From: a virus
Lineage: Duplodnaviria; Caudoviricetes
Length of the DNA: 61,446 bases
IMG/VR virus record: IMGVR_UViG_3300036761_000480
Location: 1-61,446 of that record
Reading direction: 5' to 3' (one strand)
In this document: positions 1-61,446 of the stretch, one piece after another
How the letters are laid out: every line of letters begins with the position of its first letter
Position numbering within the stretch: position 1 is the stretch's first letter
The notes under the pieces: generated by a model
Seen by the model: the letters and a program-made list of their open reading frames with translations, nothing else
Database searches by the model: none
What the model was told of the DNA's origin: nothing
Translations under genes and position numbers: made by a program

Positions 1-3000
1 TACAAAACGAATCTATGAAATTATTTCTTACTATTACATTTGTTGCACCAACATCAATTGCACAATAACCAGTGTTATAAATAAAATTATTTTCTATAAG
101 ACCAGCTGTTGATGTACCATAAGGATAATACCATATAGCACATTTAGAGAAAGAATGTGAGCATCCCATTCCATCAAATAAGCCAGTATGATTTATGGTA
201 CACCCACTAACAGTCAAATCATCACCATTTGAAAGGATTGCAAAACTATTTGAATAATCAATAGTTGTATTTAAAATAGATAGACTTGTACTACTGTTGA
301 ATATACCGTATAATCCACTATAGTTTATATTACAACTTTGAATCATAACATCATGAGAGTTCCAATCACAAAGTATTGCTTCTTCATTGGCACCATTAAA
401 GGTGATATTATCAATAGTTATATAGTTTGTATATGAGGGCATTGTTACAAGCTTGTTAATGGTTGATACTTGTACTGTCTCTGTAGTGGGATCAATCGTA
501 CCGAAATACATATAAAATTTATGAGTATTCATATCATAAAACCATTCACCATAATCTGTAAGAGTTTTTAAATCATTTTGAATAAAAAATCCCCATGCGT
601 TTGTTGGCTCATCTACAAACTCTTTTTCTGTATAAGTTAAAGTATGACTATTATGATTAGTAATTGTCCCTCTTTGAAATGACCAGGCATGCGTACGCAT
701 AACAATTTCTGCGCCTGTCCAATTAGTTGTACTACTATTTAAATCCGCATCTGTTATTGTGCCAGTAGGACTACTATACGTATGAGAATCTATATAAAGG
801 TAAGTACCCGCATTTGGATATCTACCCATAGCATACTGTACACCATCTATAGTAACCATTTCTGGCCTATTAGAAAATGTTATGGCTTTCGAATATATAC
901 CGCCACCCTCGTTAGTCCAATCTGATATTGTTGTAAAACCATTAATTATTGGATTATTACCTGTGCCATATGCCCCAATAGTAATAGGATTTCCTGATGA
1001 TCCAGATTTAGAAATTATCAATGTACCAGTAAAAGTATCACCTCTATTAAATAAAATAGACGCTCCAGCAGGAAGACTAGAAAATGAACTATTTACTTTA
1101 GCTATTGTTGCCCACGCTGTGGCATCGGATGTGCCAGCTGAATTATCATTTCCACTATTTTTTACATAACGCACATTTCCAGATATAACAGATATTGTCT
1201 TACTTGGCGTTAAACTTGGTGTTTTACTTGGCGTTAAACTTGGCGTCCTACTTGGCGTCTTACTTATCGATATACTTGGCGTTAAACTTGGCGTCTTACT
1301 TGGCGTCAGTGATTGGGTTAATATTGGAGTCTTACTTGGAGTATTAGTTGGTGTTAAAGTTGGCGTTTTACTTGATGTTAAAGCTGGCGTCTTACTCGGA
1401 GTTTTACTTGGAGTCAAACTTTGGCTTGTAAATATAATGGAGATTGTTTTACTTGGCGTTAAAGTCGGCGTTAAAGTCGGCGTCTTACTTGGCGTTAAAG
1501 TTGGCGTCCTACTTGGTGTTAAAATTGGCGTCTTACTTGGCGTTAAACTCGGCATTGAACTTGGAGTTTTACTTGGCATCAAACTTAAAGTCTTAGTTGG
1601 TGTTATACTTGGAGTTATACTTGGAGTTATACTTGGGGTTTTAGTCGGAGTCATACTTGGTATTAAACCAGATGTTATACTTGGAGTTATACTTGGGGTT
1701 TTAGTCGGAGTCATACTTGGTATTAAACCAGATGTTATACTTGGAGTTATACTTGGGGTTTTACTTGGAGTTTTACTTGGAGTATTACTTGGAGTTACTA
1801 TTGGAGTTACTGTTGGAGTCGCTGTTGGAGTTTTTGTTAGTGCTGGTGTGCGTGTTACCGTTTTTGTTGGAGTTGGCGTAATTGTACGTGATGGATCAAT
1901 TGTACGTGTTGGCGTTAGTGTCGGTGTTGGAGATACTGGAGGTAAATATCCATTATTCCAATCATTATCATACACGCTTAATGCCCCTAATGTCCTTTGA
2001 GTCCATGCTATATTATCCGTTATTTCAGGTATTTCATTATTTATTTCACCACTTATTTCATTATCATAATAACACATAGCCCCTGCTGTGTCTGCCGCCC
2101 ATTCATCATTGGTGGTGATTATTGGAATGTCTGTGCCATCATTATAATGTTCTACCGTTAAATTTGACGCCATATACTCTATTCCATTAATACATATAGT
2201 AGGATAGATATTCCCATCTATATCCGTTACTGTAGATGTTTGGCCATTAGTTAATAGAGTAGTGTCTTTAATACAACGAATAGAAAGCCCAGTACCGTGT
2301 ATATTAACAAGCGGATCTGGAGCGGCTACACTGTTAAATTCTGTTTGGAGAAGATATGCCTCATTTGGATTATCTTTCGTTACTGTCCATAGAAATCCGT
2401 ATAAACTTTTTTGTGCGAAGTTCATTCCTGATCTATATCCTGCGGGAATCATAGTAAATCCGCTTGAATTATCTGCGCCCGTATTTGGCGGATACCATCG
2501 TTTTGTTCCCGTTTCTTTTAGATGGCCACCTGCTACTAAACCACCTCCAAGATATGCTAATAGATTTTCTATTTCCGTATAAGTCGGCATATGCCATCCT
2601 GCAGGCGCAATTTTGCTACCAATAATTAAATCATCACAAAGTTTAGCAGCGCCATCTGTGAATCCTCCTTGTAAAATAATTGTATCAGTATTTGTTTGCC
2701 CATCTCCTATATCAAATCCATTTGCATAGGTAAAGGCATTTATAATATTGCTCCATGCATAGGAGGTTGATTGATCTGAAGGTGCGGCTTCATAATAAGT
2801 ATATGTTCCATCTTCATTATCTATTATGTGAAATATTAAACCACCTGCCAGCCCTGTATCTCTAAGATTATAAATCTGCGTACTTGTGAATGAACGACAA
2901 GCCCTTACGTGGTATAATGATTCTTTTGGCGCAGTATAATCTCCGCCATACTGAAGGCTTATTACATAAGCAGTATATTGATTGTTTTCAGTTGATGACC

Positions 3001-3943
3001 AATAATATGCGTTTGCAAACCCACCTACGGAATAATGATATAATTCTTCATGCATTGCTAATAATTCATCATGTGATGGAAGAAACCAATCATCAAATCC
3101 TTTAGTAGTGGCATACCAGTTATATAATGCCCCATATAATTGTTTATTATTATATCTATATGAGGTTTCAGCAAGATTTGCTGCCATCCAAACTTGATCA
3201 CCAACTTTTACAGTTGGATAAACTTTTCCATCATTTCCTGTGAAAATTCCAGTATCATTACTATCATCTTTTATTAACCGAATTGAAAGCCCGTTCTTTA
3301 TGTCGCTAGACGAAAATTCATCAAAACTAAAATTAGCTCCATCATGCGTTAATATTCCGCTACTCGCCATAGTATTGGAAATTTGTGTTGACGACCAAAT
3401 TTCTGTTGTGTAATTTAATTCAAGATAATTTCCAGTAGCGGAATAACGATAACCCGCTCCACGAAAGCCTAAATTACTTGAATTTGTTGCAATATTTGGA
3501 GAAACCCAAGATGTAACACCGATCTCCTTCATTGCTTCGCCAGCTAAATTAGTATTTTTATCATTATTAACTGGATCAAGATAATTTCTTAATGTTAATA
3601 ATTCTTCACTACTTGGAACATGCCAACCTTCGGGGGCTATCTCTCTAGGATCATTAACAGTATACCAGTTATAAAGTAGTCCATATTGAATACGAGCAAG
3701 CGTCGCTGGCGAATTACTTGGAGACGGCGATGGCGATGGAATCGGAGATACTACTTCTGCTGGTAATTCTACCGTACAACCTCCACTATCAGTAAAGGTT
3801 AAAATATAGCTTCCATATGGAACATTTGTAAAACTATATGTACCTGGAACTGTTTGCAATTGAGCAGGGGCAATTTCTGGCGAAATTGAAACCGTTATTG
3901 GATATACCCCATAACTTAATGTATAATTTATTGTTGCTGACAT
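1..3943 (-). CDS. Large receptor-binding/tail-fibre-like protein, partial (runs off left edge): SprB-like Ig N-terminus, nested FISUMP (Fib_succ_major) and DUF1566 domains, Thr-Pro-Ser linker, right-handed beta-helix
   Basis: Not in the ORF track because it has no stop inside the window. ATG at 3943-3941; segments translated by hand all stay in one frame down to base 2: MSATINYTLSYGVYP..., YGLLYNWY..IAPEGWHVPS, GLSIRLIKD, DGKVYPTVKVGDQVWMAANL, DWFLPSHDEL..YWSSTE..VRACRSF, (xTPS)n, YVKNSGNDNSAGTSDATAWATIAKVN..ILFNRGDTF..NPITIGAYGTG, ...VGATNVIVRNNFIDSFC. Confidence 0.9.
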   Translation of the reverse strand, partial: MSATINYTLSYGVYPITVSISPEIAPAQLQTVPGTYSFTNVPYGSYILTFTDSGGCTVELPAEVVSPIPSPSPSPSNSPATLARIQYGLLYNWYTVNDPREIAPEGWHVPSSEELLTLRNYLDPVNNDKNTNLAGEAMKEIGVTSWVSPNIATNSSNLGFRGAGYRYSATGNYLELNYTTEIWSSTQISNTMASSGILTHDGANFSFDEFSSSDIKNGLSIRLIKDDSNDTGIFTGNDGKVYPTVKVGDQVWMAANLAETSYRYNNKQLYGALYNWYATTKGFDDWFLPSHDELLAMHEELYHYSVGGFANAYYWSSTENNQYTAYVISLQYGGDYTAPKESLYHVRACRSFTSTQIYNLRDTGLAGGLIFHIIDNEDGTYTYYEAAPSDQSTSYAWSNIINAFTYANGFDIGDGQTNTDTIILQGGFTDGAAKLCDDLIIGSKIAPAGWHMPTYTEIENLLAYLGGGLVAGGHLKETGTKRWYPPNTGADNSSGFTMIPAGYRSGMNFAQKSLYGFLWTVTKDNPNEAYLLQTEFNSVAAPDPLVNIHGTGLSIRCIKDTTLLTNGQTSTVTDIDGNIYPTICINGIEYMASNLTVEHYNDGTDIPIITTNDEWAADTAGAMCYYDNEISGEINNEIPEITDNIAWTQRTLGALSVYDNDWNNGYLPPVSPTPTLTPTRTIDPSRTITPTPTKTVTRTPALTKTPTATPTVTPIVTPSNTPSKTPSKTPSITPSITSGLIPSMTPTKTPSITPSITSGLIPSMTPTKTPSITPSITPSITPTKTLSLMPSKTPSSMPSLTPSKTPILTPSRTPTLTPSKTPTLTPTLTPSKTISIIFTSQSLTPSKTPSKTPALTSSKTPTLTPTNTPSKTPILTQSLTPSKTPSLTPSISISKTPSRTPSLTPSKTPSLTPSKTISVISGNVRYVKNSGNDNSAGTSDATAWATIAKVNSSFSSLPAGASILFNRGDTFTGTLIISKSGSSGNPITIGAYGTGNNPIINGFTTISDWTNEGGGIYSKAITFSNRPEMVTIDGVQYAMGRYPNAGTYLYIDSHTYSSPTGTITDADLNSSTTNWTGAEIVMRTHAWSFQRGTITNHNSHTLTYTEKEFVDEPTNAWGFFIQNDLKTLTDYGEWFYDMNTHKFYMYFGTIDPTTETVQVSTINKLVTMPSYTNYITIDNITFNGANEEAILCDWNSHDVMIQSCNINYSGLYGIFNSSTSLSILNTTIDYSNSFAILSNGDDLTVSGCTINHTGLFDGMGCSHSFSKCAIWYYPYGTSTAGLIENNFIYNTGYCAIDVGATNVIVRNNFIDSFC
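1196..1935 (-). repeat. 12-nt-period coding repeat encoding (x-T-P-S)n mucin-like linker, including an exact 60-bp tandem duplication (1621-1680 = 1681-1740)
   Basis: Repeated acttggcgt/acttggagt units; lines 1621 and 1681 are identical. Confidence 0.95.
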
Positions 3944-3994
3944 CTGTGATCTATATACATATAATTATTTGAAAAAATATTTTCTAAAATTTTA

Positions 3995-6900
3995 TTATGG
4001 ACATGCGAGCCCGTCTCCTGCATTATATAATATTTGGACTTCATATGGTGTTAAAACTCTATTCCATACAGCTATTGCGTCGACAAATCCTTTAAGAGGA
4101 TAAGTAGATGCTCCATGTGACGAATTACCAATTTTTGCGGGAACATAGGTGCTTCCATATGATATAGGAGCTGAAGAAGCCATCGATTCATCCACTTCTA
4201 AGATAGTATTATGATATATTTTTATGTGCCCACCTATATATGTAGCAACAATATGATGCCAGTCCCCATCATTAACTGCTGTTGTATTTTGACCCGTATT
4301 ATCTTCATATCCGTTATCATCATATATATGAAAGAGCACGCCACCCAATCCTGGATTAACTGCAATATCATATCCTCCAGAATCGTGTCCACTTTCTTTA
4401 CTAACTTTAGAAAATATTGTTCTACTACCGAATTCGGTGCCAACACAATTAACCCATACAGATATTGAAAATGTTTGTAATGCTAATGTATCGCTTGTAT
4501 TTGTACTTGCAACCGAAGTGGCTAATGGTAAATTAACACAATATGATCCAACCTTACCTGTTTGTTGAAAATCAACATCTGTCGTCTGAGTCAAATCATT
4601 ATTATTAGTAGTACTATCAAGAAGAGGAGCGGATGCTTCTTCAAAATTCCAACAAGCCTCTAAACCAGTTGCAAATGGATTAGGTGGTTGTGAACAACTG
4701 ATAAATGTCCCAATAAGATATGTTATATGCCCAACTATAGATATAGGGCTGGATCCATTAATTGATGTAATAACAATTAATGATACACCCTCAGTATCTA
4801 AAACATATCCATCATATGAAACATATGTCTTACCAGATTCATTTGTTGTTACCGTGTATGTGCGTCTAAATATTCCTGCTACATATACATCAACCGTTAA
4901 ATTAACTTCATTAAATAACGGAGTTATATTACCGCTTGATGATCCGATTACATAAAATCCATATAATGCATTTACATATTCTGTTTGTGGTAAACAAATT
5001 TCTTCAATATTAATTGAGATGGAAAGAATTGGTGAATATTCAAACATAACTTCATTTATCCATTCAATTAAAGGTTGATACCAACCTGCTGGCGCTTCGG
5101 ATAATGTGTAATTGGCATAATTATCAGCATATAAATAAAAATGATTATTTACTGAATCATAATATCCTCTAACCATATAAGATTCACCATATAATCCGTT
5201 TGGATTAAAACATCTATTAGAATAATATTCATTTACCAGATTGGAGATTAACCCTCTTCCTGTCGATTTTATATACCAGTTACTTGAATAAGATAAATTA
5301 TTTGTCATAACAGAAAGTATATCTTCCACCCCTCCCATTCCTTGTACAGCGGTACTATTTGATGCTATCATAATATACTTATTGGTAATAAAACTATTTT
5401 CTACTTTATAAAATATACGAAAATATGTATTATCATCAGTTGCATAATATCCATTCATTGCTTCAATACGACCCTCTACATCAAAAAATATTTTTCTACC
5501 TATTATTAATCCTAGACGATCTCTATTATCATAAAAAACACTACATATCGTCGGAATTGTTTCAACTCTTATTTCATGAGTAAAATAACTATCTAACATT
5601 CCTAAATCTTCCTCTGGCAATGGTTCACCATATGTATATCTTCCTTCAACTAAGTTACTTATATCATTAGCCACAAGATTTGCTCTATCGTCAGCATCTA
5701 CTTGACTAATAAAACTAAAACAATAGCCTTCAGGTAATGTATATGTTACAGTTGACGGCGTTATAAGTAATTCCGCACATTCTGTTATTATTACTTCTCG
5801 TGTAATTTCTGCACTATAATATACAGGAGTCTCCCCAAATTCGAGCGGAATGCCTGAAGTATATGGCAATAGAAATAACTTTCTTATATCTGTTACGGTT
5901 GTTGGATTATCTGCTTGTAATGATTCTAAAAATCCTATTGTTATTGGATCCTCTGTTATTAAAGCATTTGTTGATGATAATTCCTTGACGGTCACACCAG
6001 AATCTGTTGGTTGAGTATAAAAATAAACTCCGTCACAATAATATCCAATATTTTTCTGAGACATATCTTGTAACCTAGATAGTTGACTATTCAGTTCAAT
6101 ATATGGCGTTGTTGTATATTCACTTAAAAATTCTTTACATGGTTCTATAATTATCTGACGCCTTTTAGTGAATAAAGCGTTAACTAACCCAGATATTAAT
6201 ATAACTGCTGTGAATATTAACCACGGAAGTGGAGAAGCTAGACCAACACAATAGGTCGGTGGCCCCTTGCTAAATAATGCTCTTACAAATTCCTTTATAA
6301 GTGGCCACGCTATTATTACGGTTAGTGTCGCCGATGCGACGCCTGACGCCACATAGGGAATCATCCATTTATTATACATTCTTCCAAATGCGAAGCCAGA
6401 ACTCATTGATTCAATATATCCACCAACAAGCTTAAACATTACATGTTGATACCCTGTTATTGAATAAAATTTTCTCTGAGAAAATAAGTACTGTACAAAA
6501 AAATTATCGTTAGATGATTGTTTGTCGGACTCGTCATACCCCATATAATATTTATATTTTGATGGTTGTGGTAATGACAACTTAGGTATAATTTCACTAA
6601 TAATTCCCGCCTTTGTGTATATGACATTGATACAAGCTTCTATGGTGTCTACAGGTAATGGATGATTAAAAGACATAGGTCCCACAATATTTAAATTTGC
6701 TACAGGGTCTTTATGCCACAACTTCCTCCATCCAGTTTGCCAAATATTATATACTTCCATAGTGCCATATGATCTATCTAACGGACCACCCACCTTATAA
6801 ACATTGTTACCATACCCATAATAATATTGAAGAGCTGGAAACGCAAATGTCGCGTCAGCCCAAACTATTGTTCCACCAGACCAACTTTCTATTGGCCATC

Positions 6901-7462
6901 TAGAATATAAAAAAGTATGAAGTTTAGAAGAATATATCGAATCGTATGGTGAATATACATGTAATCCTGTATCATATGAATATAAAGGATGATCTTCTGG
7001 ACGACATTCGTAATTTACTATTATTAAATTATCATCTCCTGGATTTACACCAACAGCAACCCCAACAGCAGCAAGAAATTCAATTTGATCTGTCAATTTA
7101 TTTGGGTCGGCATTTACTATCATAATCAAACTTTTAGTAACATTTGATTCTAATTTAATATCAAAATCCTCGAAAAATCCGTCTGCGTATGGAATAAATA
7201 ATCCATTAATACCATCTTGACCAATAGAAAATGTTGATTCAATTGGCGGCGGAGTACGAAAACTAATACCGGCATATGCCGCCGTTCCGATAAATGTAAA
7301 TTCCATATTAATATATCCATAATCACTAGAATTTAATTCGATTACTTGCCGCTGATTTGAATAGCTCATTCCCTTAATTGTAGATCCTTCTGAAAATACG
7401 GGCTTACTATCGACAAATGTGTCGCTAGGGAAAGTAAATGTAAATGTTTTAGGTAATGCCAT
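3995..7462 (-). CDS. Virion structural protein with C-terminal LamG/concanavalin-like domain, DUF5977-like motif and two internal hydrophobic segments
   Basis: C-terminal FSISVWVN..VNDGDWHHIVATY..IGN..GFVDAIAVWNRVLTPYEVQILYNAG is Laminin_G_3-type; YCFSFISQVDADDRAN resembles DUF5977; located in the tail gene cluster. Confidence 0.75.
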   Translation of the reverse strand: MALPKTFTFTFPSDTFVDSKPVFSEGSTIKGMSYSNQRQVIELNSSDYGYINMEFTFIGTAAYAGISFRTPPPIESTFSIGQDGINGLFIPYADGFFEDFDIKLESNVTKSLIMIVNADPNKLTDQIEFLAAVGVAVGVNPGDDNLIIVNYECRPEDHPLYSYDTGLHVYSPYDSIYSSKLHTFLYSRWPIESWSGGTIVWADATFAFPALQYYYGYGNNVYKVGGPLDRSYGTMEVYNIWQTGWRKLWHKDPVANLNIVGPMSFNHPLPVDTIEACINVIYTKAGIISEIIPKLSLPQPSKYKYYMGYDESDKQSSNDNFFVQYLFSQRKFYSITGYQHVMFKLVGGYIESMSSGFAFGRMYNKWMIPYVASGVASATLTVIIAWPLIKEFVRALFSKGPPTYCVGLASPLPWLIFTAVILISGLVNALFTKRRQIIIEPCKEFLSEYTTTPYIELNSQLSRLQDMSQKNIGYYCDGVYFYTQPTDSGVTVKELSSTNALITEDPITIGFLESLQADNPTTVTDIRKLFLLPYTSGIPLEFGETPVYYSAEITREVIITECAELLITPSTVTYTLPEGYCFSFISQVDADDRANLVANDISNLVEGRYTYGEPLPEEDLGMLDSYFTHEIRVETIPTICSVFYDNRDRLGLIIGRKIFFDVEGRIEAMNGYYATDDNTYFRIFYKVENSFITNKYIMIASNSTAVQGMGGVEDILSVMTNNLSYSSNWYIKSTGRGLISNLVNEYYSNRCFNPNGLYGESYMVRGYYDSVNNHFYLYADNYANYTLSEAPAGWYQPLIEWINEVMFEYSPILSISINIEEICLPQTEYVNALYGFYVIGSSSGNITPLFNEVNLTVDVYVAGIFRRTYTVTTNESGKTYVSYDGYVLDTEGVSLIVITSINGSSPISIVGHITYLIGTFISCSQPPNPFATGLEACWNFEEASAPLLDSTTNNNDLTQTTDVDFQQTGKVGSYCVNLPLATSVASTNTSDTLALQTFSISVWVNCVGTEFGSRTIFSKVSKESGHDSGGYDIAVNPGLGGVLFHIYDDNGYEDNTGQNTTAVNDGDWHHIVATYIGGHIKIYHNTILEVDESMASSAPISYGSTYVPAKIGNSSHGASTYPLKGFVDAIAVWNRVLTPYEVQILYNAGDGLACP

Positions 7463-7474
7463 TATTTATTTTTT

Positions 7475-9298
7475 TTAACATATTAATGGTAATTTTCCAT
7501 CTGGACAAGTTCCATAATTTATTGGGATACCATTCGCCACTCCATATATTGTTGAGTATGTTTGAGATGAGTCAACATAATATCCATTATCTGCCAATTG
7601 AGTCAATGCTGAATCTTTATACCAAGTAGTATTTTCAATTCCGAGAGTCATATATTCTGTCTTATCAAAATATATTGTTTCTGTAGTGCCAGTAAGATCC
7701 GCACATGTTTTACAAAGATAAATTTTATCATCATCAAGCGGATCTCGTCCTGTTCCTGCATTATAACAGAAGTCAATTGAAATTGGCCCGTCATCTATAA
7801 AATATCCATATATTATAACATTATCGTTTTTAAATGTATATGTGAGTAATGGATTAGTCGTTATCATATCAGTGTTATCGATTGTAAATCGATCTGCTGT
7901 ATAATATGACCATCCAAGAAATACCGTAGTATTCGTTGGCGTGCCTATAACATCAACGGTTGACAAAGATGGACGAATTACTTCAAATGGAATTGTCCAA
8001 TGACCACCAAGTTCATCAAGTAGATAACCAGTAGAATAGCTTGTTAAATATATTGGAATAAATGTAACATGCAAATTGCCACAATTAATTTCTGGCCACC
8101 TATACACACTACCATCACTATCTATTACATATACATCATATATTCCTCCAGGTAATCCCGTAAATCTCTGTGTGGTTCTATCCGTCGGAGCGGTTAATGT
8201 AACGCCATTATCAATACTATATTGATATGGCGGAATTCCTCCAGTGATAGTGATTGAAATTCTATCTAGGTCGCAGTCAGCATCTGCATCTATAATTACT
8301 AATGGACATGGCCCACATTCAGGGAAACTTATAACAATACCATCAACGATATATACGACCATCGGCGGCCACCAGTCTACTCCCAGTTCTCCTATTGTAA
8401 TATAATACCCTGTTGGAATTAATTCACAAGAAGTTGATCCAGCTGGGCCAGCATATACGTCTTGTCCAATTGTTAAACTTGAAGCAAATCCTCCAATAGC
8501 AGATCCTTCACCCACACATAATGCATCACATGCCTCATCTTGCGAACTAATAAAATTATAACCAAGAGAATCGGTATAGAAAAGAACATATTCTTTCAAT
8601 CCTTCTGGTCTTGCACAACTTGCCGACGGTGTTATTGACGGTGTTGGTGAAGGTGTTTCACTTGGCGTTATTGAAGGTGTTTCACTTGGCGTTATACTTG
8701 GCGTTATACTTGGTGTTTCACTTGGCGTTATTGAAGGTGTTTCACTTGGCGTTATTGAAGGTGTTTCACTTGGTGTTGGCGAAGGTGTTTCACTTGGCGT
8801 TATTGAAGGCGTTTCACTTGGTGTTGGCGAAGGTGTTTCACTTGGCGTTATTGAAGGCGTTTCACTTGGCGTTATACTTGGAGATTCGATTGGCGTTGCG
8901 CTTGGTGTTGGCGAAGGTGTTTCACTTGGCGTTATACTTGGAGTTAAACTTGGTGTTAATGTTGGCGTTGGCGTTATTGTTAACGATGGTGTTACTGTTG
9001 GCGTTATCGATGGCGATGGAACTATGTTAACTAAAGTAAATGTAAAATCAAACTCACAATTGTAAACTATAGTATCTATTGTTGGCGTTAAATTGCACGC
9101 TTCTAAACCAATCGTACATCCTCTCGCATCAGTAATTGTTAATATATAATCTCCTGATGGAATATTCTCAAAACTATATTCCCCATATGCCCAATGCTCA
9201 TTTGTTGCGATTATAGTATCAGGATCAAGCGTAGTGGCGAGAGTGACCGTTATCGGAAAATCTCCATTAGTTATTGCATATGTTATTATTTCTGCCAT
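7475..9298 (-). CDS. Virion structural protein with SprB-like repeats and a Thr-Pro-Ser linker
   Basis: FENIPSGDYILTITDARGC and ITGGIPPYQYSIDNG..FTGLPGGIYDVYVIDSDG resemble SprB repeats; long TPSETPSI repeat. Confidence 0.75.
   Translation of the reverse strand: MAEIITYAITNGDFPITVTLATTLDPDTIIATNEHWAYGEYSFENIPSGDYILTITDARGCTIGLEACNLTPTIDTIVYNCEFDFTFTLVNIVPSPSITPTVTPSLTITPTPTLTPSLTPSITPSETPSPTPSATPIESPSITPSETPSITPSETPSPTPSETPSITPSETPSPTPSETPSITPSETPSITPSETPSITPSITPSETPSITPSETPSPTPSITPSASCARPEGLKEYVLFYTDSLGYNFISSQDEACDALCVGEGSAIGGFASSLTIGQDVYAGPAGSTSCELIPTGYYITIGELGVDWWPPMVVYIVDGIVISFPECGPCPLVIIDADADCDLDRISITITGGIPPYQYSIDNGVTLTAPTDRTTQRFTGLPGGIYDVYVIDSDGSVYRWPEINCGNLHVTFIPIYLTSYSTGYLLDELGGHWTIPFEVIRPSLSTVDVIGTPTNTTVFLGWSYYTADRFTIDNTDMITTNPLLTYTFKNDNVIIYGYFIDDGPISIDFCYNAGTGRDPLDDDKIYLCKTCADLTGTTETIYFDKTEYMTLGIENTTWYKDSALTQLADNGYYVDSSQTYSTIYGVANGIPINYGTCPDGKLPLIC
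8620..9020 (-). repeat. Coding tandem repeat (TPSE/TPSI/TPSP)n
   Basis: Recurrent gaaggtgtttcacttggcgttatt units. Confidence 0.95.
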
Positions 9299-9318
9299 TA
9301 TCTATTTCTTCTATATAA

Positions 9319-12300
9319 TTATCCAGTATTAACTGTCTCCCAAGTTCCGTTATTATAATCAGTTTGACTATCGGTTCTCAAGAATTCCTTTCTCTCAAGC
9401 GTCCAATTTGTTAATGGTGGTACTGTATTTGTTAATGTAAGTCTATCCCATTGTCTATATAATCTCCATTCTTTTAATGATGAATCATATATAAATCCAA
9501 GAGATGCTGGATTGAATAAATTATTTATCATACCATTTGATCCTGAAGCATCAGCTTTAATCCGTAGAAATACCGCAACTTCTCTTTGTGTTTCATGACT
9601 AGTACTTATACTTGGCCTCAATGCCCCAACAGGGTCAACATCTCTTACATGAGATATTCTATATGAAGATGGAACCGAATTTAATTTTGTATAGTTCATA
9701 TTATTAATTGAACTCTGTACCATTGCGTATGATTCATTACATGTAAGTCCAGTTGTCATTCCATTACTTGGTAATGGCATTGTGAAGTTGATAGTTTTAT
9801 TCCCCGCATTAAATGTCACCGTTGATCCAAGAGATATATAAAGATAATTTCTTATTACTGAGTCACCACAATTGTTAGGCGCGTATTCCCAACTTATAAA
9901 ATAATATGAATAATATGCTAAATCAGTTGGAGATGAAGCCAACCAATTAGCATAACCTGTAGATCCTGTAACTGATGCAATATTAGACACGAATTTATTA
10001 TAATCCACAGAGCTTGTAAATGATAATGTTACATCAGTAGTTCCGTTTGGCGTTACTGTCGCCGTATCTGATGGCGTTTCTAAGTTAGCACATTGATAAA
10101 TGCTTCCGTTCCATATCCATTGATTTCCTCCTGTGTCTTTCCATTTATTAGTTATATTTGCTGGATTTAATCCATAATAATTATTACCAAAAATCATATT
10201 ATAATAAACAAATTTATACATATCTGTATATTTCCATAAGAAATATTCGGAAGTTGGCTTATATCCTATAGCTGTTGATGTAAGTCCGCTAATTGTGTTA
10301 TACGAAACATTGAAATAACAATCCGGATCGCCAGAGTATGTCATATATGTTGTACCCGTTAATATTTTACTTATATTTGTATCTGGGAAAGTTAAATTAA
10401 TATCGGAGCTTGTCAAGCATTTCATTCTCATATCCCAGTTGGTGTCATTATTGAGCGGTTCGAGAGTTGATCCAGTTATCCCGATATTTAAATAACCACT
10501 CGCTGCTTCAAAGTTTCCAATGTCCGATATTCCAGTTAAGTCAGTTACATATTTAGCGCCATAAGCTCCATTCATATATGATGAATAGTTATATACTTTT
10601 GGATTAGTTGGGTAACTTGCGGGATATAGATTGGTTATTAAACTATTTGGAAGTCCGCTGGCTGATCTTGTACCGATAACAAAGTTATCAAGTAATATAC
10701 CTGATGGATAATTTGTACTAAAATACGATATTTGTAATTGGTCAGCAACATCATAAGCCGCGAATTCCCAAGCAAAATGGGTTGTTGAATCTAACAGTTC
10801 AAATGATATCGACCTTGATTTATCTTCACTTACATTAACAGTATTTCTATATATTAAACCAAATGGATAAACAGTATCGTTATTAAATACCGCTGAACAT
10901 GTGATTGGACTAATCGTTATTGGCGTTCCATTAACACATGTAAATAAATCGGGACTCCAACGAGTACTTCCAGTTACAGATGCAAAGTATGGGGTATATG
11001 TTAAACCATTTGATACAACATATCTAATAACAGGATAATATGTTCCCTGTGGGACAATTTCATTTGTAAATGGATGTTGTTGTTGTATGTTTGGATCACT
11101 TCCAACTCCCGTAATAAGCTCGGTTGTTCCAGTAATACTACCAGTTCTCCATTCAATTACAAAATCACCAATAGTACATCCATTGCCCGAAACTAATTTA
11201 TTTGATGATAAGAAATATCCACCTGTTTCACCTGAAAGTGATAAATTACATGTTGAACATATAGTGTATATTACTAATGGTGACGGCGTTGGTGATGGCG
11301 TTGGTGATGTAGTAGATTGTGGTGTAATACTCGGCGTTATGGATTGTGATACTCCAGGTACATTGGTAACATCAATAATTTCACCCTCCACGACGCATGG
11401 CGCCGATGGCGTTGGCGTCATTGATGGCGTCACTGATGGAGTTACCGATGGCGTTATACTTGGCGATATACTTGGTGTTATACTTGGCGTTATACTTGGC
11501 GTTATACTTGGCGTTATATTTGGCGTTTTCGACGGTGTTTTTGATACTGTTATGCTCGGTGTTGCACTCGGTGTTGCACTCGGTGTTGCACTCGGTGTTT
11601 TTGATACTGAAATACTTGGTGATATTGAAATACTTGGCGTTAAACTTGGCGTTAAACTTGGTGTTGCACTTGGTGTTTTTGATACCGTTATACTTGGCGT
11701 TACACTTATCGTATTACTTGGTGTTGCACTCGGTGTTTTTGATACCGTTATACTTGGTGTTATAGATGGCGTTATTGAAATACTTGGCGTTATTGATGGT
11801 GTTAAACTTGGCGTTATACTTGGAGTCGCGGTCATCGTCGGTGATATCGAAATACTTGGCGATATCGAAATACTTGGTGTTATGCTTGGTGTTATGCTTG
11901 GAGTTGCACTTGGAGTTTTACTTGGCGTTTTTGTCATCGTTGGTGACGATGTAACAGTTGGAGTTATTGAAATGCTTGGCGTTAGACTTGGCGTTTTACT
12001 TGGTGTTGCGGTCACCGTTGGCGACGATGTAATAGTCGGCGTTATTGTTATACTTGTTGTTATACTTGGTGTTAGACTTGGCGTTGCGCTTGGTGTTTTA
12101 CTTGGCGTTTTTGATACCGTTATACTTGGTGTTATAGATGGCGTTGATGTTATTGATGGCGTTGGTGATGGCGTTGCTGACGGCGTTGGCGTTGATGTTG
12201 GTGATGGCGTTGCTGATAATGATATACTTGGTGTTGGCGAAACATCTTCAATTATACCAGTATCACATACTGTCTCTCCAGTCCATCCATTAGGTCCACA

Positions 12301-15300
12301 AGATCTTATAAATAATTGATTTATTGGCGAAGATTCGGTTTGTCCATATCCTATAAAATATTGATGAAGAGTGTAGTCTATTGTATCAAATTTTTCTTCT
12401 GTATATCTTACTATAATATTGTCATAATTACCTGTCTCGCCATTAAATAAAATAATATTACCATTATCTGAACTTCCACTAGCATTTACTTGATAATATA
12501 TTTTTTTATAATTATCATCACTACAATAATTTAATGTCACACCAGTTACTTCGATTGGAAATCCATATTGATTAATCATTAAATCTCCAATGTATATATC
12601 TTCTGGGTATTTATATTCAAAAAGATATGGTACACTCTGTAATTGAATATTCATATTGGTATATACCAATATTTTACTTGTTGGTAAAACTTCAAATTCA
12701 TCATTAATAATATGTGATTTTACCGTACTAAAACATTCTTTATTTTCAACAGTAATAAAGTCATAATCAAATGCAAATTGATATCCATTAGTATTTGCAT
12801 TACTAAAGTCCTGACTAGATAAGTCTCCATAAGGTTTTAAGGAAAGAGATAATAATATATCACCAATTGAAATGTTTTCAATTGTTATCCCACTAATACT
12901 TCCTCCTGCTATTGCTGTAACAAGATCTTCCCATGTTGATGGAATTGATGGAGAACCAATAACTTTATAAACATCAGTTCCTTTTCTTAATCCATAATTA
13001 AAACTTGGTCTATATTCTACTATTGGATTTGAAGTAAATCCAGTATTAATACCGACTTCGACAACTACAAATTGTAATCCATCAACTTCTAATCTTTGCT
13101 CACAATTCGCGGCATCCGTAAATATTAAATGAATGAGATCACATTCACTAAAACCAGTTAGCATAAAGATACACGGTGCAACTTGTTGTATTCTTGGGTT
13201 AACATTTACTTCATCATCGCATTCCTGATGTACATAAACCGATCCCCTTCCCATTTCATCTCCAGTAGCTCCACTAACATAAAAATATAAATCGGCAAAT
13301 AATTCACATCTAGTATCGCCAGTATAAATTGGTGATGATGATTCCACATATACTTCTAAGGCGCAATCCTGTTTTGTTAAATTAAAAATTGGTGCAAAAT
13401 AATACTCAAATTCCGCATCACAATTCTCATCATAATAGTCATTTGGTGATACTGTAAATCTTACTTTTTCAATACCATCGATGTCGGTAAAATATTCTAC
13501 TGTTATAGTATAACCAGTTTCGCCAGAAATGGCATTTGCTATTAATGTATCTAAAGTACTTCTCCAAATAGTCTTCATATCTTCGACGGTATCACCGCCA
13601 TTAAATAATGACCATGTATTTCCCGAATATTCATATCCACAAACTAATGGAATGCTATCTGATGTTGCCGTTAAGGAAGTACAATTATTGGTTGGAGGAG
13701 TATATGCTGAAAATGGTTTTAAATTAGGCGTTTCGGCGCTATATAGATTACCATTGACAACTAATGATATTTGAAATGATATTCCTCCGAAAAATTGAAC
13801 GCCTCTAAAATTTTCTAACGAAACATCTTCCCCATTAATAGATCCACTACCAATAATTGTCTCAATATCTTCACGAATTACGGTTTCAAAATCTGGGTAA
13901 AGAATTTGGGTATATGTAGTTGGAAGACAAGGTTGAGGATATTGATATCTTGACCCATATCCTGGCCCATTTTCAATTAAATTTCCACCTAGCCATAATG
14001 TTGTTGCTGGCACAAATTGATCAATTATGCTAGTCCAATAAGGACTTAATCTATTTATAAAATCACATACCGCAATATAATTATAGGGTTTGAATTCATT
14101 ACTTCGATAATAAGCGTTATATACCTCCTCTATATCTATATAGTTTCTCTGATACCTCATAATATGTGAATTTGTAATGATGATACTTAACATTTCATCT
14201 AAAAATTCAGCAAATGTCCTATCTGTCTGAGGTGGTAATGTGTGAAAAGTTAACGATAAATTTCTTGATTTTCGATATATGTCATAATCTATTGCCCTAT
14301 CTGCAGCTAAAAACGCATTAATGTTTTTTCTATTTAGCGTTAATTTTGATGTATTTTCATCTATAACATTTTCAATTTTCTTATTATCAATTTTGCTTGA
14401 TAAACTATATCCATAATCTAATCCTGGAAGTTTTCGATATGCGTCAAAATAATCCTCACCATATGTAAATGGTTTAGACATTGTTTTAATGGTTTTTATC
14501 CTACCTGATAAATTAGAATTCGCGGCATCTAAAATATCGGGAGATCTATGGTCTAATAATTTTCTATACCAGCCTGCTCCTGTTTGAAAAAATAAACTAC
14601 CATCTGTTGTGATGATTTTTCGTGGTAATCCCGTAATTTCATCGACAGGATAATTGTCTCTACTTAAACTTGTTGATCCAGTTATTTGTGTTAAAGTATA
14701 TCCGGTTATTCCTGTATTGTATTCCGCCATATTAACCACTCTAATTCCTTGCATTGCTTCCCAAATATCATTTTCGATGGTTTTTGAAGGTAATACGGCA
14801 TCAACTATATAAACATATTCATCAAGCCTAATTAGAGGTTCTGGTGCGCCAATAAATTTTAAAAAGAATTCTATACCACCTCTAGTCCCTTTTGATTTAT
14901 ATAGATTAGCAAGATTGACTAATATTCTTCTATAAAATTCATATTCGGCTTCGATTAAATTAACTCCTGTTGACACACCGTTATATTGGGGATCGTGTCT
15001 TGTATATAAAGAATCTGCCAGACTTTTTTCATCGAATAGGCTAATGGTTGAAAGCCCAAGAGTTTCGGATAGGTTTTTTAATAATACATCGGGAACGTTA
15101 TTAATTCCATCATAACTTACATTTCGCATATAAGCGATGTTATCAATAAACACTTTTATTTTATCAAAACTTTGGCCATATATCTGAAATATGGATTCCA
15201 TCTTTTTTTCTTCAGTATCAAACTCATAAAGTTGTGGAGCGGTTAAAAATCTGATAATTAAATTGGCTTTATAATCATCGCTTTCGTCACCTAAAGAACT

Positions 15301-16245
15301 TAATTGACTAATATAATAATCATAATTAACCCCAGTTATTTGAATATTCCATCCATCTCGTGAAATTGGCCAATTAATATATACAGTAATTGTATCAACA
15401 TTATATCCTCCATTAGTTTCTCTTGGTACATTAAATCCAGCATTAAATTTAGGACTACTTTCTCTATTTAATAATACACTTTCTAAATCATCTAAATTAT
15501 CATAAAATTCTTCTACAACACCATCGTTCGGTCTTATTAGATAATTTTCGGTAAATCCAGTCGCGTTATCAAAACAATTACCATCAACCTTTAATGTAAT
15601 TTTATTGTCAACATCAGGCCCCTCATATTCTAATATACCAAATACACTACCACCAATATCAATTACATATTTTGTATATGATGAATAAAAATTTCTTATA
15701 GTGTTATCTGTAGTTGATATTACATTAGTTTGCGGTTCAATTAATATAACATCTAATGGATTAAATAATAACGAATATTGTACTTTAAATTCTGTGATGC
15801 CTAAATATGGATTATATACAATAGATTCGGCGCTTAAACTGTTTAATCCAACGGGTGATGTTGTATCTACCAGAATTGCTGCGGGATATTTTGCAATGAT
15901 ATTTGAAACTGAAACTCCAAGTCTTTGTTTTAACGAGCCATAGAGCGAACGATCAGCATTATTCTTATCATTATTAAATTTAATATCTTGTGATGTGCTA
16001 CTTGTGCTATCGGTATTAGTAGTAGTACTGTCTTCTTCTTTAATATCATCTAATGTGAGAAAATCCGAAAAGGGCTGTGTTATAAACTCCTTACTGTCTT
16101 TTTCGGGTATTATTCTATCAATAGCAAAGTTTTCGCCAGTCATTTGACTGGAGCCATCAGTAATTTGGTTACCAACCAGAAAATCACTAAATGTATCGGC
16201 CCCACTTGAGGCTTGACTAGGAACTTTGTATTTTACTACTGGCAT
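9319..16245 (-). CDS. Large baseplate/tail protein with P2 gpI-like wedge motif, degenerate Hint-like domain and long Thr-Pro-Ser linker
   Basis: [29 protein letters not shown] matches the KGT baseplate/tail-formation motif; 2308 aa; tail cluster context. Confidence 0.7.
11278..12240 (-). repeat. Coding tandem repeat (x-T-P-S)n, about 300 codons
   Basis: Repeated tacttggcgtta / gcactcggtgtt units; translation [15 protein letters not shown]. Confidence 0.95.
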
Positions 16246-17162
16246 TATGATGTTATTGTATCAAAGTTTAATGACTCATCAATATCTGTTTTTATTTCTC
16301 TAATTTCATATAATGTTTCATTGAACTCATTCTTAATTTCAAATAAATTAAACTGTTTATAGATGTTTTTATCTTTGTCATATATTGTGTATGTACCACT
16401 CGAAATTGCCTTACTTTGATTACCATAAAGAGCATAACTCAATGTTTGAGCATCGTGTTCAACCATTTCAATTTCAATTGTAGTCGGATTAAAATATGTA
16501 TTCGTTAAAATAATGGTTTGCTCAGGTTGCCCAATATACGGAACAGTTGTTGGCCTTGTTGACGGAGCGGCACTTGGAGTTATTGTTAAAAACATTAAAT
16601 TCGTGGCGCTATCAGAATATCTATATCTGATAGCTTTCTGTGTGGTATTAGTTAAATTTGTTGTAATTGGCTCGCAATAAAAATTAGATGTAATGATCCT
16701 ATAAAAATTAGGAACTTTTTTATTATCTGTTGGGTTTATATATTCAATACGATATCCAACTAATCCTTGGGGACTAAATTTATTTCTATCTGTTGAAACC
16801 ACATTTGATAAATCTATTATTAATCCTCTAACTGACGGTAGTGATGCTAGCACGCCACAGTCGGTTATCTTCGTTCTAATCTGTTTTGGCCTCAAGTGAA
16901 GGGTGTATATCCCCAACTCAGAGAAATCGGTTGATTCGAGTTTTAAATTGTATAACCCACCCAAAATTTCAACATTTGGCGCGTTGCTGTCATCTGTAGT
17001 ATCAGAATTATGATAAACAGGTGTTAAAATTGTTGCGGCGTCTAATCTTTTTAATGTTACTTCTGAATTTGCGTTCCTATCAATTACATAGTGATAGATT
17101 ATCTCAACATCTTCAGGGGAGACATCCGATCCCCTAATTATTCCAAACGATCCTGTAGACAT
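16245..17162 (-). CDS. Hypothetical virion structural protein
   Basis: 305-aa ORF whose stop overlaps the next start by 1 nt; TATTTAT motif upstream. Confidence 0.7.
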
Positions 17163-17202
17163 TCTTTTACTTTATTATTTCTTTATTTATATAAATATAA
17201 AA

Positions 17203-18156
17203 TTATTGTTTTTTTACTTTAAAATAACCACTTCCATAGATATCTAGTTCTCCTGTGCTATCAATTTCGCCCAACCTCAAATTTCTTTCCATCACTCCCT
17301 GTTTACCTCTTTCAATGAAAATATCTGAATAAATCTGAGGCTCATCAAGAAACCCTATCAGATGTTCATTTCTTGTTATCATTCCCTGGTATAATTCTTC
17401 ATTGACGTAATTAGATGTTAGCCCTGTTATATGTGTATATCCATCAGAATAATCCATATAAAATAAACCATCTATGGTATAACCCGTATAATCGCCAGCA
17501 TCGGTATGTCCTGTTGTTAATCCTGAATATATATAACCTCTACCATAATTTTTAAATTCGTCAATTCTACTTTTTCCTAAAGCTAAAAACGATATGGTTG
17601 ATTCGTTAGTGTTTCCTGTTAATGTCGTGTAATCTTCCAAATAATCCTGTGTTACACCAGTTACTGGCGGATCATATGTATATGGAACAGTAAATGTTAA
17701 TGTGCCCAAATCAGTTGGAAGAGTTGAACCAGTAATTGGAAGATATATGCTTCTCTTTAGTTTTTCTACTTTCCATGGAGAATCAACAGTAATTTCCACA
17801 TCATATATTCCAGATCCACTATATAAATGTCCAGCATATGGTAAATTTGCGTCATATACGGTTGGCATAGATATAGTATCTCCTGAAGTTCCATCTCCCC
17901 ACGAAATACTAAAAATAGAATCAATAAGAGTTTTTAACTTATTAGTATTTATTGTGTTAAACACAACAATCGAATTCGGAATAACTCCGCCTGCATATGT
18001 GAAATTACAAAATTGTTCAATCTGTTCCATAGTTCCATCAAACCCAACCATAATACCCATTTCATCTGCCGAGCATTCCAAAAATATTGGTATTTGATAT
18101 GTTATACCACTCGTTGACCCTGACAATATTTCGTATCTATCTTTTTTCATATTCAT
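17203..18156 (-). CDS. Hypothetical virion structural protein with PKD-like motif
   Basis: ISWGDG..HLYSGSGIYDVEITV resembles a PKD domain; rich in [ST]GxT. Confidence 0.7.
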   Translation of the reverse strand: MNMKKDRYEILSGSTSGITYQIPIFLECSADEMGIMVGFDGTMEQIEQFCNFTYAGGVIPNSIVVFNTINTNKLKTLIDSIFSISWGDGTSGDTISMPTVYDANLPYAGHLYSGSGIYDVEITVDSPWKVEKLKRSIYLPITGSTLPTDLGTLTFTVPYTYDPPVTGVTQDYLEDYTTLTGNTNESTISFLALGKSRIDEFKNYGRGYIYSGLTTGHTDAGDYTGYTIDGLFYMDYSDGYTHITGLTSNYVNEELYQGMITRNEHLIGFLDEPQIYSDIFIERGKQGVMERNLRLGEIDSTGELDIYGSGYFKVKKQ

Positions 18157-18159
18157 TTT

Positions 18160-19326
18160 TTAAGGTGCTGAGCATGCCTCGGTACAAGTATTAAATGGTC
18201 CGTTTGATACTATAATTAAATCTGTGGTATTAATAGATTGATATGAATCTGGCCGTATTATATCTATCGACGGATCATTTACTTTATAATATTTTCCCAA
18301 GGTTAAAGAAACTGTTGTTTTTATATGGGCACCACCACCACGAGAAACACATATTACCCCATTACAATCATATAATGTGACTCCATATCCAGATGTTCCG
18401 CCAGTTCCAGATGTTCCGCCAGTTCCGGATGTTCCGCCAGTTCCGGATGTTCCGCCAGTTCCGGATGTTCCACTAGTTCCACTAGTTCCACTAGTTCCAC
18501 TAGTTCCATATGCTCCAACAGAACTAGATGATACTGATGTGGAATAAAATCTAATGGGATCGGTACTACATCCAACTCTACCTTCTGTTGCTCCAGAATA
18601 AATCATATATGAATAATCACTTCTATCGATGACCATTTTGTAATACACATCTATCTCTTCACTTGTAACACCGCTATATACTTTATCATAATTCGTAAAA
18701 TTTATCGTTTGTCCATCGATAGTATTAAAGAACTTTGCTGTCATATAAAATGTATTACCTGACATCAATGTTCCGTCCATTACTGTATTATCTTGGAACC
18801 AGAACAAATACATATTTTCTTTGTTTCTATAATTAGATCCCGTAAAAACAGGAACAAAAATATGCTCATTAATTGGCATGTAATAAACCTTTTCCCCTAA
18901 CGGAACAGATAGATGTTTAGTAAATACCAATTTCCTATTTGAACTATTAGGATTTTCGCCTTCTGGAACTTTATAAAATTCTAATCTGAAAAAACTATCA
19001 TTGTCCTGTCTTATAACTTTTGCATTTTTTTCTGGCGTTAATCCTATATACTCATAATTTAGTCCGCCAGCGTGAGTTGGAGGATCTTGATCATTATAAA
19101 AATAGAAATAAAACCAAATATCTGTTTGTTCTATATTTCCTGTTCCTCCTGTACATGATTTGTGCGCGTACCTAACTGTTTCAAAATTAACTGCAGGGTT
19201 AATAACAGACTTTAGAGTATCCTGTTCAAATTCCTGAAAAGATTCTTCCCATCCCAAATCTGTTCTAAAATTAGTTTCAGTATTTATTGAAATTTTTCTA
19301 TCCGATGTATTTCGTAAAATTTTCAT
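18160..19326 (-). CDS. Hypothetical virion protein with Gly-X-Y (GTS/GTG) collagen-like repeat and Cys-containing C-terminal module
   Basis: 388-aa ORF containing GTSGTSGTSGTSGTSGTGGTSGTGG... Confidence 0.75.
   Translation of the reverse strand: MKILRNTSDRKISINTETNFRTDLGWEESFQEFEQDTLKSVINPAVNFETVRYAHKSCTGGTGNIEQTDIWFYFYFYNDQDPPTHAGGLNYEYIGLTPEKNAKVIRQDNDSFFRLEFYKVPEGENPNSSNRKLVFTKHLSVPLGEKVYYMPINEHIFVPVFTGSNYRNKENMYLFWFQDNTVMDGTLMSGNTFYMTAKFFNTIDGQTINFTNYDKVYSGVTSEEIDVYYKMVIDRSDYSYMIYSGATEGRVGCSTDPIRFYSTSVSSSSVGAYGTSGTSGTSGTSGTSGTGGTSGTGGTSGTGGTSGTGGTSGYGVTLYDCNGVICVSRGGGAHIKTTVSLTLGKYYKVNDPSIDIIRPDSYQSINTTDLIIVSNGPFNTCTEACSAP
18388..18507 (-). repeat. 9-nt and 18-nt tandem repeats encoding (GTS)n and (GTGGTS)n
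   Basis: actagttcc repeated; gatgttccgccagttcc repeated four times. Confidence 0.95.
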
Positions 19327-19334
19327 TTATATTA

Positions 19335-21473
19335 TTAATTATCTATTGCAATTCTAATTTCAGTTGGAGAGGTGGTTGCAGGAAAAGAAAATATTTTAAC
19401 AACACTTAAAATATTACCTGTTTCGCCAACATTTATTGGTTCACCTTTATATAAAACACTATCAATATAAAGATTTAAAAATTTAGTTGAATTTGGGGTT
19501 GGTACGCCATAAACTTCCACAGATAATGTTTGACTCGATATTGTTCCAGTATATGTTAATATGGTTGTGCCAGTTACTGGATATACAAATGACGGTATTC
19601 CATTTCCACCTATGCCAGAAAACTTAATGCCATATGCTGGATCCAAAATAAAATTTCCTGAAGCTGGCGGAGTGGGAGTTACTGTTGGCGTTACTGTTGT
19701 TGTTACTGTTACAGTTGGATTAAGTAATACTGCGTGACATTCGTCTGCTCCTTTTACAAAGAAGCTAATAAGGCCATCTTTTTTATTTGTAAAAATTTGT
19801 TCATTTCTTAAATAGAAATTAATATCTCTATGTATGTAATGAATGTTATTCATATATGGATAATCTGTGCCATATCCATCAATATCAATATATCCGTCAT
19901 CATATAAATCTCTCCACCTCCATAATTTTTCACTGGAGAAATATCTTGTGTTTTCAGGTAAATTCTCTACTTTATCAGTATTTGATGTTTCTGTATATGG
20001 GGATAATTCTCTCATTTTAAATCTATAGTGTGGTTGATAATATAACCCTATAGGATTGTCATCAGTTGCGCCAGAATATGTTGTAGTTAATGTTTGCCCA
20101 TGATTAAATACATTTACATTACTAACTATTTTATGAAACGATTCGGATATTATTCTTTCTTTCATCTCTTTAGGATTATATTCAACAAATGCGCCAAATA
20201 AAATATCGCCTTCCGACATTGTTCTTCCTGATGTAAATGTAATTCCGTCTCTAACAAATGTGTCACCAGATAATCCTATTTCTGATGATGTATTTCCACT
20301 AAAATGATCATCAATCCATAAATCGTGAAAATTAAATTTATATCCAACTTTAGGCGGGTATTCGAAAAATCCATTACCATTTCTAAAAACCATCGACATA
20401 TATATATCAGTTGGGGTATATCCTAAATTATTGGTAATTCCAGTTAATATAAAAGGTTCTTTAAAATCAAATAAAACCGCTTCCATCCGATTTCTTTCCA
20501 CAACCACATCATTTATTCCCGCGCTATTTTCAAATAATAATCTCTTTTCATCTTGCCAAATTGGTGATTCAAATCCAACTTTATCTAAAATATAATCATC
20601 TATAGATGTTAATACTTTATGTATGTGCACATAGTACTCTGAAGTAGAATTGTTTATATCATTTATATCGGTACATCTTTTACCATTTACTAATGTATTA
20701 AACGTACCGCCCGTTAATTGTGATTTTGCAATATTTATAACATAATTCTCTGAATTATAAACCTCGTTTCCGATAGAATTAACATAATAAGGTATTGAAT
20801 TTATTATTACAAATTCTCCTTGATTAATACCATGAATAACTGGACTCGTCAGAATATACTCAGTTGTCCCCGTTTGGACTCTAAACGGAATTCCGTCGCC
20901 ACTAAGAAAAGTTAATATATTGTCGCCTTCAGTTTTTATTGTGCCTGATAATGTATACTTCATTGGAAATTCGGCATTATGATCATATATGTAGGTCATA
21001 TAAAGATTCCAATTAAAATGAGGGGCATTAAGCGCTGTAATTTCTTGATGCAATGTTGTTCCAGATGTAATAAGAGTGAATCCAGAAAATGTATCCAAAG
21101 AACTCATTGACATTGGATCTACTGCTTCCCTATATATGTCGTTTCTTAAAAACGCAAATTCATCATATGGAAGATATCCAGCATAACATCCATCTGTTCC
21201 ATCACTATATAATGCTAATCTTTGTTTTAAATAGTCATAATCAGATACTCCAAGATATAAATTTCTAAATACCATTTTCATTTTACCATATATCATATAT
21301 CTGTTACAATCTGACCTTTCTTTTGCAAATTGTTCGGACAAATCAAGAACAATATCTCTATCATCAGTTCGTAATAAAGATTTTTCTTCCTCAAAACCAA
21401 TACGTATCTGACTATCGATTGCTGGCGCCTTTTCGTATCTTAATTTTGGTAATATGATTTGTTTCTTTTCCAT
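19335..21473 (-). CDS. Hypothetical virion structural protein (probable start MEKKQ at 21473)
   Basis: Long ORF in the structural cluster; the ATG at 21473 avoids overlap with the upstream gene; rich in [ST]GxT. Confidence 0.75.
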   Translation of the reverse strand: MEKKQIILPKLRYEKAPAIDSQIRIGFEEEKSLLRTDDRDIVLDLSEQFAKERSDCNRYMIYGKMKMVFRNLYLGVSDYDYLKQRLALYSDGTDGCYAGYLPYDEFAFLRNDIYREAVDPMSMSSLDTFSGFTLITSGTTLHQEITALNAPHFNWNLYMTYIYDHNAEFPMKYTLSGTIKTEGDNILTFLSGDGIPFRVQTGTTEYILTSPVIHGINQGEFVIINSIPYYVNSIGNEVYNSENYVINIAKSQLTGGTFNTLVNGKRCTDINDINNSTSEYYVHIHKVLTSIDDYILDKVGFESPIWQDEKRLLFENSAGINDVVVERNRMEAVLFDFKEPFILTGITNNLGYTPTDIYMSMVFRNGNGFFEYPPKVGYKFNFHDLWIDDHFSGNTSSEIGLSGDTFVRDGITFTSGRTMSEGDILFGAFVEYNPKEMKERIISESFHKIVSNVNVFNHGQTLTTTYSGATDDNPIGLYYQPHYRFKMRELSPYTETSNTDKVENLPENTRYFSSEKLWRWRDLYDDGYIDIDGYGTDYPYMNNIHYIHRDINFYLRNEQIFTNKKDGLISFFVKGADECHAVLLNPTVTVTTTVTPTVTPTPPASGNFILDPAYGIKFSGIGGNGIPSFVYPVTGTTILTYTGTISSQTLSVEVYGVPTPNSTKFLNLYIDSVLYKGEPINVGETGNILSVVKIFSFPATTSPTEIRIAIDN

Positions 21474-21478
21474 TTCTT

Positions 21479-24400
21479 TTAACAATTAACAACATCATTT
21501 ACAAGTCCGCTTGCAGTTATTTGTAATGCGTACCAAATACCATTTCTAATTGCTCTATACCAATTTCCATCACCTATGAAATTATCCGTACAATCCGAAT
21601 CATTATATATGTAGTCGCCAGGAACTGGTGGATAATGGCCCTCAGGCATATATAATGTTCCCGTTGGTGATCCTCCAGCGCAAGCTAAAATTGACGAACC
21701 GTAACTACTAATTAAATAAACCCCATATGCTACAAATGCGGGTGGTGTAGGAGTAGTCGGCGGTGCAATAGGATTGCCTTCACAATCTACACATGCGCTA
21801 TGACCAAACGAATCTAATGATACAATGCCAATATTCATATAACCTAAATCTATATAATCCTGTTCAGTTGTTGTAGATCCAGCAACTATATATGCGTAAT
21901 TTGGATCACAATTGACTCCTCCCCATACAAGATTTCCTGAACTAAGATATCCTGAAAGAGATTGTGCATAATAATAATTACCTATATAACCTTCAACACA
22001 TTTAACTAATCTATAATAGAATGCTTCAGGTGGATAAGGAGTAGGTGTTACTATTGGAGTTGCCGTTACTGTTACTGTTGGAGTAGGTGGTATTGGGCTT
22101 GGCGTTGGCGTTATATCAGGAATCGGGCAACCGACTACGCCAGTTGAAAATGCCCCTTTTGGCCCAAAATATTTAATTAACAAATCTAATGCTGAATTTC
22201 CGGGTCTTAATCCAAAATAAAATAAGAAAGGAGATGATAATACTTGATGTCGCCCGTCATAATTTTGAACAGTTTGAAATATAAATGTTTCTCTATCTCC
22301 CTTTACATATTCATATGGTTGCAATGTCCATGTTTTATTAACAACAACATATATAAGACCTTTTTGTGGATCCTTTATTGATCCTAATGTGACATATAAC
22401 CACAAATCACCTTCTATATATTGTAATGCCCCATTTGGCGATTCATCAGCTGGATAGTAACTAATTATTTCAAACCGTTCTAATATATCTACAGTACTGC
22501 CAGTTACACTAAATGTACTATGGTCTATTGTCATTGGCATTAAAAGATACTCTTCCTCACCATCAGGCATTAAATAATTTGTTCTTCCTATTCTTAAAAA
22601 CAAAGAATCATAAATTGTGGTTTCGGTTACTCCGCTTATAGAGAACATTCTTTGTAGTGGCATTGAGGCAATTGCTGTCTTGTCCCACGCTTGATCATCG
22701 GATATAGGCCCGTAACCTCCAAACCCTGTACCTCCTTTATCCCATAAATAAAATGGAACTGTTTGTGAATAATCACCTAATCTATTATTAAGACACATTC
22801 TAATATGAGCCCCATTAGAATCGAATTTTAAATCTATTGGTGTTGGGCCGAAATCATTACCCGATTTAAAATATTCAGCAAAATTTATATCTTCAGGATC
22901 TAAATATTCATCATTATACATATAATAATGAGGGCTATCTAAATCAAAAGCCTCAATACCTGCCTCACAATTAATTGATATCAATTGGGTAATATCTCCA
23001 TCAAAAACTTTTATTCTATGATTATATGCTGGGCCGTCAAAAAAATCATTAATATCAAAATTCGAATTAGTAATATCCATCCTATAGTTTATTGCATACT
23101 CTACAATATTTGCCGCGTCCTGATAAGATGTTGATCCGATATCCCTGATTACCGAGCATGCTGGGTCAACCGCAGGATCATAACATATTTCATATAAAAA
23201 TTCATCCCTAACTCCCACATCATAAAAGGTGGTAGGGTGTAGAATTTCCTTGGCGCCGCTGGTTGGATTCGTTTGTCCTATAAACCCACTTGCTAAATTA
23301 TAGGGCGTGCTTCTATAATAAAAATTCTTATCCAATATATTAAAGAAAACAAGTTCTCGTGGATATCTGGTTCCTCTTTGATTTAGATCATATATATCTT
23401 CATTATCCCATCGAACTCTTTTATCAAATTTGAAAAAATATAATAAACCATTTAACCAATTATCTATAAAAGAATAATTTACAACACCTCCACAAAACGA
23501 TAATCCGATTCTTTTTCGTCTATACCATTCTTGTATAGCTGGAGTGTTATTACTTCTACCTCTTATTACTGGAATTATAGTGAACTCACCATCTCTAAAT
23601 TCAGAATACCCAGATTTGGTTTTTCTATCATATATTCCTCTCCCTATTCTACGGTAAGGCACATATCTCGGCATTCTCAGAGCTCCTGTTCGACCAATTA
23701 CTGTTGATAACAAATTAACGCGAATCGCATCTGGAAGAATAGATTCCATATATGTCGGATCTTCCAAATATACTCCACTACTAGGATGAAGAGGTAAATA
23801 AGTACTTCCATATGTTGTTCCAGATGACCAAATATATGACATTCTTATACCCTCATTATATGTCTTGTCATATTTAGTACACCCTTCTTCAATTTCAGTA
23901 GTGGTTGTGCCTGTTAATATTACCTCTTTTGCGTATGCCCTATCGTATATTCTTATAACAACATATAGATAAGTATCAACAAATGGATCGGAATTATTGA
24001 TACCTGTTAATTCTTCAAACACATCAGAAGGATATGTCACTTGCCAATTTCCGCCATAATCAACAAATGTTATATCCTCGGAACTCTGGATCGGCGACTG
24101 AAGATTTGAAACATACTCACTTATAATTGTTTGCCTGGTTACATTTGCCCACCCGTATATTTCAACCACATATCTTGGCACTGTACCTAATCCATCGATA
24201 TATATCAAATTAGTTACATCTGATAACATATCAAGAGCTGAAAAATCTAATGCTGGAGCTCCTACACATGGACTATCAGGATCTCTTGCATATTCTCCAG
24301 GAAAGAAATTAGAGGTTTCCGTTACTCCAGTCAAAAATGTTGAATCTGTTATAGTGTTACGCCAGATGTCATCTGTTGGCGGGAGATTATTCGGAACAAC

Positions 24401-26347
24401 AAATCCGATTGCATTAATATTTGGCCCCCATGAATAATTAAGATGAACTTCCATTTTGATTTCAGCCATTCTACAATATGAATCAGCATATGATGTATCA
24501 GATATCACGGATTCATTTACAGTTGAGCATTCCTCACAATCTGGATAAATTGTTAGAGGAAGTTGTTGCGTAAACCTATCTTGAATTCTATATGCTAAAT
24601 CTTCTAATTGTTCAGAAAATCTTCTGAATGGCCTCCACGAACCAAGACCTAATCCGTAAAAAAAACTATGTATTGCATAGAAAAATTTTCCCAATAATTC
24701 ACCAATCTTTACAAAAATAACGGTAACAATATATTGTAAAAACAACAATACCTGAGATAATATTAAATTAAACTTAGCTCTATTTTTAAATCCAAAATTA
24801 GTTGGGAAATAGTTGGCGCTGGATGCACAATCTTCATCTGCCGTTGGTCTTATTTGTTTAATGCCTAAAAATGAATCTCGTTTATTTCCATCAAAATGAG
24901 ATCCCTGAAATGATGAAACGGTATATACTTTACCATATATAAATTTATAAAAATAATCTTCAGGTATGTTATTATTATTAATTCCAAGCATTAAATCTTT
25001 TTTATGTGATTTCTCAGACGTGCCGTAATTTGTTGTAACTAATGATGTTGTACCTGTTGGAGGGATCACAGTTATATAATCTTCAAATACTTCTGAAAAT
25101 TGATATGTTGCTAACATGCCTTCATTGAATTCTATATCATCGCCATACCCATAAGATGTCCCCTGAGAATTTGGATTAAATTCTCTAATATTTGGTACGA
25201 GATATTTTGCAGTTGTTATTTTACCATCTGATACATCTAATCCAAATCTAAATCTAGCAATAGCTGTGGTAGCAATCCCTTTATTTGCGTCGTTTGTTGT
25301 TTCTTGTTCTCCAAATTCATTTGTATAAACATACTCTAAATTCATTGGTAAGACTGCCATAATAATGCCGTCTTCATCAATAACTTCAGTAATGTTTAAA
25401 GTTTCTAATTCTGGATAAAGTGTAACACCATCAGATGCATAAACTTTACGCCCCGTATAGCGAATACACTCAACACTTCCACTTGTAGTTTGTAAATTAC
25501 ATTTATATCCTGTATTTTTTTTGATTCTTCCGCTTCTTTTAACAGCATCACTATTATCATCTGTCACCGCTGATGCTAGGATTAATGATATTGGTTCTAT
25601 TTTAATACCTTTACTTGATAAATCGAAATCTGTTCTTGTTATTCCTATTTCACATAATTCTTCATTACCCCAAAATGGATACACATTTATAGTTTGATCA
25701 TATGAAATTATTTGTGGTAACCCATCAATGTCGGAACTTGATTTAAATTTATAATATCTTTCAAATTCATCAAGTCCAACGCCCCTTTTAATAAAATCAT
25801 ATGGCCTAAGTGAAAAACAACCAATATCTGATAAATCAATATCAACATGTAAAACTTGGGTTCCAACTGGAACTCCCCATATCATAAAATCTCCAGAACT
25901 GTTTGTTTTAACAGTATATTTGTAATAACTTTCGAATACTTCAAGACATTCTTCTCTTGTCAAGATATCTTCTTGATCAAAAAATGTTCCTGTTGGAGCG
26001 TGTCCTGAATGCTGCTGTCTTGCTGGTAGTAAATTATATCGATACCCATTTTCATCTTTATCGATCACACTTGTATATGGATATAATTTCGAAATAACCG
26101 GATCATCTACATCGAGATCGCTTTGAGGAATAAAAATTGAGACTTTTGCGTTAGGAACGCCAAACCCATTATTAGCTGAAATACGACCTACAACAACTCC
26201 ATATTCAGAACAATTACCTGATGCATATATGTCTTTCTGCGAGAATTTTAGTGAGAGTATTTCAATCAAATCATATGTATCTAAAATTTCAACATTAACC
26301 TTTTGATCTCTTCCGATATTGGTATATATTCTGTGTTTTTGTATCAT
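21479..26347 (-). CDS. Large virion structural protein with N-terminal carboxypeptidase-regulatory-like beta-sandwich
   Basis: GVVVGRISANNGFGVPNAKVSIF..TVKTNSSGDFMIWGVPVG; PT linker and Cys-containing C-terminal modules; follows the baseplate wedge genes. Confidence 0.7.
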   Translation of the reverse strand: MIQKHRIYTNIGRDQKVNVEILDTYDLIEILSLKFSQKDIYASGNCSEYGVVVGRISANNGFGVPNAKVSIFIPQSDLDVDDPVISKLYPYTSVIDKDENGYRYNLLPARQQHSGHAPTGTFFDQEDILTREECLEVFESYYKYTVKTNSSGDFMIWGVPVGTQVLHVDIDLSDIGCFSLRPYDFIKRGVGLDEFERYYKFKSSSDIDGLPQIISYDQTINVYPFWGNEELCEIGITRTDFDLSSKGIKIEPISLILASAVTDDNSDAVKRSGRIKKNTGYKCNLQTTSGSVECIRYTGRKVYASDGVTLYPELETLNITEVIDEDGIIMAVLPMNLEYVYTNEFGEQETTNDANKGIATTAIARFRFGLDVSDGKITTAKYLVPNIREFNPNSQGTSYGYGDDIEFNEGMLATYQFSEVFEDYITVIPPTGTTSLVTTNYGTSEKSHKKDLMLGINNNNIPEDYFYKFIYGKVYTVSSFQGSHFDGNKRDSFLGIKQIRPTADEDCASSANYFPTNFGFKNRAKFNLILSQVLLFLQYIVTVIFVKIGELLGKFFYAIHSFFYGLGLGSWRPFRRFSEQLEDLAYRIQDRFTQQLPLTIYPDCEECSTVNESVISDTSYADSYCRMAEIKMEVHLNYSWGPNINAIGFVVPNNLPPTDDIWRNTITDSTFLTGVTETSNFFPGEYARDPDSPCVGAPALDFSALDMLSDVTNLIYIDGLGTVPRYVVEIYGWANVTRQTIISEYVSNLQSPIQSSEDITFVDYGGNWQVTYPSDVFEELTGINNSDPFVDTYLYVVIRIYDRAYAKEVILTGTTTTEIEEGCTKYDKTYNEGIRMSYIWSSGTTYGSTYLPLHPSSGVYLEDPTYMESILPDAIRVNLLSTVIGRTGALRMPRYVPYRRIGRGIYDRKTKSGYSEFRDGEFTIIPVIRGRSNNTPAIQEWYRRKRIGLSFCGGVVNYSFIDNWLNGLLYFFKFDKRVRWDNEDIYDLNQRGTRYPRELVFFNILDKNFYYRSTPYNLASGFIGQTNPTSGAKEILHPTTFYDVGVRDEFLYEICYDPAVDPACSVIRDIGSTSYQDAANIVEYAINYRMDITNSNFDINDFFDGPAYNHRIKVFDGDITQLISINCEAGIEAFDLDSPHYYMYNDEYLDPEDINFAEYFKSGNDFGPTPIDLKFDSNGAHIRMCLNNRLGDYSQTVPFYLWDKGGTGFGGYGPISDDQAWDKTAIASMPLQRMFSISGVTETTIYDSLFLRIGRTNYLMPDGEEEYLLMPMTIDHSTFSVTGSTVDILERFEIISYYPADESPNGALQYIEGDLWLYVTLGSIKDPQKGLIYVVVNKTWTLQPYEYVKGDRETFIFQTVQNYDGRHQVLSSPFLFYFGLRPGNSALDLLIKYFGPKGAFSTGVVGCPIPDITPTPSPIPPTPTVTVTATPIVTPTPYPPEAFYYRLVKCVEGYIGNYYYAQSLSGYLSSGNLVWGGVNCDPNYAYIVAGSTTTEQDYIDLGYMNIGIVSLDSFGHSACVDCEGNPIAPPTTPTPPAFVAYGVYLISSYGSSILACAGGSPTGTLYMPEGHYPPVPGDYIYNDSDCTDNFIGDGNWYRAIRNGIWYALQITASGLVNDVVNC

Positions 26348-26381
26348 CTCATATGTGAACTATTCTTATAAATAGAAACTT

Positions 26382-26503
26382 TTCAGTTTTCCATAAGATA
26401 CGTGAACTACCCTCTAACTAAAATTTATGGGCTTCATGAGTCATCACTCCCACTAATGTGGGCAGTTCGTCATGATTTTCTTGTCTATGTTCCACAGACA
26501 AAT
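26382..26503 (-). ncRNA. omegaRNA of tnpB (scaffold about 26503-26402 overlapping the 3' end of tnpB; guide GTATCTTATGGAAAACTGAA)
   Basis: Ends ...GGGTAGTTCAC like IS200/605 right ends; GAACTGCCC can pair with GGGTAGTTC; hairpins TTGTCTG/TAGACAA and CCCAC/GTGGG; true 5' end unknown. Confidence 0.75.
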
Positions 26504-27581
26504 AATTTCTTAAAGCAAAATTCTTAATATTTATAGCGGCGTTAAAATCTCTATCATGTACAGTACCACAACCATTACATATCCATTCTCTGTCTTTCAA
26601 TTCGAGTTCTTTATTAATATTGCCACAAATATGACAAGTTTTACTTGATGGTTCGAATCTTCCAATTTGTAAAATATTTTTACCATACCATTCTGATTTA
26701 TATTTCAACATATCAACAAACATTCCCCATCCAACATCTGAAATTGATTGAGATAGGTTATGATTTTGTAACATACCCTTAATATTAAGATTTTCAGTGG
26801 CAACACTATCGTGGCTCTTGATTAGTTGCGTTGAAATTTTATTTAAATAATCTTTGCGTTGATTAGTAACATATTCATACAAAATATTTAATCTATGTTT
26901 TGTTCGTTTACCTTTATATTTTGAATATTTACTCTGAATATATTTTAATCTTGATTCTGATTTTTTAAAAAATTTGGGATTATCGAACCTCAATCCATCA
27001 GAAGTAACTAAAAATGATTTAATACCCAAATCAATTCCAATGGTATTATTAATGGTTATATTGGATTTAATCGGAGTTACTATATTATTTTCAACTAATA
27101 TCGACACAAAATATTTACCCGTCGGTGTTTTACTAATAGTGGCTTGTTTGATGATTCCTTTAAATACTCTATGTAATATAATTTTAATACCTTTTTTAAA
27201 TTTAGGAATGATCAATTTATTATTATCAAAATCCACAATAACATTTTGTGGTATGTTAAAAGATTGTCTTGCTGATTTCTTTTTAAAATTTGGGAAATCT
27301 GCTTGTCCCTTAAAAAATTTAGTAAAAGCGTTATCCAAATGCGTTATTGATTGTTGCAATGATTGTGAGTTAATTTCTTTAAGCCAAGCACATTCTTTTT
27401 TTAAATCAGGAAGTTGTTTCATTAAATCAAAACATCCTAAATTAACTTTGTTGCCGGCATATGCGGTTTGCTTCGTTTCTAAAGCGAGATTATATAAAAA
27501 TCTACAACTACCAATATGTTTGTTTATTAGTTCTTGTTGAGTCCTAGTCGGTTCGATTCGATATTTATACGATTTAATCAT
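26418..27581 (-). CDS. tnpB: IS200/IS605-family RNA-guided endonuclease TnpB (no tnpA in window)
   Basis: N-terminal KSYKYRIEPT HTH; RuvC triad GIDLG / ATENLN / DRDFNAAINI; Zn finger CHICG..CNGCG. Confidence 0.95.
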   Translation of the reverse strand: MIKSYKYRIEPTRTQQELINKHIGSCRFLYNLALETKQTAYAGNKVNLGCFDLMKQLPDLKKECAWLKEINSQSLQQSITHLDNAFTKFFKGQADFPNFKKKSARQSFNIPQNVIVDFDNNKLIIPKFKKGIKIILHRVFKGIIKQATISKTPTGKYFVSILVENNIVTPIKSNITINNTIGIDLGIKSFLVTSDGLRFDNPKFFKKSESRLKYIQSKYSKYKGKRTKHRLNILYEYVTNQRKDYLNKISTQLIKSHDSVATENLNIKGMLQNHNLSQSISDVGWGMFVDMLKYKSEWYGKNILQIGRFEPSSKTCHICGNINKELELKDREWICNGCGTVHDRDFNAAINIKNFALRNYLSVEHRQENHDELPTLVGVMTHEAHKF

Positions 27582-27632
27582 CGAATATAAATATCGTGAT
27601 TTTATAGAAAAATCATTTTTATTTAAAAATAA

Positions 27633-29465
27633 TTAATATGTAGTCGAAGAAAGATTTTTTGTTCTTATTTTTATATCCACATTAGGAAATCTAATCTGAA
27701 ATATTTGATTTGACTTCATATATATAGTACTATCAGACTGTCGAATTTCTTTAGTTGCATCACTCACATATGACTGTGATACTTGAGATGATGAATAACT
27801 TCCTCCTGTTTTATTAAACACTCTTATATCCACCACGTTTACAACCCCGCCGACATTCCCGATTTCTCTCTTTAAATCACCAACTAATAACGGATCTCCC
27901 ATTTTCCTTTTCGTTGGTGAAAAGAATGATGTTGTCTGGTCAATAACAGTTTTTATAATATCGGTTGAATTTTCATTTTTATTGACAACTAAATCGATTT
28001 CTAATCCCATATCTATTACTTCACCACTTTGTATATCTAGATAATCATTTAACATCCTATAATTAGAAAGATAATTTAATACGTTATTTTTTAATGTATT
28101 TGAGACAGTATCAATTAAATTACCATTTTCATCATATGACAACATTTTAATTCTAACTTTATTATCTTCTTCCATTACATTAACTTTTGCTGGCGCTCCA
28201 TAAGTAGACGGCATAGTTTCAATCATTGATTTATAATCATTTAATGTTACTGCTCTATTTTGTGCAGCAAAATTATATGCTACCATATTTCTTATTTCTT
28301 CAATTGTTGGGGCGTCCGCTCCACCGATTGCTGGCGTAACATTCGTTACTCTCATTGACTGATTTACTTGATTATTTATTGAAGTATTTGGCCCATTTAC
28401 CATATAATCATATGAATCCATAGTTGTTATAACACTAATACCGATATTTGTATCTTTACCTCCGCCAATTCTATATTTTATAAACAATGTCGTGTTTGGT
28501 TTTGGTATTGCTCCCAGCGATATATTATTCAAGAATGTAGCAAGGTTTACTTTCATTGATCCACTCATATAATTGTCTAAGTTATCCATTGGATCGACAT
28601 TACCAGATCCGAAAGTTAACATAAAGTAGCCTTCTGGCAGGTATTCTGCACAAAATTTATTAGTAACTTTAACATAATCACCTGCTTTGAAATTGTCACT
28701 ATCAGATGCTGCCGTTGAATTTTCAATAAAAACTTTATCTTCGATCAATGATTTAACTTCATACCATTTATTTAGCGAAGAAATGAATTCATCTGATGTT
28801 GGATTTCCGCCAAAACTCGTTCCGTCTTTGTGTATAACTGACATCACTCCCAAAACATTTTTTTCAGGAAGATATATTTTTAGAAATGGCTTTTGATCCA
28901 CATCAGTAATAACTTTTCGATATATTCTTGTTATACCATTAATGACAGCTTCTCTTTTTGTTATTGTATATGATACTAATTTTTTATTGGTATTAAAATT
29001 CGGTATTTTTAATCTATTGGATTCACCTCTACTATTAAAAGGGCTTGAAAAATCCACATCTTCAACAATTTCAAAAACTTGTCCTCCACCTGAAACTTGA
29101 GATCCTGCTTTTAGTATTCCTTCATATCTTTCATCATCTTTATCTCCATTAACTGGCACATTTATACTAAAATCACATAAAGCCACAGATGGCCTTAATC
29201 CTGGTAATTTAATTCCATATGTTTTAGCAATGTGAAATAACGATTGTCTTTGCTGAGCAAAGTCCAACATTGTTTCTTGCCATACTCTATCAATATGAAA
29301 ATGTAGATTATCAGCTACAGCGGCATTTAAATCTAATAATACCGAATAGATTGAAGCATCGTTAAAATTAGAAATTAAATCTGGATAGTATTGTTGTGTT
29401 AATTTAACCAAGTCATCTCTAAGACTGGCAAAATCCCTTTGGGCATATGATATTCCTTTTGACAT
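27633..29465 (-). CDS. Baseplate wedge subunit (T4 gp6 / baseplate J-like)
   Basis: ISYAQRDFASLR..YYPD..NFNDAS; FGSG; YRIGGG; AIGGADAPTIEEIR..FAAQNRAVTLNDY. Confidence 0.9.
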   Translation of the reverse strand: MSKGISYAQRDFASLRDDLVKLTQQYYPDLISNFNDASIYSVLLDLNAAVADNLHFHIDRVWQETMLDFAQQRQSLFHIAKTYGIKLPGLRPSVALCDFSINVPVNGDKDDERYEGILKAGSQVSGGGQVFEIVEDVDFSSPFNSRGESNRLKIPNFNTNKKLVSYTITKREAVINGITRIYRKVITDVDQKPFLKIYLPEKNVLGVMSVIHKDGTSFGGNPTSDEFISSLNKWYEVKSLIEDKVFIENSTAASDSDNFKAGDYVKVTNKFCAEYLPEGYFMLTFGSGNVDPMDNLDNYMSGSMKVNLATFLNNISLGAIPKPNTTLFIKYRIGGGKDTNIGISVITTMDSYDYMVNGPNTSINNQVNQSMRVTNVTPAIGGADAPTIEEIRNMVAYNFAAQNRAVTLNDYKSMIETMPSTYGAPAKVNVMEEDNKVRIKMLSYDENGNLIDTVSNTLKNNVLNYLSNYRMLNDYLDIQSGEVIDMGLEIDLVVNKNENSTDIIKTVIDQTTSFFSPTKRKMGDPLLVGDLKREIGNVGGVVNVVDIRVFNKTGGSYSSSQVSQSYVSDATKEIRQSDSTIYMKSNQIFQIRFPNVDIKIRTKNLSSTTY

Positions 29466-29466
29466 A

Positions 29467-29916
29467 TTAAATGTTTATTATTATAAAATCTGATGTTGAA
29501 AATGTTCCATTATTAACAGTATAATCTAATTTAACTCTTGCTGTGTATGGCTTAGACGAATCATCAGAAACTCTAAATAAGCGAGCATCTTCATCTTCTT
29601 GTGGCATTGACGGTGTTTCTGGATCATCTTCTGCCGACATAATAGCTATTGAATTTACATCTAAATTTGGTATATATTTTCTTATTCCTTCTCTTATTTC
29701 GTCTTCTATATGATTAAACGATACCACATCATTTTGATCGAAAATATATTCATATAATCTAGTACCGAAATCAGGTAAAAAATACCTACTACCTTTTCTT
29801 GTTAAAAGTAAATGTATAAGATCCGCTCTTACTTCTCTCTCAGGAGTAGATGTCATTCTTACATAATTTCCAATCGCACTATCCCTAAATGGATAATCTA
29901 TACCGTATGTTGCCAT
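29467..29916 (-). CDS. Baseplate wedge protein gp25/GPW-like
   Basis: GIDYPF..LIHLLLTRKGSRYFLPDFGTRLYEYIF. Confidence 0.92.
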   Translation of the reverse strand: MATYGIDYPFRDSAIGNYVRMTSTPEREVRADLIHLLLTRKGSRYFLPDFGTRLYEYIFDQNDVVSFNHIEDEIREGIRKYIPNLDVNSIAIMSAEDDPETPSMPQEDEDARLFRVSDDSSKPYTARVKLDYTVNNGTFSTSDFIIINI

Positions 29917-29963
29917 ATTTCATAAATATAATGAAATAAAAAAGATAATTATATGAAAAATAA

Positions 29964-29987
29964 AAACCCGTCGAATTAGACGGGTTT
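29964..29987 (-). terminator. Intrinsic terminator hairpin downstream of nrdJ and the small ORF
   Basis: AAACCCGTC-gaatta-GACGGGTTT perfect inverted repeat flanked by A/T tracts. Confidence 0.8.
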
Positions 29988-29991
29988 AAAA

Positions 29992-30174
29992 TTACTTTTC
30001 GATATGGTCGTGTTTTTTTAACCATTCTTCGATGTAAGAAATGTCATTACTGACAAATCCATCGTAGAAATCTGCTTGAAAATCCCTTACAAGCGCTCGT
30101 AAGTCATATTGCGTTAAAAAATAACCGCCCATATACTTATCATTTTTTACAATTTTGTACTCTGCTGGTATCAT
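29992..30174 (-). CDS. Hypothetical protein (60 aa)
   Basis: Co-oriented ORF filling the gap between nrdJ and the terminator. Confidence 0.6.
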   Translation of the reverse strand: MIPAEYKIVKNDKYMGGYFLTQYDLRALVRDFQADFYDGFVSNDISYIEEWLKKHDHIEK

Positions 30175-30205
30175 TTAAATTATTTTTAATATAGTGCCCT
30201 TAAAT

Positions 30206-32065
30206 TTATTTTATTTCACAATTATTTCCCGCGCATGCTAATTCTCCTGCAAGATTTGTATTATCATGTAATTCAATAACTTTAGTTAAATCAATATTAT
30301 GTAAGACGCTAACTAATCTCTCATATTCTTCCTTAGTACAATCAGTAAATGGAGGCTGTTTATACGATCCAGTATCATAAGGTAATACTGAAAGACCATT
30401 ATAATATTCCCTTGATGCCCACATCCATTCTCCCACAGCGTCCCATTCATTTTCTCTTAAACTAATAGTTGCTGAAACATTATGAGTATTCGATCCACTT
30501 CTATGTCCTGGTTTAATCCAATTTTGTGATATGAATTTAATTCTTTCCAGTAATTGGAATGGAGATTCTGTTCTCAATATAGAACCTTCAGGAGCTTTTT
30601 GAGGAACAGAAATAATTGCCGTGTCGTGTGGTCTGAAGAAATCATCTTCCAATAATTCTGGATGATATATACTTAAATAACTATATATTGGCTCATTCTT
30701 ACCTACACGAATTCTACGAATATAAAAAGAATTGTGCCATGCATGAACTCCACTTGAAGTTCCTAAAACTAAAGATGCTGTTCCACTTGGCTTAACAGTT
30801 GTTGTTCTTGCAGATTTATTTATACCAATTAAAGCGGATACTCGAATATTTTCATCTTTAACAATTTTAGCGGCGGCTTTCATATCAAAGTTTAATATTC
30901 TACCTGACCCAATACCTGTTAACGATACTCCAATCAATGCTTCTTTTTCTGTCGTCCTCTTCCATACCTCCCTTAGATAGTGAAAATCAGTATATCCTGC
31001 TTGTAATGTTCCAATAAAAGAGGCTACTCTAACTCTTTGATTTAAATCTTCCTGTGACTCTATATCTGAAACATTAACCTCACACAAATTACAGAATTGA
31101 TTGGATCTCAATGAGATTTCACAACATGGATTTGTTCCGTACTCTTTATCATTGGATAAATAAATTCCTGGTTCACCTGATCCTGAAGCCTCAATTCTTT
31201 TCCATAAATCCATAAAAAATTCTTTTGTTATTCGATGCCTCAAAAGAATCGCAGAATTATTTGACCTTCCTCTTTGAGGATTGGATTCCCACCATAAACC
31301 ATTCTTACATGATATCATTTCACTGTCGTCGGCGCTGAATAGAGATATCAGAGCTGCCCTTCTTATTCCACCCGCCAAAACCGCATCAGCAATGAAACAA
31401 ATAATATCATGAACTTCAATAGTTTCTAATTTTTCACCATCCTGTTTTGATTCAAGTATTTTACTAATGTTATGTACACAATCTTTTAAGGGTTGTGGAC
31501 CTGGCGCTTTTCCACCTGAAGTAACTAATAGAGCTCCTTTGGGCCTTATATCAGAATAATCAAAAACAGGAACGGACAAAGATAAACCAAAGTATGATTT
31601 TATTAAAACTTTTATGCAATCGGCCCATCCTTCAATATTATCACCTACTAAGTATCTTCTTGTTCTCGTTGGATTTGGCTTTCTAATTTCTGGTAATTTT
31701 TCCACATGATGTTTTTGTACGGAATACCCAACTCCTGTTCCTCCGAGAAGGAGAAACATTGTTTCAGAAAATGCATCAATATGGTCTATTGGTTGATACG
31801 CGCAATTATAAATTCTGTTTGGACTAATCTCAATAGGCTTACCTCCGAATTGTAATGACCTCATAGAGGGTAACGCTTTCTTATCATATACCATCTTATA
31901 AGCTTCGATGATCTCCTCCTTTAGTTTAGGATATTTTTTTATATGCATGTTCATATTCCTTGTGACTATTTCGTCCCAAGTTTCTCTTCTATTTAGAGCA
32001 GGAATATATTTTGCATATTTCATATAAACCGTTAAATCAGATAGTATTTTTTGTGATAAATCCAT
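30206..32065 (-). CDS. nrdJ: Class II (adenosylcobalamin-dependent) ribonucleotide reductase, monomeric RTPR-like
   Basis: PSMRSLQFGG, YNCAY, AGGIRRAALI, TNPCCEI, TTVKPSGT and C-terminal CAGNNC redox pair; no beta subunit nearby. Confidence 0.9.
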   Translation of the reverse strand: MDLSQKILSDLTVYMKYAKYIPALNRRETWDEIVTRNMNMHIKKYPKLKEEIIEAYKMVYDKKALPSMRSLQFGGKPIEISPNRIYNCAYQPIDHIDAFSETMFLLLGGTGVGYSVQKHHVEKLPEIRKPNPTRTRRYLVGDNIEGWADCIKVLIKSYFGLSLSVPVFDYSDIRPKGALLVTSGGKAPGPQPLKDCVHNISKILESKQDGEKLETIEVHDIICFIADAVLAGGIRRAALISLFSADDSEMISCKNGLWWESNPQRGRSNNSAILLRHRITKEFFMDLWKRIEASGSGEPGIYLSNDKEYGTNPCCEISLRSNQFCNLCEVNVSDIESQEDLNQRVRVASFIGTLQAGYTDFHYLREVWKRTTEKEALIGVSLTGIGSGRILNFDMKAAAKIVKDENIRVSALIGINKSARTTTVKPSGTASLVLGTSSGVHAWHNSFYIRRIRVGKNEPIYSYLSIYHPELLEDDFFRPHDTAIISVPQKAPEGSILRTESPFQLLERIKFISQNWIKPGHRSGSNTHNVSATISLRENEWDAVGEWMWASREYYNGLSVLPYDTGSYKQPPFTDCTKEEYERLVSVLHNIDLTKVIELHDNTNLAGELACAGNNCEIK

Positions 32066-32125
32066 AAAATTATATATTTAATTTATTCTTTATTTTTTTC
32101 CGTTGTGCATTTCTCCTATGGTTCT

Positions 32126-32827
32126 CTACCCGCTATTTACCTCTATTTCTTCAACCTTATGCTTTTTTTGCTTAGATAATTCAGCAAGTCGGTGATTTTT
32201 TTCTTCTTGGGATAAATCGGATATTGTTGGACTCTTTACTTCCACAGTTCCTATCACACTGCCAAGTCCCACGCCTGGTGGAGGAGCCTCAACATGAATT
32301 GGTTCATCAAAATTATGATTAGGATGTATTTCGCCAGTAATTTCTTCCCTGATTTCTTCTTTTCTATGCTTCATTTCTTCTTTCTCTATTATAGATTTTT
32401 TATACACGTCTAAAATATGTTCTTTTTTCTGTATAGCTTTTTCTTCAGCATGGCCAAGAAGAGTATTTTGTGTATCAGTATCAATTTCGAGTAATTCGTT
32501 ATTAAATTTACAATTTCCAAAAACCACTCCATCTTTACCGATACGGCTTTTAAGTAATGTAACAGTTGCAAGATTATTTTCTTTCTGTTCAAGAGTTTTA
32601 GCAACTGAAATAACCACATGCCCGACTTGAGCTTTCTTAATATTACCGCCCATTTGATCAGCAGTAACGATTTCTGAAGACATTGATGAATTATGGGTAT
32701 ATATATCATTTGCATAAAACATTTCTGTATCTTCGACTGATATGTCAATAGTTTCTTCTTCACCAATTAACTCAATACTTATTATTTCATCCAATTTGAA
32801 ATCGTCTAAATTTAAATTATGCTTCAT
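32126..32827 (-). CDS. dnaB: Split replicative helicase, C-terminal part: IntC (46 aa) + DnaB/gp41 C-extein
   Basis: EETIDISV..MFYANDIYTHN|S intein blocks F/G, followed by DQMGGNIKKAQ..LLKSRIG helicase motif. Confidence 0.92.
   Translation of the reverse strand: MKHNLNLDDFKLDEIISIELIGEEETIDISVEDTEMFYANDIYTHNSSMSSEIVTADQMGGNIKKAQVGHVVISVAKTLEQKENNLATVTLLKSRIGKDGVVFGNCKFNNELLEIDTDTQNTLLGHAEEKAIQKKEHILDVYKKSIIEKEEMKHRKEEIREEITGEIHPNHNFDEPIHVEAPPPGVGLGSVIGTVEVKSPTISDLSQEEKNHRLAELSKQKKHKVEEIEVNSG
32690..32827 (-). mobile_element. Split intein C-fragment (IntC)
   Basis: Ends His-Asn, followed by Ser+1. Confidence 0.92.
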
Positions 32828-32828
32828 G

Positions 32829-34034
32829 TTAATTTTTTAAGAAATTAATACATTCATTTATTGTTTGTTCTTTATTTTTATGATATAAAATTTCATTGAT
32901 TCTTAGAATTTTATATCCTTTTAATTTTAAAAAATCATCTCTATTTTTATCAATTATTTTCTGCTTATTTGATGAATGCCAATACTCTCCATCAAATTCA
33001 ATTATTTTTTCATTATATTTAAAATCTACATTTATTATTGTTAAGTCATTTTTATAGGCATAAAAAACATATTCGTCATTTAATTCCGCAAAATAACAAT
33101 TTTCTTTATTTTCAAGACGTTCATATATATTCCAAAATAAATCTTGAGAAATTTTAGAATATTTAGTGCTAAAATAATTAATTTTCTTATTAATTAATTC
33201 TTGATATTTTATTATTCCATTGTCATTTCCATATTCTTTAATATAATATTCCTGTGATGATTTATACCTCAATTTGTCTCCCATACAATTATATCTTTTA
33301 TTTCCTTCTATTTCGCCATATCGTTCAATAAAAGAATTTAAACTTGTTTTACTCATACTTTCACAATACTCATTCCATAAAATTAATCCATTCTCTTTCC
33401 CATATGTCTCTAAATAATATTCAATTGATCTACGGTAACTTTGCTTTTCGTTTTTTATTATCCATCTTTTATACCCATCGTCAATTCCATATTTTTTCTG
33501 GTATTCTACTAATGTTAATCCATTACGATATGGTTTAATTTTTTTTCTCTTTTTCATCGTTTCAATTTTTTGATTCAATGTTTTTTCCCATTTTATTTTG
33601 CCCTCTTTTTCACCATATCTCTCAATCATATATTTTATCCCATAACTTTTTACTTTTTCATTTCTTTCTTTCCATTTTTTAATTCCTTCGTCCTCGCCAT
33701 AAAGCTCGATAAATTTTTTTTTATCCATTCTCGTTTTAGATATGTGACTTTTTCTTTTCTCATCCCATTTATCACCATAACGTATTTTACATGAATATTC
33801 ACTAACAACATCGTTTTTTATAGTAGTTGTAATGATTTTTAATCTATCTAACCAATTATCCTCAACTCCATAAAGAATAAAATCTCTGATGTTAACCAGT
33901 CTATTTCCAATATTATCAGTTTTATAATATTTTATAATTTTATAAACTTCGTTCATCTGATCATTTGTAATTTTATTTCTAATATCTCTGATCTTTTTAT
34001 AATTTAAAAAAACGTCTAATGATATTTTCCCCAT
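32829..34034 (-). CDS. Free-standing homing endonuclease (Vsr/DUF559-like PD-(D/E)xK) between the split helicase halves
   Basis: C-terminal VDFKY..IIEFDGEYWH..DKNRDDFL..GYKILRINE; about six (F/Y)IExYGxxEG repeats. Confidence 0.85.
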   Translation of the reverse strand: MGKISLDVFLNYKKIRDIRNKITNDQMNEVYKIIKYYKTDNIGNRLVNIRDFILYGVEDNWLDRLKIITTTIKNDVVSEYSCKIRYGDKWDEKRKSHISKTRMDKKKFIELYGEDEGIKKWKERNEKVKSYGIKYMIERYGEKEGKIKWEKTLNQKIETMKKRKKIKPYRNGLTLVEYQKKYGIDDGYKRWIIKNEKQSYRRSIEYYLETYGKENGLILWNEYCESMSKTSLNSFIERYGEIEGNKRYNCMGDKLRYKSSQEYYIKEYGNDNGIIKYQELINKKINYFSTKYSKISQDLFWNIYERLENKENCYFAELNDEYVFYAYKNDLTIINVDFKYNEKIIEFDGEYWHSSNKQKIIDKNRDDFLKLKGYKILRINEILYHKNKEQTINECINFLKN

Positions 34035-34091
34035 AATATTTTTATTATAAATATACGCTTAAAATAAAAAATTAACATCAACACAAATATT

Positions 34092-34364
34092 TTATTTTTC
34101 CAACAATAAAACATCTCCAATAGATAATCCGCTTTCTATTGATTTTAATTGTTTATATTTCGTTGGGAAAAAATGTTTAGATGATACATTAATTTCCTTG
34201 CCTGACTTTGTTTTAATTTTATATACTGGTTGTTTCTCAATGGGAAATATGTAACTTATTTTTTTATATCCATTATGCGTTTTAATTAAATCACCTTTCA
34301 TTACATTTTTAATTTTAATTTGTCCTTTATCTATTATATCAACTAATGTATCAATCCCGACACA
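34092..34364 (-). mobile_element. Split intein N-fragment (IntN)
   Basis: Cys1 block A CVGIDTLV; block B VSSKHFFPT; ends GLSIGDVLLLEK-stop. Confidence 0.92.
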
Positions 34365-35420
34365 TCTATTTCCTTGGGTTGCTGTCCATACAGCAATATT
34401 AAATTCATCGGTCATTGATTCGAGGCTTCTCATAATTGCCCCTTCACCTTTCCATTCTTCACCATTCATTGTTCCTTCGCTAGTAATACAATCAACATAA
34501 TCTAAAACCAATAGATCAATTTTAAGCCCCTCAGATTCTAACTTCCTAATTTTATTTCTAATATCATTAATAGAAAGAGTTCCAGATGGGTATTTAACAA
34601 GTTTAAGAAAATTTTTCTTCTGACTTTGCATATAGTCAATCATTCCAGCAATGTCATGCTTATGCTTAGGTTGTTCATCAGGTGTTATATGTGTCCAAAC
34701 TGCATAATGTTTTCTACGAATATCTCTCATATTGTCTTCAAAAAATATCTGTAAAACATTCGCTCCTGTATTATATGCTGAATTTGCAACTTTACTTAAC
34801 CATGTCGTTTTTCCAATACCTGTGGGCGAGAGTAAAATAGCTAATTCACCTTTTGCAATACCACCTTTAAGAAGATTATCAATACCCACAATTCCTGTTG
34901 GGAATGGTATTCTTGAATCTTCTTCCAGTGATTCTAACACACCTTCACTAATATCAACGACTTCATGTGTTGTGGTGCCAATTTGTAGAGCTTTTTGAAT
35001 TTTATCTTCAATTTTAGTATAATTTTCAAAATCTCCATTATCCATAATCTCCTCTGACTCTTTCAGTGCCCTTTTCAATACTTGCTGTCTGCAAAAATTG
35101 AGAGCTGTGAGCTTCACATACCCATTATCTTCTACTTCTTTGTCTCTGATAGCATATAATGTATCAAGATTTATTTTACTTGATGCACTAGTATTTTCTG
35201 CCAGTATTTTTTGTGATAAAGTCTCGTAATTGGGAATAGTTTTAAATGTCGTATAAAGCTCTTTGATGTTCTCCATAATATATTTGAAGTATGGACCATC
35301 GAAGTACTTACTATCGATTACATCAACTATTGTTACAGCGAACTTTTTATCCTCAATTATTGCTTTTAGTAGCGACTGTTGAAATGTCGTCCCCAAGTAT
35401 CCAAAATTCTTTTCGTTCAT
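34092..35420 (-). CDS. dnaB: Split replicative helicase, N-terminal part: DnaB/gp41 N-extein + IntN (90 aa)
   Basis: TGIVGIDNLLKGG, Walker A PTGIGKTT, Walker B LLVLDYVD, WTATQGNR|CVGIDT intein start. Confidence 0.92.
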   Translation of the reverse strand: MNEKNFGYLGTTFQQSLLKAIIEDKKFAVTIVDVIDSKYFDGPYFKYIMENIKELYTTFKTIPNYETLSQKILAENTSASSKINLDTLYAIRDKEVEDNGYVKLTALNFCRQQVLKRALKESEEIMDNGDFENYTKIEDKIQKALQIGTTTHEVVDISEGVLESLEEDSRIPFPTGIVGIDNLLKGGIAKGELAILLSPTGIGKTTWLSKVANSAYNTGANVLQIFFEDNMRDIRRKHYAVWTHITPDEQPKHKHDIAGMIDYMQSQKKNFLKLVKYPSGTLSINDIRNKIRKLESEGLKIDLLVLDYVDCITSEGTMNGEEWKGEGAIMRSLESMTDEFNIAVWTATQGNRCVGIDTLVDIIDKGQIKIKNVMKGDLIKTHNGYKKISYIFPIEKQPVYKIKTKSGKEINVSSKHFFPTKYKQLKSIESGLSIGDVLLLEK

Positions 35421-35433
35421 ATATCTTTTGCTC

Positions 35434-35880
35434 CTATTTTATCTCATATTGTAGGTATCTGTTATCCAATACTTCAGATGATAAAACATTCGTTAAATCT
35501 GATAATATTCTTCTAACTTTTGGCCTAATATCCACAGCATATCTTGCTTTTGGATGATAAATATGAGCGGGAAATATCCTAGAAATAAATACATCTTCAC
35601 CCAATAATATTCTTAATAAAAAATATTCTTCATCGGGCCTGGCAGTAAATTCTTCATGATTGAAAGCAAGAAAAGATTTATGATCTTCGGTTAAATAATC
35701 CAATGTTTTTATTTTTAAATCTTCCGAAATTTCTTTACAAATTTCTTTTACGCACTCATATAAATTGAGTGAATTTTTGGTTTTTGGATTATAGTTTGGA
35801 ACACTAAAATATCTCTGAATAACTATATTTTTCTCTAGCGTCAGGAGAAATTCGAATTTATTAGGATCTTGGTATTGCAT
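35434..35880 (-). CDS. Hypothetical protein between exonuclease and helicase
   Basis: 148-aa ORF tightly packed in the operon. Confidence 0.75.
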   Translation of the reverse strand: MQYQDPNKFEFLLTLEKNIVIQRYFSVPNYNPKTKNSLNLYECVKEICKEISEDLKIKTLDYLTEDHKSFLAFNHEEFTARPDEEYFLLRILLGEDVFISRIFPAHIYHPKARYAVDIRPKVRRILSDLTNVLSSEVLDNRYLQYEIK

Positions 35881-35884
35881 ATTT

Positions 35885-36895
35885 TTATCTTTTTATATTT
35901 GTATAACGTTTATTTTTTTCTTTTCTGGTTAATCTGAGGAATGGATTAAGAAATTTTATCCACGCATCATCTGATTTAGGAAGAACTTGAAATAATCCAT
36001 CTTCCATCATCATTTTCATTGTGTTCTTATATGACCTTCCTTCGGGGTCTAGGTTATCGGTTATCAACACCTTTATATTTTCCTTTGCTTCTTCGGTCAA
36101 TATCGGCTCATCCAAACTTACAATACTATTATTAACCTGGAAGAATTCTTCACCAAATACTCCACGTTTAGTAACCCCTGTTATGAGATTCTGTATAATT
36201 TTATTTTCCTTATCCTGTTCGAAAAGAAAATTAGTTTTATACCTAACATATTCCAAGGTCAAGGGTTGAGTTACAATTTCAGGAAACATCTCCTTTAATC
36301 TTTTAATTCCAAGATTTCGGATTCCCGCTATATTGTCAGAAGGGTCACCACACAACATTTTAACCAATTTGATATTTTCAATTAAAATCTCTTCGTGGTC
36401 ATAAACAAACGTATCTTTTGGCTTATATAATTTATGATGTGATGGGTTATAGAGTTGCGTTTTTTCGTTAACAAGTTGTGTTAGATCTCCATCAGACGAG
36501 AAAATGATTTTCTTTTCATCTGGGGTTATCTGGGTATAGTATGCAATGCAATCATCGGTCTCACAATATTTATATTCTCCCTGCCGAACATATACTTCTT
36601 CTAAATATTGTTTAATTCTCTGTCTTTGATAATTATAAGAATTGATTTCGTTCTCACTCTTTGGCTTTTTGGGGTTATCTTTGTAATAGGAATATATTTT
36701 TTTACGTGACAGAGATCCATCCTCTCCATCCCAAAAAACCACTATTTTATCAAGGTGATAATTTTCGAAAGATCTTCTTAGGGTATTGAGGAAATGATAT
36801 ATTCCCCCAATATGTTCACCCTTGTAGAAGTAATTTTTTACACCGAAGTACCCTATAGTCAGTAGGTTATCGCCGTCAACCAGTAAAGTGGTCAT
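35885..36895 (-). CDS. 5'-3' exonuclease / T4 RNase H-like flap endonuclease
   Basis: TLLVDGDNL, VVFWDG, ETDDCIA, FSSDGDLTQL, GDPSDNIAGIRNLGIK (helix-3-turn-helix). Confidence 0.92.
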   Translation of the reverse strand: MTTLLVDGDNLLTIGYFGVKNYFYKGEHIGGIYHFLNTLRRSFENYHLDKIVVFWDGEDGSLSRKKIYSYYKDNPKKPKSENEINSYNYQRQRIKQYLEEVYVRQGEYKYCETDDCIAYYTQITPDEKKIIFSSDGDLTQLVNEKTQLYNPSHHKLYKPKDTFVYDHEEILIENIKLVKMLCGDPSDNIAGIRNLGIKRLKEMFPEIVTQPLTLEYVRYKTNFLFEQDKENKIIQNLITGVTKRGVFGEEFFQVNNSIVSLDEPILTEEAKENIKVLITDNLDPEGRSYKNTMKMMMEDGLFQVLPKSDDAWIKFLNPFLRLTRKEKNKRYTNIKR

Positions 36896-36917
36896 TCATA
36901 GAAATTATTCGTAAATA

Positions 36918-37373
36918 CTAGAAATTGTACTTGACACCCAATAAAACAAAAGGATTTTTTGTTCCTACATTGTATCCGCCACCGACATCAATAAATTTTA
37001 ATGCGCTTACTGTACCTGCAAATGATAATGAGGCATCGGGAGTGGCATTAACAAATACTAATGCGTTAAAACCAAAATTATTATATGGAGCACCGTTAAG
37101 ATCAATATAATGTTGATAACCGATACCCATACCAACGGAATTAAATGCCGTTGCGTTCCATTCTTTTGTAACACGATCATATGTTACTATTGTTGCAGCA
37201 ATTGAAACTGCTGGCCTAAATAACCACACGTTGGGATTTACAGCCGAAACTCCTTTAAGATAACTTTGAAATTGTTGTGGAGTAACAGGTTTAAAAAATC
37301 CATCCCACTTACTTTGTGAGAATCCCGAAATTGATATGACAACTAAGGCCAATAAAATTAATAGTTTCTTCAT
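36918..37373 (-). CDS. Secreted, probable small outer-membrane beta-barrel-like protein
   Basis: Signal peptide MKKLLILLALVVISISGFS|Q; alternating beta-strand pattern; C-terminal LGVKYNF. Confidence 0.7.
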   Translation of the reverse strand: MKKLLILLALVVISISGFSQSKWDGFFKPVTPQQFQSYLKGVSAVNPNVWLFRPAVSIAATIVTYDRVTKEWNATAFNSVGMGIGYQHYIDLNGAPYNNFGFNALVFVNATPDASLSFAGTVSALKFIDVGGGYNVGTKNPFVLLGVKYNF

Positions 37374-37408
37374 GTTTTTTATTTTTAAATTTTATTTTTA
37401 TATATTAT

Positions 37409-37439
37409 TAAAGATACATAAAATTTTCGAAAAATCAAA
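37409..37439 (-). promoter_or_regulatory. Bacteroidota sigmaA-type promoter for the secreted-protein gene
   Basis: TTTG-N19-TATCTTTA, close to the TTTG..TAnnTTTG consensus. Confidence 0.6.
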
Positions 37440-38100
37440 TGATTTTAGTAGATTTATGAATATTATCTAACCACCATAAAGGTTGAAGATTTGTGTAATG
37501 ACATAATTTATATAATTCATCTTCCGTTTTTGCTGAATCTAATGGCATCCTATGATCAATATGCCAACCAAATTGCCCGTGATTTTCCCAATTCATTCCA
37601 TCAGTAAATTGTTTTTCTAAATATTCCTTTAAATCTGATGGAGACATTCCAACAATTTCGAATGTCCTATTTCTTTTCGTTATATTAAGTTTTTTTAGAT
37701 ATTTATACATTCTGCCTCGTACATTATTAGTAATTTTATAAACTGGATCATCTTTTTGTCTTTCTTTTCTTCTCTCTCTTTTTCTTGGTTTATAATTTTT
37801 ACGATATTCTTTTCTTTTTTCTGGATTATTTTTATAAAAATTTTTATGATTTTCATTAATTTTTTCAGGATTTTCTAATCGATATTTTTTATACCTATTA
37901 TAAACCCATTCAGGATGTTTATGACACCAATCTCGTGTAAGTTTTAAACATTTTTGTGAGTTATTTTTTCTATATTTTTTACTTCTTTCATTATTACATG
38001 TACTACAAACACAAGAATATCCAGATTTACTCCTATTATTTTTAACAAAGTCATCTAATTCTTTTTCTAATCCACATTTACTGCAAATTTTTTGTAACAT
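37435..38100 (-). CDS. HNH homing endonuclease (probable start MLQKICSKC at 38100)
   Basis: N-terminal CxxC..CxxC; WHIDHRMPL..CHYTNLQPLW..N. Confidence 0.85.
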   Translation of the reverse strand: MLQKICSKCGLEKELDDFVKNNRSKSGYSCVCSTCNNERSKKYRKNNSQKCLKLTRDWCHKHPEWVYNRYKKYRLENPEKINENHKNFYKNNPEKRKEYRKNYKPRKRERRKERQKDDPVYKITNNVRGRMYKYLKKLNITKRNRTFEIVGMSPSDLKEYLEKQFTDGMNWENHGQFGWHIDHRMPLDSAKTEDELYKLCHYTNLQPLWWLDNIHKSTKII

Positions 38101-38101
38101 C

Positions 38102-39115
38102 CTATTCGGTATCTTCCTCACGTATAATATTTGCGTTTATTATTTCTGATATAGAAACACCTAATTTCTCACTAATATATTCCCCAGCAATTTTTTTATA
38201 TTCTTCGATAGATTTTTTTTCTTCGGCCTCGTTCTTTGCCTTCATAAAATCATGAGCTGTTATTAATATTTTACCGTCTTCATAACCAAGTCCAGTGAGA
38301 TGATTTTTCATTACACTAATTTTAGTTCTCGTTGCTATTTTAATTTTTCTACCATCTTTCGTGATGGATATCTTAGTTATGCCTGCTCCTTTCTGATTTC
38401 CGAATAAAAATACAAACGTTGAATTTAACCATACTGCATTTCCCCCTTTAGCCATAATTCTTGGCTGTCCAAATGGCCCATCTGGTAATTCAACCCATGC
38501 CTGATTGGACATAATCATTGTGTTCGTATATTTTCTATCTGACCTACGTGATCCAGTAATTCTCTGGTTTAGTCCCATTCCTATTTTATCCGATAATACC
38601 GATGCGGTCGCTTGTTTTCCACCCTTGCCGTCAAATGTCATTTTACATGGAACAGAACCCACAGAATCCCATAAAAAACATAAATCATAATCTATCTCTC
38701 CCTTATCTTGAGCATCAAGTAAGCTAGTAATATAATCTGTAATTTGTTCAACATAATCAAAATGATTATTAAAAAGAAAAAATCCGTCCCAATTAAAACT
38801 TCCATCTTCTTTAACCACCTTTTCACATTGAAATCCTAACAGTTTTGCATGTTCAAATGTCCATTTTTGTTCTGTAATAAGAAAAACAGGTAATATATTT
38901 TTTCTCTGTGCGTCTATTGCCGTTTTAATTAGAGCAACGGTTTTTCCTGTATCACTATGTCCTAATAACATATTTAAATGCCCCATAGCGGGGCCTGGAA
39001 TGCCGCAAGCATCCAAAAAAGCGTCCCCCAAATCAAAATATCTGTCAGGCTTAAATGATGCCTCTTCTGAATATTTCTTTTTTATTGCTGAAAAATCTTG
39101 TTTTTTAATTGCCAT
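38102..39115 (-). CDS. recA: RecA/UvsX-like recombinase
   Basis: Walker A GHSDTGKT, ITEQK, Walker B FLWDSVGS, MSNQ, KGGNA, VMKNH. Confidence 0.88.
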   Translation of the reverse strand: MAIKKQDFSAIKKKYSEEASFKPDRYFDLGDAFLDACGIPGPAMGHLNMLLGHSDTGKTVALIKTAIDAQRKNILPVFLITEQKWTFEHAKLLGFQCEKVVKEDGSFNWDGFFLFNNHFDYVEQITDYITSLLDAQDKGEIDYDLCFLWDSVGSVPCKMTFDGKGGKQATASVLSDKIGMGLNQRITGSRRSDRKYTNTMIMSNQAWVELPDGPFGQPRIMAKGGNAVWLNSTFVFLFGNQKGAGITKISITKDGRKIKIATRTKISVMKNHLTGLGYEDGKILITAHDFMKAKNEAEEKKSIEEYKKIAGEYISEKLGVSISEIINANIIREEDTE

Positions 39116-39140
39116 ATCTATTATTATAAAAAAATTATTA

Positions 39141-39173
39141 AATCGCCCACACCTTTAATAGATGTGGGCGATT
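39141..39173 (-). terminator. Hairpin (terminator or RNA processing site) between ssb and recA
   Basis: AATCGCCCACA..TGTGGGCGATT 11-bp inverted repeat followed by T-rich tract on the minus strand. Confidence 0.7.
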
Positions 39174-39180
39174 AGTTAGA

Positions 39181-40026
39181 TTAAAAAGGTAAATCTGCCT
39201 CGTCATCGGGTTCTGCCTCCGCTTGTGGATCTTCAGGAACTTTACCTGGTACTGATCCAGCAATTGTTTCTTCTGCTGTTGCCGCTGAAACCCATTTTTT
39301 AAGATCATTATCCCATTTTGGGGTTTCCCCTTGGGCGACCATATCGAGATACTCCTCTGGTTTCTTAGCATAAACATCTGACCATACAAGAAGATCATTA
39401 AGCCATTTCTGTGCCGTCTCCTCATTTTCATGTAATGGACTAGGATCTTCTGGAATGATAGAATTGATTACTGTATACACTCTGCCTGTGCCTGATGTGG
39501 TAAGGGATAATGAAAGAATCAAATCACGACCTTTAACGGGATCGGTGATGTCACCCTTATTTTTCCAAATCGGGTAGATTTTATCAAAAACGCCTTCCCC
39601 TTTGGCGTTATTCTTAAATCTCCAGAATTTTGGGCCGTCTTGCTCATGATCTCTGTCAATTACTTTTACAACAAAGAATTTACGTGAGCGATAGGATTTC
39701 GCTAGTTCTTTGTCAGATTCGACGCCAGTAGCTTCAAGGCTGTCTTTAACTTCGTTCAAGGGAGAACGTTTATGTTCCTGCTTCGGGTCCCAAAGTTTAA
39801 CCCATTTTCCATCCACCTGTACTTCGTGGAAAAATACCTCTACAAACGGCGTCGATCCATCTTTTGGAGATAAGATGCGTACCCGTCTTTCCTCACTTTC
39901 AGAACCTTTCGGTAATACGGTGGTAAAATACTTCTTCATTCGTTCCTCTTGAGAGGCGAATTTGTTGCCGCCTGCGGCTTTCTTGTTTTTTTCGTACTGT
40001 TCTTGTACTGCTTCAAATGTTCCCAT
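39181..40026 (-). CDS. Single-stranded DNA-binding protein, T4 gp32-like
   Basis: RVRIL..PFVEVFFH; FVVKVIDRD..GPKFWRF; DITDPVKGRDL; acidic tail DDEADLPF. Confidence 0.82.
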   Translation of the reverse strand: MGTFEAVQEQYEKNKKAAGGNKFASQEERMKKYFTTVLPKGSESEERRVRILSPKDGSTPFVEVFFHEVQVDGKWVKLWDPKQEHKRSPLNEVKDSLEATGVESDKELAKSYRSRKFFVVKVIDRDHEQDGPKFWRFKNNAKGEGVFDKIYPIWKNKGDITDPVKGRDLILSLSLTTSGTGRVYTVINSIIPEDPSPLHENEETAQKWLNDLLVWSDVYAKKPEEYLDMVAQGETPKWDNDLKKWVSAATAEETIAGSVPGKVPEDPQAEAEPDDEADLPF

Positions 40027-40063
40027 AATTTAATTTAATTTAGTTAATAAAATTTTATGTAAT

Positions 40064-40095
40064 CAAATATAAGTAAAAAATATATAATTACCAAA
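40064..40095 (-). promoter_or_regulatory. Consensus Bacteroidota sigmaA promoter for the ssb/replication operon
   Basis: TTTG-N20-TATATTTG. Confidence 0.75.
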
Positions 40096-40123
40096 TAACA
40101 AATAAGATTTTTTGAAAATAAAT

Positions 40124-40162
40124 AAAAATCGGCTTCGGAAGATATGTTCCTCCAAAGCCGAT
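40124..40162 (-). terminator. Strong intrinsic terminator
   Basis: Minus strand ATCGGCTTTGGAGGA-ACATA-TCTTCCGAAGCCGAT-TTTT: 15-bp stem (2 GU pairs) plus U tract. Confidence 0.8.
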
Positions 40163-40221
40163 AATGTTAATTTAATATAAAGTCCAATCATTTTAAAAAA
40201 TCCGTTGCCGCGTGCGGCGTA

Positions 40222-40344
40222 TTAGAAAATAAGTTAATATAGTGAACTACCCACGAATTAGAAATCCGTGAGCTTCATGAGTCATCACTCCCACTAATGT
40301 AGGTAGTTCGTCATGATTTTCTTGTCTGTGTTCCCCAGACAAAT
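40222..40344 (-). ncRNA. Stand-alone (ORF-less) TnpB omegaRNA: scaffold 40344-40242, putative guide TATATTAACTTATTTTCTAA
   Basis: 69/73-nt identity (40272-40344 vs 26431-26503) plus identical 3'-terminal GGGTAGTTCAC with the tnpB 3' end; no tnpB ORF at this site. Confidence 0.8.
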
Positions 40345-40376
40345 TAAAGATACATAATTATTTTGAAATTTTCAAG
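40345..40376 (-). promoter_or_regulatory. Promoter immediately upstream of the stand-alone omegaRNA
   Basis: CTTG-N20-TATCTTTA (also reads TTGAAA-N17-TATCTT); same TATGTATCTTTA core as the promoter at 37409-37420. Confidence 0.65.
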
Positions 40377-40378
40377 TA

Positions 40379-41056
40379 TTAAAATGTGTTTTGATCGATA
40401 TTTGGGTTAAATGACTTCATTACATCATATTTACCATAATTTTCGACATCTCCTTTAGTAAGGACGTATTCATTTTTTCCTGTTTTTTCCATTTCGCCTC
40501 GTTTTTCGGCAAAAAAATCGTCAGGCTTTTTATTAAATGGATACGAATCCAATGATCTCATCTCAAGTTTCTCCATTGGAGTTTTTGGCTTAACCTGTTG
40601 AATTTGATCTCCTAATTGATCAATTTTTGCTAATACATTATCCATTTCACCTAATCTGGCTTCTAAATCATTCAACTTTGTAAAAACATCATCTAATTTT
40701 TGTGTGGCACCCGTATCTTGGCCTTGTGTATCATCTAGTTGTTTCTTAATACTCTTAGTCATATTAACCAAATCTGTAATATCAAGTTCTTCGGTTGTGT
40801 CGTCTGCAGACGGATCTGTATCACCCAAATCTGTACCTTTCTCTTCTGCTTCAGGTGGTAAATCTTCTGCTGGCGGTATTGCTGGGTCTGCTGGATCTGC
40901 TGGTGGTGCCGCAGCTGCTGGATCTGCTGGTGGTGCCGCAGCTGCTGGATCTGCTGGCGGTGGCGGTAACGGAGGTTCTTGTTCTGATAATAGTCTCTCA
41001 GTATATTTGTTTATAGCATTGAAACGCTTTAGTTCTTCCTGTAATAAGTTTTCCAT
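40379..41056 (-). CDS. Hypothetical acidic protein with Pro/Ala-rich repeat and coiled coil
   Basis: PPADPAAAA repeats; heptad-like LDDVFTKLNDLEARLGEMDNVLAKIDQL. Confidence 0.8.
   Translation of the reverse strand: MENLLQEELKRFNAINKYTERLLSEQEPPLPPPPADPAAAAPPADPAAAAPPADPADPAIPPAEDLPPEAEEKGTDLGDTDPSADDTTEELDITDLVNMTKSIKKQLDDTQGQDTGATQKLDDVFTKLNDLEARLGEMDNVLAKIDQLGDQIQQVKPKTPMEKLEMRSLDSYPFNKKPDDFFAEKRGEMEKTGKNEYVLTKGDVENYGKYDVMKSFNPNIDQNTF
40878..40975 (-). repeat. 27-nt tandem coding repeat (PPADPAAAA)
   Basis: gctggatctgctggtggtgccgcagct twice, plus partial copies. Confidence 0.9.
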
Positions 41057-41067
41057 ATTTTTATATA

Positions 41068-41265
41068 TTAATCTTGTAATAATTGTCTTCCGTCTTCGGT
41101 TATGTATTTTTTATTAATCCGTTCAACTAGACCATCTTTTGTTCTAATCACATAACATTCGCCAGTTGCTATATCACAAATGGTTTCTTCTGTCCCATCT
41201 TCGGAAACATCTTTGATGACTGTTTTATTCAAAAAATCTTCTATTGCTTTGTCTCTATTAGTCAT
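41068..41265 (-). CDS. Hypothetical protein (65 aa)
   Basis: ORF with TATTTAT motif upstream; CDIATGEC. Confidence 0.7.
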   Translation of the reverse strand: MTNRDKAIEDFLNKTVIKDVSEDGTEETICDIATGECYVIRTKDGLVERINKKYITEDGRQLLQD

Positions 41266-41304
41266 AATTCAATTTTTATATAAATATCTAACAATTTACT
41301 AATT

Positions 41305-44300
41305 TCATTCTGTTAATTTGAAATAAACAACATCTCCATCATTTAACTTCAATTTTAGCATTAACGATTTTGACAATCCGACACCAACACCCGATATGCC
41401 TGGCCCAACACTAATAGGTCCATTATATCTATTACCACTATTACTCATATTTGTGGTTATAATTTCGGATTTTTCAATTTTAGTGTTTGGATTTATAAAT
41501 ATTGTTTTATGAAAATGATTAATAAGATAATCTGGAGTTATTCTGCCTAAATTAAATTTAGTTACATAAAAATCTTGTGATTTACTTAGATCTTTAATAT
41601 CATTCCATATTATTGGATGTGGATTATCAATACTTGCAGGCGTTAGATTAGAAAGTATATTCATAGTAGTACCTGTGTCAATTGGATATTTAGTTCCATC
41701 CATAAGAACGGCAATTGCCCTTAACCATTGAACATTATCATTATGATGTGATATTTTTTGGATATATTTCTCGCCATCAAATCCATTATATGGTATTCCG
41801 TATTCTGTTACTCCCGCTTCTTTAATGTGCTTTTCACCACTTGGCGCCTTACTTTTATCTCCCATATCATATGTAAAGGCGCCAGCATCACTACTTATTG
41901 TCTCTTCAGTACCCGTATTACCTGTTAATTGCATTTCTTTAACTTTAACATCGGCTCTTTTTACCATTCTATCAAAAAGTGATCGATAACTAGCCAAAAA
42001 TGAATCTGTTGGATTTGGTAAAGATTGCAATGGAATTCTTGATCCTTTAAATGAGGTATCAATACCTGTTGTTCTAATAGTATGAGTTACTTCGGTAATC
42101 CAATATGATCCTTTAAATAATGGAATGTTTTTTAAATAAAAATACATTGTTGGTTGTATCATAACATTACCCATTGCCGATACTTGACATTGATATGATG
42201 ATTGTCTATATATGTCGAATAGTCCAACATCAATTTGTGCTGTGCTAGACCCACTTTCGCTTCGTCCTAATCTATCCAATACTATAAACGATTCTGATGT
42301 GTTTTTTATTGATGATTGGTCTAATTCCACTCCTTTAAAAATAGATTGATTTTGATCACCAAAACTTACTTCAAATGCAACAACTTTATTTGATTTCGAA
42401 AAATCCATTCTGGTAAAGACATCGGACGCAATAATAATAGGATTATTATTTACATCTCCAATATTAAATCCGTCATTTTTATATTTGTATTTAAAATTAA
42501 TATCAGATAATTCCAAATGTTTTGAAGTTGGCCCAATATATTGCAATATAATCTTTGGAGAAGAATCCACGTAATCAATATCAAGAAATGCCCCAAACAT
42601 ATTTTCAGCAACAGTTTTAGATGGCATTACTTTTTTCGTATTTGAATAATTTGTACCATAAAAATTAACATATGCGGGTAATACTCTTATATCAAACCCA
42701 GTATCTTGAACTAAAAGACTGACCGCACTAAATAAATTAATTTTTTCATTACCCTTGGCTGTTAATCTCATTAATTTCTCCATATCAATATAAACCGAAC
42801 TACCAATATCCCTATTCGCTTTATCCAAGAATAAAAATTCTTCCATTAATGTTTTTTGGCCTATTGAATTTCCAGATGTCCATTTATCATTGAATGATTT
42901 AAACAAGTTATATATTTCTAATTTAATAATATCGTCACTATACCCTCTTTTTTTATTTACGGCCGCTACTTTTTCGCTTTTCAAATCTATTTGTATTCTA
43001 TGTATTAATTGATCTAAAAATAATTTTAATCTTTTATCTGGACCGCTAACGCTCATTGAATCAATCTTAGTTGGCGACGGCAATGTAATATTGTCTTTTA
43101 TATATGAGACAAATCTTTCTTTTGTTGGTGAGTCTCCGTTGGCTCTCAATCCAGCATACATATAAATTAAAGGCCTAAATTGTTTTATGTTTTCTTCACT
43201 TAGTTCAATGTTGTTTGTTAAAAAGAAATCTTGATAATATCCGTCTATATCTTCACCCAAATAAAGTTTTATATTATCAGTATTGCCAGCAATTTGTGAA
43301 GAATTAAATTCACTTATGGTAGATCCAGTACTGGTAAATTGGTCTAAAATATAATTATCAACTTCTCTAGGATTGGCTAATGAAATTCTTACAAGGCTAT
43401 CAGTTGATAATATGTTAGATGTTATACTAGATAAATTAGCCGATTGTTTTTCTTTAATTTTAGTTAATAATCCATTAATATCTGTTGGATCTGTATTGTC
43501 TTTTGCCACTGAAACAATATCTCTTAATATATCTTGAAATTTTGAATATTTTACATCATACGGTTTATATGGAATTTCTTCATTAAGTCTCTCGCTTGCA
43601 AAATCCAAAAATGCCTGTTCAAACACATCCAAAATATCTGGCTTAAATGTCGCAATCAAATCAATTACTTTTCTATAATTTGTCGACAACGAATATGTAC
43701 TATTTGTTAATTTGAAATATTCATCCGATGTTGGAAATGTATATCCCGAATAGTAAACATATCCTAACGAATATTCAGTTCCGACATTCCATAAAATTCT
43801 AAAATTTTCTTGTTCGGCCTCTGCAAAATCACTTACATTTATACTATTATACCCATTACATGGTAATAATGTATATCTATTGTCTGTAGTTGTAAATTTT
43901 GATTCATCGATAAATGTCGACCATGCATATCCGCCGCTAGCTACTTGATAATATATTTTAGTTATATTACTGGAAATTGTTTGAGAATATCCAGTTGGTC
44001 CAGATATGAAATCAAAAAATGCGTAACCATTAGCTATTTGATGAAATACAGTATCATAAAATGGGTGAATTCCCACATCATTTAAATTTGATCTATCTAT
44101 TGTATCAACTCCTGGATCTGTACTACCTGTATAAACTCTATTTAGATCATTATCAAAATATAAATCTCCATCAATTGGATTAGTTATATTATTAATAATA
44201 TCGACGCTATCATTAATATATCTTTTATATCTATGATAAATTGATCCCCATTTTAACATCAAATGATATGGAATGTAATGACTCGCGCCGATTTCTCTAA

Positions 44301-47010
44301 AAATTGTTGATACTAATGTATCATTTTGAACTGGGCCAGCATATCCAAAACTTGTTAGATCATCTAAATCTTTAAATGGTAAGGAATTTAAAAATAGATA
44401 TGATGATCCAACATATTTTCCTTGTGATTGTAATCCAGTAAAATCATTATATAATTGTTTATGAAAATATGGCGTATTTAATATATGTTTATACTGATCT
44501 CCTATTTTTATTACATTATTAAATAAATTATATCTATATTCATCTTTAACCCACATATATGCGTTCATTGATGATGATATAAAATCTTCTGGAGCATTAA
44601 CTTTTAAAATCCCATTTAAATATAAATCTTTTATATTAAAACTATTATTTGTATATGATAAATAAGTTGTTGAATTAAATGGATATATTTTTGTTCTATA
44701 TGATTCAGGTTTATAATTTAGCAAAAATGCGGATAATTTTGGGTAAAGATTTTCATTTGTCGGCTTTTCCGTATTTCTTTGATATTTGTTTATACTATAA
44801 TCCTGTGCAATAACATCTTTAATATAAGGAACTGTCGGTAATTGATCTTGATAATATGGATATCTTTCAAATGTTGAGAATGCTCCCATATAGTAAAGTA
44901 GGTTACCGTAATTTGTAACATATGATTTTAATATATCCACGACATCAATATCTTCACCTATTTGATTTTGTAGATTGTCAAATTCAACATCGGCCAATTC
45001 CACCATTACATCATTACTAAATGGATTTAATGCCGTGGTATATTTTGCTCTTTCATATATTTCATATAAAATCGAACTAGGTGATTTATCGCCATATGGT
45101 AAATAACCAGATATGTTAGTTAATACCCCTATATCTTTTTTGGACATATTAATTCCTGTACCAAAAATATAATTTATATTTTCTGGATTACCTTCTTTAG
45201 TTGTTAAATTATCGGCTTTTTTCGTGGCAACCTCATAAAAGTTTTCAACGAAATCAACTTCTGGCCATAATGTTGTATTTGACGCTTGTAATTTATCTCC
45301 CATCTCTTTACCGCCAGGATATACTAAAACTAATTCTTTACCTCCAGAATTATTTGCTTTAATTTCTGGCCATGGATATATTGCATCTCCGATACTATCT
45401 GTTGATACACTTTTAAGTAATTCTTTTCTTGCTGGCGCTTGATCAAATGCTTTTTTATGCACATCTTTCATCAATCTGATATATGTCTCAGCATTAGCAA
45501 GAAGAACCCCCACAATATTTCTAATCGTAGGCTCAAATCCAATTCCGAGATCTTTGTTTCGAACAACTTCATTCATTTTTTCTTCGATATCGGTTTCCAA
45601 TTTGTTTCTTTGCTGCACAAAGTCTGTTTCAATAGCAACAATAATGTCAAGTATTCCATCAATATCAATACCATACGATCCCTTATCGAATCTGTAAAAA
45701 TTTGATATGGTTTTTAATGCATTAACCGATATAACTTTAATTTGAATGCCATCCTCTATAATCAAACTATTATCTCTCTTTACTCCGAAAGTTTGATTCT
45801 TTTCTAAATAATCAATGTAATTGTTTATTTTAAATTCAAGAGTTGCTGTTATGGTTCTTCCTGTAATATTAATTAATGTATCTTTATTTTTATCGGTCAT
45901 TTTATACCAACGTATATATTCATCAGTACCTGGTCGTTTTTCTTGTGTTGTAAAATAATCTGGTAATGGTCCAAGATATTCTCTTCGCCATCCTTCAATC
46001 ATTATTGCAAAATTTTGTATTTGTTCTTCATAATCCTTTACTCCTGCAAGAACTTTTGGATTTATAGTTTTTTCAAATATCTCCCTTTCCAATATTTTAT
46101 TTAATCTACCCGCAATAATAATAATTTCCCTAAGCGTTTTTACTGGAAAATCTTTTGGTAATAATCCTTTATTTATATATTCTTGATACACGGATTTTAA
46201 TACTCTATATCCTTTTGTTGATTTACTAACAGTTACATTATAATATCCCGTTTGTTCATTAAATTCGGTGGTATTTACATTTTCTGATATATAAAAATAT
46301 GGGGCATTTAATACGGCTTCCAATGGTATATCTGCCAAATATGCATATGTTGATCCAATAAATGTCGTTTCAACTTCAAAATTACCGCCACTTGGATTAT
46401 ATCTTGAATTAAATTTAATCTTATGCAATCTATATTTTATTGCTTTTCCATAATATCCTTTAACTGTTAAATAAAATATTGGCCAAGGTAAATGAAAGAA
46501 AGCAGCATATGGAGAATTCGCGGGGGAATCAAATAGCGTTTTCCCTCTGACATCGATGAACTTTATTACTACTTTAGGAACGAAATTTGCCCCAGCTACT
46601 TGTATTGTTATACTATCAATACCAAAACTTTGTCCTGATGTGTCATTTTGAATAAAAGTTTTATCTGTTGGATCGGTCTTCGATGATGTTGAACTTGATG
46701 ATTTTTCTCTAACGTCAGTATATGCATCCGTCCATTTGGTGTCAAAATCCCTACCATTAGGATTTTTCATAAAATTTAATGTGCCTTTAGCAATAGATAA
46801 CAATGTGTTTTCGGCATTGTTTGAAATTAAAGTAGTACGGGGAACCAGATCTGCTTCCAAATTAACATACATCACAAGATTTTCGGGTTCTACACTTCTT
46901 GGAACAGCCAAACCATTAGACACAACACTATTAGGGTCGATATAAATAAGATTATTTTGATCAACTTTTACTAATATATCATTTGCGGTTTTTAAATTAT
47001 TATTCCCCAT
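41305..47010 (-). CDS. Large baseplate hub protein (gp27/late-control-D-like C-terminal region)
   Basis: FGIDSITI..VIKFIDVRG near N-terminus; CQVSAMGNVMIQPTMYFYL..KGSYWITEVTHTI..TSFKGSR near C-terminus. Confidence 0.7.
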   Translation of the reverse strand: MGNNNLKTANDILVKVDQNNLIYIDPNSVVSNGLAVPRSVEPENLVMYVNLEADLVPRTTLISNNAENTLLSIAKGTLNFMKNPNGRDFDTKWTDAYTDVREKSSSSTSSKTDPTDKTFIQNDTSGQSFGIDSITIQVAGANFVPKVVIKFIDVRGKTLFDSPANSPYAAFFHLPWPIFYLTVKGYYGKAIKYRLHKIKFNSRYNPSGGNFEVETTFIGSTYAYLADIPLEAVLNAPYFYISENVNTTEFNEQTGYYNVTVSKSTKGYRVLKSVYQEYINKGLLPKDFPVKTLREIIIIAGRLNKILEREIFEKTINPKVLAGVKDYEEQIQNFAIMIEGWRREYLGPLPDYFTTQEKRPGTDEYIRWYKMTDKNKDTLINITGRTITATLEFKINNYIDYLEKNQTFGVKRDNSLIIEDGIQIKVISVNALKTISNFYRFDKGSYGIDIDGILDIIVAIETDFVQQRNKLETDIEEKMNEVVRNKDLGIGFEPTIRNIVGVLLANAETYIRLMKDVHKKAFDQAPARKELLKSVSTDSIGDAIYPWPEIKANNSGGKELVLVYPGGKEMGDKLQASNTTLWPEVDFVENFYEVATKKADNLTTKEGNPENINYIFGTGINMSKKDIGVLTNISGYLPYGDKSPSSILYEIYERAKYTTALNPFSNDVMVELADVEFDNLQNQIGEDIDVVDILKSYVTNYGNLLYYMGAFSTFERYPYYQDQLPTVPYIKDVIAQDYSINKYQRNTEKPTNENLYPKLSAFLLNYKPESYRTKIYPFNSTTYLSYTNNSFNIKDLYLNGILKVNAPEDFISSSMNAYMWVKDEYRYNLFNNVIKIGDQYKHILNTPYFHKQLYNDFTGLQSQGKYVGSSYLFLNSLPFKDLDDLTSFGYAGPVQNDTLVSTIFREIGASHYIPYHLMLKWGSIYHRYKRYINDSVDIINNITNPIDGDLYFDNDLNRVYTGSTDPGVDTIDRSNLNDVGIHPFYDTVFHQIANGYAFFDFISGPTGYSQTISSNITKIYYQVASGGYAWSTFIDESKFTTTDNRYTLLPCNGYNSINVSDFAEAEQENFRILWNVGTEYSLGYVYYSGYTFPTSDEYFKLTNSTYSLSTNYRKVIDLIATFKPDILDVFEQAFLDFASERLNEEIPYKPYDVKYSKFQDILRDIVSVAKDNTDPTDINGLLTKIKEKQSANLSSITSNILSTDSLVRISLANPREVDNYILDQFTSTGSTISEFNSSQIAGNTDNIKLYLGEDIDGYYQDFFLTNNIELSEENIKQFRPLIYMYAGLRANGDSPTKERFVSYIKDNITLPSPTKIDSMSVSGPDKRLKLFLDQLIHRIQIDLKSEKVAAVNKKRGYSDDIIKLEIYNLFKSFNDKWTSGNSIGQKTLMEEFLFLDKANRDIGSSVYIDMEKLMRLTAKGNEKINLFSAVSLLVQDTGFDIRVLPAYVNFYGTNYSNTKKVMPSKTVAENMFGAFLDIDYVDSSPKIILQYIGPTSKHLELSDINFKYKYKNDGFNIGDVNNNPIIIASDVFTRMDFSKSNKVVAFEVSFGDQNQSIFKGVELDQSSIKNTSESFIVLDRLGRSESGSSTAQIDVGLFDIYRQSSYQCQVSAMGNVMIQPTMYFYLKNIPLFKGSYWITEVTHTIRTTGIDTSFKGSRIPLQSLPNPTDSFLASYRSLFDRMVKRADVKVKEMQLTGNTGTEETISSDAGAFTYDMGDKSKAPSGEKHIKEAGVTEYGIPYNGFDGEKYIQKISHHNDNVQWLRAIAVLMDGTKYPIDTGTTMNILSNLTPASIDNPHPIIWNDIKDLSKSQDFYVTKFNLGRITPDYLINHFHKTIFINPNTKIEKSEIITTNMSNSGNRYNGPISVGPGISGVGVGLSKSLMLKLKLNDGDVVYFKLTE

Positions 47011-47323
47011 AATATAGTTTATACAAATCTACGGCTTTTTTGTAATCTTGTAAAGACGGAACAAGCGGAAATGGAATCCTAATTAAAAAATTATCAGGTA
47101 TTAAAAATTCAATACCCCCAAATAATGGATTTGCTTGTAATATTAGCCATCCAAATAATGGCGAATTATAATATTCCTGCGATAGTTTATCAAACCTATC
47201 TTTAGCGTGTTTATATTGAAGATACTTATCAGTTGACTTAATGGGTATCTCAAGTCCTGGAATAATTTTAAATTTTCCATCTTCAACAAAATATTGATAC
47301 CTGTCAAAATATTGATTATTCAT
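47000..47323 (-). CDS. Baseplate wedge protein, gp53/LysM-like
   Basis: DRFDKLSQEYYNSPLFGWLILQANP..IRIP. Confidence 0.8.
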   Translation of the reverse strand: MNNQYFDRYQYFVEDGKFKIIPGLEIPIKSTDKYLQYKHAKDRFDKLSQEYYNSPLFGWLILQANPLFGGIEFLIPDNFLIRIPFPLVPSLQDYKKAVDLYKLYYGE

Positions 47324-50300
47324 TATCTGAAATAATTTAATACACTTTTTGTTTTATTTCCACTAGTTCTATGTACATTTTCTAACATTGTCTTTTCTCC
47401 GTCACTAAATCCATCTGTTTCATCTCCAATGGTAAATGTAAGTTTATTATTATTTTTTCTGATTGGGTATTTTTTTATTCTGAAATTTTTCTCCTTTGGA
47501 TCGGATGCCATAAACCTATTTATTCTTTTTTCAATACTACCTATTAATTTCTCAAAAACAGGATCTTTTTTATATATATCTAAAATATCGGTTTTATACC
47601 CTTTTAATAAAACTGAAAGAAAATAAGAAAAATCATTTGCTGACATTATTGTGTTTCGACTAAATACATAACTTTCATCAAGATCTTCTGAAAATTTAGA
47701 CTGATTTTCTTTTATAAAATCTATAACATTACTATATATGTTATAAAGTTTATCATATGTAAACCCAGTTAAACTCGCCGCAATATATGTTTTATCTTTC
47801 ATGGAAATTTTACCATCATATAATGTTCCAACAATAAAATTTAATTTATCTAATGCAACAATAACTCTATTTCGATTTGCTTCAATATTTTTAACATCGG
47901 AGTTTCCTATTATTCCATCAATTATCTTACCTATAAGCTCTTTAATTTTTGGTTTTAATATTCGTTCAGATTTATCTAATTGTCCACTAGTCATTTCTTT
48001 ATTAAATTCAAAAATTATGCTGATATTTTCTGTCGTAATTTTATCTTCTAATTTTACTTGAAAATCCCTCGCTAACATTTCTAACTCATTATTTGATTTA
48101 TAGTTACCTAATAATTCAATTGTATCTGTACTACCACCACCTATCTGAACATCATATTCATTTATTATTCTATATGTGGGTGATAGTATCATAGAAGATA
48201 CTTTTGTGTCATATTCTTTTGTTATTCCAGTGTATGATGTTTGAAAGTTACTAAAATAATCTTTTGTGGATTGAAAAAGATCATCTACCAGACCATCATA
48301 TGTTAATGTTTTTATTACTGGAGGAACTGCACTAAGCATGCCTAGAATACCAATATATGTACCTTCGGTAATTTTAGTTTCTGTTGGTGGTACTTCCTGT
48401 GAATCAGGATTTGGTTTCTCTTTATAATCAGCCAACAATCCTTCCAAAAATTCTTTTGTATATTTGCTTCGATCTTCGGTCGCCGTTGATCTTGGGTCAT
48501 ACATTTCAGTATTAGCATAGAAATTAGACGATAATGCGTTTTGTAGTTGTTCAACTGGTTTTTCCAATCCATGACCACCGATGAAACTAACTTGTAGTGT
48601 AACATTAGCAATCATTGGTTGTACACCAATTCCTTCTGGATTAAGATCCCAAATATTTTGTTCAAACTCCACATTATAATCTCTTACAATAATTTTTGAA
48701 TGATAAAAATCACCTATTCTCATCACAAGAATTGGCGGAGGCCCAAATGTTGTATTTCTTGCATTTAAATCACTTTGATCTGACAATCCTTTAATTGGCA
48801 ATGTATCACCTGGCCTAACACATTGATGTAGAAATGTTAATCTCGTGTTTAATCCTTCGGGTGTCATTGAGTGAAATGCTGGATGAAAATATCTTAATTT
48901 TTCTTTTAATGACGAAAATTGTACTGGAGATTCCTCTTCAAGTTTTTTAAAATAAAAACATTCGGATAATGTCTTCATTATTATAACCTTCATCTCATCA
49001 ATTGGAGGAGTTTTATTGGCTCCAGTATCGGGACTATCAGTAACTTCAACTAATTTTGGCTTTCTTACTGGCGTCTCTACTACTGGTGTATCTGGTGATT
49101 GTAATGTGTATGCCATTTCAACTTCGGCTTCTCTACACGCAAATGCTACTGGCGCAGTTATTTTTAATTCAGGTATAATGGGTAAATTAACATCACTACA
49201 ATCTATTCCTTCAGTACTTTTTCCGCTTTCACCAGTATTATTAACATATTGAAGTGTAAATACACCATTTTGACCTTTATATCCTAAATCACTAAATGAT
49301 ACCGTTATTGGGCCTTCTTTTCTTTGGGATTCAGCAACCGAAACAGTAGATGTACCCCATATAACCTTTGCAGTACCGCCATCTCCATCTTTTGACAATT
49401 TCTTTAAAATATCTTTTATAATACTATCGCTTCTTCTATATGAAAGTTCTAAGTTATATTTTGAATCTGCGACAGGAGATGTGGATGATTTTATTGTAAC
49501 ATTTATTTCTTTTACATTTTTATTACCTAAATTATCTTTTAAATCGGCTAATTTATTATTAAAATTCGAGTATTCAGTTATTAATCTATTAAATCCATCG
49601 TTTGCTTTTTTATTAATTTCTGTAACCAATGTGCTATAAGCTAATGGATCATCTATTGTTGGTTTGTTTGGCGAGTCAACGCTAGTCAAAATTTTATAAT
49701 CGGTTCTTTTATTGGGCGTCCATCCGTCATTTGTTAATGTTGTTAAACCAGTATTTAAATTATCAAGATATTGATCTTTTGAATATATATATGAATCATA
49801 TAATTTTTGATAATCATCACTAGAATATAAACTATGACTATTACCGTCAGGTACATCATTATGAAATTTTAAAACTGTGGAAAAACTTGATGCCATTGGA
49901 GCATTTGTTGGAACAACAGGATCTGGCATAGGATCAAATATTGGTATATATCTTTTAACTGTCTCAGGGTCTTTATTTTGATTTAAATATGCCCTAATTG
50001 CCTCAACATCAACAGGAGTTAATGTTGTATATTTTCTTATTAATCCATAAAAATCAACATCTATACATCCAGCAAAGAATGCGTTTATATAGTTATCGGA
50101 TTCTTCATCTGACATATTTTTAAAATGATTCTTTACCAAGAGATTTAAAATACTTGGATGATCGACAATAACTTTAAACGATATTGTTCCACTTCTAGAC
50201 GTATTTTGGTATGTATAAACTGGCTCGGGTCTTCCTAAAAAAATATTTTCTTCCCATTTGGCTGAATTTTGTTCTGTAACTTTTAAATCATATGGAGGAA

Positions 50301-52083
50301 ACCACATAACTCTACCACCATTTGGACCTCTTTCACAATATGGTAGATCATTATATGTAAACCCAGGTCTATTTGATGATTTCCAAGCTAGATTTTCAAT
50401 TGAGAACATATATTTTTTAGCAAAAAATCCACTACCTCCACTTTCAAGCTTATTTTTTTTATTATCAAAACCACCTTGTGATATATTTGTTGATCCATCA
50501 AATCCCGCATTTCCATTTGAATTTGGATATATGTTTAAATTCCATGGAGTTGATAAAATACTACTTTCAAATTTTCTTGAATTTGTGGTTTTTTTCATCG
50601 TATCGGAATTATTCATATATGATCTATCTTTTGTCCAAACTCGACAATATTCAACCCCACTCTCGGCTTTTGTAAATTTATCCACATATTTTACCGCAGA
50701 TCCTCTTGATATCATCATATCTCCTTCTCTAAAGATTCTACTGGTTTGGTCTATAACATTAGCAACATGTGAACGAGATGCCCCTCCATCGGTAGGCATT
50801 GTTTCAAGTATTAATTGAGTTTGTCCTAATATTGAATCTTCTCTAAATGGATAATTGGTTGATAGTGTTTCATTAAATAGTGAATTTTCTGAAGAGAATT
50901 CATTATTATTTTCTCCCAATTTATTTTTTGACTTGGAACTTATCCATGTTAATTTACCACCAATACCGCCGCCTTCTCCAATATTTTTCTTTCTCTGGAA
51001 TAATTCAGCTTGTACGGGATCAAATAATAAACTTAAATAATAGTTACTTCTAACAGGTCTATCATTAAAGTCGCCCATTGCATATCTTACATCATTACCC
51101 CTATCATCACCAATATACCCTTTTCCTTTCGGCGCCTCTAACCCCAACATATTTTTAAACCCTTCGGCAAATTGATCGACATAGTTATATAATTTTGATG
51201 TATTTTGCGATCTTGCTGTTGTAGTATAGTCTGGGGCATATGTCGAATATGAAAGATTATCAAATAATGTTGCTTTTTGTCTTTCTCCCATATATTCAAT
51301 GAATAAGTCAGACGGTTTTCTCGTTGTCGTCGGCCTTCTTTGAATTCCAAGCAATTGCCCCAATCCTCCTGTTATATCTTGATATATTCGACCAGCTTCG
51401 CTTGTTGCTGTTGGCCTAAAGTTAGTAGTAGGATTTTTTGGATCTGATAAATAATCACCAGGAATTTCAACCCACGGAAATTCAACACCGCCTACTGTTT
51501 GCAAGAAATCAATACCTTTACCAGGTAATGTGCTAGCAACCGTAATTCTGGAATTACTTTCAATTAATGGTTCTTTTCCTGTTATAATATTAATTGCTGT
51601 TGCTGTGTTTCCTTCCAATGCATCAATTAATCTAACTCTACCAACTGTTGTACGATATAAATTCTGTTGTAATCTTGCAAAAAATGGCCCTTCAGGATTT
51701 TCTTTAATATTCCATGCCGCAAATTTCATTAATTCCGATTCAGTTTCATAACTTGATGTCGCCATAATACTAATAAAACTATGATACTGACCATTTACAA
51801 AATACGGATATAAATTAAGATTGGCCTTTCTCGGAATAGTCTCAAGATTCTCGGTTATGGAATATTCTGTTGGCTTAAATACATTTGAAGTCTGTGGTTG
51901 TAATAAATCCGCTGATCTATTAGTATCTACGGCACCGGGATCAACATTTGCCATATCATTTGTACTTTGAACAATATAAGTCGCGCTCGTAAATGTCTGA
52001 GGGCCGTTTGGAACATTTAACGTCTTGGCTATAATAAAATCTCTGAATTGCTTAGTTGAATCAAAATCTATATAACTTGGCAT
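47323..52083 (-). CDS. Baseplate/tail-tube-initiator-like protein with internal OmpA-like domain
   Basis: WFPPYDLKVTE..WEENIFLGRPEPVYTYQNTSRSGTISF and PPILVMRIGDFY (tube-like); STSP..YNLELSYRRSDSI (OmpA-like). Confidence 0.7.
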   Translation of the reverse strand: MPSYIDFDSTKQFRDFIIAKTLNVPNGPQTFTSATYIVQSTNDMANVDPGAVDTNRSADLLQPQTSNVFKPTEYSITENLETIPRKANLNLYPYFVNGQYHSFISIMATSSYETESELMKFAAWNIKENPEGPFFARLQQNLYRTTVGRVRLIDALEGNTATAINIITGKEPLIESNSRITVASTLPGKGIDFLQTVGGVEFPWVEIPGDYLSDPKNPTTNFRPTATSEAGRIYQDITGGLGQLLGIQRRPTTTRKPSDLFIEYMGERQKATLFDNLSYSTYAPDYTTTARSQNTSKLYNYVDQFAEGFKNMLGLEAPKGKGYIGDDRGNDVRYAMGDFNDRPVRSNYYLSLLFDPVQAELFQRKKNIGEGGGIGGKLTWISSKSKNKLGENNNEFSSENSLFNETLSTNYPFREDSILGQTQLILETMPTDGGASRSHVANVIDQTSRIFREGDMMISRGSAVKYVDKFTKAESGVEYCRVWTKDRSYMNNSDTMKKTTNSRKFESSILSTPWNLNIYPNSNGNAGFDGSTNISQGGFDNKKNKLESGGSGFFAKKYMFSIENLAWKSSNRPGFTYNDLPYCERGPNGGRVMWFPPYDLKVTEQNSAKWEENIFLGRPEPVYTYQNTSRSGTISFKVIVDHPSILNLLVKNHFKNMSDEESDNYINAFFAGCIDVDFYGLIRKYTTLTPVDVEAIRAYLNQNKDPETVKRYIPIFDPMPDPVVPTNAPMASSFSTVLKFHNDVPDGNSHSLYSSDDYQKLYDSYIYSKDQYLDNLNTGLTTLTNDGWTPNKRTDYKILTSVDSPNKPTIDDPLAYSTLVTEINKKANDGFNRLITEYSNFNNKLADLKDNLGNKNVKEINVTIKSSTSPVADSKYNLELSYRRSDSIIKDILKKLSKDGDGGTAKVIWGTSTVSVAESQRKEGPITVSFSDLGYKGQNGVFTLQYVNNTGESGKSTEGIDCSDVNLPIIPELKITAPVAFACREAEVEMAYTLQSPDTPVVETPVRKPKLVEVTDSPDTGANKTPPIDEMKVIIMKTLSECFYFKKLEEESPVQFSSLKEKLRYFHPAFHSMTPEGLNTRLTFLHQCVRPGDTLPIKGLSDQSDLNARNTTFGPPPILVMRIGDFYHSKIIVRDYNVEFEQNIWDLNPEGIGVQPMIANVTLQVSFIGGHGLEKPVEQLQNALSSNFYANTEMYDPRSTATEDRSKYTKEFLEGLLADYKEKPNPDSQEVPPTETKITEGTYIGILGMLSAVPPVIKTLTYDGLVDDLFQSTKDYFSNFQTSYTGITKEYDTKVSSMILSPTYRIINEYDVQIGGGSTDTIELLGNYKSNNELEMLARDFQVKLEDKITTENISIIFEFNKEMTSGQLDKSERILKPKIKELIGKIIDGIIGNSDVKNIEANRNRVIVALDKLNFIVGTLYDGKISMKDKTYIAASLTGFTYDKLYNIYSNVIDFIKENQSKFSEDLDESYVFSRNTIMSANDFSYFLSVLLKGYKTDILDIYKKDPVFEKLIGSIEKRINRFMASDPKEKNFRIKKYPIRKNNNKLTFTIGDETDGFSDGEKTMLENVHRTSGNKTKSVLNYFR

Positions 52084-52126
52084 TGTATTCTTTTAAATAT
52101 AAATACAACTTAGATAAAAATATTAA

Positions 52127-54502
52127 TTATGTGACTGGCTGAATCGGGCTGGTAAATTCCCTAGGGTCAATAAAATTTCCGGGCGCTCTAAAAATCATCC
52201 TGCTAAATTCATCTACCACGGCGCTAGTGCTAGCAATATGATAAAAAACGTCTATTTTTTTTCTAATTTCATTAGATTCTTTTGACTTTGTTCCTTCTGA
52301 TTTTTCATCACCCTTCTTTTTAATATTTGATTCTGCCATATATGGGGATTTAATATTTCCACTTTGCAAATTACTAGTAACAGGGGGTTTCACTGTTCCA
52401 GTCTGTATAGCATTCATAGGCTTAGTTGCAAGGAGTTTGGTTTCTCCTTTCTGTATTGTTACTGCGGGCTTAATTATAACAGGGGGAATAGTCGTCTGAG
52501 TTGTCTTTTCTGATTTTTTAGGTTTATTTTCTCCACTTTGTGTGGCGCCTATAGGCGTAATTACATTTTTTTTGTTTTCTTTCTCTTCTTTAGTCGTCTC
52601 TGATTTTTTGTTAGCTTCATTTGTAATTTCTGCTCTCGTCATATTTGGGGGTTGAACATTTTCATCTCGTAATGGAACTTTGATAGGACCATTATAACCC
52701 ATAAGTATACCTCCTGCATATACAGGTTCCCGCCCATGTTCTCTTCTTACTTTATTACTGGGAGTCTCTTCTTCTGATGGATTTGCGGGGTTAACTTCTC
52801 CTTTTTGTATATTACCTTGTTTTAATCCTTCAATAAATGGTTGTACAACATTATCAACGCCTGTTTGAACTTCATCAAGTTTTCCACCAATACTGTCTCT
52901 TATTAATTTCATTTCATTAGTGGCTATATCTTTATCATAACCGACAGCTGTTTCTATTGCCTCCCCTAATTCTTTTCCTATTCCGATCCTAATGGTTGCT
53001 CTAATAAAAGAAAGATCTCTATCCATATTTTGTAAAAGACTAACTTGTGCTCTTGCATAATCTTCACTCGTCATCTTTTTAAATGCGTCTCTTTGTTCTA
53101 ATAATGTTTTTGCTTGTTCAGCTGTCATAGATTCTAAAGCTACCGCCGTATTATCTACAGAACCAGTTATTTGCTTTCTTAAATCTGGAGGAACTTCAAT
53201 AACCATTTTACCATCCTTCATTTGAGCTAAATTGGTTAAAAATTCCCTATCTTTACTATCCATAATAAGTCCCGTAGACATTAAATCAGATGCTGCGGTT
53301 GTTCTTTCCATTGCGGCAACAGCTCCCGTTGTTAATTCCTGTAAGCTCATACCAAATTGATCCGCCATTTCCTTAGCTCTTCTAAGATTAGCCCCTGTTA
53401 CTTCGAAACGCCCCTGTTCTCGATTAAATGTAACCACTGACTTAGCTGCTCCAATTAGTGCATCCTGTAACCCTTCAACATTATTAGTTGCCATATACAT
53501 TAACTTAATTGGGTCATTTAAATCTCCAAACGCCCCGCCTATCATCTGTAAATTTGCTACAACGCCTAAAGCTTGTTCTGGCGACCACACTTTTTCGGCA
53601 AAATCAAATACCTTTTTCATTTCCATCCTAAATTCAACCGATTTTTGAACCATACTATTTAAACCGGCCATTCCATTTTTAAACCCATATGAATTAATGT
53701 ATTTTAAATTTTCATCAATCATTTTTGTTGTCGTCTTAGCGTTTAATCCCACTTCTAACGCACTATGTCCAGCTTTGTCAATCTCTCTTGACATATCACT
53801 AACCCCTAGCCCAATTTTTTCAAAATCTTTTCCCATCGCTCCTAATGCCGACATATTCTCAGTAAAAACGCTAGCAAGTTCCATTTGTTTAATCGTGCCT
53901 TCACCAAGTAATTTAAATTTCCCAGACTCTCCGACTAACCCAGTAACAGAATCTCTTAATTCTTCAAAACTAATTCCTAATGATACTGCAGCTGGTGACG
54001 CTGCTATAATTTCTTCTCGGAAACCTTTTGATAACTTACCAACCATTCCCGTATTTTTACTCATACTCTCTAAAAGGTCATTTTGTTGTTGTAAATGTAA
54101 TTCAACTTCATCAACAAGAATTTTACCCACTTCAATAATAGAATTCTTCCAACCTCTAAATTTACCCGAAGAATCAAAAAATGTACTGAGACCTTTTTGA
54201 ACACTTTGAAATTCACCAGCGTCGCCAGCTTCACCTCTAATTTGGGTTTTTAATAATCTATCAACTATTCCAGTGCCTCTGGTTGAACTTCCATATTGAT
54301 TTCCACCACTGCCTCTATCAGATGTGGTTCTATCGGTTAATCCTTTATTAAATGATCCTTTATGACTAAGATATGCTCCATATTGTGTGTTAATAAGAGG
54401 TCCATCATTATCCCCATGTGGCAACTTTTGGTCTACCCATTCAGTTACAAACTCGTTATAACCTGTTTTAGCTGCCGCTTGTAATCTTACATCATCTGCC
54501 AT
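52127..54502 (-). CDS. Tape measure protein (putative)
   Basis: Helical Ala/Gly/Met-rich sequence; canonical position after tube and chaperone. Confidence 0.7.
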   Translation of the reverse strand: MADDVRLQAAAKTGYNEFVTEWVDQKLPHGDNDGPLINTQYGAYLSHKGSFNKGLTDRTTSDRGSGGNQYGSSTRGTGIVDRLLKTQIRGEAGDAGEFQSVQKGLSTFFDSSGKFRGWKNSIIEVGKILVDEVELHLQQQNDLLESMSKNTGMVGKLSKGFREEIIAASPAAVSLGISFEELRDSVTGLVGESGKFKLLGEGTIKQMELASVFTENMSALGAMGKDFEKIGLGVSDMSREIDKAGHSALEVGLNAKTTTKMIDENLKYINSYGFKNGMAGLNSMVQKSVEFRMEMKKVFDFAEKVWSPEQALGVVANLQMIGGAFGDLNDPIKLMYMATNNVEGLQDALIGAAKSVVTFNREQGRFEVTGANLRRAKEMADQFGMSLQELTTGAVAAMERTTAASDLMSTGLIMDSKDREFLTNLAQMKDGKMVIEVPPDLRKQITGSVDNTAVALESMTAEQAKTLLEQRDAFKKMTSEDYARAQVSLLQNMDRDLSFIRATIRIGIGKELGEAIETAVGYDKDIATNEMKLIRDSIGGKLDEVQTGVDNVVQPFIEGLKQGNIQKGEVNPANPSEEETPSNKVRREHGREPVYAGGILMGYNGPIKVPLRDENVQPPNMTRAEITNEANKKSETTKEEKENKKNVITPIGATQSGENKPKKSEKTTQTTIPPVIIKPAVTIQKGETKLLATKPMNAIQTGTVKPPVTSNLQSGNIKSPYMAESNIKKKGDEKSEGTKSKESNEIRKKIDVFYHIASTSAVVDEFSRMIFRAPGNFIDPREFTSPIQPVT

Positions 54503-54521
54503 GCTAATAAATACCCTATTT

Positions 54522-54674
54522 TTAATTTTCGCTTTCTAATTCTTGTATATAACCAACAAAGTATCGTCTTAAATATATGGGCATAGAAATGATATCAGAA
54601 TATGAAAATTTTCTGTTGATTAAAAATAATATTTCATCTAGTTGTCTCTTTTTATAGTCCGTAGAAAGGTCGAA
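54522..54674 (-). CDS. Probable frameshift extension of the tail assembly chaperone (gp51/GT-like, about 50 aa)
   Basis: +1 frame after GAA TTT TTT CGA reads FDLSTDYKKRQLDEILFLINRKFSYSDIISMPIYLRRYFVGYIQELESEN-stop and fills the gap to the tape measure gene; no ATG until MPIYL. Confidence 0.65.
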   Translation of the reverse strand, partial: FDLSTDYKKRQLDEILFLINRKFSYSDIISMPIYLRRYFVGYIQELESEN

Positions 54675-55404
54675 AAAATTCCGCCCCAAATCCAACTTCG
54701 ACTTGGATCATCTCCTTTGAGGGGGTTTCTACTGTTTGAATTAAATCTAATTTGGGTCTATGATCGTTAACATATTTTTTAAAATCATGCGAATCTGATA
54801 TTGGCATTTTACTTTCAATAAAATTATGTATTTCCATAAGGTCTCTATTCCCATTAATAGATTTTATCATCATTTCAAGCCGTTTTGTAATTACGGGAGC
54901 AACACTCTGACCATTCCAACTGGTTTTTATTTTCTCAATTTCATCTTCTTGTTTTTGCGTTAAAAATTTAAACGTAATATTAATTCCGCTTTTTTTCAAA
55001 AAAAACGGATATTCACCATTTGAATCTTCAACTAATGTGAAATCTTCCATTTTTACTACAGATAAATCTAAAACAATTGAAAATTTTTCATTTGTTTTTG
55101 GATCAATTAATGTCATATTATACTCGGATCCAAATGCAGTATTTCTTAAAAATATTAATATTGCCCGTTTATCTTCTTCAACAATGTCCTCAAATAATAA
55201 ATCCTTATCTAATATTTTTCTTTTTAATAATTCAGCAACAACGCCACTAGACGCTATTAAATTTGGTGACGATAAAATATTTTCATCTGCGGCAGTTAAA
55301 TACGCTACTCTAACAGATTTTTTCTTATTGGCATAATATATACCTCTACTTGGTAATTCAACAACATCGTATGCAATTGTTGGATCGATTTTAAACTCTT
55401 CCAT
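54652..55404 (-). CDS. Baseplate hub assembly / tail assembly chaperone (T4 gp26-like)
   Basis: VELPSRG.YY, YLTAADENIL, DKRAILIFLRNTAFGSEY, ends GAEFFRP; lies between tube and tape measure. Confidence 0.8.
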   Translation of the reverse strand: MEEFKIDPTIAYDVVELPSRGIYYANKKKSVRVAYLTAADENILSSPNLIASSGVVAELLKRKILDKDLLFEDIVEEDKRAILIFLRNTAFGSEYNMTLIDPKTNEKFSIVLDLSVVKMEDFTLVEDSNGEYPFFLKKSGINITFKFLTQKQEDEIEKIKTSWNGQSVAPVITKRLEMMIKSINGNRDLMEIHNFIESKMPISDSHDFKKYVNDHRPKLDLIQTVETPSKEMIQVEVGFGAEFFRPFYGL

Positions 55405-55460
55405 GTCTTTTTATTTTATTATAAGTATTATACGTAAAAATTTTATTAAAATATATAGAA

Positions 55461-56348
55461 CTACAATAATTTTAATTTTAAATCGGATATTATCCATTCT
55501 GGCCTTTCATTAATATCTTTTTCCCAATATCGTAATAACTCTATGTTTTTATTTTTACATATTTCATTTTTAACTGCATCATTATTTACAGTTAATATTT
55601 GTGTTTGATATTTTGGAAAGTTATGAGTCGAATTTGGATTACAATGATAAAAATCTCCATCAACTTCAATTAGTATGTTTTTTTCTGGAATATAAAAGTC
55701 AAAAAACTTTTTTTCAAACTCATATTGAAATTCGTTTTTAACTCCAATAAGTTTTAATATATTTTCGAATTTTCTTTCAAGTTTTGTTTTCTTTTTTTTA
55801 CCATATCTTTTTAACCATTTAATTCGTTTCTCTCTCAGATTTTTTACAATAGACGGATCATTTTTATACCTCACTTTTTGCGTATTTGAACAATTAATTT
55901 TAGATTCTTCTGTTTTTGGAACGCCAGTTAGACTATTTGATATTTTTTTACCTCTTTCTTTGTTATTTCTTAATTTATCCTTTATTCCTTCTATTTTTTG
56001 ACGAGTTTCTTCATCATCTTTCTCCCACCATCCTACATATTTTCCAGCTTTCCAATTCTTTTTTTGAGTTTCGATTGCTTTTTGATGCGTTTCTGGGTTT
56101 TTTTGAAAATTATTTTTACCTGGAACTCTATTATGATGTGATTGTATAAATCTACGAAATCCCTTTCCTGTTGAAATAAATGGAGCATCTTTCCCACATC
56201 CACATTGACACTTTGGCGTTATTCCATTCAAAATATAATTAACATAAATTAAATTATTGCTTAATTTATGTTTTGATGATGAATGCCTTAATAATCCTAA
56301 AAAAGAAGTAAATTCTTTTTGACAAACACTACAAATAAAAATTTCCAT
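55461..56348 (-). CDS. Homing endonuclease: C2H2 Zn finger, CxCGCG motif, NUMOD3-like region, Vsr/DUF559-like nuclease
   Basis: CSVC..H...H; CQCGCG; FDFYIPEKNILIEVDGDFYH..NDAVK..LLRYWE. Confidence 0.85.
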   Translation of the reverse strand: MEIFICSVCQKEFTSFLGLLRHSSSKHKLSNNLIYVNYILNGITPKCQCGCGKDAPFISTGKGFRRFIQSHHNRVPGKNNFQKNPETHQKAIETQKKNWKAGKYVGWWEKDDEETRQKIEGIKDKLRNNKERGKKISNSLTGVPKTEESKINCSNTQKVRYKNDPSIVKNLREKRIKWLKRYGKKKKTKLERKFENILKLIGVKNEFQYEFEKKFFDFYIPEKNILIEVDGDFYHCNPNSTHNFPKYQTQILTVNNDAVKNEICKNKNIELLRYWEKDINERPEWIISDLKLKLL

Positions 56349-56451
56349 ATAATTATGTTTTAAATAAATATATGAAAATTAATTTACAAAGTAAATGGAT
56401 AGATGCGTTTTCTTTTATAAAAATTATAACTATCTGATTATCAATGATTTT

Positions 56452-56940
56452 TCAATATACAAGTATACAACGATCCATACGAAGAGAAACATTAATATCG
56501 GCTAGTTTATCATCAACATAGTCCAAACTTCCGAAGTCCAAACTTGTAAGGAATGTGCCTTGAAGAATCCATTTTTCAACTACAACTCCTGTTGGGTCAA
56601 GCATTTCTAACTCAATATCTTTCTTATATCCGGAACTGTAACCCATTCTCCCTGTGACACTTTCAGCGTGTAATCTAAACCATTCCATTAGAGCCTGAGA
56701 AGCTGACGGTCCAATCGGGTCTTTAAACGTTACTTTAAGTTCTTCCCAAACGAATCTACCAGCAACATATGTTGATGTGTTCAGAAAAGGAATTTCTGTT
56801 GAGGCTATTTTAGCATTCGGCCTAGCCGCAGTTGTTACATACCATTCATTTATTCCTAAACTTGATGGAAATCTTAGAATAAATCGGTTTTTTCTCTTCG
56901 GTTCATAAGGAACCGGCATTTTCATTAGTAAATCTGCCAT
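56452..56940 (-). CDS. Tail tube protein (T4 gp19-like)
   Basis: YEPKRKNRFILRF..YVAGRFVWEEL..YKKDIELEMLDPTGVVVEKWILQG; downstream of sheath. Confidence 0.9.
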   Translation of the reverse strand: MADLLMKMPVPYEPKRKNRFILRFPSSLGINEWYVTTAARPNAKIASTEIPFLNTSTYVAGRFVWEELKVTFKDPIGPSASQALMEWFRLHAESVTGRMGYSSGYKKDIELEMLDPTGVVVEKWILQGTFLTSLDFGSLDYVDDKLADINVSLRMDRCILVY

Positions 56941-56948
56941 AATTTTCG

Positions 56949-56971
56949 TATATTTATATATTGATAAATAT
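56949..56971. promoter_or_regulatory. Inverted pair of TATTTAT motifs (candidate overlapping divergent late promoters)
   Basis: ATATTTAT-atattg-ATAAATAT in the 31-bp gap between divergent genes. Confidence 0.55.
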
Positions 56972-58534
56972 ATGACTATGGAAAAAAGTAAAAAAGAATT
57001 AAAAATTTTTTTATTAGAGAATAATAAAAGTGGATATAAAACAAAAGAAAAATATATTAATACTAATTTTTCAATATTTTTTTCAAATTTAAAATCTTTT
57101 ATTGTAAAAAATAAATTAGAAAGAGTTCAATTTAAAGAACAATTATTTTCATATCTACATGATATAAAAAAAATTCCACAATGTCCAATATGTAGAAAAC
57201 CATTAATTTTTAAAAAATCATTTAAGGAAGGCTACGGAACATATTGTTCTGTTAATTGTGCTAACAAATCAGAAAAACATATTAATAATATTAAATGGAC
57301 AAATATCAAAAAATATGGGGGAGTTTCACCTGCTAATTCTCCTGATATAAGAAAAAAAATGTCAGATACTAATTTTAAAAATTATGGAGTCTTAAATTTT
57401 TTTGAGAAAAAAGATGTTATACAAAAAAAAATAAATGAGAAATATGGAAACCCAATTATAACAAAAACTAATCATTTTAAAAAAATAATGAAAGAAAAAT
57501 ACGAAAAAAAATATGAAAATGAAAAAATAATAAAAAATGATAGTGATATTATATATTATTGTAAAACTTGTGGAGAATCTTCAACTCATGAATATAATTC
57601 ATTTAACTATAGACAAAGAAATAATATTTCACTATGCAAAATATGCGTTCCGCCATATCAATCTATGATTGAAAAAGAGCTGGAAAATTTTTTAGTTGAA
57701 AATGAATATGATTTTAAAAGGCATGACAGAATTACAATTACTCCTAAAGAAATTGATTTTTTTATAACAGATAAAAAAATTGGAATAGAATTAAATGGAT
57801 TATACTATCATAGTGAAAAATTCATACCAGATAAAAATTACCATAGAAATAAATGGATATCTTCTCAAGAAGAAGGAATTCATTTATTTCAAATATGGGA
57901 AGATGAATGGAAATTTAAAAAAGAAATTGTTCAGAATATAATAAAAAACAGAATATCTGGAACTAATAACAAAATATGGGGAAGGAAATGTGAAATAAAA
58001 ATAATTGATAATAATACCTATAGATTTTTTGTCGAAAAATATCATATACAAGGATACGCCCCAGCAAAAATTAGGATAGGATTATTCTTTAAAAATGAAC
58101 TGATACAAATAATGTCATTTTCGGGCAATAGAAAATCAATGGGTAGTACAAAAAAAGAAGGAGAATATGAAATGATAAGATTATGTACAAAATTAGGAAT
58201 AAATGTAATTGGTGGATCTGAAAAAATACTATCTTATTTTGAAAAAACGTTTAAACCAATTAAAATTACTAGTTATTGTGATATTCGATATTTTACAGGA
58301 AAAACATATTATAAAATGGGATTTAACCTTAAAGAAATAACAAAACCAAATTATTTCTATTTAAAGTCTAACGAAGTTAAAAGGCATCAACGATTTAACT
58401 TCAGAAAAGATAAGTTAGTTAAAATGGGATTTTCGAAATTTAAGACAGAACATGAAATAATGAAAGAACTAGGATATTTAAGAATTTGGGATTGTGGTAA
58501 TAAAAAATTTATTAAAACTTACGAAAACATTTGA
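56972..58534 (+). CDS. Hef-like homing endonuclease (KYG repeats, PD-(D/E)xK nuclease, C-terminal GNAT/Mom-like domain)
   Basis: EIDFFI..IGIELNGLYYHSE; HIQGY..YEMIRLC..VIGGSEK..SYCDIRY..RIWDCG; the only credible plus-strand gene. Confidence 0.8.
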   Translation: MTMEKSKKELKIFLLENNKSGYKTKEKYINTNFSIFFSNLKSFIVKNKLERVQFKEQLFSYLHDIKKIPQCPICRKPLIFKKSFKEGYGTYCSVNCANKSEKHINNIKWTNIKKYGGVSPANSPDIRKKMSDTNFKNYGVLNFFEKKDVIQKKINEKYGNPIITKTNHFKKIMKEKYEKKYENEKIIKNDSDIIYYCKTCGESSTHEYNSFNYRQRNNISLCKICVPPYQSMIEKELENFLVENEYDFKRHDRITITPKEIDFFITDKKIGIELNGLYYHSEKFIPDKNYHRNKWISSQEEGIHLFQIWEDEWKFKKEIVQNIIKNRISGTNNKIWGRKCEIKIIDNNTYRFFVEKYHIQGYAPAKIRIGLFFKNELIQIMSFSGNRKSMGSTKKEGEYEMIRLCTKLGINVIGGSEKILSYFEKTFKPIKITSYCDIRYFTGKTYYKMGFNLKEITKPNYFYLKSNEVKRHQRFNFRKDKLVKMGFSKFKTEHEIMKELGYLRIWDCGNKKFIKTYENI

Positions 58535-58621
58535 TTTCCTCATTTTTTATTCGTAAATTTTCTAATAGGTCCGATATTGACCCTTTTATTTTTTATTAAA
58601 AGTAAAAAATATTTTAATAAA

Positions 58622-58653
58622 TTTGACTTTTTCGAAAAAATTTTGTATATTTA
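58622..58653 (+). promoter_or_regulatory. Bacteroidota-type promoter pointing into a non-coding region
   Basis: TTTG-N20-TATATTTA. Confidence 0.55.
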
Positions 58654-58810
58654 TGGGCCCCCTCCGGTTCCAGAATAAGCGGATCCAGTAATAAAAGGCC
58701 CAAAATCCAGAATGATGTTATGATTGGCCCAATATATATAATCTCCAAAAAAATAAAAAAGCAATACTAGAATATATACTACTATAATACTGGACAAATT
58801 TTCGTCAAAT

Positions 58811-58837
58811 AAAAAAAGGTAGTTTCCTACCTTCTTT
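58811..58837. terminator. Hairpin terminator between convergent nuclease genes
   Basis: AAGGTAG-tttc-CTACCTT with A tract on the left and T-rich tract on the right. Confidence 0.6.
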
Positions 58838-58841
58838 AATT

Positions 58842-60626
58842 TTATAATATCATTTCAAATTTCATTGTTCCACAATCCCAAATTCTATCGAATCCTCTTT
58901 CTTGCATTATTTCCCATTCTGTTTTATCTTTAGAAAATCCTTCTTTTACTAACTTATCTTTTCTAAATGTAAACCTATGAAATCTATGAAGAAAATCTTT
59001 TGTACTTACATACCAGTAATTGGGATCAGATTGATGAATGAATTTAAATCCACATTTATAATATATTGTTTCTTCAGGAATAATACCAGACCATCTTGAA
59101 TCAGCATATGTAATAATTTTAAATGGTTGATACTCTTTTATAAAATATTTTAGTAATCGTGAAAATCCACCAATAACATTTGTATCTAATTTACTCGCAA
59201 ACCTAAGGAGTTCGTATTCATTATTCATTGAGGTATTTCCTAATGATTTTCTTTTCATGCCAAAGGTCATAACGCTGACTAATTCATTGTTAAAAAACAA
59301 TCCTGTTCTAATTTTGTCAACTAAATCTCCTTGTAAATGATTCTTTTCTAAAAATATTTTTGATTCCGATTTAGATATTTCTTTTATTATACATTTTCGA
59401 GCGAAAATTTTATTTTCGGTTATGTTAAGGATGTTTTTAATTCTGGAAAAAACAATATTAGGGGATTTTTTAATTTCATCTTCAAAAATATGAATTAATT
59501 TTATTCCTATAACATTTAATTTTTTTGTTTTGTCGATATGATAATTTTTATCTTTTTTTCCATATATTTCAGAATGATAATAATTACCATTTATTTCAAA
59601 ACCAATATTATATGACGGCAAAACATAATCAACTTCTTTTCTATTTAAAAGTTTTTTATCATTTTTTAAATAATTTATATTGTTATCATCAAAAATGGAT
59701 TCCATGAAAATGTTTAAAGAATTATCTGAGGTTATTGGATAGCATTTTCTACATATTATATCATATTCTCGAAATACTTGTGTATGAGTAAATTCATTTC
59801 CACATTTTTTACATTTAATTGTTGCGTACTTGTCATCAACATAATCAATAAATATAAATCCACGATCTTCAATTCTTTTTATAACGGAATTATACCTTTG
59901 TTTTATAACTTTTTCTTTATACTCATCAGAAGAAACATAAAGTCCATCAAATAATTCTTTTTGTTTATTTATTGCTTTATCCTGATTTGATTTAATCTGT
60001 AATGGAAATTCAACTCCATAATGATCAAAATGTGTTTTTTTAGATTTATTTTGAAATTCTTCCAATTTTAAATGATGACCTCCATATCTTTCGTTTAAAG
60101 TTTCATTAAATTTATCTCTATTATTATAATTGGCGTCTCCATATTTAATAAATTTAGTTTCGTTTCTTTTTTTTATAATTTCTTTTTGTTGTTCTTCAGT
60201 TATTTTTGAAATTGAATCAAAAAATTTTTTTCTTATTTCAGGAACTTCCATATGATTTTTAGTACCATATCTTTTAATTTTAGTCTGGTCTGATTTGGTT
60301 TTAAAATCATCTGTTTGGAAATAATAAAATCCATTATTTTTTAATTTAGACGATTCGATTGATTTTTTACATCTTTCTTGGGAATTTTTTTTATTCCATA
60401 TTAATCTACATTCATCAGAACAAATTTTATTTTGTTGTTTTTTTCTAATTTCAAATTCTTTCTCACAATTTAAACATTTTCTTTTTTCATACAAATCAAC
60501 TTGTTTCGGTTTGCCCTTAATTCCAGCAGATACATAACAAGTTTGATTACAATATTTTTTATTTCTCTGTTTAAAGGGTATTGTAAATTCTTTTTTACAA
60601 TGTTCGCAAATTTTTATTATATTCAT
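58842..60626 (-). CDS. Hef-like homing endonuclease, paralog of 56972-58534 (probable start MNIIKICEHC at 60626)
   Basis: Two CxxC..YC/IC Zn repeats; KYG repeats; EVDYVL..IGFEINGNYYHSE; HLQG..YELLRFA..VIGGFSRL..TYADSRW..RIWDCG. The track's longer start would cross the sheath terminator. Confidence 0.8.
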   Translation of the reverse strand: MNIIKICEHCKKEFTIPFKQRNKKYCNQTCYVSAGIKGKPKQVDLYEKRKCLNCEKEFEIRKKQQNKICSDECRLIWNKKNSQERCKKSIESSKLKNNGFYYFQTDDFKTKSDQTKIKRYGTKNHMEVPEIRKKFFDSISKITEEQQKEIIKKRNETKFIKYGDANYNNRDKFNETLNERYGGHHLKLEEFQNKSKKTHFDHYGVEFPLQIKSNQDKAINKQKELFDGLYVSSDEYKEKVIKQRYNSVIKRIEDRGFIFIDYVDDKYATIKCKKCGNEFTHTQVFREYDIICRKCYPITSDNSLNIFMESIFDDNNINYLKNDKKLLNRKEVDYVLPSYNIGFEINGNYYHSEIYGKKDKNYHIDKTKKLNVIGIKLIHIFEDEIKKSPNIVFSRIKNILNITENKIFARKCIIKEISKSESKIFLEKNHLQGDLVDKIRTGLFFNNELVSVMTFGMKRKSLGNTSMNNEYELLRFASKLDTNVIGGFSRLLKYFIKEYQPFKIITYADSRWSGIIPEETIYYKCGFKFIHQSDPNYWYVSTKDFLHRFHRFTFRKDKLVKEGFSKDKTEWEIMQERGFDRIWDCGTMKFEMIL

Positions 60627-60687
60627 AATTCTCTTTTTATAAATATAAGGAAAAATATTAACATAATCAACAAGAACTGTGGAAATA

Positions 60688-60719
60688 AAAAACTTGGAAG
60701 AAATCTCTTCCAAGTTTTT
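60688..60719 (-). terminator. Intrinsic terminator after tail sheath
   Basis: AAAAACTTGGAAGA-aatc-TCTTCCAAGTTTTT perfect 14-bp inverted repeat. Confidence 0.85.
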
Positions 60720-60744
60720 AAAATTTTTAATTAAATTAAATCAA

Positions 60745-61446
60745 TTAAACGTTCTCAAATGACGCTCCAGTTGGGGTAATTATGAATTCTATATCTATAA
60801 ATTCAAGGGAACGTGTGGGTTTAATATATATCTTCCCCCTGAGAGTATTTTGATCAATATCTTCTGGATCGTTTGAAACCACCAAACGGAAATCATATAA
60901 TCCTCTTTCTTTTTTGATTGCTTGGAGGATCGGATTAACCAATCTTGTAAATTCATTTCTTACTTGTTCATCATTTTGTTCGAAAAGTAATCTAACAGCT
61001 ACAGCCGATATAAGTTTTCTTGCTCTCAAGAGTAATCTTCTTACATTGATTCTATCCAATGCCGATTCTTTAACCTGAAGAGTCTTATTACCCCAAATTA
61101 TAGGCCCAGTATCAGAAAATGTTGCAATTGGATTAATTCTCATCTTATAAAGATCATCTCTTTCATCAAGGGTCAACTTTTTGACCGCTTTAACAGCATT
61201 TACAATCCCTCTTGAATACCCAGCTACTGCAAACCAAGGATAGGATACATTATCAGTCAATGCAATGTTTCTAACAACTTCCCCTGTTGCAGGAATAAAT
61301 AATTGTGTCGAATTATCGTTATCTCTAATTTGTATCCATGGCCAGTATATAGCTGAATAATTAGAATCCAGTCCAATTGTGTCCATTTTATCAACAATAT
61401 CGTCAACTGTATCGACATTTGGAGTTGCAATAATATAGAGTGAATC
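60745..61446 (-). CDS. Tail sheath protein, C-terminal part (5' end beyond right edge)
   Basis: YSAIYWPW, PWFAVAGYSRG, RINPI..IWGNKTLQ..SALDRINVRRL, FEQND, IYIKPTRSLEFI; frame stays open to 61446. Confidence 0.95.
   Translation of the reverse strand, partial: DSLYIIATPNVDTVDDIVDKMDTIGLDSNYSAIYWPWIQIRDNDNSTQLFIPATGEVVRNIALTDNVSYPWFAVAGYSRGIVNAVKAVKKLTLDERDDLYKMRINPIATFSDTGPIIWGNKTLQVKESALDRINVRRLLLRARKLISAVAVRLLFEQNDEQVRNEFTRLVNPILQAIKKERGLYDFRLVVSNDPEDIDQNTLRGKIYIKPTRSLEFIDIEFIITPTGASFENV

What the first reader, a model, noticed from the sequence alone, without database searches (positions are those of the whole stretch)
9319..26347. [S/T]-G-x-T motif strongly enriched in virion proteins: candidate protein-modification sequon
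Hand counts: 10 in the 317-aa protein (SGST, SGIT, SGDT, TGST, TGVT, TGNT, SGLT, TGHT, TGYT, TGLT; 10 of its 14 [ST]G dipeptides), 10 in the 716-aa protein, about 20 in the 2308-aa protein, and several each in the 388-, 1622- and 1901-aa proteins. I found none in NrdJ or the helicase N-part, although both have several [ST]G dipeptides. The motifs are dispersed with variable x, so they are not a DNA repeat. They differ from the known Bacteroidota O-glycosylation motif D-(S/T)-(A/I/L/V/M/T). Inference: a recognition sequon for a phage-encoded glycosyltransferase or other modifier that decorates the virion, possibly an undescribed system.
Basis: partly seen in the sequence, partly recalled or inferred. 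Interest (0 to 1): 0.78.

Follow-up and report, generated by a model that had tools for sequence, protein, structure and literature searches.

The report
Tetrapeptide motif enriched in phage tail proteins
A short motif (hydrophobic residue, Ser/Thr, Gly, any residue, Thr) is five to fourteen times too common in the outer tail proteins of a large group of giant aquatic phages, which may mark where the phage attaches sugars to its own particle, though this is not proven.

Summary
In six large baseplate/fibre proteins of this T4-like jumbo-phage fragment, [ST]-G-x-T occurs 58 times against about 8 expected (z about 17, also after local-composition shuffles). It is absent from NrdJ, the helicase and the other non-structural proteins. 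The true motif is sharper than reported: [LYFIV]-[ST]-G-{not P/K}-T. Ser cannot replace the last Thr, and Asn, Asp or Ala cannot replace Gly. Codons vary, so selection acts on the protein.

The enrichment is clade-wide: all 80 related tail loci, and near-complete 292 kb and 298 kb relatives where it is confined to 12-14 outer virion proteins. T4 and the nearest cultured Flavobacterium phage lack it.

Motif positions turn over. In the 716-aa family the motif sits at 47 alignment columns, none conserved, and a full-length homologue has none, so the fold does not need it.

The clade encodes large, variable glycan-synthesis islands beside a conserved PF13712 glycosyltransferase. It often also has a GT60 (polypeptide GlcNAc-transferase family) gene inside the fibre block, but one 93%-complete enriched genome lacks GT60.

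A modification sequon, most likely O-glycosylation, is my leading reading (about 0.4). A favoured beta-turn motif remains a serious rival. Nothing here shows a modification.

The parts
9319..16245 (-). 2308-aa fibre/baseplate protein: 21 motifs (16 with a hydrophobic residue at -1), on both sides of a (x-T-P-S)n linker
17203..18156 (-). 317-aa protein with a PKD-like WGDG...HxY segment: 10 motifs, the highest density in the window. The family has at least 960 metagenomic homologues.
18160..19326 (-). 388-aa tail-fibre-like protein: 8 motifs, 4 dispersed and 4 inside a collagen-like G-T-S/G-T-G run (roughly residues 275-313, window about 18388-18504)
19335..21485 (-). 716-aa baseplate-module protein: 10 motifs. 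The real start is probably the ATG at residue 5, because the ESM Atlas holds the sequence from residue 5 on.
21479..26347 (-). 1622-aa protein downstream of the gp6/gp25-like baseplate genes: 6 motifs against 1.4 expected
41305..47010 (-). 1901-aa protein of the tail module: 7 motifs against 1.2 expected
16245..17162 (-). 305-aa protein inside the block with no motif (0 against 0.3 expected): an internal negative
2..9298 (-). Three distal fibre proteins (1314, 1155, 607 aa) with host-like lectin/adhesin domains (Fib_succ_major, Lcl_C, Laminin_G_3, DUF5977, SprB). Not enriched: 6 motifs in all against 6.2 expected.
27633..29916 (-). gp6-like (610 aa) and gp25-like (149 aa) baseplate wedge proteins. 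They have no motif and place the block in the tail module.

Best explanation
The motif [LYFIV]-[ST]-G-x-T is a short linear recognition motif kept by selection in exposed parts of the tail, baseplate, fibre and sheath-insertion proteins of a large clade of T4-like jumbo phages. Their predicted hosts are Bacteroidota.

The most likely reader is a phage-encoded cytoplasmic glycosyltransferase that O-glycosylates the Ser/Thr or the Thr, often where the motif sits on a tight turn or loop. Lineage-variable enzymes would then extend the sugar, so the virion surface becomes glycan-coated.

Shown: the enrichment, its sharp residue specificity, its restriction to outer virion proteins, its turnover in position, its dispensability for the fold of the 716-aa family, and the presence of conserved and variable glycosylation genes in the clade.

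Inferred: that any enzyme reads the motif, that the modification is a glycan, and which enzyme does it.
For: (1) Enrichment. 58 against 8.2 in the window. All 80 of 80 related loci are enriched 3.2-12x, pooled 3086 against 558.

(2) Sharp specificity, measured on 402 proteins and 2250 motifs. The last position takes Thr at 5.3x but Ser at 1.2x and Val at 1.1x. The second takes Gly at 5.3x but Asn 0.88, Ala 0.90 and Asp 0.66. The first takes Ser at 6.0x and Thr at 4.8x. The x position excludes Pro (0.23). Reversed and permuted patterns are at expectation.

(3) Codons are diverse at every position.

(4) Restricted to outer virion proteins in whole genomes:
- G008 (292 kb, 99% complete): 12 of 336 ORFs carry 105 against 19.6.
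- G017 (298 kb, 93% complete): 14 of 278 ORFs carry 174 against 39.2, the rest 64 against 55.2.
- Tail sheath: 0 of 24 motifs in four phages lie in the conserved C-terminal 290 residues.
- gp6-like proteins 0 against 2.6; tube 0 against 0.3.
- Host-like T9SS-type and lectin proteins in the same genomes are not enriched.

(5) Turnover.
- The 716-aa family (60 sequences) has the motif at 47 alignment columns, none in half or more of the sequences, 120 occurrences against 20-37 for permuted controls.
- The 317-aa family (85 sequences) has 50 columns against 8-17, with 106 sporadic occurrences against 13-36, several inside insertions.

(6) Not needed for the fold. A homologue of the 716-aa protein aligned over residues 24-562 (30% identity) has none of the 10 motifs. 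Four of the ten lie in segments it lacks.

(7) Controls. T4 35 against 25.9 and Flavobacterium phage immuto 88 against 51.2, with no large structural protein enriched.

(8) Enzymes.
- A PF13712 glycosyltransferase is found in 9 of 9 enriched records that are at least 43% complete and in 0 of 2 complete non-enriched phages.
- It flanks islands holding GDP-mannose dehydratases, fucosyl-, galactosyl-type, sulfo- and methyl-transferases.
- A GT60-family gene (PF11397, E 2.8e-65) lies within 10 kb of motif-enriched proteins of 500 aa or more in 40 of 79 viral loci.
Against: - No modification has been seen, and no enzyme is specifically linked to the motif.
- PF13712 is one of 55 clade-specific core genes, so its profile match is confounded by ancestry.
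- GT60 is absent from the 93%-complete enriched genome G017. It is present in G007, a different phage type whose large tail proteins are not enriched. 14 of 54 informative GT60 loci have non-enriched large neighbours.
- Mucin-like (x-T-P-S)n or T-P-T-P linkers are a more classical acceptor. They accompany GT60 in 52 of 54 informative loci.
- The residue before the motif is hydrophobic in 72% of cases and almost never charged, which suggests a buried anchor.
- Five sites in the 317-aa family are conserved in half or more of the sequences.
- In the good model of the 716-aa protein, one motif is a two-residue hairpin turn and two lie at strand ends.
- In one relative the motif recurs periodically in an LRR-like repeat.
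- The glycan islands could instead serve DNA or host-envelope modification.
Confidence: 0.4

Rival explanations
1. Purely structural motif. [ST]-G-x-T after a buried hydrophobic residue is a favoured tight beta-turn or beta-arc, used again and again in the beta-rich domains of this clade (PKD-like, LRR-like, propeller-like, sheath insertions). Nothing reads or modifies it.
For: - Hydrophobic residue at -1 in 42 of 58 cases; Asp, Arg, Glu, Gly and Lys are avoided there.
- Gly is invariant, as at positive-phi turn positions.
- TGTT at residue 205 of the 716-aa model is a two-residue hairpin loop, and the motifs at 406 and 419 lie at strand ends.
- Sites at 180, 224 and 244 of the 317-aa protein are conserved in 72-82 of 85 homologues.
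- The motif recurs periodically in an LRR-like stretch of a 635-aa protein of G003.
- There is precedent for short fold-bound motifs such as the plant-type LRR 'LSGxIP' (recalled, not tested).
Against: - A general turn preference should appear in other beta-rich proteins. T4, immuto, the host-like fibre domains and the T9SS-type proteins of the same genomes are at 1.0-1.7x.
- Substitutes that are structurally near-equivalent are not enriched: Asn/Asp for Gly, Ser/Val for Thr.
- The 716-aa fold is kept by homologues with no motif at all.
- Positions turn over faster than for permuted controls.
- 4 of 7 motifs in the confident part of the 716-aa model lie in irregular loops.
- A profile of the motif finds no natural solved protein rich in it.
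Confidence: 0.3
2. The motif is read by something other than a glycosyltransferase. Candidates are another modifying enzyme (acetyl-, methyl-, phospho- or sulfo-transfer), an assembly chaperone encoded by the clade (DnaJ, ClpB-like, FKBP and cyclophilin genes are present), or a host factor met outside the cell.
For: - The same population-genetic signature as the leading reading, which says only that a reader exists.
- GNAT acetyltransferases, FkbM and other methyltransferases, sulfotransferases and several chaperones are encoded in relatives.
Against: - No protein kinase family was found in the Pfam scans of G001 (169 of 184 ORFs) or of the 146 G008 proteins scanned.
- The motif does not resemble known chaperone-binding patterns (recalled).
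- Sulfo- and methyl-transferases sit inside sugar-nucleotide islands, which suggests they act on the glycan.
Confidence: 0.17
3. Artefact of composition, low complexity, DNA repeats or shared ancestry of the proteins.
For: - The proteins are rich in Ser, Thr and Gly.
- 4 motifs of the 388-aa protein come from a collagen-like run.
- One G/T-rich 2919-aa ORF in G008 shows how composition can mislead: 79 expected, 12 seen.
Against: - Global and local shuffles give z of about 17.
- Permuted motifs are at expectation.
- Codons are diverse.
- There is no detectable similarity among the six proteins apart from the T-P-S linkers.
- The collagen run was removed before pooling.
Confidence: 0.02

Closest known systems
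Virion O-glycosylation in mycobacteriophages (Freeman et al. 2023, seen only as cited in passages of PMC12619734; details recalled)
   Same: The phage encodes glycosyltransferases, and structural proteins are glycosylated in the cytoplasm and carried on the virion surface.
   Different: There the glycans sit on C-terminal extensions of capsid and tail-tube subunits. Here the candidate sites are a dispersed tetrapeptide in tail, baseplate, fibre and sheath-insertion proteins, with only a weak excess in the capsid protein (6 against 1.8). Nothing has been shown experimentally here.
General O-glycosylation of Bacteroidota, sequon D-(S/T)-(A/I/L/V/M/T)
   Same: A short Ser/Thr sequon and the same predicted host phylum.
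   Different: That system acts in the periplasm on secreted proteins. The host sequon is not enriched here (29 against 29.6). The present motif has Gly after the Ser/Thr and a hydrophobic residue before it.
Bacterial autotransporter heptosyltransferases (TibC/AAH) hyperglycosylating beta-helical adhesins (PMC4358343: abstract and passages read)
   Same: A cytoplasmic enzyme places many sugars on short 'heptosylation motifs' on loops of a beta-rich surface protein.
   Different: The enzyme family differs (GT9-like). One GT9-like gene was seen in G008 only, and its best solved relative is an LPS heptosyltransferase at E 0.002. The acceptor motifs were not compared.
GT60 polypeptide alpha-GlcNAc-transferases / Skp1 Gnt1 (Pfam PF11397; biology recalled)
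   Same: The phage protein matches the family at E 2.8e-65. The family glycosylates proteins on Thr, Ser or hydroxyproline.
   Different: Known acceptors are Pro/Thr-rich mucin-like stretches or one Skp1 residue, which resemble this phage group's (x-T-P-S)n linkers more than [ST]-G-x-T. The gene is absent from one near-complete enriched genome.
Virus-encoded glycosylation of giant-virus capsids at atypical sequons (chlorovirus PBCV-1; PMC9617893 seen in a search listing only; details recalled)
   Same: A large virus carries its own multi-enzyme glycan machinery and uses non-canonical acceptor motifs on structural proteins.
   Different: That is a eukaryotic virus with N-linked glycans on the capsid protein. 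Here a bacterial virus would O-link to tail proteins, and this remains hypothetical.
Fold-bound short motifs such as plant-type LRR 'NxLSGxIP' (recalled)
   Same: An [ST]-G-x turn after a hydrophobic residue. One relative uses the motif periodically in an LRR-like repeat.
   Different: Here most copies are aperiodic, in unrelated proteins, and are not conserved among homologues.

Membership tests
Protein O-glycosylation sequon | Short motif with a Ser/Thr acceptor, more frequent than composition predicts in the target proteins only | tested here: met
   58 against 8.2 in six virion proteins; 0 in NrdJ, the helicase and other non-structural proteins. The enrichment is genome-wide only in 12-14 ORFs.
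Protein O-glycosylation sequon | Sites exposed on the folded protein or in loops | tested here: inconclusive
   Only secondary-structure strings were available. In the confident part of the 716-aa model, 4 of 7 motifs lie in coil, 1 is a hairpin turn and 2 are at strand ends. The 317-aa model was poor (pLDDT 59). In the sheath all 24 motifs lie outside the conserved core.
Protein O-glycosylation sequon | A cognate transferase that co-occurs with the motif | tested here: inconclusive
   PF13712 is in 9 of 9 enriched records at least 43% complete and in 0 of 2 complete non-enriched phages, but ancestry confounds this. GT60 co-occurrence is partial.
Protein O-glycosylation sequon | Glycan found on the motif residues | not testable with these tools
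   Needs mass spectrometry of virions or co-expressed proteins.
Fold-determined structural turn motif | Positions conserved among homologues that share the fold | tested here: not met
   In the 716-aa family, 0 of 47 motif columns are conserved in half or more of 60 sequences, and a full-length homologue has none. Partly met in the 317-aa family, where 5 of 50 columns are conserved.
Fold-determined structural turn motif | Graded tolerance of structurally similar residues (Asn/Asp for Gly, Ser/Val for Thr) | tested here: not met
   Only Gly (5.3x) and only Thr (5.3x) are enriched. Asn 0.88, Asp 0.66, Ser 1.2, Val 1.1.
GT60 / PF11397 (for the relatives' enzyme, not in this window) | Match to the family profile above its curated cut-off | tested here: met
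   E 2.8e-65, 221.5 bits against a cut-off of 21. 79 viral loci. 5341 metagenomic homologues at E of 1e-10 or less.
GT60 / PF11397 (for the relatives' enzyme, not in this window) | Catalytic residues and protein-acceptor activity | not tested
   No solved relative was found by sequence. No fold was made.
DNA-level repeat or site | A constant nucleotide word under the motif | tested here: not met
   5 of the 6 Ser codons and all 4 Thr and 4 Gly codons are used at the motif.

The most novel reading that the evidence does not exclude
A whole clade of jumbo phages of Bacteroidota runs its own virion O-glycosylation system with a defined tetrapeptide sequon, hydrophobic-[ST]-G-x-T. A conserved initiating transferase writes the first sugar; the PF13712 enzyme is the best candidate. 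Lineage-variable islands (fucosyl-, galactosyl-type, sulfo- and methyl-transferases) extend it. Tail fibres, baseplate periphery and the sheath surface thus carry a variable glycan coat, and sequons are gained and lost as on the glycoproteins of animal viruses.
Probability: 0.3. Interest if true: 0.85.

Novelty: new variant of a known kind. Interest (0 to 1): 0.66.

Why it matters
Phage virion glycosylation is known from very few systems, and I know of no sequon defined for any phage.

If the reading is right, a sharply defined, clade-wide motif with dozens of sites per protein would give a predictive rule for which phage proteins are decorated. It would point to a conserved enzyme to test and offer a ready set of acceptor peptides. 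It would also open the question of what a glycan coat does for aquatic jumbo phages: protection from proteases, masking from host receptors or defence, or adhesion to mucus or particles.

If the motif proves to be purely structural, it is still an unusual case of one tetrapeptide turn being selected across many unrelated folds in a single viral lineage.

Tried and rejected
- **DNA-level motif.** Rejected: codons are diverse.
- **Composition or local low complexity.** Rejected.
- **Paralogy among the six proteins.** None beyond the T-P-S linkers.
- **Clustering of motifs.** Not significant, although tandem forms such as SGSTSGIT exist.
- **Collagen-like reading.** Applies only to one run in the 388-aa protein.
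- **Similar DNA or protein in GenBank phages.** Only a low-complexity match for the DNA and nothing for the 317-aa protein.
- **Fold of the 716-aa protein.** Foldseek against PDB found nothing at E of 0.001 or less. VIA-align found only a small beta-barrel at residues 172-278 with Z up to 6.4, below what unrelated models reach.
- **ESM Atlas.** No usable hit.
- **Motif profile against solved structures.** Only designed toroid proteins.
- **GT60 as the universal reader.** Rejected as universal.
- **Other G008 glycosyltransferases shared with relatives.** Only the GDP-mannose dehydratase recurs.
- **GT9-like gene of G008 as an autotransporter-type protein heptosyltransferase.** Only a weak match to an LPS heptosyltransferase.
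- **Supposed motif-free outgroup (G012/G013).** It turned out to be enriched in other proteins, so no clean related outgroup was obtained.
- **Single-protein scan with a motif-free homologue.** Found nothing.
- **Literature.** No paper for 'TGXT motif', none linking GT60 or Gnt1 with phages, and none on a phage tail-fibre sequon.
- **Earlier notes of this scan.** None for this genome.
Full report
**What the window is.** The 61,446-base window is a whole viral record (G000). Nearly all its genes lie on the minus strand and GC is about 32%. PHROGs and Pfam identify tail sheath, tail tube, baseplate hub, and gp25-like and gp6-like wedge proteins. They also identify gp32-like SSB, a UvsX-like recombinase, a DnaB-like helicase, a B12-type ribonucleotide reductase, a TnpB-type transposase and three HNH homing endonucleases. 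It is therefore a fragment of a T4-like myovirus. The finding's coordinates cover the gene block downstream of the wedge genes: proteins of 1622, 716, 388, 317, 305 and 2308 aa. Three distal fibre proteins of 607, 1155 and 1314 aa follow. These carry domains typical of Bacteroidota surface proteins (SprB repeat, DUF5977, Fib_succ_major, Laminin_G_3).

Every hand count was reproduced. With 2000 shuffles per protein the counts were:

| Protein | Motifs observed | Expected |
|---|---|---|
| 2308 aa | 21 | 3.6 |
| 317 aa | 10 | 0.70 |
| 388 aa | 8 | 1.07 |
| 716 aa | 10 | 0.76 |
| 1622 aa | 6 | 1.41 |
| 1901 aa | 7 | 1.23 |

- NrdJ (10 [ST]G dipeptides) and the helicase (6) have no motif.
- Four motifs of the 388-aa protein belong to a collagen-like G-T-S/G-T-G run. 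With that run removed the six proteins give 58 against 8.2 (z 17.7).
- Shuffling within windows of 10, 20, 40 or 100 residues leaves 7.9-9.6 expected, and never more than 22.
- 58 of 134 [ST]G dipeptides are followed by x-T, against 34 of 364 for all other glycines.
- Six other large structural proteins of the window are at expectation (9 against 8.8). The statement 'virion proteins' is therefore too broad: a subset is enriched.

**The motif is sharper than reported.** In the window, [ST]G.S (8 against 7.9), non-[ST] G.T (34 against 36) and the reversed pattern (8 against 8.2) are at expectation. With a hydrophobic residue in front the motif is 14-fold enriched (42 against 2.9). The host-type sequon D[ST][AILVMT] is at expectation (29 against 29.6). 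On 402 distinct proteins (285,783 residues, 2250 motifs) from 80 related loci the profile is:
- Last position: Thr 5.3x, Ser 1.2x, Val 1.1x.
- Second position: Gly 5.3x, Asn 0.88, Ala 0.90, Asp 0.66.
- First position: Ser 6.0x, Thr 4.8x.
- x position: anything but Pro (0.23) and hardly Lys (1.2).
- Position -1: Leu, Tyr, Phe, Ile and Val favoured; Asp, Arg, Glu, Gly and Lys avoided.

An unbiased scan of three-residue patterns ranks TG.T and SG.T just behind the T-P-S linker words. Five of the six Ser codons and all four Thr and four Gly codons occur at the motif, so selection is on the protein. The six proteins share no detectable similarity apart from the linkers.

**It is a property of a large clade.**
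- The 317-aa protein has 960 metagenomic homologues at E of 0.001 or less, on contigs up to 342 kb. The best 120 carry 800 motifs against 78.8 expected.
- The 150 best representatives of the 716-aa family carry 222 against 41.
- All 80 viral loci fetched around 317-aa homologues are enriched 3.2- to 12-fold, pooled 3086 against 558.
- Whole records, observed against expected: G001 (203 kb) 143/68.8, G003 245/57.3, G002 107/56.5, G006 112/33.3, G012 114/38.1.
- In G008 (292 kb, CheckV 99%), 12 of 336 ORFs hold 105 against 19.6. The remainder is at or below expectation once one G/T-rich 2919-aa ORF is set aside.
- In G017 (298 kb, 93%), 14 of 278 ORFs hold 174 against 39.2 and the rest 64 against 55.2.
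- The controls are T4 (35 against 25.9 over 222 ORFs) and the nearest cultured relative by capsid protein, Flavobacterium phage immuto (about 40% identity; 88 against 51.2 over 195 ORFs). Neither has an enriched large structural protein.

**Which proteins are enriched.** They are fibre and baseplate-periphery proteins and the tail sheath. In the sheath, 0 of 24 motifs from four phages lie in the conserved C-terminal 290 residues; all are in the variable part. By what is known of T4 gp18 (recalled), that part is the outer domains. Other pooled counts:
- gp6-like wedge proteins: 0 against 2.6 in six phages.
- Tube: 0 against 0.3.
- Portal: 1 against 0.55.
- Major capsid protein: 6 against 1.8.

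Distal fibre proteins with host-like lectin or adhesin domains, and T9SS-type proteins encoded by the same genomes, are not enriched although they are rich in Ser, Thr and Gly.

**Evolutionary behaviour.**
- In 85 aligned members of the 317-aa family the motif occupies 50 columns. Five are in half or more of the sequences (including LTGxT, YTGYT and ITGxT), 7 are intermediate, and 38 are sporadic with 106 occurrences. Permuted patterns of the same composition occupy 8-17 columns with 13-36 sporadic occurrences. Several gains sit in insertions.
- In 60 members of the 716-aa family the motif occupies 47 columns, none in half or more of the sequences. There are 120 occurrences against 20-37 for permuted patterns. 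Each of the window's ten sites is shared by only 1-10 sequences.
- A homologue from G012 aligns with the 716-aa protein over residues 24-562 at 30% identity and has none of the ten motifs. Four of them lie in segments the homologue lacks; the others are replaced by unrelated residues.
- In that lineage the enrichment sits in other proteins: sheath 11 against 1.9, an 880-aa protein 11 against 1.55, a 3826-aa protein 54 against 10.

The motif is therefore not required for these folds. It is gained repeatedly at new places, and it moves between proteins in different lineages.

**Structure.** The model of the 716-aa protein is good for residues 50-565 (mean pLDDT 78.7). Of the seven motifs in that part:
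- One (TGTT at 205) is a two-residue hairpin loop.
- Two lie at strand ends (406 at a start, 419 at an end).
- Four lie in irregular loops.

The 317-aa model is poor (pLDDT 59). No coordinates were available, so exposure could not be measured. In a 635-aa protein of G003 the motif recurs periodically in an LRR-like repeat, and in a 770-aa protein it lies in propeller-like repeats. The motif can clearly sit on tight turns. The structural and sequon readings need not exclude each other.

**Candidate enzymes.** The window encodes none. Relatives encode many.
- *GT60 (PF11397, the polypeptide GlcNAc-transferase / Skp1 Gnt1 family).* It was found in G001 at E 2.8e-65, next to a GT2 gene. It has 5341 metagenomic homologues at E of 1e-10 or less and lies in 79 viral loci. 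In 40 of those loci it is within 10 kb of motif-enriched proteins of 500 aa or more, for example inside the fibre block of G006 and G008. In 14 the large neighbours are not enriched, and 25 are uninformative. All 4 large GT60 contigs that were held also encode a 317-aa homologue.
It is present in G007, a DnaE-type phage whose fibre-like proteins are not enriched. Its neighbours almost always (52 of 54 informative loci) contain Pro/Thr/Ser mucin-like linkers, which resemble the family's known acceptors (recalled) better than [ST]-G-x-T.
- *PF13712.* This glycosyltransferase and a small GT2-like protein are conserved among G001, G008 and G017. PF13712 is present in 9 of 9 enriched records at least 43% complete (G001, G008-G012, G017, G018, G020). 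It is absent from T4 and immuto.
- *Glycan islands.* In G008 and G017, PF13712 flanks islands of 8-15 glycan genes. These include GDP-mannose 4,6-dehydratases, an epimerase/reductase, aminotransferases, GT2, GT7C, GT10 or GT11 and NodZ-like fucosyltransferases, a TOD1/MUCI70-like enzyme, sulfotransferases and methyltransferases.

A conserved transferase next to lineage-variable glycan genes is what a protein-glycosylation system with a fixed sequon and a variable glycan would look like. But PF13712 is one of 55 clade-specific core genes, and the acceptor of these islands (virion protein, DNA or host envelope) is unknown.

**Literature.**
- No paper was found for the motif.
- None links GT60 with phages.
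- None describes a phage tail-fibre sequon.
- PMC12619734 (abstract and passages read) describes 'moraphages'. These are large aquatic phages with predicted Flavobacteriia hosts. They carry DnaJ/DnaK and glutamine synthetase genes and four core putative glycosyltransferase groups whose role the authors leave open. G008 shares DnaJ, glutamine synthetase and many glycosyltransferases, so this clade may be the same or a related one. I did not test that.
- PMC4358343 (abstract and passages) gives a precedent for cytoplasmic hyperglycosylation of short motifs on a beta-rich surface protein.

**Verdict.** The population-level signature has five parts: sharp specificity, clade restriction, restriction to outer virion proteins, rapid positional turnover, and dispensability for the fold. 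It is best explained by something that reads the motif. Given the Ser/Thr content and the clade's glycosylation genes, O-glycosylation is the most likely reading (0.40). A purely structural turn motif is a serious rival (0.30), and another reader or modification follows (0.17). No step from motif to enzyme to glycan has been shown.

Noticed in passing
window 1202-1795, 8624-8992 and 11281-12234 (minus strand): Long mucin-like tetrapeptide linkers (x-T-P-S)n occur in the 1314-aa (residues 717-914), 607-aa (103-225) and 2308-aa (1338-1655) proteins. TPS words are 15-fold enriched. These are classical O-glycosylation-type acceptors and a better fit to GT60-family substrates than the reported motif. 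A different phage (G007) has T-P-T-P linkers next to its GT60 gene.
   Followed up: partly
window about 18388-18504 (minus strand), 388-aa protein residues about 275-313: Collagen-like G-X-Y run (GTS/GTG triplets), which matches a tail-fibre PHROG. It supplies 4 of this protein's 8 motifs.
   Followed up: yes
window 26418-27581 (minus strand): A TnpB/IS605 OrfB-type gene (Cas12f1-like TNB domain, PHROG transposase E 4e-120) sits between the 1622-aa protein and the gp6-like baseplate gene.
   Followed up: no
window 55461-56348, 56972-58534 (+), 58842-60713: Three HNH/homing-endonuclease genes cluster around the tube and sheath genes. Two are paralogues (39-43% identity). The one at 56972-58534 is the only plus-strand gene among the 33 long ORFs I took as genes.
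   Followed up: no
window 21473-21485: The 716-aa ORF is called from a TTG. The ESM Atlas holds the protein from residue 5 (Met) on, so the true start is probably the ATG four codons downstream.
   Followed up: no
L134:9354-10556 (G006); L230 about 2747-3943 (G008); L098:1108-2316 (G001): A GT60-family gene (PF11397) is highly conserved (65-80% identity) among phages whose other proteins are 25-50% identical. It is often embedded in the tail-fibre gene block. There are 5341 metagenomic homologues, and I found no paper on it.
   Followed up: partly
L324:16693 to L325:13729 (G017) and L233:9270-19827 (G008): Large phage-encoded glycan-synthesis islands: GDP-mannose dehydratases, fucosyl-, galactosyl-type, sulfo-, methyl- and amino-transferases. 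They lie beside a conserved PF13712 glycosyltransferase, and their content differs between lineages.
   Followed up: partly
L157:10342-12249 (G003): A 635-aa protein carries 22 motifs (2.7 expected), many in a periodic LRR-like repeat of the form ...NTI-SGxT-SxIP-TGxT-xFxI....
   Followed up: no
G008 181308-190067 and G012 123027-134507: Giant ORFs of 2919 and 3826 aa. The G008 one is extremely rich in Gly and Thr (27% and 26%). The two are 43% identical over the aligned stretch. The G012 one carries 54 motifs (10 expected), the G008 one 12 (79 expected).
   Followed up: no
L142 (G005) 24812-29595: The ribonucleotide reductase matching the window's NrdJ is split into three ORFs, with other genes between them. 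One of these resembles the window's 401-aa REase-domain protein. This suggests intein or homing-endonuclease insertions.
   Followed up: no

What the first reader, a model, noticed from the sequence alone, without database searches (positions are those of the whole stretch)
40222..40376. Stand-alone, promoter-driven TnpB omegaRNA with a different guide, 14 kb from tnpB (candidate trans-acting guide system)
Seen: 40242-40344 copies only the omegaRNA-scaffold part of the tnpB 3' end (69/73 nt core identity plus identical GGGTAGTTCAC end). Homology begins at the base right after a promoter -7/-10 box (TATCTTTA, 40345-40352), and a strong terminator follows at about 40124-40162. Three of the four core substitutions fall in stems and keep pairing (two GU to Watson-Crick, one CG to UG); the fourth is in a loop. 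The terminal hairpin CUCACGGAUU/AAUUCGUGGG is fully paired, better than in the tnpB-linked copy. The guide differs (TATATTAACTTATTTTCTAA vs GTATCTTATGGAAAACTGAA). Inference: one phage TnpB served by separate guide genes, i.e. a minimal non-autonomous homing unit or a domesticated multi-guide system. Caveat: three substitutions are also synonymous in the old reading frame, so the copy probably derives from a sister tnpB by deletion.
Basis: partly seen in the sequence, partly recalled or inferred. Interest (0 to 1): 0.85.

Follow-up and report, generated by a model that had tools for sequence, protein, structure and literature searches.

The report
Nuclease-less guide RNA mini-transposon in phage
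A large phage carries, 14 kb from its RNA-guided nuclease gene (tnpB), a 136-base leftover of a second copy of the same transposon that keeps only the transposon's promoter and its complete guide-RNA scaffold, a known kind of non-autonomous element that has not, as far as I could find, been described in phages.

Summary
Window 40242-40344 (- strand) is a full 103-nt copy of the omegaRNA scaffold at the tnpB 3' end: 90% over 83 nt, covariance-model scores 118 vs 116 bits, and no third copy in the window.

The promoter reading needs correcting. The upstream box carries a signature of this IS family's own left-end (LE) promoter, found 9 of 9 times just before tnpB in 80 TnpB loci. The unit is therefore an internally deleted (tnpB-less) second IS copy: LE promoter fused to the right-end scaffold. 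The predicted transcription start falls on the first base of stem 1.

Codon-pattern divergence and an ancestral-type stop show it derives from a sister tnpB. The "guide" is native flanking DNA.

Other phage records with this TnpB clade (G001, G032, G029, G020/G021) also hold tnpB-less scaffolds. Most have an LE hairpin (PATE-like), and three have the promoter directly upstream.

The window also holds a 13-nt LE/RE footprint, so decay to scars of any size happens here.

Expression, TnpB loading and a target are all unshown. A domesticated multi-guide system is not supported.

I read it as a new variant of a known kind, of moderate interest.

The parts
40242..40344 (-). Stand-alone omegaRNA scaffold (103 nt): stem 1 with a GGAAC loop, stems 2 and 3, a terminal hairpin, and a GUAGUUCAC 3' end. 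It equals the right end of an IS605-family TnpB element without its tnpB.
   Evidence: 118.3 bits. It forms 32 of 33 consensus pairs. MFE -34.3 kcal/mol, z = -4.4.
40222..40241 (-). Guide position: the 20 nt of native flank directly 3' of the scaffold end.
   Evidence: It differs from the tnpB-linked guide. It resembles the same intergenic stretch of L007 and L009/L010. No second match in the window beyond chance.
40345..40377 (-). IS left-end-type promoter: TTG at 40375-40373, a 20-nt spacer, and the -7 box TATCTTTA at 40352-40345. The predicted start is G40340, the first base of stem 1.
   Evidence: The signature AAATAAT-N2-4-GTATnTnT is unique in the window and lies 20-45 nt before tnpB in 9 of 9 hits in 80 TnpB loci. 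Alignment A6. The position of the -7 box relative to the start is taken from PMC9723704.
40247..40342 (-). Relic of the sister tnpB reading frame: 31 codons, ending in the TAG inside GGGTAGTTCAC.
   Evidence: tblastn gives 89% identity to TnpB residues 360-387.
40195..40218 (-). Small GC hairpin plus T-run. It is native to the locus and conserved in L007 and L009/L010.
   Evidence: read by eye. One search gives BLAST matches to L007, L009 and L010.
40128..40162 (-). Strong intrinsic-terminator-like hairpin (15 pairs) with a T-run, downstream of the unit.
26418..27581 (-). Intact tnpB (387 aa).
   Evidence: Pfam HTH_OrfB_IS605, OrfB_IS605 and Cas12f1-like_TNB. E = 9e-61 to ISDra2 TnpB chains, with the aligned acidic and Cys positions conserved.
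26402..26503 (-). tnpB-linked omegaRNA scaffold. Its terminal hairpin is weakened and it has a 1-nt deletion relative to the stand-alone copy and L087.
26382..26401 (-). Guide of the tnpB-linked element. It equals native DNA that in element-free relatives directly follows TTTAT.
   Evidence: Empty sites in L100, L101 and L103.
27582..27632 (-). Short, hairpin-less left end and promoter region of the tnpB-bearing element. The outer boundary is uncertain.
   Evidence: Homology to the left end of the G001 element.
26355..26367 (-). 13-nt footprint (it ends in TAGTTCAC) lying between a TTTAT and the start region of the 1622-aa gene. I read it as an almost completely deleted third IS copy.
   Evidence: It is absent from L100 and L103. 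TAGTTCAC occurs only 3 times in the window, all on the - strand: the two scaffold ends and this place.

Best explanation
The unit at 40242-40377 is an internally deleted, tnpB-less copy of a second IS605-family TnpB element. About 33 nt of the element's own left-end promoter are joined to the complete right-end omegaRNA scaffold, followed by native flank that serves as the guide.

Shown: homology, the complete structure, the promoter signature, origin from a sister tnpB, and the native-flank guide.

Inferred mechanism:
1. The scaffold plus guide is transcribed. This happens either from the fused promoter (predicted start on the first base of stem 1) or by read-through from the 225-aa gene, because no terminator separates them.
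2. The intact TnpB encoded 14 kb away (or another copy in the unsampled 80% of the genome) loads this RNA in trans. The scaffold is about 90% identical to its own.
3. The complex cuts element-free alleles of this locus (a T-W-W-A-T-type motif followed by the guide sequence) in co-infecting relatives.
4. Recombinational repair then copies or retains the mini-element.

On this reading it is a selfish, guide-only parasite of TnpB. It works like a PATE-borne omegaRNA, but it lacks the left-end hairpin.
For: Identity:
-.
- The family structure has 33 pairs, 15 of them with compensatory changes across 7 sequences. The stand-alone copy forms 32 of 33, against 30-33 for the tnpB-linked members.
- Its two private scaffold substitutions fall at a G.U position of the terminal hairpin (pair 97-103) and of the candidate GAACURCC/GGUAGUUC long-range helix (my reading of A3). 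Both would read A-U.

Geometry compared with ISDra2:
- ISDra2 has a 116-nt functional scaffold, and its pseudoknot joins -5..-3 to -105..-103 (PMC10097598 passages).
- Here the invariant GGAAC loop lies at -93..-89 and GUUC at -6..-3, and homology begins 11 nt 5' of the GAA.

Promoter:
- TTG-N20-TATCTTTA.
- The -7 box spans -12..-5 in Flavobacterium (PMC9723704), which puts the start at G40340.
- The LE signature is unique in the window. It hits 9 of 9 times just upstream of tnpB in 80 TnpB loci, against 5 unrelated hits in 1.03 Mb of control loci.

Parallels elsewhere:
- The tnpB-less scaffolds G001a, G032_14k and G032_23k have an LE hairpin, the same promoter type 10-15 nt before the scaffold, and covarying stem 2 (CGGAG/CUCCG vs CAAGU/ACUUG).

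Nuclease and precedent:
- TnpB is intact.
- TnpB trims the 5' end of longer transcripts (PMC10278001 passages).
- PATEs 'often encode omegaRNAs' that must be used in trans (Meers preprint passages).
Against: - There is no RNA evidence, and no element-free allele carrying this guide sequence was found (see Tried and rejected).
- The copy looks young. There is no difference to L090 across 39764-40444, and divergence from the resident copy is mostly synonymous in the old frame. Intactness is therefore weak evidence of selection.
- Deletion products of arbitrary size exist: a 13-nt footprint in this window, a 41-nt LE/RE hybrid in G032, and half-decayed scaffolds in G001. A remnant that happens to keep the whole scaffold is expected now and then.
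- It is absent from 160 related loci and from 4 large related genomes.
- There is no left-end hairpin, and no Y1 transposase in the window or in G001. Transposase-driven mobility is therefore unlikely.
- A near-identical -7 box with a similar spacer also precedes an ordinary phage gene at 37438-37409. A resident-promoter origin is not fully excluded.
Confidence: 0.55

Rival explanations
1. It is an inert scar. A second IS copy lost its tnpB by deletion, and what remains has no selected RNA function. It may persist simply because it is young. It may also persist because any insert between the adjacent motif and the target protects the locus from TnpB complexes carrying that guide, so precise loss is punished but the content of the insert does not matter.
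For: - Scars of 13 nt (26355-26367) and 41 nt (L321) show that remnants of any size persist.
- The G001 copies at 23722-23820 and 163644-163752 have degenerate 5' halves.
- There is no divergence from L090 in this region.
- Divergence from the resident copy has a coding-type pattern.
- The unit is absent from all less-close relatives.
Against: - The deletion ends place the predicted start on the first base of stem 1, and nothing of the scaffold is lost.
- The same promoter-scaffold fusion recurs in other phages, with covariation among the tnpB-less copies.
- Both private scaffold changes would turn a G.U into an A-U, one in a consensus pair and one in a candidate long-range helix.
Confidence: 0.3
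2. It is a domesticated trans guide. The phage keeps separate promoter-driven omegaRNA genes so that one TnpB serves several guides for the phage's own benefit, for example to cut competing phages. That would be a step towards a CRISPR-like split of nuclease and guide genes.
For: - Several tnpB-less scaffolds per genome occur in G032 (5 not next to a TNB domain, against 2 tnpB) and in G001 (3 against 1).
- The cis omegaRNA of the resident tnpB has a weakened terminal hairpin.
Against: - The guide is the local flank, as in any IS. None of the 22 exact guide matches in viral contigs lies in a related locus.
- Most tnpB-less copies elsewhere keep an LE hairpin and sit right after TTAT, the anatomy of mobile mini-IS rather than of host genes.
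- The unit is confined to one lineage.
Confidence: 0.08
3. It is a structured 3' untranslated region or terminator element of the upstream 225-aa gene, with the resemblance to the omegaRNA being only historical.
For: It lies between the stop codon (40379) and the terminators, on the coding strand.
Against: Relatives manage without it, with spacers of 114-2220 nt in 69 loci. The locus has its own conserved hairpin and terminator.
Confidence: 0.03

Closest known systems
PATEs (palindrome-associated transposable elements) of IS200/IS605 that encode omegaRNAs. Source: Meers et al. preprint 10.1101/2023.03.14.532601, passages seen.
   Same: No protein gene. It keeps the right end with a full omegaRNA. 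It must borrow TnpB in trans. The guide is the flank.
   Different: There is no left-end hairpin (and reading); only the left-end promoter is kept and it is fused directly to the scaffold. It sits in a phage genome. No Y1 transposase is seen. The class B elements of G001 and G032, by contrast, do have the left-end hairpin and look like true PATEs.
tnpB-only IS605-family elements with a 3'-overlapping omegaRNA (ISDra2 type). Sources: PMC10097598 passages and PDB 8bf8/8exa matches.
   Same: The same scaffold family and the same end, GUAGUUCAC followed by the guide. The pseudoknot-capable loop and tail have the same geometry. The adjacent motif sits at the left junction.
   Different: The nuclease gene is deleted, so the RNA needs its own start instead of being processed from the tnpB mRNA (PMC10278001).
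TldR guide-RNA loci (nuclease-dead TnpB repressors). Source: 10.1101/2023.11.30.569447; abstract and passages seen.
   Same: A TnpB-family protein used with a guide whose role is no longer transposon maintenance.
   Different: Here the TnpB keeps its aligned catalytic residues, and the guide is the local flank rather than a promoter of another gene.
TranC, transposon-CRISPR intermediates with split guide RNAs. Recalled from memory; only the PDB names 'LaTranC' were seen.
   Same: Physical separation of the guide gene from the nuclease gene.
   Different: There is no repeat array and no sign of a split scaffold. Here the whole omegaRNA is simply left behind by a deletion.

Membership tests
TnpB omegaRNA (right-end guide RNA of IS200/IS605-family elements) | Sequence homology to the 3' end or right end of a tnpB gene of the same clade | tested here: met
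   90% over 83 nt and 87% over 111 nt. Covariance-model score 118.3 bits, equal to the tnpB-linked members.
TnpB omegaRNA (right-end guide RNA of IS200/IS605-family elements) | Conserved secondary structure supported by covariation | tested here: met
   33 pairs, 15 with compensatory changes across 7 sequences. The stand-alone copy forms 32 of 33.
TnpB omegaRNA (right-end guide RNA of IS200/IS605-family elements) | Pseudoknot between the 3' tail next to the guide and a 5' loop, as in ISDra2 | tested here: inconclusive
   The GGAAC loop (-93..-89) and GUUC (-6..-3) are complementary and invariant in 7 of 7 sequences, so there is no covariation to test. The geometry matches the description in PMC10097598.
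TnpB omegaRNA (right-end guide RNA of IS200/IS605-family elements) | The scaffold ends at the element boundary and the next ~16-20 nt are native target DNA | tested here: met
   Exact for the tnpB-linked copy, from empty sites. For the stand-alone copy, the flank resembles the intergenic DNA of L007 and L009/L010 (by eye).
TnpB omegaRNA (right-end guide RNA of IS200/IS605-family elements) | Transcribed and bound by TnpB | not testable with these tools
   No run on record as RNA was listed.
PATE (non-autonomous IS200/IS605 derivative) | No protein-coding gene between the ends | tested here: met
   Only a 31-codon relic of the tnpB C-terminus remains.
PATE (non-autonomous IS200/IS605 derivative) | Subterminal hairpins at both the left and right ends | tested here: not met
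   The right-end hairpin is present. The family's left-end hairpin motif is absent from the window. The 225-aa gene's stop codon lies just 5' of the 33-nt promoter segment, 26 nt upstream of the -7 box.
PATE (non-autonomous IS200/IS605 derivative) | Left junction directly after the adjacent motif (TTAT in 20 of 20 left ends, TTTAT in 17 of 20) | tested here: inconclusive
   The left flank here ends in TTTTAAT. That fits only a looser T-W-W-A-T reading.
PATE (non-autonomous IS200/IS605 derivative) | A Y1 TnpA available to mobilise it | tested here: not met
   PF01797 has no match in the window or in G001. Both are fragments (20% and 66% complete).
Domesticated guide system (TldR-like or CRISPR-like) | The guide matches a target other than its own insertion site | tested here: not met
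   Window matches are at chance level. None of the 22 viral-contig matches lies in a related locus. Host genomes were not searched with the guide.
Domesticated guide system (TldR-like or CRISPR-like) | Nuclease-dead effector (for TldR) | tested here: not met
   The aligned acidic residues and the Cys pairs are conserved against ISDra2 TnpB. Which residues are catalytic is recalled.
Bacteroidota sigma-A-type promoter | -7 box TAnnTTTG at -12..-5 (PMC9723704) with an upstream element about 20 nt away (the -33 element is recalled) | tested here: inconclusive
   TATCTTTA matches 7 of 8 positions, with a TTG 20 nt upstream. The same form precedes ORFs at 37438 and 40094. The loose pattern is only mildly enriched overall: 24 found against 14.9 expected. 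The host is unknown.

The most novel reading that the evidence does not exclude
Phages carrying this TnpB clade maintain families of promoter-driven, nuclease-less omegaRNA genes: several per genome, each with a different guide. Together they turn one or two TnpB genes into a multi-guide weapon, or gene drive, against co-infecting relatives. That would be a natural intermediate between one-guide transposon nucleases and CRISPR-like systems in which the guide genes are separate from the nuclease gene. On this reading the window's unit is the youngest observed birth of such a gene.
Probability: 0.12. Interest if true: 0.85.

Novelty: new variant of a known kind. Interest (0 to 1): 0.5.

Why it matters
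If the RNA is made and loaded, this is a minimal natural example of a guide RNA gene uncoupled from its nuclease gene and driven by the transposon's own promoter, in a virus.

It would show how guide-only parasites of TnpB arise by a single deletion. Together with the PATE-like copies in other phages, it would show that phage genomes are an arena for such elements.

It also gives a compact test system of 136 nt plus one 387-aa protein. With it one could measure trans-loading, competition between cis and trans omegaRNAs, and RNA-guided homing between phages.

If it is inert, it still documents the decay path of TnpB elements in phages: full copy, then promoter plus scaffold, then a 13-nt footprint.

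Tried and rejected
- Rfam: no family matched at gathering threshold over the whole window. Only sub-threshold chance-level matches appeared over 40100-40420.
- Phage GenBank collection: no match to 39000-41500. The tnpB region matched only distant tnpB genes at 65-72%.
- Cellular genomes: the 20-nt scaffold core gave 0 matches in genome contigs. The TnpB protein found only a 36% relative. No host or bacterial source was identified.
- RNA evidence: no RNA holder was listed among 24 runs.
- Laying contigs of 4 DNA runs: the contigs that skip the intergenic region are all well diverged from the window (for example 101 other letters over 613 laid bases). One short near-identical contig carries the unit. 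No near-identical element-free allele was seen. Parts without cover are not evidence.
- Guide search: the 17-nt guide gave 22 viral-contig matches, none followed by the locus's hairpin or preceded by a T-W-W-A-T motif. The 16-nt guide with up to 3 mismatches is at chance level in the window (12 found against 11 expected). The tnpB-linked guide is likewise at chance.
- tRNA scan: none found.
- The 18.5-bit covariance-model hit at 54941-55016 was read and dismissed as noise.
- I considered that the promoter was a resident phage promoter captured by chance. I now rank this below an IS left-end origin because, but the similar box at 37438 keeps it open.
- I considered homology between the unit's upstream 33 nt and the window's own tnpB left end. 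It is only weak.
- The exact left boundary and adjacent motif of the window's tnpB element could not be fixed.
- Supplementary files of the Meers and Nety papers (lists of PATEs and omegaRNAs) were not opened. They may hold phage cases.
- Claims that phage-borne tnpB-less omegaRNA units are not in print rest only on searches.

Full report
WHAT THE WINDOW IS

The window is one IMG/VR virus record of 61,446 bp. CheckV estimates it as 20% complete, so it is a fragment of a phage of roughly 300 kb. Nearly all long ORFs lie on the - strand.

One ORF (26418-27581, -) is an intact TnpB. It has the Pfam domains HTH_OrfB_IS605, OrfB_IS605 and Cas12f1-like_TNB. It matches ISDra2 TnpB chains at E = 9e-61, and the aligned acidic and cysteine positions are conserved. 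Which residues are catalytic is recalled, not taken from a call.

THE OBSERVATION

The 3' end of tnpB and the stretch 40242-40344 form a direct repeat:
- 90% identity over 83 nt.
- 87% over 111 nt.
- An identical GGGTAGTTCAC end.

These are 4 differences in the 73-nt core, a fully paired terminal hairpin in the stand-alone copy against two A.A mismatches in the tnpB-linked one, a different 20-nt flank, the TATCTTTA box at 40352-40345, and a strong terminator at 40162-40128.

A near-identical variant phage contig (L090) carries the same unit, with no difference between 39764 and 40444. The unit is therefore real DNA and not an assembly artefact.

IT IS A COMPLETE omegaRNA SCAFFOLD

Searching a 20-nt invariant core gave one other viral contig (G001) and 8 metagenome stretches. 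These were L090, five tnpB-linked relatives (two of them the G001 contig) and one chance match.

Seven distinct scaffolds align into a structure of 33 pairs, and 15 of those pairs show compensatory changes. The stand-alone copy forms 32 of 33 pairs, within the range of 30-33 seen in the tnpB-linked members. Its two private scaffold changes fall at G.U positions, one in the terminal hairpin and one in the candidate long-range helix, and both would read A-U.

The covariance model R1 scores the stand-alone copy at 118.3 bits and the tnpB-linked copy at 115.9 bits. It finds nothing else in the window.

Passages of the ISDra2 structure paper (PMC10097598) describe a 116-nt functional scaffold. Its pseudoknot joins -5..-3 to -105..-103, and everything further 5' is dispensable. 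Here:
- The invariant GGAAC loop of stem 1 lies at -93..-89.
- GUUC lies at -6..-3.
- Homology begins 11 nt 5' of the GAA, which is the same offset as the mature ISDra2 5' end.

Nothing of the minimal scaffold is missing, and almost nothing extra is kept.

WHERE IT CAME FROM

In the old reading frame the 26 shared codons differ by 5 synonymous and 2 non-synonymous codons (my reading). The stand-alone copy shares the CCTAC of stem 3 with the G001 element. It also shares an ORF end in the TAG inside GGGTAGTTCAC. The resident tnpB instead has a 1-nt deletion and an earlier stop.

So the unit descends from a sister tnpB that was still coding while most of the divergence built up. The deletion came late.

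THE LOCUS

The unit lies between the stop codon of a 225-aa gene (40379) and a small conserved GC hairpin. A strong terminator and a gp32-like gene follow.

Of the 80 related loci fetched, 69 keep this gene pair, with spacers of 114-2220 nt. None of them has the scaffold, and the same is true of 80 loci around the baseplate gene (0 hits in 160 loci, 1.03 Mb). Four large related genomes also have none.

The closest relative, L007 (91% in gp32), has a small ORF at this spot. L009 and L010 have other spacer DNA. All three share the GC hairpin, and their DNA resembles the unit's 'guide'. The guide is therefore native flank.

THE TRANSPOSON ENDS

Element-free relatives (L100, L101, L103) read TTTAT directly followed by the tnpB-linked guide sequence. 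This fixes the right boundary at GTTCAC and suggests TTTAT as the adjacent motif.

Twenty left ends with the family's hairpin, taken from TnpB loci and tnpB-less elements, all lie a few bases after TTAT (TTTAT in 17 of 20).

The window's own tnpB element has a short, hairpin-less left end like that of G001. Its outer boundary could not be fixed.

THE PROMOTER IS THE TRANSPOSON'S OWN

I built a TnpB alignment. It retrieved 118 stretches in viral contigs that encode a relative, of which 80 loci were kept.

In many of these loci the ~45 nt before the tnpB start follow one pattern:
- a TTG,
- an A/T-rich spacer containing ...CAAAATAAT...,
- a box of the form GTATCTTTG,
- then 4 nt and the start codon.

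The Flavobacterium -7 box spans -12..-5 (PMC9723704). The predicted start therefore falls on the A of the ATG, which implies a leaderless tnpB mRNA.

The stand-alone unit has the same string upstream (...TTTCAAAATAATTATGTATCTTTA). The signature AAATAAT-N2-4-GTATnTnT behaves as follows:
- It occurs once in the window, at the stand-alone unit.
- It occurs 9 times in the 80 TnpB loci, each time 20-45 nt before tnpB on the right strand.
- It occurs 5 times in 1.03 Mb of control loci, in unrelated contexts.

In the unit, the first base of stem 1 (G40340) stands where the tnpB start codon would be. The unit is therefore best described as left-end promoter plus right-end scaffold, meaning an internal deletion of tnpB.

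One caveat remains. A very similar box and spacer also precede an ordinary gene at 37438-37409. The loose promoter pattern is only mildly enriched in the window (24 found against 14.9 expected).

THE SAME THING ELSEWHERE

R1 was run over whole records.

G001 (218 kb, one tnpB by two searches) has three further tnpB-less scaffold hits. One is preceded by TTG-N19-TATCTTTA and, further upstream, by the left-end hairpin.

In 30 more records there were 32 strong hits of at least 75 bits. The four hits in the two records with two strong hits each (G008, G017) all lie at the end of a tnpB gene. There were also 17 weak hits.

In the five records checked for the TNB domain, 9 of 11 weak hits are not next to a tnpB: G032 five, G029 one, G021 one, G020 two. 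The weak hits of G033, G034 and G027 were not checked.

Most of the tnpB-less copies keep a left-end hairpin right after TTTAT and measure about 215-320 nt. That is the anatomy of PATEs. One copy (G032_20k) has neither hairpin nor promoter, and one is a 41-nt left/right hybrid hairpin.

Three copies (G001a, G032_14k, G032_23k) have the promoter 10-15 nt before the scaffold. Stem 2 also covaries between tnpB-less copies, which argues that such RNAs are kept for their structure.

Passages of the Meers preprint say that PATEs 'often encode omegaRNAs' that must be used by TnpB in trans. The kind is therefore known in bacteria. My four literature searches found no phage case. Supplements were not seen.

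DECAY IS ALSO VISIBLE HERE

Forty bases downstream of the tnpB element lies a 13-nt insert that ends in TAGTTCAC. It sits between a TTTAT and the start region of the 1622-aa gene, and it is absent from L100 and L103. I read it as a third IS copy reduced to a footprint.

Remnants of any size can therefore persist. This is the main argument for the rival reading that the 136-nt unit is just a young scar.

VERDICT

Identity as a tnpB-less deletion derivative of a second IS copy: about 0.9.

That it is expressed and used in trans as a selfish guide-only element: about 0.5. This rests on the exact promoter-scaffold fusion, the complete structure, its position on the coding strand upstream of the terminators, an intact TnpB, and the parallels in other phages. 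Against it stand the unit's youth, the lack of RNA data and the lack of a found target.

A domesticated multi-guide system is possible but unsupported: the guide is the local flank, and the unit is confined to one lineage.

It is not a PATE in the strict sense, because it has no left-end hairpin. I file it as a new variant of a known kind.

Noticed in passing
window 26355-26367 (-): A 13-nt insert ending in TAGTTCAC sits between a TTTAT and the start region of the 1622-aa gene. It is absent from relatives L100 and L103. It looks like the footprint of a third, almost wholly deleted IS copy.
   Followed up: partly
window 26382-26412 and the empty sites in L100/L101/L103: The tnpB element is inserted inside a conserved promoter-like box (T-run, then ATGTATCTTAT) upstream of the 1622-aa gene. 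Its guide is therefore that box, and the gene's upstream T-run is now separated from it by 1.2 kb.
   Followed up: partly
window 26402-26440 (-): The resident tnpB has a 1-nt deletion relative to the stand-alone copy and L087. This gives an earlier stop and a terminal omegaRNA hairpin with two A.A mismatches. Whether its cis guide RNA is impaired is unknown.
   Followed up: partly
L201 950-1599 (G001:C1:23171-23820): Between two oppositely oriented genes lies a cluster on one strand. It holds a left-end hairpin, a promoter, a tnpB-less scaffold, and 200 nt further on a second scaffold whose 5' half is AT-rich and degenerate. The terminal hairpin of that second scaffold is better paired than the one in G001's tnpB-linked copy.
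   Followed up: partly
L321 (G032:C1:33950-34850), - strand: A 41-nt hybrid in which the 5' arm of a left-end hairpin is joined to the 3' arm of a right-end hairpin, ending in GGGTAGTTCAC and lying directly after TTTAT plus 5 nt. It is a minimal left/right recombination product.
   Followed up: no
L210-L229 and other TnpB loci, about 45 nt before tnpB: The left-end promoter places the predicted transcription start on the A of the tnpB start codon, which implies leaderless tnpB mRNAs in this clade.
   Followed up: no
L007 1785-4000: The closest relative has, at the very spot of the unit, a 37-codon ORF with a hydrophobic stretch. After the terminators it has two extra ORFs (372 and 273 aa) that the window lacks. 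The spacer between the 225-aa gene and gp32 is a hotspot of 114-2220 nt across 69 loci.
   Followed up: no
window 1166-1919, 8601-9000, 11278-12242: Long runs of 12-nt periodic repeats lie inside the giant - strand ORFs (37 to 75 copies per family). They probably encode four-residue repeats of structural proteins.
   Followed up: no
window 58387-58510 / 58857-58980 and 58623-58653: Two convergent ORFs share a 124-nt inverted repeat (76% complementary) at their 3' ends. Between them lies a promoter-like TTG-N20-TATATTTA followed by a GC-rich stretch with no ORF called and no tRNA found.
   Followed up: no
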